Below, one piece after another: positions 1-64,000 of a DNA stretch of 64,000 nucleotides. This stretch comes from an uncultured Acidobacteriota bacterium (GTDB taxonomy: Bacteria > Acidobacteriota > Thermoanaerobaculia > UBA5066 > Gp7-AA6). How positions within the stretch are numbered: position 1 is the stretch's first letter; each line of letters opens with the position of its first letter. Both the position numbers and the translations under genes were made by a program. The notes below the pieces were generated by a model. That model was not told where the DNA came from and did no database searches. It worked only from the letters and a program-made list of their open reading frames with translations. The stretch covers positions 663,504-727,503 of the forward strand of contig CAWJYL010000002.1 of assembly GCA_963847075.1 (NCBI GenBank), given 5' to 3'.

Positions 1-731
1 AAGGGCAGGCTCTCGACGAGCGACTCCGGCCGAAACGGAGCGACCTGGTAGACCGGCTCGTCCCCGAGCACCGCGCGCACCACGACCGTCGAGACCACGG
101 CCGAAACCACCGCTGGCCCGAAGAGCGCCATCGAGAAGGAGCCGACGACCACCTCGAGCACGAAGAGTGTGGCCGCGATCGGCGTGTTGTAGGCGCCCGC
201 GACGCCGGCCGCCATGCCGCAGGCGGTGAGGATGCGTACGCGCTCCGGCGAGACCTTCCACCGCCTCGCCAGCGCGGAGGCGAACGCGGCCCCGATCTGG
301 ATGATCGGGCCCTCGCGGCCCTCCGAGCCGCCGGTCGAGATCACCGCAAGCGAGGAGGCGCCGCGCGCGAGCGACGGACGCAGACGCACGGTGCGCCGGC
401 CGAGCGAGACGACTTCGATCATGTGGGAGATCCCGCTCGGCCCCCGCTCGCCGAAGAAGAAGAGCGCGATCAGGCCTCCCACGAGGCCTCCCGCGGCGGG
501 CAGCAGGATCCGGGCAAGCGGCGCCAGGGCCTGCGCGCCCCGCACGACGTCGCGCGCCCCGATCAGCGCATCCGTCAGCCAGTGCGTGAGAAATCGGAAC
601 GCGATCGCACCGAAGCCGCCAAGAAGCCCCGCGACGGCCGCGAGAATGAGGAACTGGGTATTGGGATCCCGCCAGAAGAAGCGGCCGAACCGGGAGGGCC
701 GCGACGGGGCCTGGGGTTCAGGCGCGCTCAT
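1..731 (-). CDS. ClC-family voltage-gated chloride channel (N-terminal part; gene continues past window start)
   Basis: The reverse-strand translation from the ATG at 731 reads MSAPEPQAPSRPSRFGRFFWRDPNTQFLILAAV... It contains the ClC signature motifs GERGPSGIS (GSGIP-like), GSEGREGP (GREGP) and GAYNTPIAATLFVLE. It is not in the ORF track because it runs off the window edge; the overlapping + ORF 214-936 is Arg-rich antisense noise. Confidence 0.8.
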   Translation of the reverse strand, partial: MSAPEPQAPSRPSRFGRFFWRDPNTQFLILAAVAGLLGGFGAIAFRFLTHWLTDALIGARDVVRGAQALAPLARILLPAAGGLVGGLIALFFFGERGPSGISHMIEVVSLGRRTVRLRPSLARGASSLAVISTGGSEGREGPIIQIGAAFASALARRWKVSPERVRILTACGMAAGVAGAYNTPIAATLFVLEVVVGSFSMALFGPAVVSAVVSTVVVRAVLGDEPVYQVAPFRPESLVESLP

Positions 732-1006
732 TCCCCATCTTCGATCCGGCCGAGGTCCGATTCATCCTCGACGTCTTCCTGGCCCCCCAAAAAGAAGGCG
801 TGCGCGCACGGCTTCCCGCAGAAGATGTTGCCCCCCATGCGGACGACGCAGGCCTCGCAGACGGACTTGTGGCAGGTCTGGCACTGAGGCAGCGCATAGC
901 CCAGATCCTGGCCGCAAGCCGCGCAATGATCCTTGAAGCCGGCCACGCAGAAAGTATAGGCCCGGCATTGGCGGACCTCTGCCTCCCGCCGGTCTTTTGC
1001 TATCAT
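728..1006 (-). CDS. small Cys-rich (multi-CxxC, zinc-ribbon-like) protein, translationally coupled to the ClC channel
   Basis: The 92-aa ORF carries CAAC, CQTC, CEAC and CGKPC motifs. Its TGA stop (728-730) overlaps the ClC ATG (729-731) as ATGA. No clear Shine-Dalgarno sequence precedes it, and its codon bias is only moderate. Confidence 0.35.
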   Translation of the reverse strand: MIAKDRREAEVRQCRAYTFCVAGFKDHCAACGQDLGYALPQCQTCHKSVCEACVVRMGGNIFCGKPCAHAFFLGGQEDVEDESDLGRIEDGE

Positions 1007-1019
1007 CCGCGGTCCCGAA

Positions 1020-1096
1020 GGCGGTGTAGCTCAGCTGGTCAGAGCACGCGGCTCATATCCGCTAGGTCCGGGGTTCAAATCCCTGCACCGCCACCA
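1020..1096 (+). tRNA. tRNA-Met (anticodon CAT; elongator type, or possibly the lysidine-modified tRNA-Ile2)
   Basis: A cloverleaf is readable: acceptor GGCGGTG/CACCGCC, D-arm GCTC/GAGC, anticodon loop CTCATAT (CAT), T-arm CGGGG-TTCAAAT-CCCTG, and an encoded CCA. The anticodon stem is not initiator-like. Confidence 0.9.
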
Positions 1097-1262
1097 AACT
1101 TCGCCAACCGTGGAGGCCTTTCGTGGCCGACTGTCTGCGCCAGACCCCCCGACTGTCTGCAGCGCGCTTCTCGAATTCGTCGCGATCTCTGATCGCCCCG
1201 CGATGACCGTCGCGGATCACTTCCCGCCGGCGACGAGCTTTTGGAACCTCGGGTTCTTGGCA
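1068..1262 (+). repeat. att-like unit A: tRNA-Met 3' half plus about 165 nt downstream; the full-length member of a repeat family also seen at 10104, 12198 and 12722
   Basis: Direct nucleotide comparison: ccctgcaccgccaccaaa(c/t)ttcgccaaccgt(g/c)gaggcc... recurs downstream, as does the segment atcacttcc.ccggcgacgagc...aacctcgggttctt.gc. Confidence 0.7.
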
Positions 1263-1478
1263 TCGTGTCGAAGGGTGGGGCCGGTAGCCCTGATCGGCAC
1301 CTCGAGGCTGCTACCTGCCGTGCCGCTGACCTAACCGATCAATGCCGCGATGCCGGCAAAGCCGGCGCTCGCCACGACGTACCACCAAGCCGTGCATCGG
1401 TTCTTGGCTGCCCATTACCCTCCCCGTCGTGGAAGGTGAAGGGGCGGTCCAGACGCCTCCGAGCGCTGCGCCACTGGA

Positions 1479-2480
1479 TCACGTTACGAAGCGTCCCCTC
1501 GATTGAGAACTCGCGGGCGTCGCCCCACTTTCTCTGCGAAGAAATCGCCCCAGGCCGACTCTCCAATAGCCCGCAAGTTGTCCAAGCGATCCCAACCAGC
1601 CGAGTTCCTGATGAAAGACTCCCGGCTGCCTCAGCAGCATCGAGCCCACGAGTTTCCAGAAACCCGTGAAGCATGAGCGGTATAGCCCAAGCGGTGCACC
1701 AAGGAACGAGCGTCGACGGACAACGGGTGCCACGCGCGCTCTGCCCTCGGCTTCGTCGAACGTCAGTTTGCGAAAATACGCCTTTCGCATCCGGTCCGGG
1801 CCGATCCGATGGAAGACCGTGGGCGCGGCGTCATAGGCGATCTTCAAACCGGACTCGAGGGCTCGATTGATCAGGTCGATCTCTTCACCTCGGAAGAGCT
1901 TCTTACCGACAATGCCTCGCCGCGGGTCGAATCCTCCAACTCTTTCGAAGAGTTCGCGGCGGAAGGCCATGTTCGCGCCCCACACCTGCGGCTGCCGTGC
2001 CAGAGGAAGCGTAAGTAGGCCGCTTGCTTCGAAGTCCATGATCGCCAGACCGGCCAACAGGCTCCGGTTCGCCGTGAGCCACGGTGGCGGCGAGGCTTCC
2101 CACCGCGGAAGAATCCGACCGCCGAGGCCCTGCGCGTTCCAGCGGTCGATCGCCGCGGCTACCTGGGCGATCCAATTCGGCGCCGGGAGCACGTCGTCGT
2201 CGGTGAATGCGATGAGGGAGCCCCGAGCCTCCCGGATGCCTCGATTCCGGGCATGGGAAAGGCCCCGTCGAGGCTCGAACGCGTAGCTCACGCGGGCAGC
2301 CACGGCTTTCGAGAAAGCGGTGACTACCTGTGGCGTCGCGTCGCGCGAGTTGTTGTCGACGACGATGATTTCCCACTCCAGAGAGTCAGGCACCTCTTGC
2401 GAAGCGAGCGCCTCGAGGGTTCCTTCGAGCAGGCGCGCGCGGTTGTAGGTTCCGATTACTACGCTCACCTGCATCGTCAT
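1479..2480 (-). CDS. family 2 glycosyltransferase
   Basis: The N-terminus reads VSVVIGTYNRARLLEGTLEALASQ...IIVVDNNSRD...AFTDDDV, which is classic GT-A/GT2. The start was chosen at MTMQ (GGGAGGG lies upstream); ORF-track start 2522 is an alternative. Confidence 0.85.
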   Translation of the reverse strand: MTMQVSVVIGTYNRARLLEGTLEALASQEVPDSLEWEIIVVDNNSRDATPQVVTAFSKAVAARVSYAFEPRRGLSHARNRGIREARGSLIAFTDDDVLPAPNWIAQVAAAIDRWNAQGLGGRILPRWEASPPPWLTANRSLLAGLAIMDFEASGLLTLPLARQPQVWGANMAFRRELFERVGGFDPRRGIVGKKLFRGEEIDLINRALESGLKIAYDAAPTVFHRIGPDRMRKAYFRKLTFDEAEGRARVAPVVRRRSFLGAPLGLYRSCFTGFWKLVGSMLLRQPGVFHQELGWLGSLGQLAGYWRVGLGRFLRRESGATPASSQSRGRFVT

Positions 2481-2629
2481 CAGACCTTCGGGGTTCCCTC
2501 CCGGCGTCGCGCTCGCCGCCATGTTACCGAAACCTCGTTGCTTCGCCGGCAGGCCTGGCTGCGCAAGCTGGGCGCTGCGTCGTTTGCGTTAGACTCAATC
2601 ATGGGGGATTAACGATCGCGCGTCCACGA

Positions 2630-4252
2630 GTGCTGGCCATCGGCCTCGATGGCCTGGAAGTCACTCTCGCCGAGCAGCTCATGAACGCGGGCGAGATGCC
2701 GGCGCTGGACCAGTTACGTCGGCGGGCCGCGAGCTTCCGGCTCGACCACGGTCCTGCTCAGCGCACGGGGCTGGCGTGGGAACACGTCGCTTCGGGGTTT
2801 TCGCCGGAGGCCTGCCGCCGTTGGGCCGCGGTGGAATTCGATCCGATCGCCTACGCCGCGTGGCAGGAGGGCGCTCGGTTCACGCCGTGGTGGGCCGGTC
2901 GCAACCAGCGCGTCGTCGTGTTCGACACGCCCTACGTGGACTTACGCCGCGCGCGCAACACGCGAGGCATCGTGGGTTGGGGGGCGCACGATCCGGGGAC
3001 GGTCATCGCCGGCCGCCCGCGCGGACTGCTGGCTGAGTTCGAAAGCCGGTTTGGCGGCTATCCCGCATCGCAGTGGACGTATGGATTGCCGTGGCCCTCC
3101 CCGGCCCGCACACAAGCGATGGGTGAGAGCCTCAGCCGAGCCCTGGACACTCGCTCGCGTGCGGCGCAGTGGTTCGCGACAGAGCGGCTCCCGGACTGGG
3201 ATCTCTTCATCGCCGTTTCTGGCGAGGCACATGGTGCAATCGAAGGGCTTTGGCACGGCGTGGACGCGAGCCACCCGTATCACGGCCATCCCGCGGCGGC
3301 CGCCGCGGGCCGGGCACTACGGGAGGTGCATCGCGCCCTGGATCGAATGGTCGGTGAGCTCGTCGCCGCCGCGGGCGATGCGGCGGTTGTCGCGTTCACC
3401 ATGGGCGGCATGGGACCGAACCACTCGGACGTCCCGTCCATGGTCCTCCTGCCGGAGTTGCTTTACCGGCACGCCTTTGGTCACGCGCTGCTCACCGTAC
3501 CGTCACAGTGGACAAAAGCGCCGGGCAACGTGCCGGTCCTGGGAGAGGAGGAGAGCTGGTCGGGTGCGAGTCGGACGTGGATGCCAACGCACCCGGAAAA
3601 TTCAAGGCCTTCCTCCTCCGGAACACTTGTGTCGCTCGCGCGGCTCCTGCCACGGCCCGTCAAGTCGGTGCTCAGAGCGGTTCGAGCCGCGGCAGTGAAC
3701 AGGCACGCGAACGGCGCACCGATGGCGCGACGGGAGCTCGACTGGCAGCCGGCCCTTCGTTACCGACATCACTGGCCTCAGATGCCGGCATTCGCACTGC
3801 CCTCGTTCTACGACGGGCGCATCCGCATCAATCTGCGGGGGCGCGAGCGGGAGGGCATCATCGAGCCCTCACGCTACGAGGAAACGTGTCGAGAGCTCGA
3901 GATCCTGATCCGAGAGTGTCGTGACCCGCGCACGGGGGAAGCGGTGGTGGAGACCATCGAGCGTGCGTGGACCCGAGACCCTCTGGCCCTGACGGGCTCC
4001 GAGGCCGACCTGCTCGTCGTTTGGCGGGGTATTGCCGCCGCGCTCGAGCATCCGCGCCTGGGCCTGATCGGGCCAGTACCGCTCAGACGGACCGGCGGGC
4101 ACACCGGGCGGCACGGGATGGCCTACGTTGCGGCGCCGGGTCTGGAACCAGGCGACCGCGGCGTGCGGTCGGCATTCGATGTTGTCCCGACACTGGTAAA
4201 ACTGCTGGGAGACCAGACGCCCGCTCATCTCAGTGGGAAAAGCCTCGTGTGA
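2630..4252 (+). CDS. alkaline-phosphatase-superfamily protein (type I phosphodiesterase / nucleotide pyrophosphatase-like)
   Basis: It begins VLAIGLDGL (GTG start), typical of the Phosphodiest family, and has a C-terminal GGHTGRHGMAY metal-ligand region. Confidence 0.6.
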   Translation: MLAIGLDGLEVTLAEQLMNAGEMPALDQLRRRAASFRLDHGPAQRTGLAWEHVASGFSPEACRRWAAVEFDPIAYAAWQEGARFTPWWAGRNQRVVVFDTPYVDLRRARNTRGIVGWGAHDPGTVIAGRPRGLLAEFESRFGGYPASQWTYGLPWPSPARTQAMGESLSRALDTRSRAAQWFATERLPDWDLFIAVSGEAHGAIEGLWHGVDASHPYHGHPAAAAAGRALREVHRALDRMVGELVAAAGDAAVVAFTMGGMGPNHSDVPSMVLLPELLYRHAFGHALLTVPSQWTKAPGNVPVLGEEESWSGASRTWMPTHPENSRPSSSGTLVSLARLLPRPVKSVLRAVRAAAVNRHANGAPMARRELDWQPALRYRHHWPQMPAFALPSFYDGRIRINLRGREREGIIEPSRYEETCRELEILIRECRDPRTGEAVVETIERAWTRDPLALTGSEADLLVVWRGIAAALEHPRLGLIGPVPLRRTGGHTGRHGMAYVAAPGLEPGDRGVRSAFDVVPTLVKLLGDQTPAHLSGKSLV

Positions 4253-4562
4253 GCTGACGATACTGTCCCTTGCGCTCTTCGATGCTGTCCTGGCGGGCGC
4301 TCGAGCTTGTAAGGCGCAACATGACTTAGACAGCCCATGCGGGGAGGGCAAACGAAGCGCAACCTTCTGTCTAGGACGCCGAGGGTGGGGAGATAGGCTG
4401 CGGCCGGCGCCGTCCAATTCGCCTCCGAGCCGCAAACGCAGTCGGTTGCTCATCGGCTGCAGCCGATGATACGCCCCGCCCCGAGACGGCAACTGTCAGC
4501 GACTTTGTCAGTGGACTCCCCGTTCTCTTGCCGTCACTTAGGCCCGTCCGGGTCTCCCGCTC

Positions 4563-4595
4563 CACAAAAGAAAAGCGCCTGATTTCTCAGGCGCT
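4563..4595 (-). terminator. Rho-independent terminator for kinase gene 4771-7368
   Basis: A perfect 9-bp stem, agcgcctga / tcaggcgct, with a tttc loop. On the minus strand it is followed by TTTTCTTTTGTG. Confidence 0.55.
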
Positions 4596-4770
4596 TGAGA
4601 CAAGAAGCCACGGGGAGAGACCAATCCCTCTGCGAGGCGGGTGCGCGGCAGAGAGGACAATTTCGCCAATCCAGCTATATTCACGACGAAGCCGACCTTC
4701 AACGAGGCAAGCCGACCGATTGAGCGACCGGACTTTCCTCGTGGGCGCTCGGATCTCGTTCTGACGCGGG

Positions 4771-7368
4771 TCATGGGCGCAATCCTGCGGCACTCAGCCC
4801 CACCGTCCAGTTCTGGATGAGCGTCATCGGCGCCACGCGCGCCTCCTTGTCGGGAACGACCATCAGGAAGCGCTGGCCGTCGGGCGAGACGTCGAAGTCC
4901 GTCGACGGCCAGCGGAAGAGCGGCCGGGGTGACCCCGTCTCGAGCTTCGATCCCGACACCCGGACGTCCACCGCCACGACATCGCCGTCGTCGGAGAGGT
5001 AGAACAGCTCCTTGCCGTCGCGCCGCCAAACGGGGTGGTAGGCTCCGCCGGTCGTGACCTGCCACCGATCTCCCGGACCGGGAAACGGAAGCACGTAGAT
5101 CTCGGCGTTGCCCGATTCGCGTGACCAGTACGCGACCCATCGCCCGTCGGGAGAGAACCGCGCCCCTCCGACCGGCGACTTCGCGCTCAAGAATGGATAG
5201 GGCTTTCGGTCCCCGAAGAGCGGCAAGACCGAGAGATTCGAACCGTCACCCTGGTAGAGGAGGAAACGGCCGTCCGGAGACCAGTCGGTCGCAAACAGTT
5301 GCTTCTCGGTATGGAGAAGGAGCCGCTCCTCCCCGGCGCCGCTCGAGTCCTTGACCGTGAGATCGCCCTGCCCGGTGCGAGTCGACGTGAAGACGATCTG
5401 GCGCCCGTCCGGCGACCAGACCGGAAGCTGGTCGTCGTACTCGCCGGAGGTCACGCGCGTTGCAATGCCGCGCGAGAGATCGTGGACCCAGAGGTTGTTC
5501 GGGCTCTTCGCATCCTCGGTCTGAACAGCCACCTTCCTTCCATCTGGGGACAAACGCGGGAACCCATGTTCGCCGGGCGACCCCACGGAGCCGACCTCCC
5601 GCCCGGACCGGTCGAACCAGGCCATCTTCGTGGATTCACCGTGGGCCGGCAGATAGGCAAGAAGCTCGGGCCCCGCTGCGGAGAAGCCGGGCTGCCCCTT
5701 GCCCCCGAAACCGTAGACTCCCTCCGCCACGGGAATGGGCGCACCCGAGAACCGGAGGCTGCCAGCATCGAAAGGCTGCGCGACGAGCATTCGGGAGGCG
5801 TTGACGAAAAGCAGATACCCCGGCGGCGCAAAGAGCGCGCTCGAATTGGCTCGGACGAGAAGCTTCGTCTCCGACGAATCGAGCGAACCGATGAAGACTG
5901 CATTGTCCCGGTCGCCGGTCGTCGTCATGGAGAGGAACAGAAAGTGGCGCCCGTCGGGAAGGAAGCTCGGCCACCGATGGCTGTTCTCCTTGCGCACCGG
6001 ATCGAGCCGCGTGACAGCGGCCGGCTCACCGCCGGAGGCCGGCACCCGGGAGATCGGCGTCAGGGGGCCGGGAGCAAACAGGATGACCCCCTCCCGATTC
6101 CAGGTTCCGCCGCGGCCACCGGCTCGAACATCGCATAGCGTCTTCGGTGTGCCGCCGCTCGGCTCGACCGAAAGGAGCTTCTCCCAGGAGAAGAACCCGA
6201 GCATCCTTCCATCCGGCGACCAGAACGGATTCTGGGCGCCGTTCATCCTGGAAAGCTGCCGCGCCTCCGGCTGTGCGAGGAACCGGATCCAGAGCTCGAG
6301 GTTCTCCGCAGCGTCTCTGGCCCCGAAGGCGACCTGTCTTCCGTCCGGCGAGACCGCGACCTCTCCCAGGCTGAACGTCCGGCCCTCGGGCGGAAGAAGC
6401 GAGGTGCGCACGATGGGGGCGGGCGGTGTCCGCGATAGCCGGAGCCAGGCCGCGGCGATGGCGGCGCCGATCGCAATGCCGCCGAGCAAGATGAAAGCCG
6501 CGCGGAGACGGCGGGACGGGGGCCGGGCAGACGCGGCTACCGCGACGGAGCCTCCGGACAGGGTCCCTTCCGAGATGCCGTCGCGCAGGCGCGCCAGATC
6601 CCGAGCCAGATCGCGCGTCGAGGCGTAACGCTCCTCCGGATCCTTGGCGAGGCATCGCTCGATCGCCCACCGCAGCGGCACCGGCGTCTGGGGCGCGGCC
6701 GCGGAGATCGCCGCAGGCTCCTCGCGAATGATCGCCGCCAGCGTCTCCGGAGCGTTGCCTCGGGCAAACGCGCGCTCGCCTGTCGTCATCTCGTAGAGGA
6801 TCGATCCGAACGAGAACTGGTCCGACCGGAAGTCCAGCGCCTTTCCCAGAGCCTGTTCGGGCGACATGTAGCCGACCGTCCCCATCACGATTCCCGGCTC
6901 CGTTCCCGCGGACACCGTGGGTGAATGCGTCTCTTGCCCCTCGGGCGCGTCCGGCTGAGTCAGCTTTGCGAGGCCAAAGTCCAGGATCTTCACGAACCCG
7001 TCCTTCGTGACCATGACGTTCTCGGGCTTCAGGTCCCGATGCACGATGCCGGCGCCGTGCGCCTTGGCGAGCCCGTCGGCCACTTGCGCCGCGATCGCGA
7101 GGATCTTCTTCGTCGGCAGAGCCCCGGCGGCCAGAAACTCCCGCAGCGTCTGCCCGTCTACCATTTCCATCGCAATGAAGGACGTTTGGCCCGACTCGCC
7201 GATGTCGTGGATCGTCACGATATTCGGATGATTGAGAGACGACGCCGCTCGCGCCTCTTTCTCGAAGCGCTTCAACCGATCGGGATCTGCGGACACGCCG
7301 GCCGGCAACACCTTGACGGCGACCTCCCGCGAGAGCCGCGTGTCCCGGGCCCGGTAGACTTCCCCCAT
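4771..7368 (-). CDS. Ser/Thr protein kinase with C-terminal TolB-like (PD40/WD40-like) beta-propeller repeats (K1)
   Basis: It carries HRDLKPENVMV and DFGLAKL. After a TM segment, the C-terminus has repeated SPDGR / FSPDGR blades. The ATG lies inside the G-loop (LGAGGMGEVY); the frame is open upstream to a GTG at 7511, so the true start is probably upstream of 7368. Confidence 0.85.
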   Translation of the reverse strand: MGEVYRARDTRLSREVAVKVLPAGVSADPDRLKRFEKEARAASSLNHPNIVTIHDIGESGQTSFIAMEMVDGQTLREFLAAGALPTKKILAIAAQVADGLAKAHGAGIVHRDLKPENVMVTKDGFVKILDFGLAKLTQPDAPEGQETHSPTVSAGTEPGIVMGTVGYMSPEQALGKALDFRSDQFSFGSILYEMTTGERAFARGNAPETLAAIIREEPAAISAAAPQTPVPLRWAIERCLAKDPEERYASTRDLARDLARLRDGISEGTLSGGSVAVAASARPPSRRLRAAFILLGGIAIGAAIAAAWLRLSRTPPAPIVRTSLLPPEGRTFSLGEVAVSPDGRQVAFGARDAAENLELWIRFLAQPEARQLSRMNGAQNPFWSPDGRMLGFFSWEKLLSVEPSGGTPKTLCDVRAGGRGGTWNREGVILFAPGPLTPISRVPASGGEPAAVTRLDPVRKENSHRWPSFLPDGRHFLFLSMTTTGDRDNAVFIGSLDSSETKLLVRANSSALFAPPGYLLFVNASRMLVAQPFDAGSLRFSGAPIPVAEGVYGFGGKGQPGFSAAGPELLAYLPAHGESTKMAWFDRSGREVGSVGSPGEHGFPRLSPDGRKVAVQTEDAKSPNNLWVHDLSRGIATRVTSGEYDDQLPVWSPDGRQIVFTSTRTGQGDLTVKDSSGAGEERLLLHTEKQLFATDWSPDGRFLLYQGDGSNLSVLPLFGDRKPYPFLSAKSPVGGARFSPDGRWVAYWSRESGNAEIYVLPFPGPGDRWQVTTGGAYHPVWRRDGKELFYLSDDGDVVAVDVRVSGSKLETGSPRPLFRWPSTDFDVSPDGQRFLMVVPDKEARVAPMTLIQNWTVGLSAAGLRP

Positions 7369-7617
7369 CCCGCCCGCCCCGAGCGGCGCCAGGATCTCGT
7401 AGGGACCGAGACAGGTTCCGGCTGAGAGTGCTATCGGATCACCGCTGCGCGGATTCTACGTCGCGGGGAGACCAGCGTCGGCAGCCTTCCCGGAAGCCTC
7501 CGGTGAGCCACATTCGCTGTCGGAAGGGCTTGTCCGCTTCCGCCCCGCCCTTAACTCGGTCGTCGTATGCCCTTGAAGTCCTGGGCATGGATGGCCCGGT
7601 TTCCGTCTCGCCGGAGG

Positions 7618-8556
7618 CTAGTCCACATTCGGGATCTTCACGATGCTGCCCTTCGCCTTCGGGTCCCTTGGATCCTTCACCACGGTCACGTACAGATCCT
7701 TCCCGCCCTCGCCGAAGGCCACGTTTGTCGGGCCTTCTCCCGCCGTGATCTCGAATACGTGCAACAGCTTGCCCTCGGCGGAGAGCTTCAGGACCTTGCC
7801 GCCGGTCCACTGGGCGACATAGACGTTGCCCTTGCGGTCGATCTTCATGCTGTCGGGTCCCAGCCACCATGATACGACCTTGTTCTTCACGAGGAGATTG
7901 AGCAACGCGAAGTTCGATCTCTTGCCAAGCGAGCCGTCATCGTTGATCGAGAACTTCAGGATGCAGTTTCCGACGGTTTCACTGACGTAGAGGGTCTTCT
8001 GATCCGGGGAGACGCCTATGCCGTTGGCGTGATTGAGGTCTCCTGCAACCTCCACCCATTCCTGGCTGCCCGGTGCGAGATAGACGATTCTCCCGATCAC
8101 CAACGTCGGTGGCTCCGCGTTGTTGGTGTAGTGGCCGAAGATCGTGGCATATGCACCGCCGTTGGCGCACACCACGATGTCGTTGATGCCCCCGTCGAAC
8201 GGTTTGCCGTTGCTGTCGGCGTCCCAGCGCCGCAGCTGCTTGCCCCTCATGTCGACCTCGAGAATCGCACCGTGGTCGCTGCAGGCGATCAAGAAGGTCT
8301 TCTGCTTGGTCAGCGCCAGTCCGTTGTGGCCGCAACCCGGGGTTTCGTTGAGAACCGTGCTCGTCTTGCCATCCCACTTGGACAGCGTATTCGAGACCCA
8401 GCCGACGTAGTAGAGATTGCCGTCAACGTACAATGGACCCTCCGCACCGAGAACGTCGCTCACGACTGTAGCTTCGGCGGCACGGGCTGACGTGGCGACC
8501 ATTAACGCGCTGACGGCGAAGCAGAAGATTGTGATCGACCTCATGCGGATTCCCAT
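7618..8556 (-). CDS. secreted SMP-30/gluconolactonase/LRE-like six-bladed beta-propeller protein
   Basis: It has a signal peptide and an SGL-like repeat pattern. GC content is visibly lower than in its neighbours. Confidence 0.65.
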   Translation of the reverse strand: MGIRMRSITIFCFAVSALMVATSARAAEATVVSDVLGAEGPLYVDGNLYYVGWVSNTLSKWDGKTSTVLNETPGCGHNGLALTKQKTFLIACSDHGAILEVDMRGKQLRRWDADSNGKPFDGGINDIVVCANGGAYATIFGHYTNNAEPPTLVIGRIVYLAPGSQEWVEVAGDLNHANGIGVSPDQKTLYVSETVGNCILKFSINDDGSLGKRSNFALLNLLVKNKVVSWWLGPDSMKIDRKGNVYVAQWTGGKVLKLSAEGKLLHVFEITAGEGPTNVAFGEGGKDLYVTVVKDPRDPKAKGSIVKIPNVD

Positions 8557-8811
8557 TTTGCTGTCGACGGAACATCGTGCCGAGATTCAGGCAGAACATC
8601 AAGTTGTTCGTCCCTTTCGGGCAAATGTGAAGGTGGCCCTTCTTGTCCGGGAGCTTTGCTTCAGACCGCCAAGGACGTAGACATTGGAGTGTCGATTACG
8701 ACGCACGTGCGTGTGATCGCCTGTCGATCCTCTCCCCTTCGAACGACGCAGAGGGGGCGTGCATCACGCGTCCACGGGACGCCAGAACCGGAGCTGCTTC
8801 CTCGACCTCGC

Positions 8812-10047
8812 CTAGCCGCTCCGTCTGATCGCGTGCAACCCTGCAAGCGCGAGAGCCAGCCCGAGTACCACCAAGAGGTTCGTCGAAAGGGTAGGTACCA
8901 CCGCCTGCGATCCCGGCCCGGGCGTCGGCGTCGCCCCCGGCGGCGGTGTGGACGTGACGGTCGGAGTCGGTGTCCCCGTTGGTCCAACCGCCGGACCAAG
9001 GTCCGTCACGACGACGTCGTTGCCGGTGCCACCCAGGTAGGTGATCTGGTAGCTCCGCCCATTTTGAACGAACGTGGCACCCTCCGACAGCCCGGAGAAG
9101 GTCCCGGTGACCGCGCCGCCGCCCGTGTCGTTGACGATCGTGAACGCGTTGCCGGTGGAGGAGGTGAAACCCCAGGCAAGCACGAGCGTCGCTCCGCCCA
9201 GACTCACGCTGCCGGATGCATTCACCTGGCCGTAATTGCTGGCGCTGTACATGGCCATGAAGAGCGTCGAGGCCGACTGCAGCGTCAAATCCGTGACGTT
9301 GCCGATCTGGCTCGTACCACCGCCCTCGCATCCCACGGTCCCGCCGCTGGCGGTGACCGGACCCGTCGATGCGCCGTTGGCGAACTGGAGAAGACCGCCG
9401 CTCACGGTCACGGCGCTCGCCGAAGCCAGGCTGGAACCCGCCAGGACAAAGTCTCCGGCGGTAATGTCGGTCGGTCCCGTGTACGTGCACGACGCGACGA
9501 TGAACACGACCCCGAGACCGGAGGAGGTCACACCGCCGGTCCCCGAGATCACGCCGTTCTGATTGATGACGCTGCCGCCTGCCGAATTGAACGTCAGCGT
9601 GAAGGCTCCGAGACTTACACCGCCGGAAATGATGAGACGGTCGACCGCGCTGGGGATCGAGCAGGAAAACGTCTGCGACGCTGTGAGCGTGACTCCCAGC
9701 TGGATGGTGTCGGTGCCCGCAGTGTTGGTGGCGCTGATCCCCGCCACCAACTGAATGGCGTTCCCCGAGAGCGTGTAGCCGCCGCTCGAGCCCGTGAAGC
9801 TGATCGTGTTGAAGGACGTGTTCGCGGCGAGGTCATTGCTGGGGGACAGGCGAGGGGTCCCCCCGGGGAACACCAGGTCATCACCCGCGCTCGGCGCCGT
9901 TCCTCCCCAGTTGGCTGCCGTGCTCCAGTTGTCGTCCGCGCCGCCCCCCGTCCAAGTCCTGGTGGCGGCCTGGGCTGCCGTCGTCGGCACCAGGATTCCG
10001 AAGAACACCAACCCAAGAAACAGGCGAGTACGCCTCGGCACGCGCAT
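8812..10047 (-). CDS. secreted beta-helix protein with autotransporter-associated beta-strand repeats and an IPTL-CTERM-like C-terminal sorting tail
   Basis: A signal peptide is followed by TWTGGGADDNWSTAANWGG..P..D.L.F repeats and a Pro/Thr-rich linker. The tail ...VVPTLSTNLLVVLGLALALAGLHAIRRSG is a motif + TM + basic-tail arrangement. Confidence 0.7.
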   Translation of the reverse strand: MRVPRRTRLFLGLVFFGILVPTTAAQAATRTWTGGGADDNWSTAANWGGTAPSAGDDLVFPGGTPRLSPSNDLAANTSFNTISFTGSSGGYTLSGNAIQLVAGISATNTAGTDTIQLGVTLTASQTFSCSIPSAVDRLIISGGVSLGAFTLTFNSAGGSVINQNGVISGTGGVTSSGLGVVFIVASCTYTGPTDITAGDFVLAGSSLASASAVTVSGGLLQFANGASTGPVTASGGTVGCEGGGTSQIGNVTDLTLQSASTLFMAMYSASNYGQVNASGSVSLGGATLVLAWGFTSSTGNAFTIVNDTGGGAVTGTFSGLSEGATFVQNGRSYQITYLGGTGNDVVVTDLGPAVGPTGTPTPTVTSTPPPGATPTPGPGSQAVVPTLSTNLLVVLGLALALAGLHAIRRSG

Positions 10048-10103
10048 GACTGCCCTCCGGAGGGAGCAGAATCATCGGAAGCATAACATCCTCTCGGATC
10101 TCG

Positions 10104-10168
10104 CTCCCTGCACCGCCACCAAATTTCGCCAACCGTCGAGGCCCTTCCTGGCCGGCTGCCTGCGGCGC
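10104..10168 (+). repeat. att-like repeat B: copy of the tRNA-Met 3' end (16 nt) plus about 45 nt of downstream sequence
   Basis: ccctgcaccgccaccaaatttcgccaaccgtcgaggcccttcctggccggctgcctgcggcgc matches 1081-1145 at about 85% identity. Confidence 0.7.
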
Positions 10169-10307
10169 GCATCGCGCTTGGTGATCGGCGTACGATGCCC
10201 CGCACGCGCCAACCGGCGTAGGGTATCCGGCTCGGGCGCGGCGAAATCCTGACCTGCTTCGTGACCGCTCGGTGCCATGATATTGTCGATAAGTCTCGTG
10301 GAGGCGT

Positions 10308-12185
10308 ATGACGTCCTCGCGATGGCTAAGGCTCTCTCTCACGGTGCTCACGGCTGGAGTTTCAGCTTGGGTCAACGCTGCTACCGGCTACATCCAGATT
10401 AACCTGGTGTCCGACATTCCGCTCGTCGCGGCCCATACGGACTCCAACCTGGTAAATCCCTGGGGAATGGCGTCCAGCGCAACGTCCCCGATCTGGGTTT
10501 CCGACAACCGCACGGGCGTTGCTACTCTCTACAACGGCTCTGGCATCGCGCTCGGCCTCGTAGTCTCGATTCCGAAGCCCGGGGGCGGTGCTTCGCCGGG
10601 CGCGCCAACCGGGATCGTTTTCAACTCGACGAGCGACTTCTCTTCCGACCGCTTCATCTTCGCGACGGAAGACGGAACGATCGCCGGATGGAGTGGCGGA
10701 ACGACCGCATCCCTCGAGGTCGACGACTCGGGCTCCGGCGCGGTCTACAAGGGCATCGCCCTCGGCAACAACGGGACGGCCAACTTTCTCTATGCAACTG
10801 ACTTTCATAACGGCGCCATCAGCGTCTTCGACAAAAACTTCACGCCCGTAACGCTCAGCGGCAGCTTTACCGATCCAAATCTTCCCGCTGGTTTTGCTCC
10901 CTTTGGGATTCAGAACATCGGCGGCATCCTGATCGTGACGTACGCCAAGCAGGACGCCGCCAAGCACGACGACGTTCCGGGCGCCGGCAACGGTTATGTC
11001 GACGAGTTCGACATGAACGGTAATTTTCTGAAGCGTCTCATCTCCGCCGGGGTGTTGAACTCACCATGGGGACTGGCGAAGGCGCCGGCTGGCTTCGGCG
11101 ACTTGAGCGGGGATCTGCTCGTCGGGAATTTCGGCGACGGCAGGATCAACACCTTCGACCCCTCGACGGGAGCGTTCCTCGATACTCTGAACGACAGTTT
11201 GGGAAATCCGATTGTCGTGCAAGGTCTCTGGGGCCTGCTGTTTGGTAACGGCGGTAACGGCGGCGCGCAGACCGAGTGTTTCTTCTCCGCCGGTATCCCT
11301 GGCTCCGGTAGCGTCGAGGACCACGGACTTTTCGGCAAATTCGCGCCGCGGATTCCAGATCTGACGATTGCGAAGACTCATTCGGGCGATTTCGCTCAGG
11401 GCCAGGTCGTGGTGACGTACTCCCTCGAGGTCACCAATAACGGCGGCGTGCCGACTTCCGGCACGATCACGGTCGTCGACACCTTGCCCGCGGGACTGAG
11501 CGCCACAGCCATGACAGGCTCCGGCTGGTCGTGCAATGTGGGAACGCTGACCTGCACCCGGTCGGACGCGCTCGGCGTCGGAGCGAGCTATCCCCCGATC
11601 ACGCTCACCGTCAACGTCGACCCGCAGGCCCCCGCGAACCTGACCAACACGGCGACGGTCAGCGGCGGAGGCGAAACCTTCACCACCAACGACACGGCCA
11701 CGGACCTGACCGCAGTGACACCGCCGATTCCCGACCTGACGATCGCGAAGACGCATTCGGGCGATTTGGCTCGGGGCCAGGTCGGGGCGTACTCCCTCGT
11801 CGTCACCAACAACGGTGCCTTGCCGAGTTCCGGCACAGTCACGGTCGTCGACATCTTGCCCGCGGGCTTGACCGCCACAGCGATGGCGGGCGCCGGCTGG
11901 TCGTGCAACGTGGGAACGCTGACCTGCACCCGGTCGGACGCGCTCGGCGTCGGAGCGAGCTATCCCCCGATCACGCTCACCGTCAACGTCGACCCGCAGG
12001 CCCCCGCGAGCCTGACCAACACGGCGACGGTCAGCGGCGGAGGCCAAACCTACACCGCCAACGACACCGCCGACGATCCGACGAGCGTGCTTACCTCCCT
12101 CCCGATCCCGACACTGCAACGGCCTCTTCTTGTTCTCTTGGGAATGCTCCTGGCGGCGACGGGCATCATCTTGCTTCGCCGCTGA
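10308..12185 (+). CDS. secreted DUF11 (conserved repeat domain) protein with an IPTL-CTERM-like tail
   Basis: It has a signal peptide, two 125-aa DUF11 repeats (LP.GL..TAM.G.GWSCNVGTLTCTRSD), and a C-terminal LPIPTLQRPLLVLLGMLLAATGIILLRR. Confidence 0.8.
   Translation: MTSSRWLRLSLTVLTAGVSAWVNAATGYIQINLVSDIPLVAAHTDSNLVNPWGMASSATSPIWVSDNRTGVATLYNGSGIALGLVVSIPKPGGGASPGAPTGIVFNSTSDFSSDRFIFATEDGTIAGWSGGTTASLEVDDSGSGAVYKGIALGNNGTANFLYATDFHNGAISVFDKNFTPVTLSGSFTDPNLPAGFAPFGIQNIGGILIVTYAKQDAAKHDDVPGAGNGYVDEFDMNGNFLKRLISAGVLNSPWGLAKAPAGFGDLSGDLLVGNFGDGRINTFDPSTGAFLDTLNDSLGNPIVVQGLWGLLFGNGGNGGAQTECFFSAGIPGSGSVEDHGLFGKFAPRIPDLTIAKTHSGDFAQGQVVVTYSLEVTNNGGVPTSGTITVVDTLPAGLSATAMTGSGWSCNVGTLTCTRSDALGVGASYPPITLTVNVDPQAPANLTNTATVSGGGETFTTNDTATDLTAVTPPIPDLTIAKTHSGDLARGQVGAYSLVVTNNGALPSSGTVTVVDILPAGLTATAMAGAGWSCNVGTLTCTRSDALGVGASYPPITLTVNVDPQAPASLTNTATVSGGGQTYTANDTADDPTSVLTSLPIPTLQRPLLVLLGMLLAATGIILLRR
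11351..12100 (+). repeat. intragenic tandem duplication, 2 x 375 bp (DUF11 modules)
   Basis: The two copies are about 90% identical overall, with a stretch of about 110 nt that is 100% identical. Confidence 0.85.
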
Positions 12186-12197
12186 GCTGCTGGACCG

Positions 12198-12310
12198 GCT
12201 GGCCGGCTGCCTGAGCTCTTGGGACGTCGCGAGATCTGATCGCCCAGAGCTGTCCGTCCCGAATCACTTCCGACCGGCGACGAGCCCTTGAAACCTCGGG
12301 TTCTTTGCGC
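12198..12310 (+). repeat. att-like repeat D: copy of the distal part of unit A (1125-1262)
   Basis: ggccggctgcctg...gtcgcgagatctgatcgccc...atcacttccgaccggcgacgagcccttgaaacctcgggttctttgc. Confidence 0.65.
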
Positions 12311-12361
12311 AGCGGGCCGAAGGGTCGATCTCGAGCCAGCCGGGCGAGAGGCAGTACGGGA

Positions 12362-12610
12362 TCAGCGAGCCGCGATCGGCCGCCCGCGCCAGGATGGGCT
12401 TCCCCACTCCGCGGCCTCGAGACGTTCCCATCTGCCATCCTGGTACCGCGAGACTTCGACGATCGAGCCGGGGGCGGGTCGTACGGCTTCGCACCGTGGG
12501 CACCGGAACTTGTACTTGCTGATGCCCCGGTTTGAGACAGAGTTCCACTGGACGCGGAGGGCGGTGCCGCAGACGCATTTCACGTCGGTGAGACGAATCC
12601 CCTGTTTCAA
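12362..12610 (-). CDS. possible small zinc-ribbon protein (TTG start)
   Basis: It contains C-x-C ... CPRC, with GGAGG just upstream of the TTG. It overlaps an alternative frame; support is weak. Confidence 0.25.
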   Translation of the reverse strand: MKQGIRLTDVKCVCGTALRVQWNSVSNRGISKYKFRCPRCEAVRPAPGSIVEVSRYQDGRWERLEAAEWGSPSWRGRPIAAR

Positions 12611-12721
12611 GAGCCTCCATTATACCTGTCCTTCGGTACAGGTAGGAAGGGCCTGTCGGCTCAATCGGGTCCGGCTGTCGGCGGCCCAGGCGGAGGCGAC
12701 GAGGTTAGCCCCCCCGGCGCG

Positions 12722-12813
12722 GGGGCCTTCAAATTCCTGCACCGTCACCACATTTCGACCAACTGAGGCCTTCGAGGGCCTGATGTGTGCCCGAAACCCC
12801 CGACTGTCCGCGG
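12722..12813 (+). repeat. att-like repeat C: copy of the tRNA-Met T-arm and acceptor 3' half plus downstream sequence
   Basis: gggggccttcaaattcctgcaccgtcaccacatttcgaccaac... corresponds to 1068-1160. Confidence 0.7.
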
Positions 12814-12885
12814 ACCGGTTTCGTCCGACGTTCTCACCGATCCGCCATTGAGGGTCGCACTCTTGAGAGGTCTATCGGCAGGCGC

Positions 12886-15390
12886 TCATTTCAGCCCCGT
12901 TACCAGAAACAGGTCATCCAGGGTGCGGCGGTATGAGTAGACGTAGGACTTGCCGTCCGGCGCAATGAGAATCGGGCCGACCGCAAGAACGCCGGCCGGA
13001 TCGGGCGGGACGATCTCTTTCCAGAACCGGCGCGCACCCGTGGCGGCGTCGCAGATCTCGACGCGCGCCGGCATCGCGATCCGGCCGACATAGAGCGAGC
13101 GGCTGTCCGCCGTCCAACCCCACGCGATCTCGCCCGAGGAGGCTCCCGGAAGCGGCCGCGGCGGCCCGCCTTCGATCACGCAGATGCTGATCTTGCGATC
13201 CGGATCCGTTGCTGCGACCATGCGGCCATCGGGGCTGATCGCCCGCCCGCCGAATGCGACGCCGTATCCCTCGGGTGTGATGGGTTGGGGCTTGCCCCCG
13301 TCGATTTCTTGAACGTAGAGCCGGCTTCTCTTGCCCGGCTCGCTCGCCCAGAGCAGAAGCCGCTTTCCATCGGGAAAGAAATACGCCCACTGGTAGAGAA
13401 GGCCGGTTTTCGCGAGCGGCTTCGGGCTGCCGGCCCCCGTCGGCACCAGGACGAGCTGCTCCGCATCGAGCCGCTGCGTCAGTGCCCAGCGGCCGTCGGG
13501 CGAGAGCGAATACCCCTTGGATTGCGCGAGCAGGACCGCGGGCGAGCCGTCGGTCTTGCGCAGGTAACAGAGATAGTTCTGCCGACCGCCGCTTTGCTCG
13601 TCGAAGAGCAGCGTGCGCCCGTCGTCGGACATGTCGTCGGGAAAGGACCAGTCGAGCCAGGTCAAGTTGCGCTCTCGGGGCTGGCCCTCCACGACACCGA
13701 CGATCTCGCGGCGATAGTTCGTCCGCTTCGCCAGCAGTCTTCCATCCGGGGCGATGTCCTCGGGTATGAAGCCGCCGGCGAGCGCGATCGAGGGACGCGC
13801 CTTGCCCGAAGAGGAGACGCGCTGCAGGACGCCTCCGCCCCCCATCACGACGTCGCCTCGCGGCGACCACGCAAATCCAGCGGTCCCGCCCACCATTGGC
13901 CCCTCCACCCGTGTGTGACGGACCACGTCGAAGATGACCAGGCGGCCGGCGTTGTCTCCCCTCTCGGGGTGGTCCCACACGGCGATGAACCGGCCGTCGG
14001 CCGAAACGCGCGGGTTGCTGAGCCAACCCGACGCCTCCGCGATCACCGTGCCGATCGGGTACTCCAGGCGCGGGCGATCGCCGATCCGGTGAATCGCCGC
14101 GAGCTCCTTGCCGTCGGGAGACCAGTCGGCACCTTCGACGTTCTCGAGCACCTCGCGCGGAGCTCCGCCGGCCACCGGAACGCGCGCCAGAAGGCCGGTG
14201 GACTCCCAGCCGATCAATGGATGCCAGCCGAGCGAAATCGCCAGCTCGCCCTGGCGCGACACGGAGAGCAGATTGGCCGGCGGAAGGCCGAGGGATTTCG
14301 ACTCCGGGCTCTCCGGCCGAGCCGTGAAGATTTCCGTTGGGCTTCCGTCCCATGCCGCGCCGTAGACCACCGCAACTCCGTCCGGGGCAAAGCGCGCCGT
14401 GACGACCGCGCCCCGGCGGAAGGTGAGCCTCTGAAAGATCGGCGGGGGCGGCTCGAAGAGCCGGAGGCTCTTTCCGACGACGAGCGCAACGACTGCTCCC
14501 GCGAAGAAGGCGAGAGCGGCCGGGAAAAGCCATCCGCGGCGGCGGGCCTTGGCGGGCCCGGCGACTTCGAGGGCGCCCGAGGCTGAGGTCTCGGTCAGGT
14601 GGTCGCGCACGCTCTTCAGCTCGCGTGCAAGGTCCTTGGACGAGGCGTAGCGTTCCTCCGGGTCCTTGGCGAGGCACCGCTCGACGATCCATCGCACGGG
14701 GGGCGGGGCCCTCGGAGCGAGCTGCGCCAACGGCTCGGGCTCCTCCCGGATGATCGCGACGAGCGTCTCGGCTCCCGACTTTCTCTGGAACGCGCGCTTG
14801 CCCGTGGCCATCTCGTAGAGGATCGCGCCCAGGGTGAACTGGTCCGACCGGAAATCCACGGGTTGGCCGCTCGCCTGCTCGGGTGACATGTAGCCGGCCG
14901 TGCCCATCACGGTGCCGGGCTGCGTCGGAGCGGCGATCGCCGTCGGCAGCACGGACGAATCCAGCGAGACGGGCTCGGTCAGCTTTGCCAGCCCGAAGTC
15001 GAGGATCTTGACGAAGCCGTCTTTGGAGACCATCAGGTTCTCGGGTTTCAGGTCCCGGTGGACGATTCCCGTGCCGTGCGCCTTGGCCAGCCCCTCTGCC
15101 GTCTGGACGGCAATGTCGAGAAGCCTTTTCGTCGGCAGCGGTTCGCCCGAGGCGAGGAGCTCGCGCAGTGTCTTGCCCTCGACGAGCTCCATGGCGATGT
15201 AGAGGGAGCCCTCGGCGTCGCCGATGTCGTAGATCGTCAGGATGTTCGGGTGGTTCAACGCCGAGGCGGAGCGCGCCTCCTGCTCGAAGCGTTGGCGGCG
15301 CTCGGGGTCCGACGACGTCTCCGCGGGCAGAACCTTGATCGCGATCTCGCGCCCGAGCTTCGCGTCCCGCGCCCGGTACACCTCTCCCAT
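12886..15390 (-). CDS. Ser/Thr protein kinase with TolB-like beta-propeller C-terminus (K2, paralog of K1)
   Basis: It begins MGEVYRARDAKLGREIAIKVLP and carries HRDLKPENLMV and DFGLAKL, then SPDG-containing repeats. An in-frame TAG at 15478-15480 lies 30 codons upstream, with no ATG, GTG or TTG in between. Confidence 0.85.
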   Translation of the reverse strand: MGEVYRARDAKLGREIAIKVLPAETSSDPERRQRFEQEARSASALNHPNILTIYDIGDAEGSLYIAMELVEGKTLRELLASGEPLPTKRLLDIAVQTAEGLAKAHGTGIVHRDLKPENLMVSKDGFVKILDFGLAKLTEPVSLDSSVLPTAIAAPTQPGTVMGTAGYMSPEQASGQPVDFRSDQFTLGAILYEMATGKRAFQRKSGAETLVAIIREEPEPLAQLAPRAPPPVRWIVERCLAKDPEERYASSKDLARELKSVRDHLTETSASGALEVAGPAKARRRGWLFPAALAFFAGAVVALVVGKSLRLFEPPPPIFQRLTFRRGAVVTARFAPDGVAVVYGAAWDGSPTEIFTARPESPESKSLGLPPANLLSVSRQGELAISLGWHPLIGWESTGLLARVPVAGGAPREVLENVEGADWSPDGKELAAIHRIGDRPRLEYPIGTVIAEASGWLSNPRVSADGRFIAVWDHPERGDNAGRLVIFDVVRHTRVEGPMVGGTAGFAWSPRGDVVMGGGGVLQRVSSSGKARPSIALAGGFIPEDIAPDGRLLAKRTNYRREIVGVVEGQPRERNLTWLDWSFPDDMSDDGRTLLFDEQSGGRQNYLCYLRKTDGSPAVLLAQSKGYSLSPDGRWALTQRLDAEQLVLVPTGAGSPKPLAKTGLLYQWAYFFPDGKRLLLWASEPGKRSRLYVQEIDGGKPQPITPEGYGVAFGGRAISPDGRMVAATDPDRKISICVIEGGPPRPLPGASSGEIAWGWTADSRSLYVGRIAMPARVEICDAATGARRFWKEIVPPDPAGVLAVGPILIAPDGKSYVYSYRRTLDDLFLVTGLK

Positions 15391-15691
15391 CCCACCCGCG
15401 CCGAGCGGCGCGAGGATCTCGTAGGGGCCGAGACGCGAGCCGGCTGGGAGTGCTATCGGATCACCACTGCGCGGATTCTATGCTGTGAGCGGGCGCGCCC
15501 TTTGACTCAGCGCCAAACGGTCAGCGCGATTTGTCGGTGCCTCCTGGCGAGCATTCGAGCGCGATGTCGGCACAGAGTTGAAATCCGGTTTCGCAGGCGC
15601 TGGACTAACGGCACGGCGCCCACCAAGTCTCCCTCACGAGAAATTCTCCGGCGAGTGCACCCGGAGTCCGCTTCCGTCTCCCCGCCTGGGC

Positions 15692-15952
15692 CTACGCCAT
15701 CTGGCCTCCGGTCGGCTTGCGAACGCGTGCGAACCGAAGAGCCCAGCGCAGAACATGCGTCGTGGCGATGAGCAAGAGCGATCCACCGGCCACTCCGACC
15801 GGCACCAGCCACCAGCCCAGGACGTCCCGCGCTCCGGGGTTGCCTGTCACGCCGATCACGAAGGAAGTGTTCGGGCCAACCCACGCGCCAATACCGGTCA
15901 GCCCGCGCGATTTGTTGACCCGATATGCGCGGACAGGGCGAGGTCCGGCCAA
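15692..15952 (-). pseudogene. remnant of an FtsX/ADOP-type permease C-terminus
   Basis: The 86-aa ORF shows ...GARDVL...GVAGGSLLLIAT... resembling the FtsX C-terminal domain of the intact permease at 20022-22506. It has no N-terminal part and is isolated in a 650-bp gap. Confidence 0.35.
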
Positions 15953-15960
15953 TTAAGGGT

Positions 15961-16007
15961 CAGCAGAAAAGGAAAAGGCGCTGGAGACCCAAGTTTCCGA
16001 GCGCCTT
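15961..16007 (-). terminator. Rho-independent terminator downstream of the 16144-16449 gene
   Basis: The stem aaggcgct / agcgcctt is followed on the minus strand by TTTTCCTTTTCTG. Confidence 0.45.
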
Positions 16008-16143
16008 AGTGCCGGACGGTTTCGGCGCGTGAGGCGACCCGTGAGGCCACGACGGAGAGATCACGAATGCAGGGCTGACCCCGAACTCCAATTACGAGAG
16101 TTGCCCGGATCCGGCCCGCGATTTTGATCTGAGCGGCGATCCC

Positions 16144-16449
16144 CTAGGCCCACTTCTTCCCGAGCGCCTCGAGGCCCGCGCGGCCGAGGTCCTCGGGCGT
16201 CATCGCGATCCGAAACTCGACTTCCGCATCGAACGTCAGGAACCACGGTTCCGCGAAGAACGGAATCTTCGAGGAATTGTCCACGTCGACGACCATGACG
16301 CCGCCGCGGTGGCCGTCCAACTCGGCAAAATGCACGGATTCCGGCTTCGTCTCGTCGAGGATCCGTCGCATCTTCTTTTCCACGCTGCCGTCCCGGACGG
16401 CGGCGTTGAACTTCTCGAGCGGAAACTTCACGAACATCAACATCTTCAT
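16144..16449 (-). CDS. small hypothetical protein (about 100 aa)
   Basis: It starts MKMLMFVKFPLEKF, with GGAGGAG 6 nt upstream of the ATG. The N-terminal stretch is locally lower in GC. The longer ORF-track version (from 16602) adds a Pro/Arg-rich leader that is probably not translated. Confidence 0.5.
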   Translation of the reverse strand: MKMLMFVKFPLEKFNAAVRDGSVEKKMRRILDETKPESVHFAELDGHRGGVMVVDVDNSSKIPFFAEPWFLTFDAEVEFRIAMTPEDLGRAGLEALGKKWA

Positions 16450-16620
16450 GAGACTCTCCTCCAAGTTGCCGGCGCTCCCTATGAACGCCTCGTGCACGAT
16501 ATGCCCGGGCGCTCCGGGCAAGCAAGCGACGGGCGGCACTGCCCTCGGAACGGCGTCGAGGCGAGCTCTGCTTTCCGCACGGGGCTCCGGCGAAACCGGC
16601 AAATCCAGAATGACCCCGAT

Positions 16621-17235
16621 TCAGGGCACCCTGATATTCGCTCGTGCGTGTGCCGTGATCTCCGACGTGGCTCGTTCTGCCGATGCGCTGCTCGGGAGGA
16701 TCTCGCCGTAGATGATCATGAGTTCCCGGCGTTTGGTGGCGTCCGGAAGATGGAAGAGGCGAAGTGTCACGAAAGCGCCATCGAGCTTGAAGCCCTTGGC
16801 GCGGAGGAAGTCCGCGGCGGCTTTGGAGTCGGAGCCGGGAGGATCGTCCGTGGTGAAGTAATCCGGGCTCACCCTGACATCGCCCATGAACGCGAGGCGC
16901 CCGATCGCCACGGGCTTCTGTGCGATTCCCGAATAGTCGTAGGTATCCGTGTTGCTCGGGTAATAGTGCTCGAACTGGATCCAATAGAAGCGACGGATCG
17001 ACCGATCGGCCCCGGCGTCGAGGAAGAAATATTGCTCTGCGGCCGCGACCTTGAAGATGTCGATGGACTGCCCGCCAGCGTAACGAAATGCCTCGTCGAG
17101 CACGAACGAAGCGGCGGGGTTGGCCGTTGAAATCAAGGTACCGCCGTTGACTTCGCGCAGCGGTGCGGCTTGCGAGACAGGAGTGGACGACGCCAGCATG
17201 ACCAGCACAACCGTGAGGCGAAGACGCATGGGCAC
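16621..17235 (-). CDS. secreted hypothetical protein
   Basis: Its N-terminal signal peptide is MRLRLTVVLVMLASSTPVSQAAP. Confidence 0.5.
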   Translation of the reverse strand: MPMRLRLTVVLVMLASSTPVSQAAPLREVNGGTLISTANPAASFVLDEAFRYAGGQSIDIFKVAAAEQYFFLDAGADRSIRRFYWIQFEHYYPSNTDTYDYSGIAQKPVAIGRLAFMGDVRVSPDYFTTDDPPGSDSKAAADFLRAKGFKLDGAFVTLRLFHLPDATKRRELMIIYGEILPSSASAERATSEITAHARANIRVP

Positions 17236-17396
17236 CCCCAGGAGACATTACGGCTGGCGATTCCGGGGGTTTCGTGTACCGACCCGCGCCCTCGCAGCGC
17301 TGCTGTTTAGGCCACCGTCCGCGCCGCCGCAGCCGCAGGTCGCGCCATCGCAGGATCCGCGGCAGATCCCGACCGTTCAGCGCGACGTTTCCGCCG

Positions 17397-19880
17397 TCAC
17401 CCTTGGCCTGTCCCGAAAGGAATAGGTCCGAGCCCGATGGGCCTGCCCGGCGGCGTCATGAGCCGCTCCTTCCTCGGCCGGCGCAGCTGCGGCTTTTCCA
17501 AGAACTCGGAGAGATCACGCTCGGCGAGGCGAACATGGGCTTGCGCCGCGGGATCGGCCGGCCGGCGCGCGTGCAGGTCGCCGTGCAGGCGAACCAGCTG
17601 CGCGATGACGGCCGCCCGCACTTCGGGAGAGCTCTCGGGCCGCGCGGCGAGGTCCATCAGCGCGTCGAGGACTTCCCGCTGCGCCAGGCGACGCAGGCCG
17701 GCCATGCGCGGCGAGGCGTCCGGCGGCGCACCCCAGGTCGCCCCGATCAGGCGCGCGAGCATTCCGTCCAGGGTCAACGCATCGGGACCCGAGGCGAGCG
17801 AGAGACGCGCTGCGCGCTCGGGGTCGAGCAGCGGATCCACGATCAGCGCTGCGAGGATCCTCGCAGCCGTCAGCCGGTCAAACGCCGGGCTCGCCGCCGA
17901 GGGGAACTGCTCGCGGCTCCCGGGCGTGTCGTTGGGCGGTGGAACCAGAACGGCCAGAATGGCGTCGGGGATGTCGAGGTTCGCGGGTTCGAGCGCAGTG
18001 AGCAGGAGATCGAGAGCCTTCCTCTGCCTGTTCGCCGGAACCCACGCGAGCGGCGTCTGGCCGTCGCCGGCAAGGGCAGACGCCTGGTACTGCCCTCCGA
18101 TGAACTTCTGGGCCGCCTGGATCCCGAAGCGGTGGTACAGGTAGGCCAGGTTGAAGCGCTCCTGAAGTTCGTAGACCCACTCCCCGGCCCTCAGCTGACC
18201 CACGCCGAACCGATCCAGGATCACCCGGCGCACCGCCTGCGTCGTCGCGAGCCAGCGCTCCGGCTCCGGACCCCAGTCGTACTCGGCCCAACGGGGGTCG
18301 CCCTCCAGCGGATAGACGATTCCCTTCGAATAGCCATCGCGTACGATCGCGTCGAGCCGCCGCGGGTCCTGCTCCGGCGTGTAGCCCCACTGAATCGCGA
18401 GCCGGTCGTAGGAGCCGACGTCCATCGGGTATGCGTTGGAGAGGTCGAGAGCTTCGTTCTTGATCTGGATATTCGGCGCCAGGTAGTCCATCACCGAGCC
18501 CCATCCAAAGGTCGTCGCCGCCCAGTTGTGCTCGAGACCCAGCGTGTGGCCGACCTCGTGGGCGGAGAGGTACGCCAGGCGCTGAAGAACGAGGGATTCC
18601 TCCCCGGGATCGACGTCGGCCACGAGCCGAGCGAAGTCGGGAGAATCCGCGGCGAGGCAGGCTTTCGAAGAGCCAGGAGGCTCGAGGTTTCGCCAGAGTC
18701 GCGAGGTCGTGCGGCGCCGGTGCGAGTCGATGCGCGCCACCCCGTGCAGAATTTCGCCCGTGCGCGGGTCGACCTGAACATCGCCGATCGACCAGGCCCT
18801 CTCGGCCCGATTGATCCATTCGATCCCCGAGTAGCGCGCGTCGAGGAACGTCGCTCCCGGCGGCAGATCCTGGATCACGAGGGCGTTTCGGAAGCCGGCC
18901 TGCTCGAAGGCGTGGTTCCACCAGAGAGCCGCCTCGCGAATCGCGGACCGCTCGGGCTCGGGCATGCCCCGGTCGAGGTAGTACACGATCGGCTGCACCG
19001 GCTCGGAGATCGCCGCCGACGGGTCCTTCTTCTCGAGACGCCAACGCATGGCGAGAAATTTCTCGATCGGCTCGGTGAACGGGGCCGTGTGATCGAGACG
19101 CCGCAGCGGAATGAAGCCGATGCGCGGGTCGAAGGCCCGCGGCCGATAGCCCGGCTCCGGCAGTTTCATGAACGTGTGGTGGATGCGCAGGCTCATCGTG
19201 CGGCCGTCGGGCAGAACGGCGGCGACCGCCGGGGGCGCCTTGTCCGAGGCGAACGTCAGCACGGCCTCAATCTCGGTGTTCCTCGGAAACGCGCCGGTGC
19301 GTTCGAACTGAAACGCCGAGCGCGCCGCATCCTGCTTCCACTCCCCCACTCCGGCCGCCCGAAGCGCCGGCAGCACCTCCGTGTCGGCGAGCAGAAAAGC
19401 CGTGGCGTCCACCAGAGCGCGCTCCCCCTGCTCGGCCGCGATCGGCAGCGACGCGAGGACCGAAGTCGGGAAGGACTCCTCGACCACCCGCGCGCGCTCC
19501 GGGTCGGCGGTGCCGCTGCCGTGCGTCGTCTGCCGCTGCACCAGCAGGACGCGCGGCCCGACGCGCTCGAACCGGCAAACGCCGAGGCCGTTGAACTGCC
19601 CCCGGTCGAGGCTGACCTCGAGCAGGCCAGCCCCCCCGGCCAGGCCCGAGCCGTAGAGAAAGTCCTCAAACCGCCCCGGAATCTCCAGAAGCAGCTTCCC
19701 CCGACGCGCGTCCCAGTAGAAGGGCAGGAACCCGTCGCGCCGTTCGAGGCCGTGCGTCTGCTCCGAAATCGTCGGGATCGCGTCCACTGCGGCCTCCGAG
19801 GCCGGATTCGAAGATGCCTGACCGTCCGCCGCCGTCCAGCCGCCGGTCAGAAGCAGCATCGCGAGAGCCACGGAGCGCAT
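17397..19880 (-). CDS. secreted zinc metalloprotease, metzincin-like (HEVGHTLGLEHN), large DUF4953/DUF5117-type family
   Basis: It contains a HExxHxxGxxH motif. The signal peptide starts at MRSVALAMLLL. The 1068-aa + ORF 17274-20480 is antisense noise. Confidence 0.8.
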   Translation of the reverse strand: MRSVALAMLLLTGGWTAADGQASSNPASEAAVDAIPTISEQTHGLERRDGFLPFYWDARRGKLLLEIPGRFEDFLYGSGLAGGAGLLEVSLDRGQFNGLGVCRFERVGPRVLLVQRQTTHGSGTADPERARVVEESFPTSVLASLPIAAEQGERALVDATAFLLADTEVLPALRAAGVGEWKQDAARSAFQFERTGAFPRNTEIEAVLTFASDKAPPAVAAVLPDGRTMSLRIHHTFMKLPEPGYRPRAFDPRIGFIPLRRLDHTAPFTEPIEKFLAMRWRLEKKDPSAAISEPVQPIVYYLDRGMPEPERSAIREAALWWNHAFEQAGFRNALVIQDLPPGATFLDARYSGIEWINRAERAWSIGDVQVDPRTGEILHGVARIDSHRRRTTSRLWRNLEPPGSSKACLAADSPDFARLVADVDPGEESLVLQRLAYLSAHEVGHTLGLEHNWAATTFGWGSVMDYLAPNIQIKNEALDLSNAYPMDVGSYDRLAIQWGYTPEQDPRRLDAIVRDGYSKGIVYPLEGDPRWAEYDWGPEPERWLATTQAVRRVILDRFGVGQLRAGEWVYELQERFNLAYLYHRFGIQAAQKFIGGQYQASALAGDGQTPLAWVPANRQRKALDLLLTALEPANLDIPDAILAVLVPPPNDTPGSREQFPSAASPAFDRLTAARILAALIVDPLLDPERAARLSLASGPDALTLDGMLARLIGATWGAPPDASPRMAGLRRLAQREVLDALMDLAARPESSPEVRAAVIAQLVRLHGDLHARRPADPAAQAHVRLAERDLSEFLEKPQLRRPRKERLMTPPGRPIGLGPIPFGTGQG

Positions 19881-20021
19881 CGGCCACCTCTTTGTCGGAA
19901 CCGTTCGGAGAGCGATCTTAGCGCGTCGCCCTGGCATCTTCTGCCGGAAGTGCCTCCGCCATTCTCCGGACGAATCAGGACTGTCTGCGGCTCGTCCGGG
20001 GCCGCCGGGATACTTCGCCGG

Positions 20022-22506
20022 CTATTCGTGCCGCAGCGCGACCATCGGGTCCACCTTCGTGGCCCGCCGCGCCGGGATGTAGCAGGCCAGCAGTGCCGCG
20101 CCGACGAGGAGCAGCGTCACCGCGCCGAAAGTCAGTGGATCGGTGGCGGTGACGCCGAAAAGCAGCGACGCCACGGTGCGCGTCAGGGCGAGCGACCCGG
20201 CAAGCCCGATTCCCACCCCGATGAGGATCGTGCGCAATCCCTGGCCGAGGATCATCGACAGCACGTCGCGGGCGCCTGCCCCGAGAGCGACGCGCACGCC
20301 GATCTCGCGCGTGCGGCGGCTGACCGAATAGGCCATGACGCCGAAAACACCGGCCGTCGCGAGAAGCAGGGCGGTGATTCCGAAGAATCCGATGAGAATG
20401 ACGTTGAACCTGCGCGAGCCGAGCGATGCGGAATAGACCTGCGAGAACGTCCCGAACCTCGCCGGGAATCTCCGGGTTGAGGTCGTGCAGGATTCCCCGC
20501 GCCGCCGATGTGACCAACCCCGTCTCGGCATCGCTCCGCATCGTCACCGTGACTGCCGAGCGCGGCCGCTGGAAGAGGTTCACGTACACGGTCGGGCGCG
20601 GAGGCACATCGAGGCCGTACTCGCGCGTGTCGCCCACGATCCCGACGATCGTCAGCAGGCGCCAGTCGCCATCCATGTTTCCGAACTCGATCGTGTGGCC
20701 GATCGGGTCCCGGCCGGGCCACCGCTCGCGCGCCAAAGATTGACTGATCACGGCAACGTGCGGAGAATCCGGGCCGTCGCGCCCGTCGAACATTCGCCCT
20801 CGCATCAGGGGAATGCCGAGAACCTGGAAGTATCCGTCCGTCGCAACGCAGAAATCCGCGTTGCCAATGCGCTCCTTTTGCTCGGCCAGTGCGAGCAAAC
20901 CCTTTACGTCCGTGGGGGCCTCGTCCTGTGCCACCAGCAGAAACATCCCGTCGGGAAGACCGCCATCGAGAGGCAGGCCGCTCGTCGCGCCGACCCTGCG
21001 CACGCCCGGAATCTGTTTGAGCCGATCCATCAGATTCGAGAAGAAGATCGCCTGGCCGGCCCTGGCCTTGACGTCTTCCACCCACGGAAGCGACACGTCC
21101 ATCGTGACGATCTTGTCCACGCGGAACCCGGGATTCACCTCGAGCACGTTCATCAGACTGCGCCCGAGCAATCCCGCTCCGACCACGAGAACCAGCGTGA
21201 TGGCGATCTGCGCGGCGACGATTGCCCGGCCAACGCGCTGGCTTCCCTGCGAGCCCGCCTGGCCGCGTCCACCTTCCACGAGGGCCTTGCGAAGGTCACC
21301 GGAGGTCGCGCGCAGGGCGGTGAACGCTCCCAGTCCGGCAGCGACCGCGGTGGAAAGGAGGAACGCGAAGACGAACACGGGAATGCTGATCGAGACGCTC
21401 TCGAGCCGCGGCAGATTCTCCGGCGCGAGCGCCACCAATCCCGCCACGCCCCCGATCGCTCCCAGCACGCCGAGGCCGCCGCCGACCAGGGAAAGCAGGA
21501 ACGCCTCGGTCAGGAATTGGCGAATCAGCCGTCCGCGCGCCGCGCCGAGGGCGCTGCGTATGGCGAGCTCACGTTCCCTCACCGACGCCTGTGCCAGCAG
21601 CAGATTGGCCACGTTCGCGCACGCCACCAGCAGCAGGAATCCTACCGCGCCGAGCAGAACCAGCAGCGCCCCGCGAGATTTGCCCGTGATCGAGTCCTGG
21701 AGGGAGACAACCATCCCATCTTTGAGGAGATAGTCGTTCTGTTCGCCGGATGCATCGTGAATGCGCCGAGCGATCGCGCTGATGTCGCGATTCGCCTGCT
21801 CGACGGTCACCCCGTCGCGGAGGCGCCCGACGGCATTGAAGTTGTGCGACGTCCGGCTCGGGTTCTCGCCGTCCAGATCGGCCGGCAGCCACAAATCCGC
21901 GCCCTCCGGGAAGCGAAATCCTGCAGGGAGCACGCCGATGACGGAATAGACCGCGCCATCGATCTTCAGACGCGATTGCGCGAGGTCCCGCTGCGATCCG
22001 AGCTCCCGCCTCCAGTAGCCGAAGCTCACGAGAACGGTGGGAGCCGCCCCTTTTCTCGCGTCGCCGGAGCCGAAATCCCGTCCGAGGATCGGCTGCGCGC
22101 CGAAGACCTGGAGAAAGCCGGGCGAGACGTTTGCGGTCGTCGTGCGCGTCGGCCGCGAGGTCCCCGAAACGGACACGACGGAGTCGTTGTACTTCGCGAT
22201 TCGCTCGAAGCTGCGGTTCTGATCCCGGAAGTCGTCGAAATTCGGGTCCGCGAGGCGCGACGGCCTGCCCTCCGTGGTGACCTCGAAAATGGCCATGATC
22301 CGGCCGGGGTCGCGGTACGGCAGCGGCCGCAGGAGCACGCCGTAGACGACGCTGAAGATGGCCGTCGTCGCGCCGATTCCGAGCGCGAGCGTCAGGGTCA
22401 TGATCGCGGGCACGCCGGGCCGCTTGCCCAGAACTCGCGTCGCGTGCCGCAGATCCTGCCAGAGGCCGCCCATGTTCCTTCCAACGGATACGGAGTCGAA
22501 GGCCAA
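20022..22506 (-). pseudogene. ADOP/MacB-like FtsX-family ABC transporter permease, interrupted by a +1 frameshift (a sequencing error is equally possible)
   Basis: The N-terminal 680 aa run from 22506 in one frame (MGGLWQDLRHA...VLTLALGIGATTAIFSV). The FtsX C-terminus ([17 protein letters not shown]...[13 protein letters not shown]) lies in the -1 frame (ORF 20022-20531). The junction sits at a G/C homopolymer, gaacgtcccgaacc, at about 20446-20459. Confidence 0.6.
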
Positions 22507-22621
22507 AGGTTCGCCCGGTTCCCCGGCCGGGTCCGAGGGCTCCCGTCGGCCCTGGCATTCGGACGCAGCCGCGTCCGAGTGGGTGTAGATTTCGAACCCT
22601 CATGATGAAAGGAGCCGACCG

Positions 22622-23089
22622 ATGGCAGGAAACGTGAAACCCGTTCCCGAGGGCTACCACAGCGTGACGCCTTACCTGATCGTGGACGGCGCCGCAGCCG
22701 CAATCGAGTTCTACAAGAAGGCCTTCGGCGCGATCGAGATGGTGCGGATGCCGGCCCCCGGCGGCCGCGTCGGTCACGCGGAGATCAAGATCGGCGACTC
22801 GCACGTCATGCTTGCCGACGAGGACCTCGCAATGAATGCTCGCTCGCCCAAATCGGTGGGCGGCTCGCCCATCTCGCTTCTGCTCTATGTGGAGAACGTC
22901 GACAAGACGGTCGAACGCGCCCTCGCCGCCGGAGCGAAACTGGAGCGGCCCGTCGAGGACAAGTTCTATGGCGACCGGATGGGCGGAATCCAGGACCCGT
23001 TCGGGCACCTGTGGTACGTCGGAACGCACATCGAGGACGTCTCGCCCGAGGAAATGCGGAGACGTTCGGCCGCTATGAGCCCATCCTAG
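22622..23089 (+). CDS. VOC-family (glyoxalase/PhnB-like) protein
   Basis: VTPYLIVDGAAAAIEFYKKAFGA...HAEIKIGDSHVMLAD...GDRMGGIQDPFGHLWYV. Confidence 0.85.
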   Translation: MAGNVKPVPEGYHSVTPYLIVDGAAAAIEFYKKAFGAIEMVRMPAPGGRVGHAEIKIGDSHVMLADEDLAMNARSPKSVGGSPISLLLYVENVDKTVERALAAGAKLERPVEDKFYGDRMGGIQDPFGHLWYVGTHIEDVSPEEMRRRSAAMSPS

Positions 23090-23126
23090 GAGGACTGGAC
23101 GGCCGGCGTGAGTCTCACGAATGAGC

Positions 23127-23981
23127 TCAGCCGCGAGGCGGGATCGCCTGTTTCTCCAGGATTACCAGCGCGATTCCGCCGAGTATGGCAACCGACGCGA
23201 ATATCAAGCGCGGGGTCACGGACTCTCCGAGGAAAGCGATGCCACCCAGGGCCGCGATGACCGGAACGCTGAGCTGCACCGTCGCGGCACTGGTTGCTTT
23301 CAGCGACGGCAATGCCGTGTACCAGATGGCGTAGCCGATTCCAGAAGCCAGCGCGCCGGACGACACCGCGTACCAAAATCCGGCACCGTCCAGAGAAGCG
23401 CCGTCATGCACGAGGAGTCTCAAGGCCGCAGCGATGGGAACGGCGCGCAGGAAATTCCCGGCCGTGACCCTGGTGGGATCGCCCGCGCCTTTCCCGCGCA
23501 AGGAATAGACGCCCCAGGCAACCCCGGCGCTCAACATGAGCAGGGAACCGAACAGGGGCGGAGCAGAAAGACCTGGCGACAACAGGCCAACCAGTCCTCC
23601 GAGGGCGAGCGCGAGACCGACGAGCTGCAATCTCAGCAGGCGCTCTCCCGTCCAAAGGCCATGGCCGATCATCGTCGCCTGGACAGCGCCGAAGAGCAGC
23701 AGGGCGCCCGTCGAGGCGGGCAGGCTGACGTAAGCGAACGAAAAGCCGGCCGCATAAACACACAACGCGAGCGCCGATGGCCAGTTGCCGCTGCCGCCCG
23801 GTGTTCCGCGACGCATTCGCGTGACCAGCCCCAGCATGACCGCTCCGGAGATCAGTCGGATGGCGGTGAAGCTCGCCGCGTCGATGCCGGTGCGCTTGAG
23901 CGCGACGCGACACAGCAGCGAATTGCACGCAAACGCAACCATCGCCAGTGACGTCAGGGCAATCACGCGAGCGTTGGACAT
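23127..23981 (-). CDS. EamA/DMT-family transporter
   Basis: The hydropathy pattern fits a 10-TM DMT transporter, with two EamA-like halves. Confidence 0.75.
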   Translation of the reverse strand: MSNARVIALTSLAMVAFACNSLLCRVALKRTGIDAASFTAIRLISGAVMLGLVTRMRRGTPGGSGNWPSALALCVYAAGFSFAYVSLPASTGALLLFGAVQATMIGHGLWTGERLLRLQLVGLALALGGLVGLLSPGLSAPPLFGSLLMLSAGVAWGVYSLRGKGAGDPTRVTAGNFLRAVPIAAALRLLVHDGASLDGAGFWYAVSSGALASGIGYAIWYTALPSLKATSAATVQLSVPVIAALGGIAFLGESVTPRLIFASVAILGGIALVILEKQAIPPRG

Positions 23982-24044
23982 CGCATTTCCCTGCAGGCGA
24001 CCCCGGGCCTGCGCCGGAAGATCGGCTTCCACGACGCGCGGGGC

Positions 24045-26777
24045 CTACTCCCTCGCCGCCTTCTCCTCGAGCCCCAATCCGCCGAAGAGCGGCTGGCCGG
24101 CCAGGGCGGTTCGCGTCGCCCAGACTGCGAGCGCGACCACGCCGATCACGACGATGACGCCGGCGTAAAAGGCCCAGGAGGACGGGTCGTGACTGTAGAT
24201 GAGATACCCGAGGTTTCTGCGGCAGGTCTCCGCGACGATCGCGGTCAGGACTCCGAACCGGATGGTCAGCGCGACCAGGATTCCCATCGAGACGAACGCC
24301 AGCGCCAGCGTCACCGCCCCCCCGGGGCTTCCGAGAAAGTTCGCGGTGAAGATCAGGGCGACGACCACCCCGGCGATCCATTCGCGGCGCACGACCCGAC
24401 GCACAAGGATCAGCAGGAACACGATTCCGAGGACCCAGAACGCCGAGAGAATTCCAAAGGAGATGGGCGAGGCCAGCGCGTTCCCGACGTTCACGGGTGC
24501 CGTGTAGTCGAAAGAGTGGGGCGGCGGGCCGGCCAGGCCGAACCGGGGCGGGAGCAGGACCCGGAGCGGGCCCATGATCAACCCCATCGCGACTCCCGCG
24601 ACCGACCCGATCAGGATGTCCCGGCCGACGAGGGGATCGCGCCAGCCGCCGGAGACCGCCCGGGTCCACGAGATCAGCATCTCGGGCCAACGGCGGCGCG
24701 CGAAGGGCTCCAGCGCGAGGTACAGGACCCAAAAGCCCACGCCCATCCCGACCGCGTTGCAGAAGCCGAAGATGAAGATCCACCCCTCGTTTGCCGACGC
24801 GACGTGGTGGGCGCCCAGGACCCACATCGCAAACTGCAGCACGATGACGGCCCCCGCCAGGCGAATGGCGCCGCGCCGGTCTCCGCGCCCGGCCCGCAGG
24901 TTGTGGCGAGCGAGCACGGCTCCGCCCAGGAGGAAAAGCAGCAGCAGACCCTCGAAGACGAGGTCTCCTGCGTTGGCCGTAGGCGTTCCTTCCGGGTCAC
25001 GAGACGGCCGGGTCCACGGCCCGATCCACAGGAAGCTCACGGGACGCCCCGCGAACGACGCCGCTTCGACACGCATGGTCACGCCCGGCCGCTCCGGATG
25101 GGGCCCTTCCCAGGCCGCGCGCACGCTGGCGAAACTGCTCGGAGTCCAGCGTGATGGCACCTGCGTAAAGCGGCTCATGTCGAGCCCCGCCTGCTTGAAC
25201 AAGAACTCCCAGTTCGTCTCGGATGGGCCGTTACTATCGCGCTCCAGCTCGGGCGGCACGACTGCGAGCTTGATGAGCCGGCCGCGCGGATCGACCACGA
25301 CTTCTGCCATCCCGGCCTCGAGGGGCGGCGGATCCGATTCGGTCACCGTCGACGTCGGGTAGGGGCCGGTGTTGGCGGTGACGGCGGTGAGCGGCCGCAT
25401 TGCCTGCCTGTACATGAAGCCGATCGCGTCGCGCGACAGATCCCCGCGGAAGCCTCCGTGCGCCGCAGCCCAACCCAGGAACTTCGCGTCCGTGGAGAAC
25501 GCCTCTGCATGGTCCGCAGGCTTCGCATCGAGCCCGGCTCCCCTGAGTATCTCGCGGGCGCGCTCCCTCAGGATCTCGGGCGACTTCTCGAGCCCGACGA
25601 AGGACGCGATGTTTCCCTTCGGCGTCAGGAGCACGGAAAGAGCAAGCCCGGCTGCGAGCGCGAGGAGCAGGCGCCGGGCCGTGGACGGCGAAATGCTGCC
25701 GCGCTCACCCGCGGCCGCGACCATCTCGGGCGACGGCGTCTCGCCCGCCGCGAGCGCGGCGGCCAGCGGGTCGCCGCCGGGCAGCGCTGCGGCAACCTGC
25801 GACGCCGAGGCGGGGCGCGCCTTCGGATCCTTCTCGAGGCAGCGCAGGATCACGCGCTCCACCACCGGATCGAATCCGGGCGAGATCGTCGAGGGCGAAG
25901 TCGGAGGATCCTCGGTGTGCTTGCGGCGCAGCTCCGGGAGCGTCGCGCCGTCGAACGCCTTGCGTCCGGTGTAGAGCTCGTAAAGCACGAGACCGAGCGC
26001 ATAGACGTCGCTTCGAGCGGAGGCTCCCTTGCCCGCGAGCTGCTCGGGCGCCATGTAGGCCGGCGTCCCCGAGACCTCTCCCTCGACGACCTCGCCGGCC
26101 GCGACGGCAAGGCCGAAGTCGGTGATGCGGGCGCGCCCGCGGCCGTCGACCATCACGTTGGCGGGCTTCAGGTCGCGGTGCAGCACGCCCCGGTCGTGCG
26201 CCGCGGCGAGGCCCGCGCAGAGCTCGCGCGCGATCTCGAGCGCCTTGTCCGCCGGCAAGCGCCCGATTCGCTTCAGGAGCGACGCGAGGTCCTCGCCGTC
26301 CACGTATTCCATCGAGAGGTAGTGCTGCCCGTCCATCTCGCCGACGTCGTAGACGCGGCAGACGTTCGGGTGCGAAACCTGGCGGGCGATGCGGACCTCG
26401 GCGTAGAAGCGCTCGAGCCGGCCCGGGTCCGAGGCGAAGCGGCGCGGCAGGAACTTCAGGGCGACCGGCTGGCCGAGCTTCAGGTCGTCGGCCCGATAGA
26501 CCTCGCCCATGCCGCCCCGGCCGAGCAACCCGATGATCCGGTAGCGCTCGGCGAGGATGGCGCCCGGCGTGAACCCGCCGGTCTCGATCGACCCGGACGG
26601 CGAGGCGAGCCGCCCGACCGGCGCGGAGGCGGTCATTCTCCGGCGGGCCGCCTGATCCACGGAGGGAGACGCGAGGTTCGTCGGCATCTGGGAGACCGAC
26701 GAGATCGCTTCGCCGCACGCCGGACAGAAGCGCGCGGACGCCGGGATCTCGGCCGAGCAGGACGGGCAGAGAGCCAT
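24045..26777 (-). CDS. Ser/Thr protein kinase with N-terminal double zinc ribbon and a large C-terminal polytopic membrane domain (K3)
   Basis: The N-terminus is CPSCSAEIPASARFCPACG. The kinase domain has LGRGGMGEVYRADD, HRDLKPANVMV and DFGLA. About 500 aa follow, with around 10 hydrophobic helices. Confidence 0.85.
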   Translation of the reverse strand: MALCPSCSAEIPASARFCPACGEAISSVSQMPTNLASPSVDQAARRRMTASAPVGRLASPSGSIETGGFTPGAILAERYRIIGLLGRGGMGEVYRADDLKLGQPVALKFLPRRFASDPGRLERFYAEVRIARQVSHPNVCRVYDVGEMDGQHYLSMEYVDGEDLASLLKRIGRLPADKALEIARELCAGLAAAHDRGVLHRDLKPANVMVDGRGRARITDFGLAVAAGEVVEGEVSGTPAYMAPEQLAGKGASARSDVYALGLVLYELYTGRKAFDGATLPELRRKHTEDPPTSPSTISPGFDPVVERVILRCLEKDPKARPASASQVAAALPGGDPLAAALAAGETPSPEMVAAAGERGSISPSTARRLLLALAAGLALSVLLTPKGNIASFVGLEKSPEILRERAREILRGAGLDAKPADHAEAFSTDAKFLGWAAAHGGFRGDLSRDAIGFMYRQAMRPLTAVTANTGPYPTSTVTESDPPPLEAGMAEVVVDPRGRLIKLAVVPPELERDSNGPSETNWEFLFKQAGLDMSRFTQVPSRWTPSSFASVRAAWEGPHPERPGVTMRVEAASFAGRPVSFLWIGPWTRPSRDPEGTPTANAGDLVFEGLLLLFLLGGAVLARHNLRAGRGDRRGAIRLAGAVIVLQFAMWVLGAHHVASANEGWIFIFGFCNAVGMGVGFWVLYLALEPFARRRWPEMLISWTRAVSGGWRDPLVGRDILIGSVAGVAMGLIMGPLRVLLPPRFGLAGPPPHSFDYTAPVNVGNALASPISFGILSAFWVLGIVFLLILVRRVVRREWIAGVVVALIFTANFLGSPGGAVTLALAFVSMGILVALTIRFGVLTAIVAETCRRNLGYLIYSHDPSSWAFYAGVIVVIGVVALAVWATRTALAGQPLFGGLGLEEKAARE

Positions 26778-27018
26778 GCGTGGAGTGTAACGGGGTCGAG
26801 GATTCCCCGTTTCCAGATCTCATCCCGGCGGCCGGGCCGGGCGCTTTGTGGGAGACATCTCCGACCTTTCTGGCACGCCCGGAGACAGGCCGGCCGTTCG
26901 AGGTGACCGACGACTACCTCGTCATTCGTTCCGCCGACGGCAAAGCGCTCTGGAAGCAGCCCGACCGCCAGGTCAGGGACCCTCGGAGCATGGCAGCCGA
27001 AGGCGCTACGATTGGTCG

Positions 27019-28074
27019 ATGGATCCGGTCACGACCTCGCTGCTGCGGGCCGCCGACGAGGGCCTGGTTCCTCGAGGCAGCGCCATGCTGCTTGCCGTCT
27101 CCGGCGGAGCGGACTCGATGGCGCTGCTCTACGGGGCGGCTGCGGTAATTGGCGAGACGCGGTGGAATCTGTCGGTCGGACACGTCCATCACGGCTGGCG
27201 CAAGCGCGAGGGGGATCGGGACGTCGCGTTCGTTTCCGAGCACGCGCGACGGCTTTGTCTGCCCTTCTTTTCCCGCCAATGCGACGCCCGCCGCGCGGCG
27301 CGAGAGCTTCGCCTTTCACCGGAAGCGGGCGCACGGCATGTCCGCTATGCGGCGCTCGGGGAGATGGCCGCGGAATCGGGAGCCCGGATCGTGGCCACGG
27401 CGCACCAGAGCGCCGACGCGATCGAGTCGCTCGTGCTCGCGCGCGAGCGGCGGGGCGGCCTCGCCGCGCTCGCCGGACCGCGCGAGGCACGCGCAGACGG
27501 CGTCGTGCGCCCGCTTCTGGCGGTCACGCGCGAGCAGATCCTGCAATTCCTCGCCGAGCGGGGCATCGCGTTTCGCCGCGATGCCTCCAACGGCGACCTG
27601 CGCCTCGCTCGAAACCGCGTACGCCAGACCCTTTCACGGCTGCGCGCATCGCCGGGCGGTAGCGAGGCTCTCCGGGCGATGGCCCTCGAGATCGCGCGTC
27701 TCGGCATCGAGCGGCGCCTCCTCGAGGCCGAGTTCGAGGCGCGGATCCGACCCGCCCTTCGCGCGCTGTCCGATCGAGTCGCCATCGATGCCGCGCTGCT
27801 CGCCGGCTGCTCCGCGGAGCTCCAGCGCCTCGCCCTCGCGCGGCTGGCTTCCCCCTTCGCCCGGCCGGGGCGACCGCCCATGACTGGCCGCGAGCGTGAG
27901 CGCATCCTCGCGCTTCTTGCGGCCGGCGGCGACTTCCGGTTCGAGGCCGGCAGGAGGATCCGTGTCGAGCGCCGGGGCCAGATCCTGACGATCCGGCCTC
28001 GCCCGTCTCAGCCGGTGTACGATTCAAACGACCCTCTCGCCGAAAATCGCGAGGGTGCGGAGGTCGTCCCGTGA
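27019..28074 (+). CDS. tilS: tRNA(Ile)-lysidine synthetase
   Basis: It has the PP-loop LLAVSGGADSMAL. The start was chosen at MDPVTT; the ORF-track start 26848 adds an implausible Arg-rich leader. Confidence 0.85.
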   Translation: MDPVTTSLLRAADEGLVPRGSAMLLAVSGGADSMALLYGAAAVIGETRWNLSVGHVHHGWRKREGDRDVAFVSEHARRLCLPFFSRQCDARRAARELRLSPEAGARHVRYAALGEMAAESGARIVATAHQSADAIESLVLARERRGGLAALAGPREARADGVVRPLLAVTREQILQFLAERGIAFRRDASNGDLRLARNRVRQTLSRLRASPGGSEALRAMALEIARLGIERRLLEAEFEARIRPALRALSDRVAIDAALLAGCSAELQRLALARLASPFARPGRPPMTGRERERILALLAAGGDFRFEAGRRIRVERRGQILTIRPRPSQPVYDSNDPLAENREGAEVVP

Positions 28075-28586
28075 GACTTGAGCGGCGCTACGAATCGAGC
28101 CAGATCGCCGAACGCGTCGAGGCTGTCGCCGGGGCGATCGATCGGGACCTGCGGGACCGCCCCCTCGTCGTCGTCTCGATCCTCAAGGGCTCCGCCTTCT
28201 TCATGGCCGACCTCGCCCGCAAGATGCGCGCCCCCTTCGCCTGCGAGTACATGCACGTCCGGCGCGCCGAGGGCGCCCGCGAAGTCCTGCAGATCGATTT
28301 CTCGTCGGGCTTCACGGTCCGGCACAAGCACGTGCTGCTCCTTAAGGATGTCGTGCACACGGGCGTCATCGAGACCTACCTCATGGACCACCTGCGGGGC
28401 GGCGGGGCCACCTCGCTGCGCCTGGCCGCGATCGTGGACAAGCCGCTCGAGCGCACGACGAGCATGGCGGTCGACTTTTCGCTCTTTTCCGAGGACACGG
28501 CGGCCACCTTTGCCGGCTACGGGATGGAGCACGAGGGCCTCCACGCCCACCTTCCCGACATCTACGAGGTCGTCCCGGGGCAATAA
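28071..28586 (+). CDS. hpt: hypoxanthine/guanine phosphoribosyltransferase homolog (divergent active site)
   Basis: It aligns to HPRT (ILKGSAFFMADLARKM; PRPP motif VLLLKDVVHTG; DKPLER). Its GTG start overlaps the tilS stop. Confidence 0.7.
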   Translation: MRLERRYESSQIAERVEAVAGAIDRDLRDRPLVVVSILKGSAFFMADLARKMRAPFACEYMHVRRAEGAREVLQIDFSSGFTVRHKHVLLLKDVVHTGVIETYLMDHLRGGGATSLRLAAIVDKPLERTTSMAVDFSLFSEDTAATFAGYGMEHEGLHAHLPDIYEVVPGQ

Positions 28587-28649
28587 TTGGCACCCGAAGT
28601 CCGTTAGACTGGAAGAACGGAGCCATGCCCCGGAAGGAGTAAAGACCCT

Positions 28650-30563
<1,914 letters not shown>

Positions 30564-30658
30564 GAGAGCTGTCAGAGCCGTCAGCTTTCGGCTCTCGGCA
30601 GGGAGACCGCGTTCACCTTCCGCTCTGGCCTACAGTCGATAGCTGATAGCCTATTGCA

Positions 30659-31150
30659 ATGACCATCGCCGACGGCTTTCTCGCGGAATTCGACGCCGAG
30701 ATGAAGACCACGCGGCGCCTGCTCGAGCGGGTGCCGGTCGATCGCCTCGATTGGACACCGCACCCCAGGTCCAGAACCCTCGGCGCCCTGGCGACGCACG
30801 TTACGGAGCTGCCGCGCTGGGGCGAGCGTTTTGCCCAGAAGAGCTTCACGATCGGTTCGACGAAAGCGCCCGAGCTGAAGACGACGGCCGCCTTCCTCGC
30901 GCGCTTCGACGAGAACGTGGCCGCCGGGCGCGCCGGAATCGCAAGCATGCCCGACGAGGGCATGCGAGAGGAGTTCTCGGTCTTTCGGCCCGACGGCTCG
31001 GTCTTCTTCAAGCTCAAGCGCGCCCTCATCCTGCGCAACTTCCTGCTCTCCCATCTCATCCACCACCGCGGCCAGCTCACGGTCTACTTTCGGCAAAACG
31101 ACGTACCGCTTCCGTCCATCTACGGCCCGACCGCCGACGAGGCCGTGTAG
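30659..31150 (+). CDS. DinB-family (DinB_2) metal-dependent four-helix-bundle protein
   Basis: It carries HLIHHRGQL. Confidence 0.75.
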   Translation: MTIADGFLAEFDAEMKTTRRLLERVPVDRLDWTPHPRSRTLGALATHVTELPRWGERFAQKSFTIGSTKAPELKTTAAFLARFDENVAAGRAGIASMPDEGMREEFSVFRPDGSVFFKLKRALILRNFLLSHLIHHRGQLTVYFRQNDVPLPSIYGPTADEAV

Positions 31151-31165
31151 CCCCGGTCCTTTGCG

Positions 31166-31555
31166 ATGCGGGAGGCTGACGGCGGCATCGAGGCTCTCTA
31201 CACAGCCTGGCGCGAGGCATTCCGAAGCCAGGATGTCGAAGCCGTTCTCGGCCTGCTGACGCCGGACTACATTCTCTGGGCGCCGGGGGCGCCGCCCATG
31301 ACCGCCGCCGCACTCCGGCCGCAGCTGGCCGCCGCCATGGCCGCCTACGACGTGGACCCGGCGTTCGAGCGCGAAGAGCGGTTCGTTTCCGGGGATCTCG
31401 CGGTGGACTGCGGCTGGGACGTCCAGACGGTGCGGCGACGCGCCGGAGGCCCGGCCGAGACGCGGCGCCAGCGCGTGGTTCTCGTGCTTCGCCGCGCGCC
31501 GGGTGGCGTGTGGCGGTTCGCGCGGGGCATCACGCAGCCCGGGCCGCCGGCGTGA
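31166..31555 (+). CDS. SnoaL-like / NTF2-fold protein (DUF4440-like)
   Basis: Its size and IEALYTAWREAF...DYILWAPG pattern fit the family. Confidence 0.6.
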   Translation: MREADGGIEALYTAWREAFRSQDVEAVLGLLTPDYILWAPGAPPMTAAALRPQLAAAMAAYDVDPAFEREERFVSGDLAVDCGWDVQTVRRRAGGPAETRRQRVVLVLRRAPGGVWRFARGITQPGPPA

Positions 31556-31604
31556 ATCCGGGGCAAGACCGCAGAGTGATTTTCTCTGCGCGTGGGAGGG
31601 AAAC

Positions 31605-32018
31605 ATGAAGAGGTTTCTGGTCGCCTGGGTCGTGGTGTTCGTCGCCTGGATGGCCGGCAGTTTTGTCGTGCACGGATCGCTGCTTCACGACGACTACGCG
31701 ACCCTTCCCAATCTCTTCCGCACCGAAGCGGACGCGCAGCAGCACTTCCCGCTCATGATCCTGGCCCACGTGCTGCTCGCCGGCGCATTCGTCTGGATCT
31801 ATGCCCGTGGCGTCGAAACGAAGCCCTGGCCCGCTCAGGGAATTCGCTTCGGGCTGGCGGTTGCGCTCCTGACGATCGTGCCCACGTACATGATCTATTA
31901 CGTGGTGCAGCCGCTACCCGGATCGCTCGTGACGAAGCAGATTCTCTTCGACGGCATCCTCATGATCGTTCTCGGCCTCGTCGCGGCCTTCCTCTATCGG
32001 GAGCCCGCCCGCGCGTAG
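31605..32018 (+). CDS. small 4-TM membrane protein (DUF1761-like)
   Basis: GGGAGGG lies 6 nt before the ATG. It has four hydrophobic helices. Confidence 0.5.
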   Translation: MKRFLVAWVVVFVAWMAGSFVVHGSLLHDDYATLPNLFRTEADAQQHFPLMILAHVLLAGAFVWIYARGVETKPWPAQGIRFGLAVALLTIVPTYMIYYVVQPLPGSLVTKQILFDGILMIVLGLVAAFLYREPARA

Positions 32019-32042
32019 CCATCAGAACGCAAGACGTTCCGG

Positions 32043-33050
32043 GTGGAGGGAGATCCTCTGAAGGTCCTCGAAACCGATCGGCTGAGCCTTCGCTGGCTGG
32101 GAATCGAAGACGCGCCGTTTATCTTCGGGCTCGTCAACGAGCCCTCCTGGCTGCGCTTCATCGGCGACAAGGGCGTCCGGACGATGGGCGACGCCCGCCG
32201 CTACATCGTCGACGGGCCCGTCGCGAGCTACGCGCGCTTCGGCTTTGGCCTCTACATGGTGGAGCTCAAGGCGAGCGCAACGCCAATCGGGATATGCGGC
32301 TTGCTTCGCCGGGACGCCCTGAACGATCCGGACGTGGGCTTCGCCTTTCTGCCTGCATACTGGGGAAGCGGCTACGGCTACGAATCCGCCGCGGCCGTTC
32401 TGGCTTTCGGTCGGGAGGCCCTGCGACTGTCGCGCATCGTCGCAATTACCGATCCGGACAATGCGCGTTCCATCCGGCTTCTCAAGAAGCTCGGCCTGCG
32501 CTTCGACCGCATGACCCGCCTTTCCGCCGACGCGCCCGAGGTCGCGCTCTTCTCTCCGGGCGGGTCGATCGCGCTCCGGCGGCTCGACCCGGGGGACGCA
32601 GAGCTCGCCCTGCGGGCCGCGCGCGAACTGAAGATCACGGACCCGGTCCTCCGCGATGCGTTGACGCTCGAGCACGCACGAACATTCCTCGAAAACGCCG
32701 ACAACGTCCTGCTCGTCGCCACCGACGGCGACCGGCCGATCGGATTTCTGCTGGCGTACTGTCTCGACCGGATCGACCGCGACCGGCCGATGATGCTCTT
32801 CTACGAGATCGAGGTGGCGTCGAGCCACCGCCGACGAGGCGTGGGGCGCGCGCTGGTGGAGCGGCTCATCGCGCTTTGTGCCGAGCGCAACGTCCTCAAG
32901 ATGTGGGTGCACACGAACCGGTCGAACTCCGCCGCGATGAGCCTCTATCGCTCGACCGGAGGCGTCCCGGATGCCAGCGGCGACGAGGTCACGTTCCTCT
33001 ACGTTCCGAGCCCCGGACAAGGGGGCGGAACGTCCAAATCGACGGGATAA
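32043..33050 (+). CDS. tandem GNAT N-acetyltransferase (RimJ/RimL-like N-domain plus second GNAT domain)
   Basis: Two acetyl-CoA-binding signatures are present (..AFLPAYWGSGYGYE.. and ..SHRRRGVGRALVE..). Confidence 0.75.
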   Translation: MEGDPLKVLETDRLSLRWLGIEDAPFIFGLVNEPSWLRFIGDKGVRTMGDARRYIVDGPVASYARFGFGLYMVELKASATPIGICGLLRRDALNDPDVGFAFLPAYWGSGYGYESAAAVLAFGREALRLSRIVAITDPDNARSIRLLKKLGLRFDRMTRLSADAPEVALFSPGGSIALRRLDPGDAELALRAARELKITDPVLRDALTLEHARTFLENADNVLLVATDGDRPIGFLLAYCLDRIDRDRPMMLFYEIEVASSHRRRGVGRALVERLIALCAERNVLKMWVHTNRSNSAAMSLYRSTGGVPDASGDEVTFLYVPSPGQGGGTSKSTG

Positions 33051-33060
33051 ACTCCCGCCC

Positions 33061-34215
33061 GTGGAACTTTCGGCCGATCTCGTGATCCCCGCGGCGGACC
33101 CGCCGGCGCTCCGGGAAATCGCCTCCTGGGACGGGTTTCGTCCCGCGACCTTCGCCGCCTCGGAGTTTCCGGTCGACGTTTTGCGCTTCGAGGGGTCGAG
33201 CTCTCCGCCGGTCGTGCTGTCGCGGGCGAGACGCGGTGAAAGCCTGAAAGCACTGCCCGGGAGCCTCCGCTCCCGCGCCGAGGCGGCCTTCGAACGGGCC
33301 GCCCGCAAGCCGCCGTCGCTGCCCCTGGCCCATGGCCGCGCCCTCGACCTCTCCGGCGGACCGGTCGTGATGGGCGTGGTCAACGTGACGCCCGACTCGT
33401 TCTCCGATGGAGGCCTCCACTTCGATCGCGATCGGGCCGTGGAGGCAGCGCTGCGGATGCTGGACGAGGGCGCCGCGATCATCGACGTCGGGGGCGAGTC
33501 GACGCGGCCCGCGAGCTACGGCGAGGCCCGCGAGCTCCCGGTCGCCGAGGAACTCGCGCGCGTGGTGCCGGTCATCGCGGCGATCCGTGCTCGCTCTCAG
33601 GCACCGATCTCGGTCGACACGAGAAAGTCCGCCGTCGCCCGCGAAGCGCTCGCGGCCGGAGCGGATCTCGTCAACGACGTTTCGGCCGGCCGCTTCGACG
33701 GCGCGATGGCGGGCACGATCGCCCAAGCCGGCGCCGCCGCCATCCTGATGCACATGAAGGGGACGGACCCGCGCAGGATGCAGGACGACGTCGGCTACAG
33801 CCACCCACTCGCCGAGATCGCCTCGCTGCTCGCGCGGTCGGCCGAGGCCGCCGTCGCGGCGGGAGTGGCGCCCGAGTCCATCGCGGTCGACCCGGGCCTC
33901 GGCTTCGGCAAGAGCCCGGACGGCAATCTCCTGCTGCTGCGGCACCTGTCCGCTCTGCGTTCGCTCGGATTTCCGATCGCCGTCGGCGCTTCCCGCAAGG
34001 CCTTCATCCGCCGATTCTCGGGCGCAGCGCAGGACTCGCCGCCGGCGGACCGGCTCCCGGGGTCGCTCGCGGCGCTCGCCGCCGCGGCAGGGGCCGGCGC
34101 CGCGATCCTCCGCGTGCACGACGTCGCCGCGTCGGTCCGGTTCCTCCGGATGCTTTCCGCGATCGCCGTCGCGTCGCCGAGCGTACCCGCGCCGGCCGGG
34201 GCGGCCGCTCCGTGA
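33061..34215 (+). CDS. folP: dihydropteroate synthase
   Basis: The core reads LDLSGGPVVMGVVNVTPDSFSDGG, which aligns to E. coli FolP LDLSHPHVMGILNVTPDSFSDGG. The start is uncertain: GTG 33061 gives a roughly 90-aa N-terminal extension. The ORF-track start 32971 overlaps the GNAT gene. Confidence 0.85.
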   Translation: MELSADLVIPAADPPALREIASWDGFRPATFAASEFPVDVLRFEGSSSPPVVLSRARRGESLKALPGSLRSRAEAAFERAARKPPSLPLAHGRALDLSGGPVVMGVVNVTPDSFSDGGLHFDRDRAVEAALRMLDEGAAIIDVGGESTRPASYGEARELPVAEELARVVPVIAAIRARSQAPISVDTRKSAVAREALAAGADLVNDVSAGRFDGAMAGTIAQAGAAAILMHMKGTDPRRMQDDVGYSHPLAEIASLLARSAEAAVAAGVAPESIAVDPGLGFGKSPDGNLLLLRHLSALRSLGFPIAVGASRKAFIRRFSGAAQDSPPADRLPGSLAALAAAAGAGAAILRVHDVAASVRFLRMLSAIAVASPSVPAPAGAAAP

Positions 34216-34997
34216 TCCACGCCCTGACAAGCCGCTTCGGGCCGCTCGCCCATCTGAACTTCGGGTGGCGCGACGCCCTCGACATCGCCATCGTCGCCGT
34301 CATCACCTACGCGCTCCTGCGCTTCATCCGCGGCACGCGCGCCGTTCAGATGGTCCTCGGCCTGATCGCGATCTTCGCGGTATACGTCGTCGCGAACCTG
34401 CTGCACCTGGTCGCCGTCACGACCGTGCTCAAGGCCCTCATCTTCTACGTGCCGTTCGCGATCATCGTGATTTTTTCGCACGAGCTGCGGCGGGCCCTTG
34501 CGGCGTTCGGGCGCACGCCTTTCTTCGCCCTCTTCACCGGCTATCACGCCGAGGAGACCGTCTCGGAAATCGTGCTGGCCGTCACGTCCCTGTCGGCGCG
34601 CCGCGTCGGAGCGCTCATCGTGCTCGAGCGGCGCGAGGGCCTGAAGACCTACGTGGAGAGCGGCTCGATCATGGACGCCGCCGTCTCGTACGAGCTCCTC
34701 GTGACCCTTTTCGCTCCCGGAACGCCGCTCCACGACGGCGCCGTCATCATCGCGCACGACCGCATCGCCGCCGCGGCGAGCTTCCTCCCCCTGTCGCTCA
34801 AGGAAGGCCTTCCCAAGCGGTTCGGTACGCGCCACCGCGCGGCGATCGGCATCTCGGAAGAGACGGATGCCCTGGCGATCCTGGTCTCCGAGGAGCGGGG
34901 AACCATCTCGATCGCCCGCGGGGGCGAGCTGCAGGAAGAGCTGGACGCCAAGTCGTTGCGCGACCTGCTGTTTCGGGAATTCGCGGCGTACAGGTAG
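34212..34997 (+). CDS. cdaA: diadenylate cyclase (c-di-AMP synthase), membrane-anchored
   Basis: It has three N-terminal TM helices and a DAC domain with LHDGAVII and GTRHRAA. Confidence 0.9.
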   Translation: MIHALTSRFGPLAHLNFGWRDALDIAIVAVITYALLRFIRGTRAVQMVLGLIAIFAVYVVANLLHLVAVTTVLKALIFYVPFAIIVIFSHELRRALAAFGRTPFFALFTGYHAEETVSEIVLAVTSLSARRVGALIVLERREGLKTYVESGSIMDAAVSYELLVTLFAPGTPLHDGAVIIAHDRIAAAASFLPLSLKEGLPKRFGTRHRAAIGISEETDALAILVSEERGTISIARGGELQEELDAKSLRDLLFREFAAYR

Positions 34998-35005
34998 GCC
35001 GAACG

Positions 35006-35725
35006 ATGCAGGTCTCGCGCATCCTCTTCCGCAATTTCGGCACGAAGGTCGCGGCCATCGCCATCGCGTGCGTCGCCTGGTACCTCCTCTCCGGAGAGCG
35101 CCGCGAGCGTATTTCGGAACGGAGCTACCGCGTGCCGCTCTCGATCGTCAATGTTCCCGCGCGCACGATGATCGTGCCGCCGCTACCCGACGCGGTGGAC
35201 ATCCGCGTGCGGGGAGCCTTCACGCCGCTGCGCCAGCTCGACCCGGCCAAGCTCGAGGCGGTCGTCGACCTCGCCGATGCGACGCCGGGCGAACGACGGT
35301 ACCCCCTCGTACCGGCGGACATCAACGTTCCACAGGGCATCGAGGTCATCGCGATCTTCCCCGGCGAGATCCGTCTCGTGCTCGACATCGTCGCCGAGAA
35401 GCTGCTGCCGGTCGCTCCCGACATCACGGGACAGCCCGCCCCGGGGGCCCGCGTCGAGGAGGTCGTCGTAGAACCCCGGGTCGGGCGAATCGTCGGGCCC
35501 GCGAAAGCCCTCGCGCGCCTGACGAGCCTGCGCACCGAGCCCATTCCGGTCGAGGGTCGCGACGCGCCGTTCTCCGAGACGACGACCCTGGCGCCGCAGG
35601 GCCCCGGCGTCCGCGTGCAGGCAGGGCAGGCCGTCACGGTCCACGTTCGAATCCTCTCGGCGCCCACACCCGTGCCGACGGTCCGGCCGAAGAAACCGCC
35701 CGGTCGGGGCAAGGGAAAGCCGTGA
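35006..35725 (+). CDS. cdaR: CdaR (YbbR-like domain) regulator of diadenylate cyclase
   Basis: It has an N-terminal TM helix and YbbR-like repeats. The frame upstream of 35006 overlaps cdaA in an alternative frame. Confidence 0.75.
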   Translation: MQVSRILFRNFGTKVAAIAIACVAWYLLSGERRERISERSYRVPLSIVNVPARTMIVPPLPDAVDIRVRGAFTPLRQLDPAKLEAVVDLADATPGERRYPLVPADINVPQGIEVIAIFPGEIRLVLDIVAEKLLPVAPDITGQPAPGARVEEVVVEPRVGRIVGPAKALARLTSLRTEPIPVEGRDAPFSETTTLAPQGPGVRVQAGQAVTVHVRILSAPTPVPTVRPKKPPGRGKGKP

Positions 35726-37047
35726 AGCTCTTTGGAACCGACGGACTGCGCGGGAAAGCGGACGAATTCCCGCTCGACTCCGGCTCGGTGCAATTGCTCG
35801 GACGCGAGCTCGGAAGGCGCCTCGCAGAGGGCGGCTCGCCCCGCGTCGTCTTGGGCGGCGACACGCGCGAATCCACGCCGCGCATCGTGGCGGACCTCGC
35901 GAGGGGGCTCCAGCAAGTCGGTTGCGGCGTCGCATCGGCGGGGGTGATCACGACGCCCGGCGTGGCCGAGCTCGTCCTCGAGCTGGGCGCAAGCGCCGGC
36001 GTCGCCGTCTCCGCGTCGCACAACCCCTACGAGGACAACGGCATCAAGATCTTCGGCCCCGACGGTCGCAAGTGGCCCGACGCCGAAGAAGAAACCCTCG
36101 AAGAAAAGCTTCTCGCATCCCCGCGAACCGGGGCCGTCGCCACCCCGGCGCCGCCCGATCCCGACCCGGGATTGATCGCGACATACCTCTCGCGATTGCG
36201 CGGCAGCGTCCCGGAAAGCCTCGAGGGATTCTCGGTCCTCATGGACGCCGGCAACGGCGCGGCGTTCCAGATCGGCCCGAAGGCGTTTCGCCGCGCCGGC
36301 GCGCGCGTGACTGCGATTCACGACGCGCCCGACGGTCGCAACATCAACCGCGGGTGCGGCGCACTGCACCCGGCGGCGATGGCGGCCGCGGCGCGGGAGT
36401 CGGGAGCGGCGCTGGGCGTCGCGTTCGACGGAGACGCCGACCGGTCGATCTTCGCCGACGAGAACGGCCGCGTCCTCGACGGGGACGACATCCTGTGGGT
36501 CATCGCGAGTGACTGGAAGCGCCGGGGACTGTTGACCGAGGGCGGCGTCGTCGGCACGGTGATGTCCAACTTCGGCCTCGAGGCGGCCCTCACGCGCGAG
36601 GGCATCGCGTTCGGGCGCTCGGCCGTCGGCGACCGCAACGTGGCGCGTCGCATGGACGAGACGGGAGCGGTCCTCGGCGGCGAGACCTCCGGCCACGTCC
36701 TGCTCGCTCCCCTGTCGCCCGCCGGAGACGGCATCCTGACGGCGCTCGTTCTGTCGGCGATCGTCCGGGCGAGCAGCCGCCGGCTCTCCCAGCTCGCCAC
36801 GCTCGACAAGATGCCGCAGACGCTGCGCAACGTGCGCGTTGCCCGACGCATTCCAATCGAGGAAGTCGCCGGAATCCGCGACGCGGTGGCGCGGGCCGAG
36901 GAGTTGCTCCTCGGTCGAGGACGGGTTTTCCTGCGTTATTCCGGAACGGAGCCGCTGCTGCGCATCCTCGTCGAGGGGCCGGACGCGGACGAAGTCTACG
37001 CGACCGCCGACGCGCTCGAGACCGCCGTACGCTCGGGCATCCCGTGA
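35722..37047 (+). CDS. glmM: phosphoglucosamine mutase
   Basis: It reads VKLFGTDGLRGKADE... with the active-site sequence SASHNPYEDNGIKIF. Its GTG start overlaps the cdaR stop as GTGA. Confidence 0.9.
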   Translation: MKLFGTDGLRGKADEFPLDSGSVQLLGRELGRRLAEGGSPRVVLGGDTRESTPRIVADLARGLQQVGCGVASAGVITTPGVAELVLELGASAGVAVSASHNPYEDNGIKIFGPDGRKWPDAEEETLEEKLLASPRTGAVATPAPPDPDPGLIATYLSRLRGSVPESLEGFSVLMDAGNGAAFQIGPKAFRRAGARVTAIHDAPDGRNINRGCGALHPAAMAAAARESGAALGVAFDGDADRSIFADENGRVLDGDDILWVIASDWKRRGLLTEGGVVGTVMSNFGLEAALTREGIAFGRSAVGDRNVARRMDETGAVLGGETSGHVLLAPLSPAGDGILTALVLSAIVRASSRRLSQLATLDKMPQTLRNVRVARRIPIEEVAGIRDAVARAEELLLGRGRVFLRYSGTEPLLRILVEGPDADEVYATADALETAVRSGIP

Positions 37048-37724
37048 AGAACGTCCGCGCCGTCCTCTTCGACGCGGGCGGGACGCTCATCCACGTCGAC
37101 GGCCCGCGTGTTTGTGGCGCGGCCGGCGTCGCCTTCGAGGCCGCGTCCTTCCGGCGCGCGGAAGCCTCGGCCGTGGAAGCCGTGCGCCGGCTCGTCCTGG
37201 CAAAGCCGGAGTCGAAGGACGCCGAGCGAGTCCCGCTCTATTTCGACACGCTGCTCCGCGGCCTCGGCCTGGCGGAGGAGGCACAGCGGAGCCTCGCGGC
37301 CCGTCGCGTGGGAGCCGAGCATGGGAGGTCCAACCTCTGGTCGCGGCGCGCGGCGGGCGCGGCAGAGACACTCGATGCGCTGTGCGGGCGCGGCTACCGC
37401 GTGGCCTGCGTCTCCAACGCCGACGGCAGGGTCCGGGGGCTCCTGGAGGCAGCAGGCCTGACGCCCTTTCTCGAGTTCGTCATCGACTCGGCCGAGGTCG
37501 GAGTCGAGAAGCCCGACCCGAGAATCTTCCGCGCCGCGACCGAGCGCCTCGGCCTCGAGGGCTCGGCGTGCGCGTATGTCGGCGACATCTACGAGATCGA
37601 CGTCATCGGGGCGCAGGGCGCGGGCCTGGCCGGAATTCTCATCGGCGACGCCCCCGCCCCCCCCGCGGTCGTCCGCGTTCCCGACCTTCCGACCCTACTC
37701 CCCCTCTTCCCCGGATTTCAATAG
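37044..37724 (+). CDS. HAD-superfamily hydrolase (motif I FDAGGTL, Gly at D+2)
   Basis: It has VLFDAGGTLI ... VGDIYEID and overlaps the glmM stop. Confidence 0.7.
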   Translation: MKNVRAVLFDAGGTLIHVDGPRVCGAAGVAFEAASFRRAEASAVEAVRRLVLAKPESKDAERVPLYFDTLLRGLGLAEEAQRSLAARRVGAEHGRSNLWSRRAAGAAETLDALCGRGYRVACVSNADGRVRGLLEAAGLTPFLEFVIDSAEVGVEKPDPRIFRAATERLGLEGSACAYVGDIYEIDVIGAQGAGLAGILIGDAPAPPAVVRVPDLPTLLPLFPGFQ

Positions 37725-37767
37725 ACTTCCGCACAACCCGCAACCGCATCCCACAAGGAGGCACAAG

Positions 37768-38310
37768 ATGGTAGGTACCCTGGCCCAACACTGGTGGGTC
37801 GTTCTGCTGCGCGGCATCGCCGCGATTCTCTTCGGCCTGATCGCCCTCTCCCGCCCGGGCATCACGATCGCCGTCCTGGTCCTCTTCTGGGGAGCCTACG
37901 CCCTCGTGGACGGAATCTTCGAGGTCGTGGCGGGCGTGCGCGCGAAGTACGGGTCGCTCATCCTCCTCGGCGTGCTGGGGATCGCCGCCGGTGTCGTCAC
38001 GTTCCTCTGGCCCGCTATCACGGCCGTCGCACTTCTCTACATCATCGCCTTCTGGGCGATCGTGGCCGGCATCCTGCAGATCGCGGCCGCGGTGCGCCTG
38101 CGCAAGGAAATCGAGGGAGAGTGGCTGTGGATGCTGTCGGGAGTCTGCACGGTCATCCTCGGCTTCCTGCTCATCGCCCGCCCCGGCGCCGGCGCCCTGT
38201 CGGTCGTGACGCTGATCGCTTTCTTTGCCATGGCCTGGGGTGTCCTGCTCGTGATCCTGGCGTTCAAGCTGAAGAGTTTCCACGGACGCCTGCAGGCGCG
38301 CGCAGCCTAG
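37768..38310 (+). CDS. HdeD-family (DUF308) membrane protein
   Basis: AAGGAGG lies 7 nt upstream of the ATG. The TM helices show the DUF308 repeat pattern. Confidence 0.75.
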   Translation: MVGTLAQHWWVVLLRGIAAILFGLIALSRPGITIAVLVLFWGAYALVDGIFEVVAGVRAKYGSLILLGVLGIAAGVVTFLWPAITAVALLYIIAFWAIVAGILQIAAAVRLRKEIEGEWLWMLSGVCTVILGFLLIARPGAGALSVVTLIAFFAMAWGVLLVILAFKLKSFHGRLQARAA

Positions 38311-38793
38311 CAGGGTGCTGAAAAATGGATGCGGGCGTCGTGTCCGGCACTTTGCATCCGGCGCCCGATCCAGCCTGCAGCAACTCTCACAGGTTCGCAC
38401 TCCAAGCGGGTGCCGGCAAAGTGCCGGCCACCCTTCGGGTTACGGCGGCGTCGGGCCATCTGCGTCGTCATCGCTCCGAGGTCCTGAGCCGCCCGGGGCG
38501 GCGAAGGATGCTCTCGCATCGCCGTCGTCGCGCTTCCTTGCATCTGACCCAACGGCGCTCGTAACGCCATCCCTCACCCTTTTTCAGCAACCTGCTAGCG
38601 AGGGCGCGGGCGACGTCACCCCGTCAGACTGTCAGCCTGTCGTCCCGAGCGAAGCGAGGGATCCCGGAATTGATCGATCGGTCGCGCGACGGTTCCGGGA
38701 TCCTTCGTCGCCTCGCTCCTCAGGATGACAAGCACCACCCCTACGCGGGCTGACAGGGCGCTGCCCGCATCGGGATGACAGGCGCTTCGCCCA

Positions 38794-39009
38794 TCAGCCC
38801 CATCGCTCGACGTCCGGCGGGATCGCGCCGATGACGTTGGGCTCCTGGAAGATCATCGCCGAGCCGGCAATCGGGACATAGACCGTGTGGTTGCCGGCGG
38901 CCATGTCGACCCGGCATTCGTAGTAGCCGTGCGGCGAGATCGTCATGAGGGTCGCGGGCTTGTTCTTGAAATCGAGCAGGGGGCAGAACAGGATGACTTT
39001 GGAGGGCAT
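38794..39009 (-). CDS. small conserved-looking protein (71 aa) translationally coupled downstream of ligA
   Basis: AAGGAG overlaps the ligA stop, 8 nt before its ATG. It is the same strand and frame as ligA. Confidence 0.5.
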   Translation of the reverse strand: MPSKVILFCPLLDFKNKPATLMTISPHGYYECRVDMAAGNHTVYVPIAGSAMIFQEPNVIGAIPPDVERWG

Positions 39010-39016
39010 CGTCGCG

Positions 39017-43062
<4,046 letters not shown>

Positions 43063-43069
<7 letters not shown>

Positions 43070-44118
43070 GCCGAAGGGGGCCGCGCGCGCTCGCGTGCTT
43101 CCTGCGAGGGCTCAAGCTCTCTCTGTCCAAACCATACCTCGCCGTCGCCCTGTGGCTCATCCAGCTCCTGCTCGCGGCGACCCTGATCCTCCCCATCAGC
43201 AACACCCTGCATTCGCTGCTCGACCGCTCTCCCGCCGCCGACCGGATGGTGGCCAACCCCGACTACGGCTGGTGGGAGACTCTCCGTCGCGTGCATCCCG
43301 ACGTCCTCGGGAATTTTCCCGAGATTGCCACGGGCCTGCTATCCACCGACGGCATTCGCTGGTCCGAGCTGCCCGGCATGCGGGGGGTCGGCGCGACGGC
43401 GTTCTCCCTCGCGCTTCTCGCGATGGTCGTCCACGCCTTCGCACTCGGCGGAACGCTCGGGGTGCTGCGCGAGCCGTCGAGCTCGCTCGTGACCTTCGGC
43501 CGGGAGGGGATGCGGCGCATGCCCGCATTCCTCCTCTTCACCCTGGCGGCCTTCGCAGCGGCGTTCGCCTCGTACCGGTGGATCTACGTCGAGGCGGGCG
43601 AGGCCCTGCGGGATCGCGTGCGGGAACTGCACACCGAGCAGGCGGCCCTCGCCGTCACGGGGCTGCGTCTGGCCGTCCTGCTGTTCGCGCTGGCGGTGAT
43701 CAAGCTGCTCGCCGACTCGGTGCGCACCGTCTGGGTCGCGCGGCCGGACCTTCCACCCGTGTCGCGTTTCTTCTTCGGCGTCGGGGGTGCGGTCGCGCGG
43801 CCGCTGCGCCTCTTTGCGATCCTCGGCATGTACCTCGTACTGACGGCCGCCCTCTACGTCATCTGGCTCTTGCTCGACCCGTCCGCCGGAGGCGAGGCCC
43901 GCTTCGCGCTCGCGCCGCTCATCCTGACGCAGCAGGTCTTCGTCTTCGTCCGGCTGCTGATCAAGATCGGGTACTACGCCGGTATCTCGGAGGCGCTGAC
44001 GCGCCAGCGCTCGCCCGAGTACTCATACGTGGCCGGAGAGACGACGGCGACCCGGTCTTCCCTCGCTCCGAAACTAGCGCCGACCGCCGCGGACGAAGCC
44101 CCTCTCGATCGCGCGTAG
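43063..44118 (+). CDS. polytopic membrane protein, operonic with the M1 peptidase
   Basis: Its start overlaps the peptidase stop by 7 nt. It has multiple hydrophobic helices. Confidence 0.55.
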
Positions 44119-45129
44119 GGCGCCGTCGAAACGCACGCGGTAGACGAAGGGCTGCCGGCGGATGCCATCCGCCCCGCCCGGCTCCCACGGACCCGTGAAC
44201 CACGGCAGGAAGCGCAGGTCCTGCACGATGACCGTCGCGCCCCCGTCGCCCGCCGGATACACCGTTTCGAGCGGGAATCGCGCGAAGGCGAGATAGACGC
44301 CGACGTCGGGAAGCGCCCGAGCCGTCTCGAGCACCGGGGAGTCCGGGGGTCGGTCGTAGCGCCGAATCACCGCCCGCCCGGGCGGCGGGTAGTAGTCCGA
44401 GAGGCTCTTCAGGACTTCGCTCCATTTCTGCGGCGGACGCGGGTCGCCCGCGCCCCGGGCGAAAGGACCGATGTCGAAGAACGCGACATGGATCTCCCGG
44501 GGGAGTTCGGAGAGCCCGAGCCAACGGAACGGCGACAGGAACTGCGGCAGCACCGCCACCTTCGAGCCGGGAGGCGGGTTGTCCATGCGCTTCCAGGCTT
44601 CGAGCGCGCGGGCGTGGAGGACCGCACACGTCGCGACATAGGCCCCGAGCAAGACCGCGCCCGCGACCGCGATGCGTCGCCCGCGCTCCCGGAACACCAG
44701 TGCGAGAACGAGGGTCGCGAGCGAGATTCCGGTGAAGAAGGGGTCCAGGATGAACACCCAGTCGAGCGAGTACCGCTGCCGGGAAAGAGGCGTCCAGAAC
44801 ATCGTGCCGAAGCTCGTGATCCAGTCGAACACGATGTGCGTCGCCAGGCCGATGCCCGAGAAGAGCCAGAGCGTCGTCAGGCGCGCGCGCCGCAGGAATA
44901 GCCGGGCCACCAGGGCGATGCCGAGGGCCAGAAACGGCAGGACGAGAAACGAGTGCGTCCAGCTACGATGGTCGCGCAGGTACTCGAGCCGGCTCGAGAA
45001 AAAGATGAAATCGAGATCGGGAACCATGGCCGCGATCGCCCCGACCCAAAACGCCGCCTTCGCGCCCGGCCGATCGGCGAAAGGGCGCGTCAGAACGGAT
45101 CCGGCGATTCCATGGGTGATCGTGTCCAC
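44074..45129 (-). CDS. membrane-bound metal-dependent hydrolase (YdjM / DUF457 family) with C-terminal extension
   Basis: MDTITHGIAGSVL...HRSWTHSFL is the DUF457 signature. Confidence 0.65.
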   Translation of the reverse strand: MDTITHGIAGSVLTRPFADRPGAKAAFWVGAIAAMVPDLDFIFFSSRLEYLRDHRSWTHSFLVLPFLALGIALVARLFLRRARLTTLWLFSGIGLATHIVFDWITSFGTMFWTPLSRQRYSLDWVFILDPFFTGISLATLVLALVFRERGRRIAVAGAVLLGAYVATCAVLHARALEAWKRMDNPPPGSKVAVLPQFLSPFRWLGLSELPREIHVAFFDIGPFARGAGDPRPPQKWSEVLKSLSDYYPPPGRAVIRRYDRPPDSPVLETARALPDVGVYLAFARFPLETVYPAGDGGATVIVQDLRFLPWFTGPWEPGGADGIRRQPFVYRVRFDGALRAIERGFVRGGRR

Positions 45130-45186
45130 GCGAAGGCGGATGATACATTTGAGAAGCTGACGACTCTCAGCCGTCGGCGATCACTC

Positions 45187-45906
45187 ATGGCGGATCAGTC
45201 GCTCGGTGGAAAGGTCGCGCTCCTGACCGGGGCGTCCTCGGGCCTCGGGCGGGCGTTCGCCCATGCCCTGGCCCGTGCGGGCGCCACGGTCTTCCTCGTC
45301 GCCCGGCGCGAGGACAAGCTCCGCGACGTCGTTCGCGAGATTACCGAAGCCGGGGGTGATGCCGCATACCATGTCGCCGACCTGCGCGTCGTGCCTGCGC
45401 TCTACGACCTCGTGGACGTCGTGCTGTCGCGCCACAAGCGCCTCGACGTGCTGATCAACAATGCCGGTCTCGGATACCGCTCGCCGCTCTCCGAGACGAA
45501 GCGGTCGGAGATCGCCGCGATGCTCGAGACCGACCTCGCGGCCGCGATCTACCTCACACAGGCCTGTCTGCACGCGTTGCTTCGCAGTGCGCCATCCGAC
45601 GTCGTCAACATCTCCTCGATCGCCGGCCTCGAAGGGTTCGCGGAAGGAACAGTCTACTGCGCGGCCAAGGCGGGGCTCGTCGGCTTTACCCGAGCCCTCG
45701 CCGCGGAGCTCAAACCCGCGAACATCCGGGTGACCGCGATCTGCCCCGGCTCCGTCGATACCGATTTCTTCGACCGATACCGGCCGACGCTCGAGCGGAC
45801 GCAGATGCTGCAGACCGACGACGTGGTCCGCGCCCTCCTCTACGTGCTCGCGTCGCCGCCCGATGTCGTCCACGGCGAGATCGTTCTGCGCCCGCGCGTC
45901 GTGTGA
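45187..45906 (+). CDS. SDR-family oxidoreductase
   Basis: It has TGASSGLG plus a catalytic YxxxK region. Confidence 0.85.
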   Translation: MADQSLGGKVALLTGASSGLGRAFAHALARAGATVFLVARREDKLRDVVREITEAGGDAAYHVADLRVVPALYDLVDVVLSRHKRLDVLINNAGLGYRSPLSETKRSEIAAMLETDLAAAIYLTQACLHALLRSAPSDVVNISSIAGLEGFAEGTVYCAAKAGLVGFTRALAAELKPANIRVTAICPGSVDTDFFDRYRPTLERTQMLQTDDVVRALLYVLASPPDVVHGEIVLRPRVV

Positions 45907-45941
45907 CCCCGATCTCCAACCGTATAATCCCGGACGCGCAA

Positions 45942-46628
45942 ATGCCCTCCATCCTTCTCGTCGACGATCAGGGGCTCTTTCGGGGAGCGGCCGAAGAGGT
46001 CCTCGCGCGGACCGGCTGCCAGACGCTGACCGCATCGGGGGGAACCGAGGCTCTCGACGTCGCACGCCGCGAGAAGCCGCAACTCGTCGTGGTCAACGCC
46101 GGCATGACCCGCATGACGGGCCTCGATCTGTGCCGGGTCCTCAAGGCCGATCCGGCGTTCGCAAAGACGCCGATCGTCGTGGTCGGGCCGCCGGGGGCCG
46201 AAGAGGCCGCACTCCGCGTCGGGGCGGACGCCACCCTGTCCCTTCCGCTCGACCCGGAATCGTTCTTTGCGGTCGTGCGCCGTTTCCTGCAGGTCCTTCC
46301 TCGCGAGGAGGCGCGGTCCGCGGTGGAATGGTCGATCACCTTCTGGCGGGACGGGATGCAGCACGCAGGCACGATCCGCGACCTCTCGCGCGGAGGCTTC
46401 TTCGTGAAGACGCCGGTCCGGCAGCCGATCGGCGCCCGTCTCGAAGTCTCCTTCGACGTGCCGGTGGAGCGGGGCGTCCGAACGGTGGTCGCGGAAGCCA
46501 TCGTCGTGCGCCTCGGCCGGGACAACGACCGGGGGCTCGGCTGCCGCTTCTTCCAGCTCTCCGCGGGCTCGCGCGGCCACCTCGAGGAGTGCCTGCGCAT
46601 CCTCGCTCTCGGCGACGTCCCGGCATAG
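45942..46628 (+). CDS. response-regulator-like protein: degenerate receiver domain fused to a PilZ (c-di-GMP-binding) domain
   Basis: The receiver has LLVDDQ, but the phospho-acceptor position reads VVVNAGM (Asn in place of Asp). The PilZ motifs are REEAR and RDLSRGGF. Confidence 0.65.
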   Translation: MPSILLVDDQGLFRGAAEEVLARTGCQTLTASGGTEALDVARREKPQLVVVNAGMTRMTGLDLCRVLKADPAFAKTPIVVVGPPGAEEAALRVGADATLSLPLDPESFFAVVRRFLQVLPREEARSAVEWSITFWRDGMQHAGTIRDLSRGGFFVKTPVRQPIGARLEVSFDVPVERGVRTVVAEAIVVRLGRDNDRGLGCRFFQLSAGSRGHLEECLRILALGDVPA

Positions 46629-46684
46629 CCGTAGCGGCCGTGCGGCTCGCGCCCTGCCGAATCAAGTCCGGGATCCTTCGCGAC

Positions 46685-46722
46685 GCTCAGGATGACGAGC
46701 TTCGTCGGCCCTCATCCTGAGG
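46685..46722. terminator. hairpin between the convergent REC-PilZ and dCMP deaminase genes (possible bidirectional terminator)
   Basis: The stem is gctcaggatga / tcatcctgagg. Confidence 0.35.
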
Positions 46723-46749
46723 AGCGCAGCGACGACCGATGACTGACCC

Positions 46750-47187
46750 CTACTTCGCGGCGGTGGCCAGGTCGATGAGCTCGATGCCGGCGTCGCGGGC
46801 GACCTGGATCGAGCGCTCGTCGCGGTAGAACTCTCCGTAATACACGCGCACGAGGCTCGAGTTCGCGATGAGCTTGAAGCAGGGCCAACATGGGCTGGCC
46901 GTCGTGTAGATCTCGGCGCCCCCGATCGACACGCCGTTCTTTGCGGCCTGGATGATCGCGTTGGCCTCGGCGTGGACCGTGGCCACGCAGTGCCCGTCCT
47001 CCATGAGGCAGCCGACATCCGAGCAGTGCGGAAGGCCGCGGATCGAGCCGTTGTAGCCGGTCGAAAGGATCGTACGGTCGCGCACGATGACGGCGCCGAC
47101 GTGTTTGCGGGGGCACGTCGAGCGCGTCGACACCTGCCGCGCGATGTTCATGAAGTACGTGTGCCAGTCGACGCGCCGCTCGTTCAT
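46750..47187 (-). CDS. dCMP deaminase (CMP/dCMP-type zinc deaminase)
   Basis: It has HAEANAI and SPCWPCFKLI. Confidence 0.85.
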   Translation of the reverse strand: MNERRVDWHTYFMNIARQVSTRSTCPRKHVGAVIVRDRTILSTGYNGSIRGLPHCSDVGCLMEDGHCVATVHAEANAIIQAAKNGVSIGGAEIYTTASPCWPCFKLIANSSLVRVYYGEFYRDERSIQVARDAGIELIDLATAAK

Positions 47188-47277
47188 CGGGGCGATTATG
47201 CCCGAGCTGTCAACACGGCCGCCGCCAGAACCGGACGAAACGCCCGCCGCGGCCGGTGGCTATGTCACAATCCCGCC

Positions 47278-48504
47278 GTGAATCGAGGTCGCCGCGTCGT
47301 CATCACGGGAATGGGAGCCGTCACGGCGGTCGGGCGGAGCCTGGAGGAGTCCTGGCGCAACATGCTCTCCGGCGTGTGCGGAATCCGGCCGCTCTCGCTC
47401 TTCGACCCGGCCGCGTATCGCACGCAGACCGCCGCCGAGGTCACCGACATCCCGGACGGCTTCCTCGCTCCGGCCGAGCGCCGGCGCATGTCCCGTGCCG
47501 ATCGCATGGGAGTGGCGGCCGCCCGCGAGGCCATCGAGGCAGCCGGCCTCGACATCGGGCGCGAGGACCCGACCCGCCTGGGCGTGATCCTCGGGGGCGG
47601 GACGTCGGGGCTCATCGACTCGGAGGCGTTCTTCGAGCTCTATCTCCGGGGAAAGAAGGCGCGGCCCTCCCGAGTTCTCAACCATCTCCCCGACTCGATT
47701 ACCGACCGGGTCGCGCAGCGCTTCGGCCTGGAGGGCATCAAGTCCACGATCACGACCGCCTGCTCCTCCTCGGCCAACGCCATGGGGTACGCCTTCGATG
47801 CCATCGCGGCGGGCCTCGCGGACGTCGTCGTGACCGGCGGATCGGACGTCCTCGCGCGGCTGACTTACGGCGGCTTCAACTCGCTGCGCTCGGTCGACCC
47901 GGATCCCTGCCGGCCCTTCGACCGGGAGCGCAAGGGGCTCTCGATCGGTGAGGCGGCCGGCATCCTCGTGTTCGAGGAGGCCGGGCGGGCTCGCCGCCGG
48001 GGGGCGGCGATCGTGGCCGAGTTTCGCGGCTACGGAGTGACCTCGGACGCGTACCACATGACGGCTCCCGATCCTTCGGGATCGGCCGGTGGCCGCACGA
48101 TTGCCGCCGCGCTCGTCAATGCCGGCGTCAACGCCGGCGACGTGGACTACGTCAACGCGCACGGCACCGCGACGCCGCAGAACGACTCCGCCGAAACCGC
48201 CGCGCTCAAGGCCGCGCTCGGCGCCCGCGCGCGCGCGATTCCGGTCTCCTCGATCAAATCCATGATCGGGCACTGTCTCTGTTCCTCGGGAGCGATCGAG
48301 GCGGTGGCGACCGCACTGACGGTGCGAGACGGAAAGGTTCCGCCCACGATCCACTACGAGCATCCGGATCCCGCCTGCGACCTCGACTACGTGCCCAACG
48401 CGGCGCGCGACCTCCCGGTCGGCGTGGCCCTCTCGAATTCGTTCGCCTTCGGCGGCAACAGCTCAGTGGTCGTGCTCTCGCGGTACGACGCCTCACGGGG
48501 TTGA
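47278..48504 (+). CDS. fabF: beta-ketoacyl-ACP synthase II-like ketosynthase
   Basis: The active site is TACSSS, with NAHGTATPQND and GHCLCSSG. It has a GTG start. Confidence 0.85.
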   Translation: MNRGRRVVITGMGAVTAVGRSLEESWRNMLSGVCGIRPLSLFDPAAYRTQTAAEVTDIPDGFLAPAERRRMSRADRMGVAAAREAIEAAGLDIGREDPTRLGVILGGGTSGLIDSEAFFELYLRGKKARPSRVLNHLPDSITDRVAQRFGLEGIKSTITTACSSSANAMGYAFDAIAAGLADVVVTGGSDVLARLTYGGFNSLRSVDPDPCRPFDRERKGLSIGEAAGILVFEEAGRARRRGAAIVAEFRGYGVTSDAYHMTAPDPSGSAGGRTIAAALVNAGVNAGDVDYVNAHGTATPQNDSAETAALKAALGARARAIPVSSIKSMIGHCLCSSGAIEAVATALTVRDGKVPPTIHYEHPDPACDLDYVPNAARDLPVGVALSNSFAFGGNSSVVVLSRYDASRG

Positions 48505-49613
48505 TGGCGTCGCGCGGGGTCGTCACGGGGACCGGCGCCGTCTCGGCCCTGGGACGCACGGCATCGGACTTCTACCGGAGACTGATCTCCGGAGAAACCG
48601 CGATCCGGCCCTTTGCGCCGCAGGAACGGGGCGACCTGCACGCCACGCACGTCGCGCGCTACGACGGATTCTCGCCGCAGCCCGAGATTCCCGCGATGAA
48701 GGCGCGGCGGCTCGATCGCGGCAGCCAGTTCGCTCTCATCGCATGCATGCAGGCCGTGGCCGAGGCGGGCTATCGAATCGAGGAGTCGCCCGAGGCGATT
48801 GGCATCGCGATGGGCACCGGCTCGGCAGGCGCCGGGGCGCTGACGGAATTCCTGCGCGTGCTCATCCTCGAGTCCCCCGAAGCCGCTCCCCCGTTCCACT
48901 TTCCGAATACGGTCGCCAATGCGCCGGCCTCGCAGGCTTCGATCGAGCTCAAGATCTACGGGCCCAACGTCACGATCACACAGAAGGACCCGTCCGCGTT
49001 GAACGCCCTTCTCTACGCGACCCTCGCGCTTTCCTCGGGTCGGGCCCGGGCGATGATCGCCGGTGCGGTCGACGAGTGGAACTTCTACTACGCCATGGGA
49101 TTCGACCGGGTCGGCGCCTTGCGCGGCGAGAAACGGGACTCCGGGATCGTCCAGGGCGAGGGGGCCTTCGTCATCCTGCTCGAGACGGAGGAGAGCGCCC
49201 ACTCGCGCGGCGCCCGGTCGCTTGCGCGCCTGGCAGGCATCGCCACGGCGGGCGTCGCGTCGGAGCCGTACCGATTCGCCCCGGACCGCGGAGCGATCGC
49301 CCGCGCGATTCGCGGCGCGCTCGACGACGCCGGCGTGCGGCCGGCCGACATCGGTCTCTGGCTCTCCTCGCGCGACGGCGTGGCGGAGATGGACCGGGCC
49401 GAGGCCGAGGTCATGCACTCGATCTTCGGGCAGACGCTGCCCCGTGAGATTGCGATCAAGGACGCGATCGGGGAGATGGCGGCCGCCGGCGGCGCCCAGC
49501 TCGTCGCCGCCACCTGCGCCCTCGCGGAGGGCGGGACGGCCCGGCGCGCTCTGGTCAATTCCTTCGGCGCGGGGGGCAACTTTCTCTGCGCCGTTTTCGA
49601 GTCGGCCGCGTGA
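48501..49613 (+). CDS. ketosynthase-like protein lacking catalytic residues (Cys->Gln; chain-length-factor / KS-beta-like)
   Basis: The Cys position reads VTITQKDPSA instead of TACxxS, and both catalytic His positions are substituted. The ATGA start overlaps the fabF-like stop. Confidence 0.8.
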   Translation: MMASRGVVTGTGAVSALGRTASDFYRRLISGETAIRPFAPQERGDLHATHVARYDGFSPQPEIPAMKARRLDRGSQFALIACMQAVAEAGYRIEESPEAIGIAMGTGSAGAGALTEFLRVLILESPEAAPPFHFPNTVANAPASQASIELKIYGPNVTITQKDPSALNALLYATLALSSGRARAMIAGAVDEWNFYYAMGFDRVGALRGEKRDSGIVQGEGAFVILLETEESAHSRGARSLARLAGIATAGVASEPYRFAPDRGAIARAIRGALDDAGVRPADIGLWLSSRDGVAEMDRAEAEVMHSIFGQTLPREIAIKDAIGEMAAAGGAQLVAATCALAEGGTARRALVNSFGAGGNFLCAVFESAA

Positions 49614-50080
49614 TGGGGGCGAGAATCCGGCCGGCCGATCCGCTGCAGGGCCTGACCATCGCGATCCCGGTGCGGTTTGCCGAGTGTGATCCGTACGGCG
49701 TCGTGTGGCACGGGCACTACGTCCTCTATCTCGAGCAGGCGCGCGAGGCTCTGACCGGAAAGTTCGGCTTCACCGCGGCCCGCGCGCTCGAAATGGGCTA
49801 CCGGGTGCCGGTGACACGGATGGAGCTGAAGTACCGGGCGCCGGCCCGGCCGGACCAAACGATCCATGTGACGGCCCGGCTGCAGGCGCCCGCGGTGGCA
49901 CGGTTCGTGATGGATTACGAGATCCGCGCCGACGGCGGGGAGCTGCTCGCCTCGGCGGTGACGGAGCAGGTCGTGATCAACGCCGCGGGTGAGCTTCTCC
50001 TGACCTTGCCGGCCGGCCTGCGGGCCCTCTGCGCGTCGATCCTGGAGTTCCAGGAGTCGCTCGGCGGCGCCGTTCGATGA
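49613..50080 (+). CDS. hotdog-fold acyl-CoA/ACP thioesterase (4HBT / YbgC-like)
   Basis: It has FAECDPYGVVWHGHYVLYLEQA. Its TGATG start overlaps the previous stop. Confidence 0.75.
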   Translation: MGARIRPADPLQGLTIAIPVRFAECDPYGVVWHGHYVLYLEQAREALTGKFGFTAARALEMGYRVPVTRMELKYRAPARPDQTIHVTARLQAPAVARFVMDYEIRADGGELLASAVTEQVVINAAGELLLTLPAGLRALCASILEFQESLGGAVR

Positions 50081-50634
50081 CGGCACCTCGCGCCTCTGCA
50101 GCCTCGAACCGCCGATCCGTCTTCTTCCTCCTCCGCTTCGTGGCGCTGCTCGTCGCCTTCTACTCCGTCGTCGCGTCCCGCCCGGTCAACGACGCCGTCA
50201 TCGTGCCTTTCACGGCGGGCGTGGCTCGCGCCTCCGCGGCGGTTCTCACCGCCTTCGGCGAAAAGGTCTCGGTGGCCGGGACGGAGATTCGATCCAGCCT
50301 CTTCACCGTCAACATCGAGAACGGCTGCAACGGCGTCGAGACGGCGCTGCTCTTCGGGTCGGCGGTAATTGCATTTCCCGCGCCATGGCCCTGGCGGCTC
50401 GGCGGACTTGCGGCGGGCTTTGCCGCGATCCAGGCGGTCAACCTCGTGCGCGTGGTGTCGCTCTTCTGGATCGGCGCCCATCGTCCCAGGTTCTTCTCGT
50501 CCTCGCACACGGTCCTCTGGCAGTCGATCGTCGTGCTGTGCGGCGTGCTGCTCTTTCTCGCCTGGGCGTCGCGGGTGCAGAAAGCCGGCGCCGCCGAGAG
50601 CGCCCGGGACCATGGCTCGCGCGAAAAGAGCTGA
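50077..50634 (+). CDS. polytopic membrane protein with exosortase-like Cys...Arg motif (tentative)
   Basis: It has about 5 TM helices, an NGCNG motif, and AVNLVRVV about 39 residues later. Its ATGA start overlaps the thioesterase stop. Confidence 0.55.
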   Translation: MTAPRASAASNRRSVFFLLRFVALLVAFYSVVASRPVNDAVIVPFTAGVARASAAVLTAFGEKVSVAGTEIRSSLFTVNIENGCNGVETALLFGSAVIAFPAPWPWRLGGLAAGFAAIQAVNLVRVVSLFWIGAHRPRFFSSSHTVLWQSIVVLCGVLLFLAWASRVQKAGAAESARDHGSREKS

Positions 50635-51214
50635 GCCGCCCGCCCGGGCGTTCCGGAAGGTGGATGGGCGCGCCGCGCTGCGTCTGGCCGCCGGATTCGC
50701 CGCCGGCCTGGCGTTCTGGTTCGCCTTCTCCGCGCCCTACGAGAGAGGTCTCGCGTCGGCGGCGGAGGTCCTGCTGCGGCTCTTCGAGAGCCCGGCGGTC
50801 ACGACGCTCTCGGCGTCGGACGGAGAGATTTGGGTCGAACGGTCGGACTTCCCGCCCGCTTCCCCCCGCCCCGGCCTGCCCGCGGCCGACATCGACTTCA
50901 ACTTCGCGCAGCTCACTGCACTCTTCGCGCTGACACCCCGCCCTCTCGGCGCGCGGCGCTTCGGACGATTCTGGCTCGCCGCGGCCGCGCTCGCCGTGAT
51001 CCACGTTCTGGCGCTCGTCTGCCAGGTCGAGTCGCTCTACGCCACGAGCCTCGGTCCGTGGAGCGAGGCGCACTATGGTCCGATCGCCCGAAACCTCTGG
51101 GCGGCGGCGTTCCATTTCTACCTGGTCGCTGGCCGTTTCGCGGCGCCGTTTGCGCTGTGGTGGGGGCTGAGCAATTTCGAACTTCGAAATTCGAAATTCG
51201 AATTTGGGCGCTAG
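50612..51214 (+). CDS. membrane protein, last gene of the KS operon
   Basis: It overlaps the preceding gene by 23 nt and has 3-4 hydrophobic helices. Confidence 0.5.
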   Translation: MARAKRAEPPARAFRKVDGRAALRLAAGFAAGLAFWFAFSAPYERGLASAAEVLLRLFESPAVTTLSASDGEIWVERSDFPPASPRPGLPAADIDFNFAQLTALFALTPRPLGARRFGRFWLAAAALAVIHVLALVCQVESLYATSLGPWSEAHYGPIARNLWAAAFHFYLVAGRFAAPFALWWGLSNFELRNSKFEFGR

Positions 51215-52296
51215 TGCCGTCCCCGCTCTCGCCTCAAGTACCGATAGTCCGGAATCGCGAACTCCTTCAACTTTGCGATCAGCGACCCGCGGGAAATGTT
51301 GAGCACCTGGGCGCCGCGGCTCTGGTTGCCTTCCACGCGACGCATTGCGCGATCGATGACCTCGCGCTCCACGGTCTCGACAATCTTCTTCAGGTCGTCC
51401 GTCGAACGCAGCACGGTCTCCGCCGGACCTGCCTCCGGAGCGGCCGTCACCGGAACCTCCTGCGTCACGCGGACCGCCGGCTCGGCCGCCTCGGGTTCCG
51501 CGCCCATACGGGCGAACGCGATTCCGGCCACCTGGACGAGCTCCTCGAGAAAAAGCACCGCTCGCGCCGCCAGGCGCGGCGACTCGCGCAGCACGATTCC
51601 GGTCCGCCCCGCGCCTTCGGGCGCCGGCTCGACGAGAAGCGTCAGGACTCCCGTGACCGTCTCCGCGCGAGCCAGGCGCTCGCCGCCGCGGATCTCCTGG
51701 ATCATCCTCGGTGGAAGCATCGGGTTCTCGCGAAACGTCGACGCGATCGGCCGGAACCCCGAGGACGCCGAGAACTCGCCGACTGCCCACTCGGAGGGCG
51801 ATAGCTCGCGGTCGAGAAAGTCGGTCAGCGCGGTGGCCAGGTCCTCCAGCGACCGGGCTTCCCGGCAAAGACGGTTCGCGGCCAGCCTCAGCCCGCGATA
51901 TTCGACCTCGGTAACCGGAAGCGCCGGGGCCGACGCCGTGGAAGGCGCCGACTCGGCCAGGTCGTCCTGCGGGAACTCGCCGACCGGCGTGGGCCGCATC
52001 GAGGGGCCGACGTCGACGACGGTAATCGTCGCCTCTCCGATGGTGATCCGGTCGCCGGCCGCGATGGCTCCTCCGAAGAACTCGCGGCCGTTGACCTGAA
52101 CGGCACCGATGCCCCGGAAGAGGTCGAGGTGGTACGCGCCTTCCCTTTCGAGCAGACGAAGGTGACGGCCATACACGCCCCGGGCGCGCACCACGACCTC
52201 GTTGCCCGAGGACGCGCCGACCGTGGCGCTGTCTCCGGCCACGCGATGCATTTCGGCGCCGGTTCCCGGGCGCCTGCGGACTTCGAGTGTCAACAT
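51211..52296 (-). CDS. FHA-domain protein with C-terminal Fis-type HTH (no AAA+ domain)
   Basis: The N-terminal FHA domain reads GNEVVVRARGVYGRHLRLL...GAVQVNGREF...GDRITIG. The C-terminus has QSRGAQVLNISRGSLIAKLKEF. Confidence 0.75.
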   Translation of the reverse strand: MLTLEVRRRPGTGAEMHRVAGDSATVGASSGNEVVVRARGVYGRHLRLLEREGAYHLDLFRGIGAVQVNGREFFGGAIAAGDRITIGEATITVVDVGPSMRPTPVGEFPQDDLAESAPSTASAPALPVTEVEYRGLRLAANRLCREARSLEDLATALTDFLDRELSPSEWAVGEFSASSGFRPIASTFRENPMLPPRMIQEIRGGERLARAETVTGVLTLLVEPAPEGAGRTGIVLRESPRLAARAVLFLEELVQVAGIAFARMGAEPEAAEPAVRVTQEVPVTAAPEAGPAETVLRSTDDLKKIVETVEREVIDRAMRRVEGNQSRGAQVLNISRGSLIAKLKEFAIPDYRYLRRERGRH

Positions 52297-52392
52297 CGTG
52301 AAGATTCCCCCGACTCCTGCCGAACCTTACACACTTCCCGGAGCAAATCGCAAGATTTCTTCACAATTCCCGAAAGCGACCGCGGGTCAGCC

Positions 52393-54063
52393 TCAGAACA
52401 GTCCGGACACGCGCCCTGCCGCGTCGACGTCGATCGTCTCGGCAGCCGGCTTCTTCGGCAGGCCCGGCATCGTCATGATGTCTCCGCAAATCGCAACGAC
52501 GAACCCCGCGCCGGCAAAGAGCCGCGTCCTGTCCACGTGCAGGGTGAAGCCGGAAGGCCGCCCGCCTTTCTTCGGATCGTCTGAAAACGAGTACGGGGTC
52601 TTCGCGATGTTGATCGGGAGATTGCCGAAGCCGTGCTTCTCGTACCGGGCCAGGCGGCTCTCGGCCTCCTTCGAGAAGGAGACTCCGCCGGCGCCATAGA
52701 GCCGCCGCGCGACGATCTCGATCTTCTCGGCCAGCGGCCGGTCCCACGGGTAGAGCGGCCGGTACCGCGCCGTGCCCTGGTCGATCTCCTCGAGCACCGC
52801 GCGGGCGAGGTCTTCGCCCCCCGCGCCGCCGCGCGTGAAGACTTCCGACAGGGCGACCTTCGCGTCGAGCTCGGCACACCGCCTCTCGAGAAAGGCGATC
52901 TCGGCCGCGGAGTCGCTCGGAAAGCGGTTGATGGCAACGACGGCGGGGAGGCCGAAAATCCGCACGTTGTCCAGGTGCCGCTCGAGGTTCAGCATGCCCC
53001 GCGAGAGGGCCGCGAGATCCTCTTCTCCGAGCGCGCTCTTGGGCGCGCCCCCGTGCATCTTGAGAGCTCGCACCGTGGCGACGAGCACTACCACGGACGG
53101 CCACATGTCGCCGTAGGCGCACTTGATGTCCAGGAACTTCTCGCCGCCCAGATCGAATCCGAACCCCGCCTCGGTCACCGCGATGTCGCCGTAGCGCATC
53201 GCGATACGCGTGGCCAGGATGGAGTTGCACCCATGCGCGATGTTCGCGAAGGGGCCTCCGTGTATCAGGGCCGGCGTGCCTTCCAGCGTCTGGACGAGAT
53301 TCGGATGGATGGCGTCCTTCAGAAGGGCCGCCATGGCGCCGTTGGCCCTGAGGTCGCGGGCGCGCACCGGCTCGGCGTCCCTCGTGTAGCCGGCGACGAT
53401 CGCGCCGCAGCGCTCCTTGAGGTCGGCGAGGTCGCGCGCCAGGCAAAGAATCGCCATGACCTCCGAGGCCACCGTGATGTCGAAGCCCGTCTCGCGCGGC
53501 ACGCCGTTGATCTTGCCGCCGAGGCCGATGACCGCATCGCGCAACGCTCGGTCGTTCATGTCGAGAACGCGGCGGAACGGGATGTCCCGCTGGTCGATCC
53601 CGAGAGCGTTGCCGTGGTGGAGGTGGTTGTCGATCATCGCCGCGAGCAGGTTGTGCGCCGCCGTGATGGCGGGGAAATCCCCCGTGAAATGGAGATTGAT
53701 GTCCTCCATCGGCACGACCTGGGAATACCCGCCACCGGCGGCTCCGCCCTTGACCCCAAAGCAGGGGCCGAGCGACGGCTCGCGCAGGGCGATGATCGGT
53801 CGGCGCCCCAGGCGCCGGAGCGCCTGGCCGAGGCCGACCGTCGTCGTGGATTTTCCTTCGCCGGCGGGAGTCGGCGTGATCGCCGAGACGAGCACGAGCG
53901 GCGCTTCGGGGCGCCCCTCGGCGCGCGCGATCGCGTTGATCGAGACCTTCGCCTTGTCGCGACCGTACGGAATGAAGTCCTCGGGATGAATGCCCGCCTC
54001 GCGCGCGACCTCCTCGATGGGGCGTAGCTTTGCTTCCTGGGCGATCTCGATGTCGGATTTCAT
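52393..54063 (-). CDS. fhs: formate--tetrahydrofolate ligase
   Basis: It reads [20 protein letters not shown]...[11 protein letters not shown]..., full length. Confidence 0.95.
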
Positions 54064-54179
54064 CGGGGCGGGATCGTAACAGGATGACGGCGCCCCCACC
54101 GGCTATTGGGGCATCCAAGCCGCCCGACCCCAATAACTTGTGGCGCCTGCCTGTCCCATTTGCTACATTTCTGCGCAAG

Positions 54180-57100
54180 ATGCTTCGATTGAAACGGGTC
54201 GAGATCGCCGGCTTCAAGTCCTTCTACGAGAAGGTCGATCTCGCTTTCCCGGGCTCGGTGACGGCCGTGGTCGGCCCCAACGGCTGCGGCAAGTCGAACA
54301 TCAGCGACGCTGTCGCATGGGCCCTCGGCGAGCAGAGCGCCCGCGTCCTGCGGGGCGACACGATGGACGACGTCATCTTCAACGGTTCGGCCAAACGCCG
54401 GCCGCTCGGAATGGCCGAGGTCATTCTCACGCTCGCCGCCTCCAACGGCGACAGCGAGAAGGGCGACGAGGACGGGACGCTGCGTGTGGGACGGCGCGTC
54501 TATCGGGATGGCGAGGGCGAATATTTTCTGAACGGCAAGCAGGTCCGCCTGCGCGACATCCAGGACCAGCTCCTGGGGACCGGACTCGGCGTGCGAGCGT
54601 ACTCGGTCATCGAGCAGGGCCGGATCGACCAGGTCCTGTCGACGAAGCCGCAGGACCGCCGGCGCCTGATCGAGGAGGCGGCCGGCATCACCAAGTACAA
54701 GCTCAAGAAGCGGCTTGCCGAAGGCAAGCTCGAGGAGACACGGGGCAATCTGCTGCGGCTCTCGGACATCATCGCCGAGATCGAGCGCAACGTGACGTCC
54801 TTGAGGCGCCAGGCCTCGCGCGCGGCGCGCTACAAGGAGCAGTCCGAGCTCTTGCGCCAGCGCAGAGCCGGGTTGACCCGGGTACGAACGGATCTCTTCC
54901 GCGAAGCGCTCCAGTCCGCCGAGAAGCTGCGCGACGCGCGACGCGACCGCGAAGCGGAGGCCGCGGCGGCCCTCGGGCGGGCCGAAGCGGAGCTCGCCGC
55001 GGCGCGCCTGGAGGCGGCGGAGGCCGCGGGGCGCCGCGACGCCCTGCGCGAAGAGCTCGCCGGGCTCGAGTCCTCGATCGCGCGCGATGACGCCCTGCTC
55101 GAATCGAATCGCCGCGCCGCCATCGACCTCGCCGCGCGCCGCGCGGCCCTCGAGCGCGAGGGGCGGGACTTCACCGCCGAGCAGTCGCGCGCGTCCCGCG
55201 ATCTCGCCGAGCTCGAGGAGCGGTTGGCCCGCTCGGTGGCCGAGGCCCGCGCCAAATCGCTCGCGCGCGAGGAAGCGGATCGCCGTGCCTCGGAGGCGGC
55301 CGCCCGTTGCGCAGCGGTCGAGCGAGAGCTCGAGGAAATGCGAACGCGCGCCCTCGTTGCAGCCGGCGAGCGTGTGGCGGCGCGCAACGCGCGCCACGAA
55401 GTGGACCTCTCGGCCGAGCGCGTCACGGCGTCGCTCGGCCGCCTGGCACAGACGGCAGAGAAGATCGCCGCCGATCTCTCGGTTCGCGAGCGGGAAGCCG
55501 CCGAGGCCGAGAGCGAAGCGGCCCGCCTGCTCGCCGCCGCCGTGGAGGCGACCCGGCGCGTCGCCCGGGCCGACGAGGAGCTCGGGGCGATCGCCGCGAG
55601 CCTGGCCGCGGCCGAGGCCGACCGAGAGCAGGCCCGCGAAGCCGCGAGCGCCCTCGAACATCGGCTCGCAGCGCTCATCGAGACGCTCCGCGCGCGCGAG
55701 ACGGGCGTGGACGAAGTGCGCAAGGCGCTGCGGGGCGCGGGACTTTCCGAACACGGTGCGCTCTCCGACCGTATCCGCCCCCGGCCCGGCTGGGAGGATG
55801 CCGTGGGACGCGTGCTCGGAATGGACTCGGACGCGCTGCTCGCCTCGGGAGATCCGTTGCGCGCCGTGGACGCCCTCCGTGCACTCGCGGCCGGCCGGCT
55901 GGTGCGCGCGGATTGGCGCCACGAGACGAGCCCGGACCGCCCGGCGGGCTCGCTCGGATGGGACGCGGTCCTCGAGGGCTACGCCGCCCTCTCGCTGGCC
56001 GAGCGCGCCGCGCTTCCGGCGGCGGCCTTCGTCGAGAATCTCGGCGAGGCGCTCGCGCTGGCCGAGCGGCATCCCAACCTCGTGTTCGTGACGAAAGCCC
56101 TCGAGGTGGTCCGCGGCCCGATCGTGCGGGTCTCGCGGCCGAGCGCGGAGGCTTCGGGTCTTTTCGCCCTCCGCCGCGACGAGGAGGCACTCTCGCGGCG
56201 CCTCGAGGAAGCCCGCAATGCCCTCGCCGGCGCCGAAGAGCGCGTCGAGTCGCTGCGCGCCTCCCGCTCGCGGCTCGAAACGGAGCTCCCAGCCCTTCGG
56301 GAAACGGAGCGGGAGGCGCAGTCCACCCACAGCGCATTCGCCGCCCGCCTCGACGAACGGCTGACCGAGCGGGACCGGCTGCGACGCGAGCGCGACACGA
56401 CCGCCGAGGAGGCTCGCGCGTTGCGCGACGACGCGGCGGGCTTCGAAACACAGCGACAGGCCCTCGAGCACGAGGAGCGGCGTCTTGCCACAACGGAGGA
56501 TGCCGCGCATCAGCGGATCGGCACACTGTCGGCATCCCTCTCGGAGGCCCGCTCGATCGCGATGTCGGCTGCCGAAGAGCTCGCCCACCGCCGCACGGAG
56601 GCGGAGGTCGCCGCCGAGCGGCGCCGCGCCATGGAGAGTGCGCGCGACGCGCTGCTCGAGACGCGGACGACGCTCGAGCGGCGCCTGGCCGAAGCGAGCG
56701 AAGAGGACGCGCGCATGACCGGCCGCGCCGCCGAGCTCGCGCAGGAAGAGGCCGACGCCCGCGCCCGACAAATCGCCAACCTCGCCGCCCGGGAGACGGC
56801 GGCGGCCGCGCATGGCTCGGCCGTCGAGACGGCTCGCGTGGCGACCACGCGGGTCGAAAGCGGCGAGGCGTCCGCCCGCGCGGATCGCGCCACCCTCGAC
56901 GCCGCGCGCGAGGCGCGGTTCGAGGCCGAAGTCACGGCGACGCGCAGCTCGTCCGACCTCGATCACCTCGTCGCCCAGGCACGCGAGGAGTTCGGCGTCG
57001 AGCCCGACACCCTCGAGGCTCCGGCCGACGTCACTCCGGAGGGGCTCGCCGCTCTCGAGACGGAGGTCGCGGAGCTCACGGCCTCGCTCGAGCGGCTCGG

Positions 57101-57689
57101 GCCCGTCAACGTGCTCGCGTTCGAGGAGCACAAGGAGATGTCGGAGCGGCTGACGTTCCTGACCGCGCAGCGCGACGACCTTCTGAAGTCGATCTCCGAG
57201 CTGCAGGAGTCGATCCGAAAGATCAACGCGACCTCGTCGGAGCGCTTCGCCGAAGCCTTCCAGGCCATCAACGAAAATTTCAAGGGGATGTTCGAGCGGC
57301 TCTTCGAGGGCGGCGCGGCCGAGATGAAGCTCCTCGACGAAAACGACATGCTCGAATCGGGCATCGAGATCGACGCCCACCCGCCCGGCAAGCGCAATCA
57401 GTCGATCCTGCTGCTTTCCGGCGGCGAGAAGGCGCTGACCGCGATCGCGTTGCTCATGGCGATCTTCCGCTTCAAGCCCTCGCCCTTCTGCATCCTCGAC
57501 GAGGTGGACGCGCCGCTCGACGAGGCCAACATCGACCGCTTCACGAAGCTGCTGCGCGACATGACCGAAGAGACCCAGTTCATCGCCATCACCCACAACA
57601 AGCGCACGATGGAGACGGCCGACGTCATGTACGGCGTGACGATGGAAGAGCCGGGCTGCTCGAAGATCGTCTCGGTCAAGTTCGACTGA
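54180..57689 (+). CDS. smc: chromosome segregation protein SMC
   Basis: Walker A is GPNGCGKSN, with long coiled coils, the signature LSGGEKALTAIALLMA, and Walker B ILDEVDAPLD. Confidence 0.95.
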   Translation: MLRLKRVEIAGFKSFYEKVDLAFPGSVTAVVGPNGCGKSNISDAVAWALGEQSARVLRGDTMDDVIFNGSAKRRPLGMAEVILTLAASNGDSEKGDEDGTLRVGRRVYRDGEGEYFLNGKQVRLRDIQDQLLGTGLGVRAYSVIEQGRIDQVLSTKPQDRRRLIEEAAGITKYKLKKRLAEGKLEETRGNLLRLSDIIAEIERNVTSLRRQASRAARYKEQSELLRQRRAGLTRVRTDLFREALQSAEKLRDARRDREAEAAAALGRAEAELAAARLEAAEAAGRRDALREELAGLESSIARDDALLESNRRAAIDLAARRAALEREGRDFTAEQSRASRDLAELEERLARSVAEARAKSLAREEADRRASEAAARCAAVERELEEMRTRALVAAGERVAARNARHEVDLSAERVTASLGRLAQTAEKIAADLSVREREAAEAESEAARLLAAAVEATRRVARADEELGAIAASLAAAEADREQAREAASALEHRLAALIETLRARETGVDEVRKALRGAGLSEHGALSDRIRPRPGWEDAVGRVLGMDSDALLASGDPLRAVDALRALAAGRLVRADWRHETSPDRPAGSLGWDAVLEGYAALSLAERAALPAAAFVENLGEALALAERHPNLVFVTKALEVVRGPIVRVSRPSAEASGLFALRRDEEALSRRLEEARNALAGAEERVESLRASRSRLETELPALRETEREAQSTHSAFAARLDERLTERDRLRRERDTTAEEARALRDDAAGFETQRQALEHEERRLATTEDAAHQRIGTLSASLSEARSIAMSAAEELAHRRTEAEVAAERRRAMESARDALLETRTTLERRLAEASEEDARMTGRAAELAQEEADARARQIANLAARETAAAAHGSAVETARVATTRVESGEASARADRATLDAAREARFEAEVTATRSSSDLDHLVAQAREEFGVEPDTLEAPADVTPEGLAALETEVAELTASLERLGPVNVLAFEEHKEMSERLTFLTAQRDDLLKSISELQESIRKINATSSERFAEAFQAINENFKGMFERLFEGGAAEMKLLDENDMLESGIEIDAHPPGKRNQSILLLSGGEKALTAIALLMAIFRFKPSPFCILDEVDAPLDEANIDRFTKLLRDMTEETQFIAITHNKRTMETADVMYGVTMEEPGCSKIVSVKFD

Positions 57690-57750
57690 AACCACCGCAA
57701 GCCGCGCGGTTTGACGTCAGAACGCCCTTTCCGTAAGATCCGCGCTCCGG

Positions 57751-57826
57751 GCCGATGTAGCTCAGTTGGTAGAGCAGCGGTTTCGTAAACCGCAGGTCAC
57801 CGGTTCAAGTCCGGTCATCGGCTCCA
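57751..57826 (+). tRNA. tRNA-Thr (anticodon CGT)
   Basis: The acceptor stem is GCCGATG/CATCGGC, the anticodon loop is TTCGTAA, the T-loop is GGTTCAAGTCC, and CCA is encoded. Confidence 0.9.
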
Positions 57827-58392
57827 TCGCGTCAATCCCTTAGCGAATCGGTGGACTTACCCGGTTCCGCCCGATGCTTTGACGGTGCGCTTGACGGGGA
57901 AAGATTCGGTTGGAAAGCCATGCGAGGAACAGTCGATATCGGCTAATGGCGGAGAGGCCGAAGAACGGGCTTCATCCCTCTTCATCCCTTCTTCATCCTT
58001 AGGATTCCGGGATTCGTCCTTGTCGGAAGCAGCTGTCGGAGTTCCGTTGTCCAAGCCACCTTCGACTTTATCCACGAGCCGAAGCGTGCCGGACCTTGAC
58101 AAGGACTGCACCGGAGGAGAAAACTGCCGGGCGCTCGGTGGTCTTGCCCGCCGCAGCTTTTCGCATCGGCGGGCGCCTCGCATCAGAGACACGACGCTTC
58201 AGCGGGGAGTCAGTGAACCGCAAGACAAATTCTCGATCGTTTTTGAGCCTTCTGAACTCGAGCCGCTTGGCTCCGTTCTCATTGCCGAAGAAGAATGTGG
58301 ACGGTAGCCAGCCTGCCAATTTCCGATCGAAGGGTTGGGGTCTCGGTGAAACCCCATTTGATTCAAATATAAGGTGTCTAAAGGAGGACTCC

Positions 58393-60000
58393 ATGAAAGG
58401 TGGATACTTTCGGATTCTCAGGATACTGGCGGTTGTTTTGCTCGCGTCGCTGGCTCGACCCGGCCTTGGCCGCGCACAATCCTTCCGGCTTAAACCCCTA
58501 CCGCCGAAGAAGAACACGACCGCCGCAGTGAAACATACGAATGCTCTCGCTCTCGCCGCCCCGCTGGCGCCGTGGCAATTGCTGGTGAACCAACCTCCGG
58601 TAGTTGATTATTTCGATTGCGGCCCGGGTAGCCCGGTGTTGCTGACGGACGGCACCGTGATGCTGCAGGACCACGGCTGCCAGGATTGGTGGAAGCTCAC
58701 CCCCGACCAGTTCGGCAGCTACGTGAACGGAACCTGGACTCAGTTAGCCTCGCTGTCCGGCGGCTACAGCCCGCTGTATCACTCGACGGCCGTTCTCCCC
58801 GACGGCCGGGTCATCATCGAGGGCGGCGAATACAACTTCCTGCAACCGCGGTGGACCGCCCTGGGCGCAATTTATGACCCATTGGCCGATATGTGGACGT
58901 CGGTCGCTCCTCCTCCGTTCTTCGGGGGCTTCGGACCCTTTGCGCAGACGATCGGCGATGCGCAGGCCATCGTTCTTTCCGACGGAACCTACATGCAGGC
59001 CAATTGCTGCACCCGAGACGAGGCTCTGCTCGATCCCAAGACTCTCACCTGGACGCCCACCGGCGCGGGCAAGTTCGATATCCACGATGAAGAAGGGTGG
59101 ACGCTGTTGCCCAACAAGAAGGTGCTGACAGTCGATGCCTACGTGGGTCAATACGACCCGACGGGCACGAACTTTGAGCTGTACAACCCCGCGTCGGGCA
59201 AGTGGACGAGTCCCGGCGGAGGCACGCGTGTGCAGCTCTGGGACTCCGCGGCGGATTGCGGCGGAGCGAATGCCGAGTCGGCTGAGGTTGGCCCCGCGGT
59301 CTTGATGCCCGACGGGAGCGTCTTCGCCACGGGAGCCAACAGCTGCGGCGCTGCTCACACCGCGATTTACAAGGGAAGCTGGAAGGCGGGTCCGGATTTC
59401 CCCGAGAACCTCGGCATCGCCGATGGTCCCGCCGCGCTCGAGCCCAACGGGAAGGTTCTGATGATGGCGAGCCCAACGGTCTTCAACGCGCCCTCGACCT
59501 TCTTCGAGTGGGACGGGAATAACCTGACGACGGCTCCACCCGCTCCGAACGCTGACAACGACTCATCGTTCTACGGCAACATGCTGGTCCTTCCCACGGG
59601 ACAGATTCTGTTCACCGACTTCTTCTTTGTCTCGGTTTACAACCCAACGGGAACCTACAATCCGGCTTGGCAGCCGAGCATCCAGAAAGCCCCTAAGACG
59701 GTGAGTCCGGGAGGGTCGTACGTTATCTCCGGACATCTTTTCAACGGAATGTCGCAGGGAGCGGCTTACGGGGACGATTCTCAAGGCGCCACGAATTACC
59801 CGATCGTCCGCATCACAAACAACGCAACCGGCCACGTTTTCTACAGCCGGACGCACGACCACAGCAGCATGGCCGTCGCATTCAACGGCGTCGTGTCGAC
59901 CCAATTCGATGTGCCGGCTAACCAGGAGACGGGCCCGAGCAAGCTCGAGGTCGTCACTAACGGCATTCCTTCGAAGCCGTTCGACGTCAACGTGCAGTAG
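58393..60000 (+). CDS. secreted kelch-type beta-propeller protein with C-terminal Ig-like domain (galactose/glyoxal-oxidase-like architecture)
   Basis: AAGGAGG lies 6 nt before the ATG. It has a signal peptide, repeated LPDGxV / LxDGT / LMPDGSV blade motifs, and a C-terminal SKLEVVTNGIPSKPFDVNV. Confidence 0.55.
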   Translation: MKGGYFRILRILAVVLLASLARPGLGRAQSFRLKPLPPKKNTTAAVKHTNALALAAPLAPWQLLVNQPPVVDYFDCGPGSPVLLTDGTVMLQDHGCQDWWKLTPDQFGSYVNGTWTQLASLSGGYSPLYHSTAVLPDGRVIIEGGEYNFLQPRWTALGAIYDPLADMWTSVAPPPFFGGFGPFAQTIGDAQAIVLSDGTYMQANCCTRDEALLDPKTLTWTPTGAGKFDIHDEEGWTLLPNKKVLTVDAYVGQYDPTGTNFELYNPASGKWTSPGGGTRVQLWDSAADCGGANAESAEVGPAVLMPDGSVFATGANSCGAAHTAIYKGSWKAGPDFPENLGIADGPAALEPNGKVLMMASPTVFNAPSTFFEWDGNNLTTAPPAPNADNDSSFYGNMLVLPTGQILFTDFFFVSVYNPTGTYNPAWQPSIQKAPKTVSPGGSYVISGHLFNGMSQGAAYGDDSQGATNYPIVRITNNATGHVFYSRTHDHSSMAVAFNGVVSTQFDVPANQETGPSKLEVVTNGIPSKPFDVNVQ

Positions 60001-60214
60001 GCTCGGAGCAGTATCGAGTCGGTCGTTCTTCGGAGGTCCCTGCATCTTCCCGGCAAGGAGGGGAGACAAGGACCTCCTTTTTCTACCCACGTGGCGCTGC
60101 AGAATGAACGTCGACATTGAGTCCACTTGCATTCTGCCCCTTCGATTCCACGGGATACCACTCTGTCTCACGCAACGCCGACGGCCCGCCGCAGGGTCTC
60201 GCTCATCGATGCAT

Positions 60215-60256
60215 TTTTCGTATTCGTAACGGAAGGTCACCGGTTCATCGGCTCCA
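60215..60256 (+). repeat. direct repeat of the tRNA-Thr 3' half (anticodon loop to acceptor end) with a 10-nt internal deletion
   Basis: ttttcgtattcgtaacggaaggtcaccggttcatcggctcca matches tRNA tttcgtaaaccgcaggtcaccggttcaAGTCCGGTCAtcggctcca. Confidence 0.7.
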
Positions 60257-60368
60257 CGGACTCTTCACGGGTCAGCCGTCGGTTGCGGTCGCGCCGTCGA
60301 GCACCCTTCCCCCACCGTTTCATCACGCCAATGGACCTGACCGCCCAACGATAGAGTGAGCGCGAGGC

Positions 60369-61589
60369 ATGCGACGCGTCGTCGTGGTCGGGGCGGGGGC
60401 GGCGGGGACGATGGCGGCGATTTTCGCGGCCTCGTCCGATGCCGAGACGCTCCTGCTCGAGCGCACCCCGGACGGTGGGCGCAAGATCCTGATCAGCGGC
60501 GGCGGACGGTGCAACATCCTTCCCGCGCGCGTCGACGAATCCCGCTTCGTCACCGACTCGTCTCCGAACACGCTGAAGAAGCTCTTGCGCTCCTGGCCTC
60601 TCTCGGAGCAGATCGCGTTCTTCGAGGCCGAGGTCGGGCTCCCGCTCGTCGAGGAGCCAGAATCGGGCAAGCTCTTCCCCGTTTCGCAGAAAGCCCGGGA
60701 CGTACGCGACAATCTCCTCGCGCTCGCGGCCCGGCGCGGCGCGAGATTCCTCCCGAACGCGACGGTAACGGGCCTCGTTCCCGCGGGCGGGCGCTGGCGC
60801 GTCGAGAGAGAGGCGGCGGTGGCGCTCGAGGCGGATGCCGTCGTCGTCGCGACGGGCGGTCTTTCCATCCCGAAGTCCGGCAGCGATGGGATGGGACTGA
60901 AGATCCTCCGGGGCCTCGGGCACACGGTGCACCCGTTGTACGCGGCTCTGACTCCGTTGACCGCCTCCGGCACCCCTTTCGCGCATCTCGCCGGCTTGTC
61001 CCTTCCCGTCACGATCACGGCCCGGGACAGCGACCGCCGCGCCACGGCGAGCGGAGGCTTCCTCTTCACGCACCGGGGGTACAGCGGCCCGGCGGTCCTC
61101 GACGTCTCGCATGTCGCAGTCCGTTCCGCGGCACCGGGCGCGGTTCCCGCGGACTTGCGCGTGCGATGGAGCCCGGTCGACGCCGCCGACTGGGAAGCGC
61201 GCCTCAAACCCGGCGGAGCGCGCACCGTCGCGGGAGTGCTCCACCGCGAGCTTCCGGATCGCCTGGCGACGGCGCTGGCGAACATGGCGGGCGTCGATCC
61301 GGCACTCCCGCTCTCGCGCCTGCCGCGCTCCAGCCGCGTGCGGCTGGTCGAGTCGCTCGTGCGGGGGCCGCTGCCCTGGACCGGCCACGAGGGCTACGAA
61401 AAAGCGGAGGTGACGGGCGGAGGTGTCGACCTCGCGGAGATCGATCCGCGCACGCTCGAGAGCCGGAAGCACCGGGGCCTGTTCCTCTGCGGCGAGCTGC
61501 TCGACGCTTTTGGGCCGATTGGGGGATTCAACTTCCAGTGGGCGTGGGCTACGGGCCGGGCCGCCGGCCTCGCCGCCGCGGCCTCCTGA
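60369..61589 (+). CDS. HI0933-like (BaiN/aminoacetone-oxidase family) FAD-dependent flavoprotein
   Basis: The N-terminus is VVVVGAGAAGTMAA, followed by ...ILISGGGRCN.... Confidence 0.85.
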   Translation: MRRVVVVGAGAAGTMAAIFAASSDAETLLLERTPDGGRKILISGGGRCNILPARVDESRFVTDSSPNTLKKLLRSWPLSEQIAFFEAEVGLPLVEEPESGKLFPVSQKARDVRDNLLALAARRGARFLPNATVTGLVPAGGRWRVEREAAVALEADAVVVATGGLSIPKSGSDGMGLKILRGLGHTVHPLYAALTPLTASGTPFAHLAGLSLPVTITARDSDRRATASGGFLFTHRGYSGPAVLDVSHVAVRSAAPGAVPADLRVRWSPVDAADWEARLKPGGARTVAGVLHRELPDRLATALANMAGVDPALPLSRLPRSSRVRLVESLVRGPLPWTGHEGYEKAEVTGGGVDLAEIDPRTLESRKHRGLFLCGELLDAFGPIGGFNFQWAWATGRAAGLAAAAS

Positions 61590-61608
61590 GCCGCGCGGCC
61601 CGCGGGTC

Positions 61609-62841
61609 TCAGAGCATCAGCTGCACCTGGAAGCGGAAGAGCTGATCGTGCGCCGGCTCCCCGGAGCTGCGCTGTCGGTCTGTCAGGGAGTAGTCGAACT
61701 GCAACTTCACGTTGTTCTTCTTGATGTACCAATCGGCCGCCGCGGTGACGATCGAGTTGAAGGTGTGCGGCAGGTCCCGGTTGTACTCGATGGCGGAATA
61801 TCGGACCGCGAGGTCCACCGTGTGCGGAATGATGAGGTACCCGGTCTGGACGTACCAGCCATACGCCCGCACGATGACGCCGCTCGTGTCGCCCTCGGCG
61901 TGGCCCACGAAGTACTCGCCCTGGACCGAGAACCCCATCCACTTGAGTTGGACGTCCGCGCTGGCGGACTCGATGAAGATGTCTTCGCCGGTCTTGAAGA
62001 GCGAGATGTTCCTGCCGAGCCAGCCCGTGGGGCTCGCGTAGTTGGGCGTGTTGCTTTCGAGGATGTTGTCGGCAGTCTTGCGGAGCGTGTTCGTGAACCC
62101 GTCGATACCCAAGGACAGCGCGGGTGCGGCGTGGCACTCGAGGTCCGCCTCTGCGTTCCCCATCTGCCCGAGCGGATTGGCGACGAGGCGAATCATGGGC
62201 ATCACATGGTCGGTCGCGCGCAACGTGTTCTGCCCGTCCCCGCTGAACACGCCGGCCATGTACGTCAACTGCCCCTTCCAGAGTGACCCGAGAATTCCGG
62301 CCCCGGTGTCGCGGCCGGGCTTGAACGTGTCCACCGCCAGGGCGCGTTCCTGGAACTGGATGACGCCGTCGTTGTAGAGCTCGTCGCGGCTGTAGGGCGT
62401 CTTCGACTGGCCCATCTGTGCGGAGATCTCCTCCATGAACTTGTAGTTGACCCAGGCGTCGTCGAGCAGCAGCTTCGTGTTGTTCACGTTCTCGAACGCG
62501 AGCTGCAGCCGGTAGGTCAGCCTCGGGTCGAAGGCATAGCCCGTGAAGTAGAGCTTGAACCGGCGGATGCGGGACTCGTCCGCGTCGGCCACGGCCCCTG
62601 GCACCTGGTCGAAGTCGAAGCTCGTGAACCGCGCCTGCAGGTTGAAGCCGATCGCCATCTCGAAGAGCTTGTCGGGGGTGCGAAAGGCGAAGCCGCGGGA
62701 GGGGATGTACTGGATGGGCGGCCAGGGTGTCGGCGTCGCCGCCGTCGGCTCGGGAGGCGCGGCGGGCTCGGGCCCCTCCTCCGCCAGGGCTGCCGATCCG
62801 AGTATCGCGCCACAAAGGATCACGGCTTGCAGGGTCTTCAT
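61609..62841 (-). CDS. outer-membrane porin, phosphate-selective porin O/P-like
   Basis: It has a signal peptide and alternating beta-strand pattern, ending ...RFQVQLML. GC content is lower. Confidence 0.55.
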   Translation of the reverse strand: MKTLQAVILCGAILGSAALAEEGPEPAAPPEPTAATPTPWPPIQYIPSRGFAFRTPDKLFEMAIGFNLQARFTSFDFDQVPGAVADADESRIRRFKLYFTGYAFDPRLTYRLQLAFENVNNTKLLLDDAWVNYKFMEEISAQMGQSKTPYSRDELYNDGVIQFQERALAVDTFKPGRDTGAGILGSLWKGQLTYMAGVFSGDGQNTLRATDHVMPMIRLVANPLGQMGNAEADLECHAAPALSLGIDGFTNTLRKTADNILESNTPNYASPTGWLGRNISLFKTGEDIFIESASADVQLKWMGFSVQGEYFVGHAEGDTSGVIVRAYGWYVQTGYLIIPHTVDLAVRYSAIEYNRDLPHTFNSIVTAAADWYIKKNNVKLQFDYSLTDRQRSSGEPAHDQLFRFQVQLML

Positions 62842-62936
62842 GTCTGCTCCTTCCGTAAGAAATCTCGGCGGAGCATCCCGTTTTATGCGGCTTGCTGCAA
62901 ATGTAATCGTATGAAATTATGTAAACTCGCCTACCA

Positions 62937-63347
62937 ATGAAAACCGCAGCCCGAGGGCCGCTCACTCCTGCCGAAGCGGCGACGCTTCTCGGCGTGAGCT
63001 ACCAGACGGTCAAGCAATGGATCTACCGGAAGCAGATCCGCTCGGTGAGGACACCGGGCGGCCACCACCGCATCTCGTTGAGTGAAATCCGACGCCTCAG
63101 TGGCGCGGCGCCGGGACCGCGAGCGCCAGCCGTCGGCATGGACGCGATCAGCGGTCGCAACAAGCTCCTCGGCACGGTGACCCGAATTCGGCAGTCGGGG
63201 CTTCTCGCCGAGGTGACTCTCGCCGTCGCGGACCAGACCCTGACGGCGATCATCACGAAGGCCGCCGTCAAGCAGCTCGGCTTGAAACCGGGCTCGCCCG
63301 CCTATGCGCTCGTCAAGGCCACGGAAGTCATGATCATCCGGGCCTGA
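62937..63347 (+). CDS. ModE-like regulator: excisionase/MerR-type HTH plus TOBE (molybdate-binding Mop) domain
   Basis: The HTH is LTPAEAATLLGVSYQTVKQWI. The C-terminal TOBE domain is GRNKLLGTVTRIRQSG...KATEVMI. Confidence 0.7.
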   Translation: MKTAARGPLTPAEAATLLGVSYQTVKQWIYRKQIRSVRTPGGHHRISLSEIRRLSGAAPGPRAPAVGMDAISGRNKLLGTVTRIRQSGLLAEVTLAVADQTLTAIITKAAVKQLGLKPGSPAYALVKATEVMIIRA

Positions 63348-63367
63348 TACAGAAAAAGGAGAGGTTC

Positions 63368-64000
63368 ATGCGAAAGTCCCTTCTGTCCGTCTCTCTGGTC
63401 GCCGCCCTTTTCGCCCTGGGGCTCGCCGAGCCGAAGTTTGAGATCCTGGTTTTTGGAGCCGCGAGCCTGACCGAATCCCTCACGGACCTCGGCAAGGCGT
63501 ACGAGGCAAGGACGGGAACGAAGATCGTCTTCTCTTTCGGCGCATCGAGCGACCTCGCGCGGCAAATCCAGGCCGGCGCGCCGGCGGACGCTTTCTTCTC
63601 GGCCGACACGGCAAAGATGGACGTGCTGGAAAAGGCGGGACTCGTCAGGGCCGCCGGCCGCCGTGAGCTCCTTTCCAACAGCCTCGTGGTCGTCGTCCCG
63701 TCCGACTCGACTCTCCGGATCCGGACGGCGGACGACCTCGCAAACCTGCCCAGGATCGCACTCGCGGATCCGGCCTCGGTGCCGGCCGGCATCTACGCGA
63801 AGAAGTGGCTCACCGGTCTCGGCCTCTGGGACAGGGTCGAGCCGAAGGTCGTCCCCACGCTCGATGTCCGGGCCGCGCTGGCGGCGGTCGAGAGCGGTGC
63901 CATCCCGGCCGCGGTGGTCTACAGCACCGACGCCGCGGTCGCGAAGTCCGCGCGCGTCGCCTTCCGGGTCACGAACGGTCCGGACATCGTCTACTCGGTT
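63368..64000 (+). CDS. modA: molybdate ABC transporter substrate-binding protein (3' partial)
   Basis: AAGGAGAGG precedes the ATG. It has a signal peptide, and ...FGAASLTESL...IVFSFGASSDLARQI... is ModA-like. Confidence 0.85.
   Translation, partial: MRKSLLSVSLVAALFALGLAEPKFEILVFGAASLTESLTDLGKAYEARTGTKIVFSFGASSDLARQIQAGAPADAFFSADTAKMDVLEKAGLVRAAGRRELLSNSLVVVVPSDSTLRIRTADDLANLPRIALADPASVPAGIYAKKWLTGLGLWDRVEPKVVPTLDVRAALAAVESGAIPAAVVYSTDAAVAKSARVAFRVTNGPDIVYSV

Follow-up and report, generated by a model that had tools for sequence, protein, structure and literature searches.

The 64-kb window (the whole stretch of DNA analysed here), from an uncultured soil acidobacterium, probably holds CIME-like islands that lack an integrase and have accreted in tandem at a tRNA-Met attachment site, a kind of locus that is already known from other bacteria. 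The tRNA-Met(CAT) gene adjoins a CLC channel gene in the Thermoanaerobaculia-like acidobacterial lineage, and the conserved backbone resumes only at tilS. The features are as follows.

1020–1096, plus strand: intact tRNA-Met(CAT), acting as attL (ARAGORN, Rfam)
1074–1097: recombination core, T-loop to CCA, within the tRNA-Met end
1097–1216, plus strand: unit A spacer, the P' arm, supplied by the element
1217–1283, minus strand: distal part of unit A, a relic kinase-TPR 3' end (...AKNPRFQKLVAGGK, then stop; translation)
1479–2522, minus strand: GT2 glycosyltransferase, segment 1a cargo (Pfam)
2630–4252, plus strand: alkaline-phosphatase-like phosphodiesterase, segment 1a cargo (Pfam)
4492–4672, plus strand: unit E, decayed, newly found, directly 3' of K1 (blastn against relative L013, terminator scan, sequence)
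4771–7455, minus strand: K1, Ser/Thr kinase with PD40 beta-propeller, given as a stop-to-stop ORF (Pfam, translation, tblastn)
7618–8586, minus strand: SMP-30/gluconolactonase-like gene, segment 1b cargo (Pfam)
8656–10086: unannotated stretch, segment 1b cargo
10105–10197, plus strand: unit B, 17-nt core, T-loop lost, 5/24 core mismatches
10308–12185, plus strand: DUF11 surface-protein gene, cargo (Pfam)
12192–12363, plus strand: unit D, coreless, from a P' arm motif repeat to a kinase-TPR 3' relic
12725–12813, plus strand: unit C, T-loop and core, 3/24 mismatches, diverged P' arm
12886–15477, minus strand: K2, Ser/Thr kinase with PD40-like C-terminus (Pfam, translation, tblastn)
15937–16020, plus strand: hairpin segment, P-arm homologue with no core following (blastn, alignment)
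27118–28583, plus strand: tilS and hpt, conserved backbone (tblastn, relatives' gene tables, Pfam)

The last 17–24 nt of the tRNA gene reappear at 10105 and 12734, each copy accompanied by homologous downstream sequence. The 17-mer TCCCTGCACCGCCACCA occurs at 1080, again without mismatch at 10105, and with 2 mismatches at 12734, against a chance expectation of 0.27 matches, and three matches were reached in 0 of 100 shuffles. Core copies in the window are confined to the 12 kb downstream of the tRNA, and the other 48 kb have none. Significant alignments to unit A were obtained for unit B (10105–10164 versus 1080–1139, 90% identity, E = 5e-18), unit D (12225–12325 versus 1178–1276, 81%, E = 8e-22) and unit C (12728–12811 versus 1074–1160, 75%, E = 9e-9), so that the tRNA-Met 3'-end repeats described in an earlier, sequence-only reading are real.

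The unit A spacer contains two direct CCGACTGTCTGC repeats (1127–1138 and 1149–1160), a motif confined to the units. It is 95–99% identical between species, the adjacent CLC gene and intergenic region being 77–92% identical, and a test of RNA fold stability gave no stable fold (z = 0.12). The relic that follows it matches the C-termini of an intact kinase-TPR gene in relative CAWERV4 and of an ORF in L003. Unit E comprises a class-I P arm (4492–4627), a decayed core (~4621–4633) and the start of a P' arm, aatttcgccaatcc (4659–4672). Its P arm is 75% identical to L013 over 136 nt (E = 1e-17, blastn) and includes a minus-strand terminator hairpin (4573–4596, terminator scan), with an exact 25 nt common to L001 and L013. 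In unit B, which ends at ~10197 (equivalent to ~1205 in A), the two motif repeats have collapsed to one; its lack of a T-loop counts against the island explanation. Unit D ends in a minus-strand kinase-TPR 3' relic (...AKNPRFQGLVAGRK, then stop). The variant ggccggctgcctg is common to B and D, as had been noticed before, in the form of the exact 15-mer CTGGCCGGCTGCCTG. The two nevertheless overlap in unit coordinates and are therefore two unit copies, rather than one older unit into which the DUF11 gene had landed, as was proposed. Between the end of the unit C P' arm and the K2 stop codon lie 73 nt. The array can be followed as far as the hairpin segment, its last recognisable remnant, which is 86% identical to L006 6097–6180, the CAWATD counterpart being a P arm that abuts a core; no terminal attR is recognisable in the window.

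Along the proximal ~15 kb, joints A, E, B and C mark off four segments (~3.5, 5.4, 2.6 and 3.3 kb), each with 1–3 recognisable genes. Orthologues of the cargo of segments 1a (1479–4252) and 1b (7618–10086) were sought in the relatives' arrays and none was found. The GT2 gene has 63.4% GC (backbone 68.1%) and the gluconolactonase-like gene 59.5%, while the DUF11 gene contains an internal 300-nt tandem duplication. A composition profile, suggested earlier as a check, showed only mild deviation (65.6% GC versus 68.1% in the backbone, the tetranucleotide correlation falling inside the backbone's own range), which is counted against the island reading. K1 and K2 are indeed paralogous Ser/Thr kinases, both with PD40 propellers, and each is immediately preceded by a unit (E for K1, C for K2), the 3' end of K1 facing unit E. 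Kinase genes recur as neighbours of the P' arm, and the position directly after a unit, as for K2, is canonical.

Comparison with relatives, in four of which the tRNA-Met sequence is 100% identical, reveals both insert-free and occupied sites. Five relatives (L011, L012, L015, L017 and L018) have no extra copy of the tRNA tail behind the tRNA, whereas seven others carry arrays or further copies, with 24-nt cores that are mostly perfect; the locus is thus empty in some relatives, as the sequence-only reading had suggested should be checked. In L015, L017 and L018 the order is tRNA, tilS, hpt, ftsH, 0.1–3.4 kb from the tRNA, compared with 26 kb to tilS in the window. In insert-free L012 the tRNA is followed directly by chromosomal flank and FA_hydroxylase. 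The same flank and genes come after the last core in L003 and L013, and in L003 the terminal tRNA-tail copy is followed by the very flank that adjoins the tRNA in L012. L010 carries a single kinase-TPR module of 2.9 kb. Modules measure 0.65–9 kb with 1–5 genes each, and their cargo differs wholly between genomes while the flanking CLC gene is ~90% identical.

The copies also share a boundary. Across the window and relatives, at least 14 partial copies fall into at least six unrelated left-flank classes, nearly all starting at the T-loop; copies elsewhere start mostly at 1074 ± 4 nt, the first T-loop base in A numbering (range 1066–1080). Two copies in L003 are reduced to the bare 24-nt core, and what flanks them on either side bears no relation to the other copies. 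So many unrelated left flanks with a near-constant start in the T-loop are the signature of a tyrosine-integrase crossover. The core is perfect in 13 of the relatives' 14 partial copies, and in partial copies the mismatch rate is 3.4% in the core but 11.8% over the 37 nt next to it (Fisher p = 1e-4). Internal joints retain a conserved ~135-nt P arm (found in four genomes, the window included), the core, and a ~80–120-nt P' arm with two CCGACTGTCTGC repeats, which are putative arm-type binding sites; an ACTGTC motif stands at fixed offsets in both arms. The P' spacer is missing in insert-free genomes and 95–99% conserved across the species that have it, and its absence from insert-free sites indicates that it is not native flank. 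Together, the insert-free and occupied relatives, the T-loop-abutting flanks and the flank shared by L003 and L012 bear out the earlier interpretation of the repeats as att scars of tandem islands at tRNA-Met that lack an integrase.

That lack extends beyond the first 16 kb, where it was originally remarked: none of the long ORFs tested along the 64 kb showed a recombinase domain, no integrase was detected in the window or about 246 kb of relatives' DNA, and no integrase gene or relic in ~18 att-delimited segments from nine array-bearing genomes (310 kb including the window). Neither an excision product nor a cognate enzyme was observed. These negatives, like the missing terminal attR, count against the island explanation. 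On a phage contig, a stretch of 31 nt exactly matches the tRNA-Met sequence from T-arm to CCA, with a tyrosine integrase 125 nt away, which shows that integrases do target this site. Since the four window segments have no recombinase, they are either integrase-less remnants or cis-mobilizable (CIME-like) modules, the enzyme acting in trans or having been lost. We infer that a tyrosine integrase made the joints and that it acted in trans.

Under this explanation tRNA-Met(CAT) would serve as the attachment site for tyrosine-integrase-type recombination, with strand exchange in the 7-nt T-loop. Each insertion would split the tRNA gene there, the incoming DNA bringing a new T-loop-to-CCA end and its own P' arm (a spacer of 80–120 nt that contains two CCGACTGTCTGC repeats and often leads into a convergent Ser/Thr kinase 3' end) and pushing the old tRNA tail downstream. 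Repeated insertion of related modules would yield the order tRNA – P' ... P – core – P' ... P – core – chromosomal flank, of which the window would preserve attL (unit A), relic joint E, joint B, coreless fragment D and joint C. Mutation is eroding its joints; the array is decaying and has probably lost its mobility.

A more active version of this explanation, rather than its opposite, is a living platform on which integrase-free cassettes with complete attP-like joints (P arm, core, P' arm) are shuffled into and out of tRNA-Met, integron-like or CIME-like, by a recombinase encoded elsewhere or on a helper element. The perfect cores in relatives, better conserved than their neighbourhood, the cross-species conservation of the P and P' arms with motifs at fixed offsets, the small modules with complete cargo turnover beside a ~90% identical CLC gene, and the ~18 segments of which none yielded an integrase all speak for it. 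We nevertheless consider it unlikely, though the strongest of the alternatives: no candidate enzyme, circular form or insert-free-site polymorphism was seen, the window joints are decayed (5/24 and 3/24 mismatches, plus one relic), and recent origin rather than selection could explain the core conservation. Much less probable is segmental tandem duplication, in which a block of tRNA 3' end, spacer and kinase was amplified by unequal homologous or illegitimate recombination and other genes inserted later, with no site-specific recombinase involved. In its favour, the paralogues K1 and K2 both stand behind a unit, fragments of kinase 5' and 3' ends are dispersed in the arrays, and three CAWERV4 joints and one from CAWATD have the same left flank, the kinase upstream region. 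The flank common to the three CAWERV4 joints suggests local duplication in that relative and implies that homologous unequal crossover also contributes. The junctions largely refute the idea as a general account, given the unrelated left flanks ending at the T-loop, the core-only copies, a spacer foreign to insert-free genomes, the unrelated cargo, and the L003 terminal copy running into the L012 flank. The earlier proposal that an att-unit and kinase module was duplicated thus survives in the recurrence of kinases beside the P' arm, with K1 and K2 after E and C, but the diversity of left flanks and cargo indicates independent recombination events and not one duplication.

Two further alternatives have very little probability. 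Neither of the outcomes named in the sequence-only reading as refuting it, repeats with no tRNA association or a REP-like family, was seen. A genome-wide REP- or MITE-like family with a chance likeness to the tRNA 3' end, which might account for the distal unit fragments found in both orientations in relatives, is refuted for the window: those fragments are kinase-TPR C-terminal pieces, the core copies keep to the 12 kb behind the tRNA, all eight matches among 185,579 species genomes are acidobacterial MAGs (at the tRNA-Met locus wherever context is visible), and viral contigs searched with the unit patterns gave 0 matches. Retro-duplication, by which tRNA-Met-primed reverse transcription of kinase transcripts would generate copies of tRNA tail plus cDNA, is also very unlikely. 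The K1 minus-strand terminator lies beyond the decayed core, so that kinase mRNAs, reading through the joint, would include 23 nt complementary to the tRNA 3' end, resembling a primer-binding site, and the copy boundary lies in the T-loop as well. However, neither the window nor the relatives' loci yielded a reverse transcriptase, the segments comprise several genes on both strands with intergenic regions kept, plus-strand genes follow many units, and conserved P arms stand upstream of the cores.

As an island array the locus can be set beside several known systems. Integron cassette arrays also consist of serial 1–5-gene cassettes with a conserved end site and strain-different cargo, but here there is no adjacent intI, attI or Pc promoter, the sites are tRNA 3'-end copies with flanking arms instead of attC hairpins, and cassette genes lie in both orientations. 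The hypervariable islands and tycheposons of Prochlorococcus (Hackl et al., bioRxiv 10.1101/2020.12.28.424599) similarly lie beside specific tRNA genes, with scattered partial tRNA copies from successive integrations, degenerate remnants and small cargo of ecological type; tycheposons encode a recombinase, either of the tyrosine or of the large serine type, and in many cases replication genes too, neither of which was seen here, and no counterpart of the conserved arms is described for them in that work. The Islander principle (PMC4383910) is a further precedent, in that the tRNA is regenerated, its 3' fragment is displaced in direct orientation and the boundary lies in the T-stem/T-loop region. 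An integrase gene is required per island by definition, however, so the present array would be filtered out; arrays of three or more were rare in that survey (four cases). The T-loop as a sublocation has precedent in bioRxiv 10.1101/2020.11.02.365908, with Williams 2002 cited there and in PMC4383910. Two other cases involve accretion. In Streptococcus thermophilus, with its CIMEs and tandemly accreted ICESt1-type elements (Pavlovic et al. 2004, cited in PMC3146451; review in PMC5704250), att-flanked elements with no recombination or transfer genes share a single site in tandem, and the integrase of a related element presumably mobilises them. The target and phylum differ, and there a cognate ICE with its integrase is known and excision has been shown, whereas no autonomous partner was found here. 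In Dehalococcoides (McMurdie et al. 2011, PMC3146451), 15 tandem ssrA islands without an integration module were read as cis-mobilizable and joined by accretion. The target there is tmRNA rather than tRNA-Met, and about half of the islands have the serine recombinase DsiB, compared with none of our ~18 segments; our modules are smaller, and in their repeats the core is accompanied by 80–250 nt of conserved arms. The organisation is otherwise alike, with tandem islands behind one small-RNA gene, direct 3'-end repeats as bounds, insertion at the T-loop, strain-specific cargo and, beyond the last repeat, a variable region that is older and fixed.

The tRNA-Met(CAT) gene in the window is intact and is followed, in direct orientation, by displaced fragments of its own 3' end. 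The final 17 nt of the tRNA occur again at 10105, without mismatch, and at 12734, with two mismatches, set against a chance expectation of 0.27, and a relic lies near 4621. The sequence-only reading had described these repeats as units A (the T-arm/acceptor half of the tRNA plus adjoining sequence) to D. These are borne out, with B, C and D found by both a repeat finder and blastn, and are extended here by a decayed unit E. A full joint comprises a 24-nt core running from the T-loop to the CCA end of the tRNA, a P arm to its left and a P' arm (the spacer) to its right. The principal features are listed here with window coordinates; K1 and K2 are paralogous Ser/Thr kinase-PD40 genes.

3-761, minus strand: CLC channel gene, upstream of the tRNA
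1020-1096, plus strand: tRNA-Met(CAT), called by ARAGORN and Rfam
4492-4672, just 3' of K1: unit E, very decayed, in which a P arm with terminator hairpin, a remnant of the core and the beginning of a P' arm can be recognised
10105-10164: unit B, matching unit A 1080-1139 at 90% identity (repeat finder, blastn)
12225-12325: unit D, matching unit A 1178-1276 at 81% identity (repeat finder, blastn)
12728-12811: unit C, matching unit A 1074-1160 at 75% identity (repeat finder, blastn)
24045-26819, minus strand: third Ser/Thr kinase gene, its product having a zinc ribbon at the N terminus; located distally within the variable region that separates tilS from the tRNA

The segments A-E, E-B and B-C each have a unit at both ends, and the last segment is without a recognisable right-hand core. 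Unit B reaches ~10197, with its two short motif repeats merged into one; unit D spans 12192-12363 and lacks the core. It had been proposed that the DUF11 gene landed inside a single unit with target duplication. However, B and D overlap by ~60 nt in unit coordinates (~60% identical outside an exact 15-mer, CTGGCCGGCTGCCTG), so that they are two unit copies rather than the halves of one.

From the CLC gene to about 16 kb, the array carries a GT2 glycosyltransferase and an alkaline-phosphatase-like enzyme, followed by K1, a gluconolactonase-like gene and an unannotated stretch, and finally the DUF11 surface protein, a small zinc-ribbon-like ORF and K2. K1 comes directly after unit E and K2 directly after unit C; both are convergent with the tRNA and occupy the position that a kinase-TPR gene takes in relatives. 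The apparent terminator of K1 (4771-7455, minus strand) is at 4573-4596 (minus strand), beyond the decayed att core, so the 3' UTR of the kinase transcripts would bear a complement of the tRNA 3' end resembling a primer-binding site. The DUF11 gene contains a 300-nt tandem duplication (11409-11708 and 11781-12080, 90% identical, 372-nt period), presumably an internal domain repeat. Further along the window, at 57751-60000, a tRNA-Thr(CGT) gene precedes a Kelch-like ORF whose third-position GC of 0.73 is below that of its neighbours and which may be a further tRNA-linked insertion.

Across the window and its relatives (10 genomes), and despite unrelated left flanks, most copies start at unit A position 1074 +/-4 nt (range 1066-1080), where the 7-nt T-loop TTCAAAT begins, and extend through the 3' acceptor strand and the CCA. 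Unit B of the window, which has lost the T-loop, is the exception to this boundary. Directly after the core comes the P' spacer of ~120 nt, with two direct CCGACTGTCTGC repeats 22 nt apart, a motif not found outside the P' spacers in the window and the relatives' loci searched. The distal part of the unit (A 1217-1283) is the 3' end, ~14-22 codons long, of a Ser/Thr-kinase-TPR gene on the minus strand: in translation the relic ends ...AKNPRFQKLVAGGK* in A and ...AKNPRFQGLVAGRK* in D, and its counterparts end ...KNPRFQKLVAGAN in the intact 926-aa gene of the array-bearing relative CAWERV4 and ...SNPRFQKLVARRK* in another relative, L003. To the left of many cores is a conserved P arm of ~135 nt, which includes ACTGTCAGCGAyTTTGTCAG, cggACAGTgacgggcag and a hairpin resembling a terminator (AAAGCGCCYGATTTCTCAGGCGCTT). 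This arm is present in CAWATD (another array-bearing relative; twice), L002 and L013 (twice). In the window it occupies 4492-4627, and part of it recurs at 15937-16020. ACTGTC motifs have fixed positions relative to the core: +49 and +71 to its right and, to its left, -125 to -149 in direct and -40 in inverted orientation. P arm, core and P' arm of an internal joint thus span about 250 nt together, the size of an attP.

A structured RNA or attC-like hairpin in the spacer was considered and dropped, since its predicted RNA fold is no better than that of shuffled sequences (z=0.12) and no Rfam family matches the flank or spacer; conservation most likely acts at the DNA level. The hairpin segment at 15937-16020 is a candidate for a decapitated terminal attR, and the same hairpin also precedes an orthologue of gene Y in CAWERV4, with no core there. 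ORFs Y (16144-16620) and X (16621-17247), both on the minus strand, share one frame with a single stop codon between them. Their orthologues occur in separate relatives, that of X in L003 and L011 and that of Y in CAWERV4.

We then turn to the relatives. A pattern scan of one genome per species gave eight matches, all in Acidobacteriota MAGs and several on contigs with 2-4 copies; a metagenome scan added just one locus, and one homologue bears the name Thermoanaerobaculia. In CAWATD (L006 and L001, contiguous) the tRNA is followed by three further full units at 4.0, 6.2 and 6.8 kb, as well as fragments, and CAWERV4 (L008 and L004) has three units. At the tRNA locus of CAWERV4 (L007) the CLC gene is 90.6% identical to that of the window, the first segment is different, and a further tRNA tail occurs 4.6 kb on. 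CAWATD01, CAWERV01, CAVXRK01 and ENA ERZ25039490 contig_18344 are among the array-bearing relatives, and the MAGs of the relatives come from Microflora Danica samples. Nine more loci were fetched using the CLC protein as an anchor. Extra cores are absent from five loci (L011, L012, L015, L017 and L018), and the empty tRNA site that the sequence-only reading had suggested looking for in relatives is thus found. Three of these (L015, L017 and L018) show the bare backbone CLC - tRNA - tilS - hpt - ftsH - DinB - folP, with a tRNA-tilS gap of 0.1-3.4 kb compared with 26 kb in the window (tilS at 27118-28008). In these bare-site relatives (in L018 at about 8500-9709) the tRNA(CAT) gene adjoins tilS, which encodes tRNA-Ile lysidine synthetase; the "tRNA-Met" might in fact be tRNA-Ile2(CAU).

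In L012, which lies on a 4.1-Mb contig, the tRNA is followed directly by chromosomal flank (actctgccgatgcc...) and by FA_hydroxylase and ketosynthase genes. L003, ~90% identical to L012, has three cores, and beyond the last of them come exactly the L012 flank and the same genes, which makes this core a textbook attR. L013 carries PKD and YfhO+ATP-grasp cargo with two perfect cores, after which flank of the L012 type begins; L014 has a single core after an arsenic-resistance-like block; and L010 has one 2.9-kb kinase-TPR module ending in a truncated core. In L014 the module adjoining the tRNA (7591-9646) encodes an ArsR-type HTH protein, a glyoxalase, a MIP channel and a low-molecular-weight phosphatase. 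Cargo is wholly different from genome to genome, as compared by tblastn of chosen ORFs (tblastx of the region being too noisy).

Insert-free genomes lack the P' spacer. Where present, it is 95-99% identical between species, as against just 77-92% for their CLC gene and intergenic region; on these sequence comparisons it is evidently element-borne. L009 had suggested that the spacer is the native downstream flank of the tRNA, an idea rejected because the flanks of insert-free genomes are quite different. Nor do the repeats behave as a dispersed REP-like family, the outcome that would have told against a link with the tRNA: the remaining 48 kb of the window contain none, and all matches in genome collections sit at the tRNA locus where context is visible.

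Pfam detected no recombinase domain in the 64-kb window, where about 60 long ORFs were covered, in 20 ORFs of relatives or among the precomputed families of genes at nine loci. A regex scan for the box II motif gave nothing, and tblastn with a phage tyrosine integrase returned nothing at E<=5 in 310 kb (window plus loci). The tally is zero recombinases in about 18 segments from nine genomes, the relatives being sampled as 8-21-kb pieces only. A small viral contig, L019 (IMGVR_UViG_3300037474_000206), carries a PF00589 tyrosine integrase, the only integrase found beside this core, and 125 nt away the T-arm-to-CCA sequence of this tRNA as an exact 31-nt copy, but no tRNA; the order at 1380-2490 is integrase, 31-nt copy (an apparent attP) and RtcB RNA ligase gene. 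The adjacency of the integrase to the exact copy indicates that this sequence is a genuine integrase target. The arms of L019 are unrelated to those of the array, and its AT-rich DNA points to a different host. A search for a free attP in viral contigs gave no matches to the unit, its distal part or the P-arm hairpin.

How the repeats arose can be judged from their junctions. At least six unrelated classes of left flank abut the unit, nearly all at the T-loop, and two copies consist of the 24-nt core alone. This excludes a single duplication event and fits crossovers that took place independently at a single specific site; among the canonical crossover sublocations of tyrosine integrases is the T-loop with its symmetric stem (bioRxiv 10.1101/2020.11.02.365908; PMC4383910). 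In partial copies the core has fewer mismatches than the next 37 nt (3.4% vs 11.8%, p=1e-4). Of the 14 copies from relatives, 13 have a perfect core, and the window cores B (5/24 mismatches) and C (3/24) are the most decayed of all. Segmental duplication of an att-unit + kinase module, proposed from the sequence, survives in part: three CAWERV4 joints have one common left flank, so homologous unequal crossover also contributes, but the unrelated flanks elsewhere speak against it as the general explanation. Retro-duplication primed by the tRNA was rejected. Composition supports a foreign origin only weakly, with GC of 65.6% in the array vs 68.1% in the backbone (single genes down to 59.5%) and tetranucleotide correlations of 0.92-0.97, within the backbone's own range; it fits exchange within the lineage.

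The T-loop boundaries, the unoccupied sites in relatives and the lack of a recombinase support the original interpretation of the locus as tandem integrase-less islands at a tRNA att site. A bolder proposal is an active cassette platform, a living and lineage-specific means of gene capture that relies on an integrase acting in trans. Cassettes of 0.65-9 kb, free of integrase genes, would each end in a complete, attP-like joint of ~250 nt (P arm with ACTGTC-type repeats, 24-nt core, P' arm containing two CCGACTGTCTGC repeats). Their exchange at tRNA-Met would depend on a recombinase whose gene lies elsewhere, and Ser/Thr kinase genes would be the recurrent passenger beside the site. We consider this unlikely; that the locus is an ordinary example of a known process is well supported.

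In an uncultured lineage of soil acidobacteria (Thermoanaerobaculia-like MAGs), for which mobile elements are barely described, these data document a tRNA-anchored hypervariable locus in its insert-free as well as its occupied state. The arrays carry surface proteins, glycosyltransferases, kinases and arsenic-resistance-like genes, and would be overlooked by Islander-type finders, which require an integrase. If the modules are mobilised in trans, their conserved arms would help to identify the enzyme and to trace gene flow through these soil populations; were the platform proposal true, the locus would be a tRNA-anchored functional analogue of the integron in uncultured Acidobacteriota.

Among known systems, an Islander island is alike in its tRNA gene with displaced 3' fragments, its crossover boundary and the unoccupied site in relatives, but both the Islander and the tycheposon definitions require an integrase in the island, which this array lacks. 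Tycheposons have a tyrosine or large serine recombinase and often replication genes, and no such Pfam domains occur in the window or loci. An integron has intI and attI at the head of its array, whereas here the head is the tRNA gene with CLC upstream and there is no recombinase in the window. REP and MITE families are dispersed through the genome, unlike these copies, which are tied to the tRNA locus. A CIME array is alike in its att-bounded segments (here A-E, E-B and B-C) and in having no recombination or transfer genes. The closest parallels are the tandem ssrA islands of Dehalococcoides, with 3'-end repeats and a T-loop insertion point, 15 of which are without an integration module and have been interpreted as cis-mobilizable elements joined by accretion (PMC3146451); CIME/ICESt1 accretion in Streptococcus; and the Prochlorococcus islands, where scattered partial tRNAs were left behind by tycheposons (bioRxiv 10.1101/2020.12.28.424599). 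The present locus is set apart by the lack of a recombinase in all of about 18 segments from nine genomes, by its long conserved arms and by the recurrent kinase beside the site; by analogy, it appears to work like those three systems.

Follow-up and report, generated by a model that had tools for sequence, protein, structure and literature searches.

We analyzed a 64-kb stretch of DNA (the window) from a genome of the Thermoanaerobaculia (Acidobacteriota). Five open reading frames on the forward strand span positions 47278–51214 and are listed here with the genes that bound them on either side.

46750..47187, reverse strand: dCMP deaminase, the left boundary
47278..48504, forward strand: KS1, active FabF-type beta-ketoacyl-ACP synthase, 408 aa
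48504..49613, forward strand: KS2, catalytically dead KS-like partner, 369 aa counted from the ATG at 48504
49613..50080, forward strand: TE (gene 3), YbgC/4HBT-fold (hotdog) thioesterase, 155 aa
50077..50634, forward strand: XrtH (gene 4), exosortase H, 185 aa
50612..51214, forward strand: gene 5, putative XrtH-associated membrane protein, 200 aa
51211..52296, reverse strand: FHA-like and Fis-type HTH regulator, the right boundary

Start and stop codons overlap at each of the four junctions, as read directly from the sequence. The KS1/KS2 and KS2/TE junctions are both TGATG (stop 48502–48504 with ATG at 48504, and stop 49611–49613 with ATG at 49613), the TE/XrtH junction is ATGA (ATG at 50077, stop 50078–50080), and XrtH and gene 5 overlap by 23 nt (ATG at 50612, stop 50632–50634). 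These coordinates bear out the initial annotation, which had proposed a translationally coupled operon of five genes at 47278–51214. For KS2, a TTG at 48501 is a possible alternative start. To the left, a 90-bp spacer separates KS1 from the divergent dCMP deaminase, which was read from its translation and occupies the same position across related loci; at the equivalent place one of these, L081, has a match to Pfam dCMP_cyt_deam_1. To the right, the regulator (Pfam HTH_8 and Yop-YscD_cpl) shows conserved synteny and is convergent with gene 5, the two stop codons sharing 4 nt.

KS1 has the two-domain ketosynthase fold (Pfam PF00109 and PF02801), and its residues C162, H295, K327 and H332 align with the FabF columns C163, H303, K335 and H340 in a MAFFT alignment with more than 200 sequences. 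The protein matches the NCBIfam model TIGR03150 at 410.5 bits (E = 6e-123), which is under the equivalog cut-off of 493.75, and the beta-ketoacyl-ACP synthase II subfamily model NF005589 at 410.2 bits, over its cut-off of 387. Its best solved counterparts include the Listeria FabF (352 bits) and chain B of PDB 9s5h (333 bits). Thus, its earlier description as a FabF-like ketosynthase with an intact Cys-His-His triad holds, given C162/H295/H332 and the TIGR03150 match.

KS2 also matches PF00109 and PF02801, and it has lost all three catalytic residues: D162, S289, K319 and E324 occupy the C/H/K/H columns of FabF, so that only the lysine is kept, and Ala356 stands in place of the gatekeeper Phe. 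The initial annotation had noted the loss of the triad, which stands, and had read the motif TITQKDPSA as a Cys-to-Gln replacement exactly as in chain-length factors (CLFs), which does not. Both HMMER against E. coli FabF and MAFFT with more than 200 sequences place the Asp of this motif (Asp162) in the Cys column, with the Gln two residues upstream, and the exact CLF-type replacement was rejected. Gln at the Cys column was found in one related lineage only (L083/P0366). KS2 orthologs from 67 related loci are 69–93% identical. By score, KS2 lies nearer to FabF than to CLFs: it reaches 67.6 bits against the actinorhodin CLF (1tqy_B) and 45 bits against the Iga12-type protein (6kxd_B), both below the ∼107–108 bits for FabF. 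Among 1.84 billion representatives, nearly all of its nearest relatives are either KS-like proteins that lack the triad or fusions, about 800 aa long, of an active and a dead KS.

The third gene was confirmed as a 4HBT/YbgC-type thioesterase by Pfam 4HBT_2 (57.4 bits, over the cut-off of 25.5), while the narrower TIGR00051 scored 60.1 bits, just below its cut-off of 68.7. Thioesterases of this kind carry an N-terminal catalytic Asp motif, D-x-x-G-x-V-x-H, which reads ECDPYGVVWHGHY in TE; the Asp is retained in the orthologs of L081 and L082. Orthologous thioesterases come after KS2-type genes in L081, L082 and L085.

Although first described as a generic 185-aa polytopic membrane protein, the product of gene 4 is exosortase H, matching NCBIfam TIGR04177 at 121.9 bits (cut-off 86). 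Its homologs are named ‘exosortase H (IPTLxxWG-CTERM-specific)’ in their sources, and Cys84 (NGCNG), Arg125 (NLVR) and His144 (SHT) are invariant among homologs 50–100% identical to it. Gene 5 lies directly after XrtH in 80 of 80 related loci, so the 200-aa product, earlier taken as a generic or lipid-handling membrane protein, is better described as the constant partner of XrtH. An AF2 model (pLDDT 83) gives it about four long helices and a small beta sheet, for which we found no fold match in the PDB, and gene 5 itself matched no family model and did not hit NF041730 even at E ≤ 10. Four of its homologs (29–37% identity; L074, L077, L079 and L080) match NF041730 from end to end at 18–22 bits, below the cut-off of 35. 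These transitive, sub-threshold matches, together with the constant adjacency, weakly suggest that gene 5 encodes an XrtH-associated membrane protein of this family.

Two candidate substrates of XrtH are encoded in the window.

10308..12185, forward strand: candidate XrtH substrate, secreted protein with a TIGR03118 domain and DUF11 repeats, C-terminal end LPIPTLQRPLLVLLGMLLAATGIILLRR
8812..10047, reverse strand: candidate XrtH substrate, secreted repeat protein, C-terminal end AVVPTLSTNLLVVLGLALALAGLHAIRRSG

Both proteins end in a tail consisting of (I/V)PTL, a helix and RR, and on this ground they are likely XrtH substrates. The tail of the 8812..10047 protein scores 15.5 bits against TIGR04174 (IPTL_CTERM; cut-off 20.5) and 19.4 bits against NF033207 (midcut-by-XrtH); that of the 10308..12185 protein gave no match to the IPTL-CTERM model.

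KS2 adjoins KS1, and the same conserved pairing recurs in L081, L082 and L083, where KS1 is 49–65%, KS2 37–48% and TE 45–50% identical across the loci. The two look like a KS/CLF-type pair and not like two ordinary FabFs, a reading which is supported because relatives of KS2 outside the Thermoanaerobaculia occupy aryl-polyene-like type II clusters. Thus, the KS and CLF-type pair named in the initial annotation finds support both in these contexts and in the triad-less nearest relatives of KS2. The readable contexts contain a dedicated ACP, an ApeP-like dehydratase (DH), an acyltransferase (AT), a ketoreductase (KR) and a 4HBT thioesterase. The gene order is AT-KR-ACP-DH-KS-KS′-TE in L082 and AT-ACP-ApeP-like DH-KS-KS′-TE, with glycosyltransferases, in L085; L084 is a full aryl-polyene (APE)-like cluster with LolA, a lipid A-type acyltransferase, GT2 and an AMP-ligase, and in L086 KS and KS′ are fused. 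The ACPs beside KS2 relatives form a single family (42–69% identical) distinct from E. coli AcpP. At our locus, the window has no KR, LolA-like protein, exporter or starter-activating enzyme, and the first three are likewise missing within 10 kb in the related Thermoanaerobaculia loci. ACP, dehydratase and acyltransferase genes are absent from the 64-kb window and from within 10 kb of any related Thermoanaerobaculia locus, in agreement with the absence of adjacent ACP and dehydratase genes claimed before. With no ACP, KR, DH or AT gene nearby, the corresponding activities must be supplied by genes in other parts of the genome.

The lack of a dedicated ACP, KR and DH beside the pair also fits an alternative in which KS1/KS2 is the main heterodimeric FabF of the lineage, TE is a general YbgC-type thioesterase, and XrtH lies next to these genes by chance, within a conserved core-genome neighborhood. 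The cluster does sit among core genes (dCMP deaminase, formate-THF ligase, SMC, FtsH, folP and glmM) in a region of uniform base composition, the trio of KS1, KS2 and TE was found in most of the Thermoanaerobaculia lineages sampled, and KS1 exceeds the NF005589 cut-off. However, KS1 and its orthologs all fall short of the fabF equivalog cut-off (391–423 versus 493.75 bits), the orthologous trio of UBA4820 stands next to a dedicated ACP belonging to the APE-like family, together with an atypical dehydratase, and not next to acpP, and the wider KS2 family is hosted by specialized lipid clusters. We regard a housekeeping role as unlikely.

The trio and the XrtH pair also occur apart. Although trio, XrtH and partner are fused in one large clade (67 of 80 loci), L081 carries the trio with neither XrtH nor partner, and 12 loci carry XrtH and partner with no trio. 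In a neighbor-joining tree of XrtH and partner, drawn with no support values, an outgroup clade lacks the trio and the large clade has it, while a single nested subclade shows XrtH and partner relocated jointly to a place beside uvrA. This separability bears on the proposal of the initial annotation that all five genes form a single lipid or polyene tailoring module, with the membrane proteins receiving or exporting the product. The tight coupling of the five genes and the KS/CLF-like nature of the pair would fit such a module. However, gene 4 encodes a genuine exosortase H that retains the catalytic Cys/Arg/His, gene 5 always accompanies XrtH whether KS genes are present or absent, and no resemblance to a lipid transporter or an acyltransferase was seen in either protein. 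The two are better seen as a protein-sorting pair than as a lipid delivery device, occurring as they do away from the KS genes just as the trio occurs away from them. Because of the assignment of gene 4 to exosortase H, the proposal is largely refuted, and we consider it very unlikely.

The locus is probably a composite operon of two modules which also exist apart, a KS/CLF-like trio and an XrtH sorting system; our literature search found no description of a ketosynthase/thioesterase cassette fused to an exosortase operon. The first module (KS1, KS2 and TE) would be related to aryl-polyene-like type II PKS/FAS cassettes, in pared-down form. Its active KS1 may pair with the dead KS2 in a KS/CLF-like heterodimer, in which KS1 would perform Claisen condensations on acyl-ACP and KS2 would supply the other half of the substrate tunnel, hence influencing chain length or substrate choice. 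By analogy with a pair from anammox bacteria (below), KS1/KS2 may also prime synthesis by decarboxylating malonyl-ACP, and the hotdog thioesterase would release or edit the acyl product. The second module, XrtH and its partner membrane protein, would be a C-terminal protein-sorting system. Judging from its family, XrtH would use its Cys/Arg/His to cut the (I/V)PTL-helix-basic tail of secreted surface proteins and hand the cleaved proteins to an acceptor. The joining of the modules, mostly by the 4-nt TE/XrtH overlap, appears to date from the ancestor of a single large Thermoanaerobaculia clade, nearly all members of which have retained both modules together.

Co-translation suggests that the acyl product may serve the same envelope process as XrtH. 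A stronger version of this idea is an integrated pathway, in which KS1/KS2/TE would produce a dedicated acyl chain or lipid, to serve XrtH and its partner as acceptor or anchor precursor in the processing of IPTL-tailed surface proteins, giving an exosortase with its own lipid supply. Consistent with this, the 4-nt TE/XrtH overlap is present in 49 of 64 loci and an 8-nt gap in 10 more, so that in 59 of 64 loci the two genes still overlap by 4 nt or lie no more than 8 nt apart, despite protein identities of ∼60–70%; the fusion has a single origin and near-complete retention within the large clade; and the archaeosortase gene artA, which is syntenic with the lipid genes pssA/pssD, provides a precedent (PMC7157517). 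Against it, the modules occur apart (the trio alone in L081, XrtH and partner alone at the 12 loci), and in the nested subclade XrtH and partner left while the trio stayed behind. Additionally, KS2-type trios outside the class lie beside glycosyltransferases or APE-like genes, with an exosortase in none of the four contexts read, and no known chemistry joins a free fatty acid to exosortase transfer. On balance, we find the integrated pathway rather unlikely. It is likewise doubtful that the exosortase of this clade gained its own chain-building enzymes and that a specific acyl chain, made by the KS1/KS2 heterodimer and TE, becomes part of the anchor onto which XrtH and its partner would transfer IPTL-tailed surface proteins; if true, this would be a first genetic handle on the target to which exosortase substrates are attached.

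Among known systems, the anammox proteins amxFabF2 and amxFabFmut offer a close parallel to KS1/KS2. That pair is functional only as a heterodimer, which decarboxylates malonyl-ACP and forms acetoacetyl-ACP (bioRxiv 10.64898/2026.05.19.726425), and it is probably the pair solved as PDB 9s5h/9s5i; among solved structures, 9s5h chains B and C rank first or near first as matches to KS1 and KS2. In both cases, two adjacent FabF-derived genes encode one protein with an intact triad and one with the triad fully replaced. However, the Cys is replaced by Val or Thr in amxFabFmut and by Asp in KS2, the dead copy lies upstream in the anammox pair and downstream here, and the anammox genes belong to a ladderane cluster, accompanied by radical SAM enzymes and an ACP of their own, whereas KS1/KS2 is followed by a thioesterase only and then the exosortase. 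As KS2 scores about equally against amxFabFmut (108.5 bits) and ordinary FabF (107.8 bits), the resemblance is one of kind and not of close kinship.

The closest relatives of KS2 outside the Thermoanaerobaculia share the dead-KS/active-KS/4HBT/ApeP-like/ACP context of aryl-polyene-like cassettes (the KS/CLF pair ApeO/ApeC, the thioesterase ApeK and the dehydratases ApeI/ApeP). These cassettes have ACP, DH, KR, AT, LolA and acyltransferase, none of which is present in the window, and KS2 shows low similarity (51 bits) to the solved chain 6qsp_A, which we take to be an Ape KS. The type II aromatic PKSs, such as that for actinorhodin (PDB 1tqy), similarly place an active KS beside an inactive KS-fold partner, but the hallmark of their CLFs is Gln at the Cys position, where KS2 has Asp, and their cyclases and aromatases are absent from the KS1/KS2 locus.

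The second module resembles the exosortase H/IPTL-CTERM system (TIGR04177, TIGR04174, NF041730) in having XrtH, a constant partner and tails made up of (I/V)PTL, a hydrophobic helix and basic residues. IPTL-CTERM tails read IPTLxxWG, whereas the tails in the window lack the ‘WG’ and score under the cut-off, and gene 5 is too divergent for a direct match to the NF041730 family. The S-layer protein of Methylomirabilis is an IPTL-CTERM protein (PMC8671808). Lastly, the archaeosortase ArtA, like XrtH here, is a sorting enzyme of the same superfamily syntenic with lipid-synthesis genes. PssA/PssD make the head group (archaetidylserine, archaetidylethanolamine), and the dependence on them was demonstrated genetically (PMC7157517), whereas the lipid genes at the XrtH locus would encode chain-building enzymes. 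In the archaeal case, it was the artA/pssA/pssD synteny which led to the finding that both PssA and PssD are required for archaeosortase-dependent lipid anchoring (PMC7157517).

The segment at 47278-51214 contains five ORFs, all on one strand, and is followed by a regulator gene on the opposite strand:

47278-48504, operon strand, ketosynthase gene KS1
48504-49613, operon strand, ketosynthase-like gene KS2
49613-50080, operon strand, thioesterase gene (TE)
50077-50634, operon strand, gene 4, xrtH (exosortase H)
50612-51214, operon strand, gene 5, membrane protein partner of XrtH
51211-52296, minus strand, FHA/Fis-type regulator of 361 aa without a sigma-54 AAA+ domain

Read directly from the sequence, KS1 and KS2 have a TGATG in common, as do KS2 and TE; TE and xrtH share an ATGA, and gene 5 starts, at ATG 50612, 23 nt before the end of gene 4. 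Upstream, 90 bp away, is a divergent dCMP deaminase gene, and the convergent FHA/Fis-type regulator gene overlaps gene 5 at the far end. In a consensus scan, neither promoters nor terminators rose above chance within or around the operon. Because the ORFs, junctions, neighbours and promoter/terminator scan all fit, the five-gene translationally coupled unit described in the initial annotation is correct.

The window has a G+C content of ~68%, and homologs of its proteins occur in metagenome-assembled genomes of Thermoanaerobaculia (Acidobacteriota). Outside the operon it is ordinary chromosome, with genes for SMC, formate-THF ligase, FtsH, folP, glmM and Ser/Thr kinases. Three large Ser/Thr protein kinase paralogs lie within 22 kb (4771-7368, 12886-15390 and 24045-26777, all minus strand), one of them bearing PD40/beta-propeller repeats. 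G+C falls to 0.605 between 58000 and 60000, compared with ~0.68 elsewhere, and the 634-aa ORF at 58096-60000 has no NCBIfam match. The protein at 45863-46720 (plus strand), initially called a PilZ protein, matched no Pfam or NCBIfam model; the gene at its position in L081, a locus around a KS2 relative, carries a precomputed PilZ annotation. At the position equivalent to the window regulator, L081 encodes a 635-aa FHA-sigma54 activator-HTH_8 protein (12983-14890) with a histidine kinase alongside, and the window regulator looks truncated or remodelled. A YdjM-family membrane hydrolase gene (44074-45129, minus strand) lies 2 kb from KS1. It has a counterpart in L081 (2677-3819), and a member of the family also lies within the aryl-polyene-like cluster of L084 (4513-5511), which holds a KS2 relative; its presence near both KS pairs may be coincidence. 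No PADLOC defence model matched KS2, TE, XrtH or gene 5, the four proteins submitted.

By sequence, KS1 is FabF-like. It matches TIGR03150 with E=6e-123 and Listeria FabF with 352 bits, shares 39% identity with E. coli FabF, and keeps all of the catalytic columns (C162, H295, K327 and H332). Its score of 410 bits falls under the NCBI fabF equivalog cut-off of 494, so that only the broader subfamily model is passed. KS2 has the KS fold (Pfam) with D162, S289, K319 and E324 at the catalytic columns, and the two alignments made, one to E. coli FabF with HMMER and one of over 200 sequences with MAFFT, agree on these residues. Thus, the second KS does lack the catalytic triad, as had been proposed, and has no Cys when properly aligned. 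The proposed Cys to Gln replacement was a misreading: in TITQKDPSA it is Asp that occupies the Cys column, the earlier register being two residues off. The register used here is secure because no gaps occur in the alignment near the site and the TIT...S..NA flanks match.

To collect relatives of KS2, 1.84 billion representatives were searched in full with HMMER, and the residues at the catalytic columns of the hits were then read. The closest relatives are, in nearly all cases, KS-like proteins without the triad. Their Cys column mostly holds Glu (26), Phe (14), Asp (13), Ala (11) or Gln (9), while Lys335 of FabF is nearly always kept and the second His (His340) replaced by Glu. This pattern, as read from alignment, is a recurring signature and not random decay. 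Many matches are proteins of ~800 aa in which an intact KS (C-H-K-H) is fused to a dead KS, here KS' (e.g. the representatives P0367, P0373 and P0378), with the dead half N- or C-terminal as judged from the location of the KS2 match. One such fusion, from Moorella, is named 'beta-ketoacyl synthase chain length factor' by its source. Dead KS partners that retain the Lys, have Glu for the second His and bear Asp, Glu or Gln at the Cys column make up a broad family that includes many KS-KS' fusions.

The trio of KS1, KS2 and TE is orthologous between lineages: compared with the copies in L081, L082 and L083, identity is 49-65% for KS1, 37-48% for KS2 and 45-50% for TE. The genomic context was readable for four KS2 relatives:

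L082 (Acidobacteriota UBA4820): acyltransferase, KR, ACP, dehydratase, KS, KS' and 4HBT thioesterase
L084: complete aryl-polyene-like cluster with LolA, lipid A-type acyltransferase, GT2, ApeI/ApeP dehydratase, KR, ACP and AMP-ligase
L085: glycosyltransferase, deacetylase, acyltransferase, ACP, ApeP-like dehydratase, KS, KS', thioesterase, methyltransferase and glycosyltransferases
L086: fused KS-KS' with acyltransferase, KR, ACP, dehydratase, thioesterase and phosphopantetheinyl transferase

The ACPs of these four loci share 42-69% mutual identity and are 30-35% identical to E. coli AcpP. Closer to one another than to AcpP, they are dedicated rather than housekeeping carriers.

The three-gene minimal version (KS, KS' and TE) occurs without its own ACP. 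Neither the 64-kb window nor the 10-kb flanks of the trio in any of the Thermoanaerobaculia loci yielded a homolog of ACP, dehydratase or acyltransferase, or a second KS, which bears out the earlier remark that no ACP or dehydratase gene is adjacent. The SDR gene upstream (45187-45906), which had been named as the nearest ketoreductase candidate, does not hold up in that role: its product, with 136.9 bits where the FabG cut-off is 297.75, is a generic SDR, and the gene is absent near the L081 trio and so is not part of the neighbourhood conserved there.

The two membrane proteins belong to a different system. Gene 4 reaches 121.9 bits with TIGR04177 (cut-off 86), its homologs are named 'exosortase H (IPTLxxWG-CTERM-specific)' in their sources, and Cys84, Arg125 and His144 are invariant in homologs down to 50% identity. 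These matches identify its product as exosortase H. Gene 5 has no Pfam or NCBIfam match (in a Pfam copy without PF28117). Some of its homologs carry a precomputed PF28117 annotation, and homologs at 29-37% identity align end-to-end with NF041730, 'exosortase H-associated membrane protein', at 18-22 bits, under the cut-off of 35. In each of the 80 related loci, the gene next after xrtH is a gene 5 homolog. The family-wide invariant residues include E59, R77, D79, D93, Y143, S151, Y155 and H168. The AF2 model of gene 5 (pLDDT 83), built of about four long helices with a small sheet, has no match in the PDB; in comparisons with solved structures, the gene 5 and XrtH models gave generic helical matches only (Z<=8.3). 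In the predicted structures of the two proteins, helices and strands come in the same order and are approximately alike in length. The AF2 models hint that gene 5 could be a degenerate XrtH paralog, an idea for which profile-profile comparison gave no support (probability <1%). Rather than the lipid acceptors initially suggested, the two proteins are thus a known protein-sorting pair, XrtH and its constant partner. The papers searched yielded nothing on XrtH past family names. To our knowledge, the step after substrate cleavage by exosortases is still unknown in the field.

A scan of the window for C-terminal tails made up of a motif, a helix and basic residues returned two proteins, both with an N-terminal signal peptide:

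8812-10047, minus strand, candidate substrate, C-terminus ...AVVPTLSTNLLVVLGLALALAGLHAIRRSG
10308-12185, plus strand, candidate substrate, C-terminus ...LPIPTLQRPLLVLLGMLLAATGIILLRR

The two genes form a divergent pair with (I/V)PTL-helix-RR tails, 37 kb from xrtH. The protein at 10308-12185 has a TIGR03118 domain (the model is named PEPCTERM_chp_1) and two DUF11 repeats; that at 8812-10047 matches no family and contains autotransporter-like repeats. In L077, a locus of an outgroup lineage, the gene immediately after those for XrtH and its partner (10928-14929) encodes a choice-of-anchor D protein of 1333 aa that ends in an IPVL-helix-RRA tail, and looks like a substrate gene within the sorting locus. 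When these three tails were compared with the IPTL-CTERM model, two matched below the cut-off (15.5 vs 20.5 bits) and one gave no match.

The association between trio and sorting pair was followed by tblastn in 80 species-level genome loci fetched for their XrtH relative. KS1, KS2 and TE lie directly upstream of XrtH in 67 loci, XrtH and partner occur without any KS or TE gene in 12, and one locus was too short to score for the trio. The 12 trio-less loci adjoin pyrimidine-synthesis genes and SMC, or uvrA. Conversely, L081, whose KS2 is 48% identical to that of the window, has dCMP deaminase, KS1, KS2 and TE in an equivalent neighbourhood; regulators and SMC come next, and XrtH and partner are absent. 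In L083, KS1-KS2 lacks both TE and XrtH. In a neighbour-joining tree of XrtH and partner, the trio-less L063, L069, L074 and L077-L080 form an outgroup clade and every trio-bearing locus falls within one large clade; in one nested subclade (L030, L047 and L052), XrtH and partner have relocated together beside uvrA. Of 64 loci of the fused clade, 49 have TE and XrtH overlapping by 4 nt and 10 have them 8 nt apart. KS1-KS2(-TE) and XrtH-partner are therefore two units, each capable of standing alone, that were fused and kept together in one large clade. This pattern fits either a real functional link or a chance arrangement kept stable in a conserved core neighbourhood.

In the mechanism we propose, KS1 and KS2 would form a heterodimer with KS1 as the sole catalytic subunit, KS2 would shape the tunnel and possibly support priming, and the thioesterase would release or edit the acyl product, with ACP, KR, DH and ER supplied from elsewhere in the genome. 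XrtH would cut (I/V)PTL tails and hand the proteins to an acceptor, its partner helping. It is unlikely that the XrtH system uses the acyl product. Such a link is nonetheless worth testing because artA-pssA/pssD synteny in archaea led to proof of lipid anchoring (PMC7157517). Like that lipid-gene synteny, the conserved, translationally coupled fusion of XrtH with a KS pair and thioesterase (~67 species-level genomes) is a testable lead, and a lipid-anchor link, if shown, would sharply raise the interest of the locus. If the fusion is merely a neighbourhood effect, the locus is an ordinary, reduced aryl-polyene-like cassette beside a known sorting system. Each part of the operon belongs to a known kind; no description of the reduced three-gene cassette or of the conserved exosortase H fusion was found in the literature searched.

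Comparison with known KS pairs places KS2 beside, rather than among, the chain-length factors. Because KS2 lacks the Gln of type II PKS CLFs at the Cys column and is less similar to act CLF than to FabF, sequence comparison does not support its membership among true type II PKS CLFs. Among solved structures, the top match of KS2 is chain C of PDB entry 9s5h, and KS1 matches chain B of the same entry with 333 bits. We infer that this entry is the structure of the anammox pair amxFabF2/amxFabFmut, a KS/CLF-like heterodimer in which malonyl-ACP decarboxylation and acetoacetyl-ACP formation occur only with both proteins (Barends laboratory 2026 preprint, bioRxiv 10.64898/2026.05.19.726425). Thus, of the initial interpretation, a KS with a CLF-like partner of aryl-polyene-like ancestry finds support, as regards both family and function, in the dead relatives of KS2, their cluster contexts, the orthology of the trio and the matches to 9s5h.
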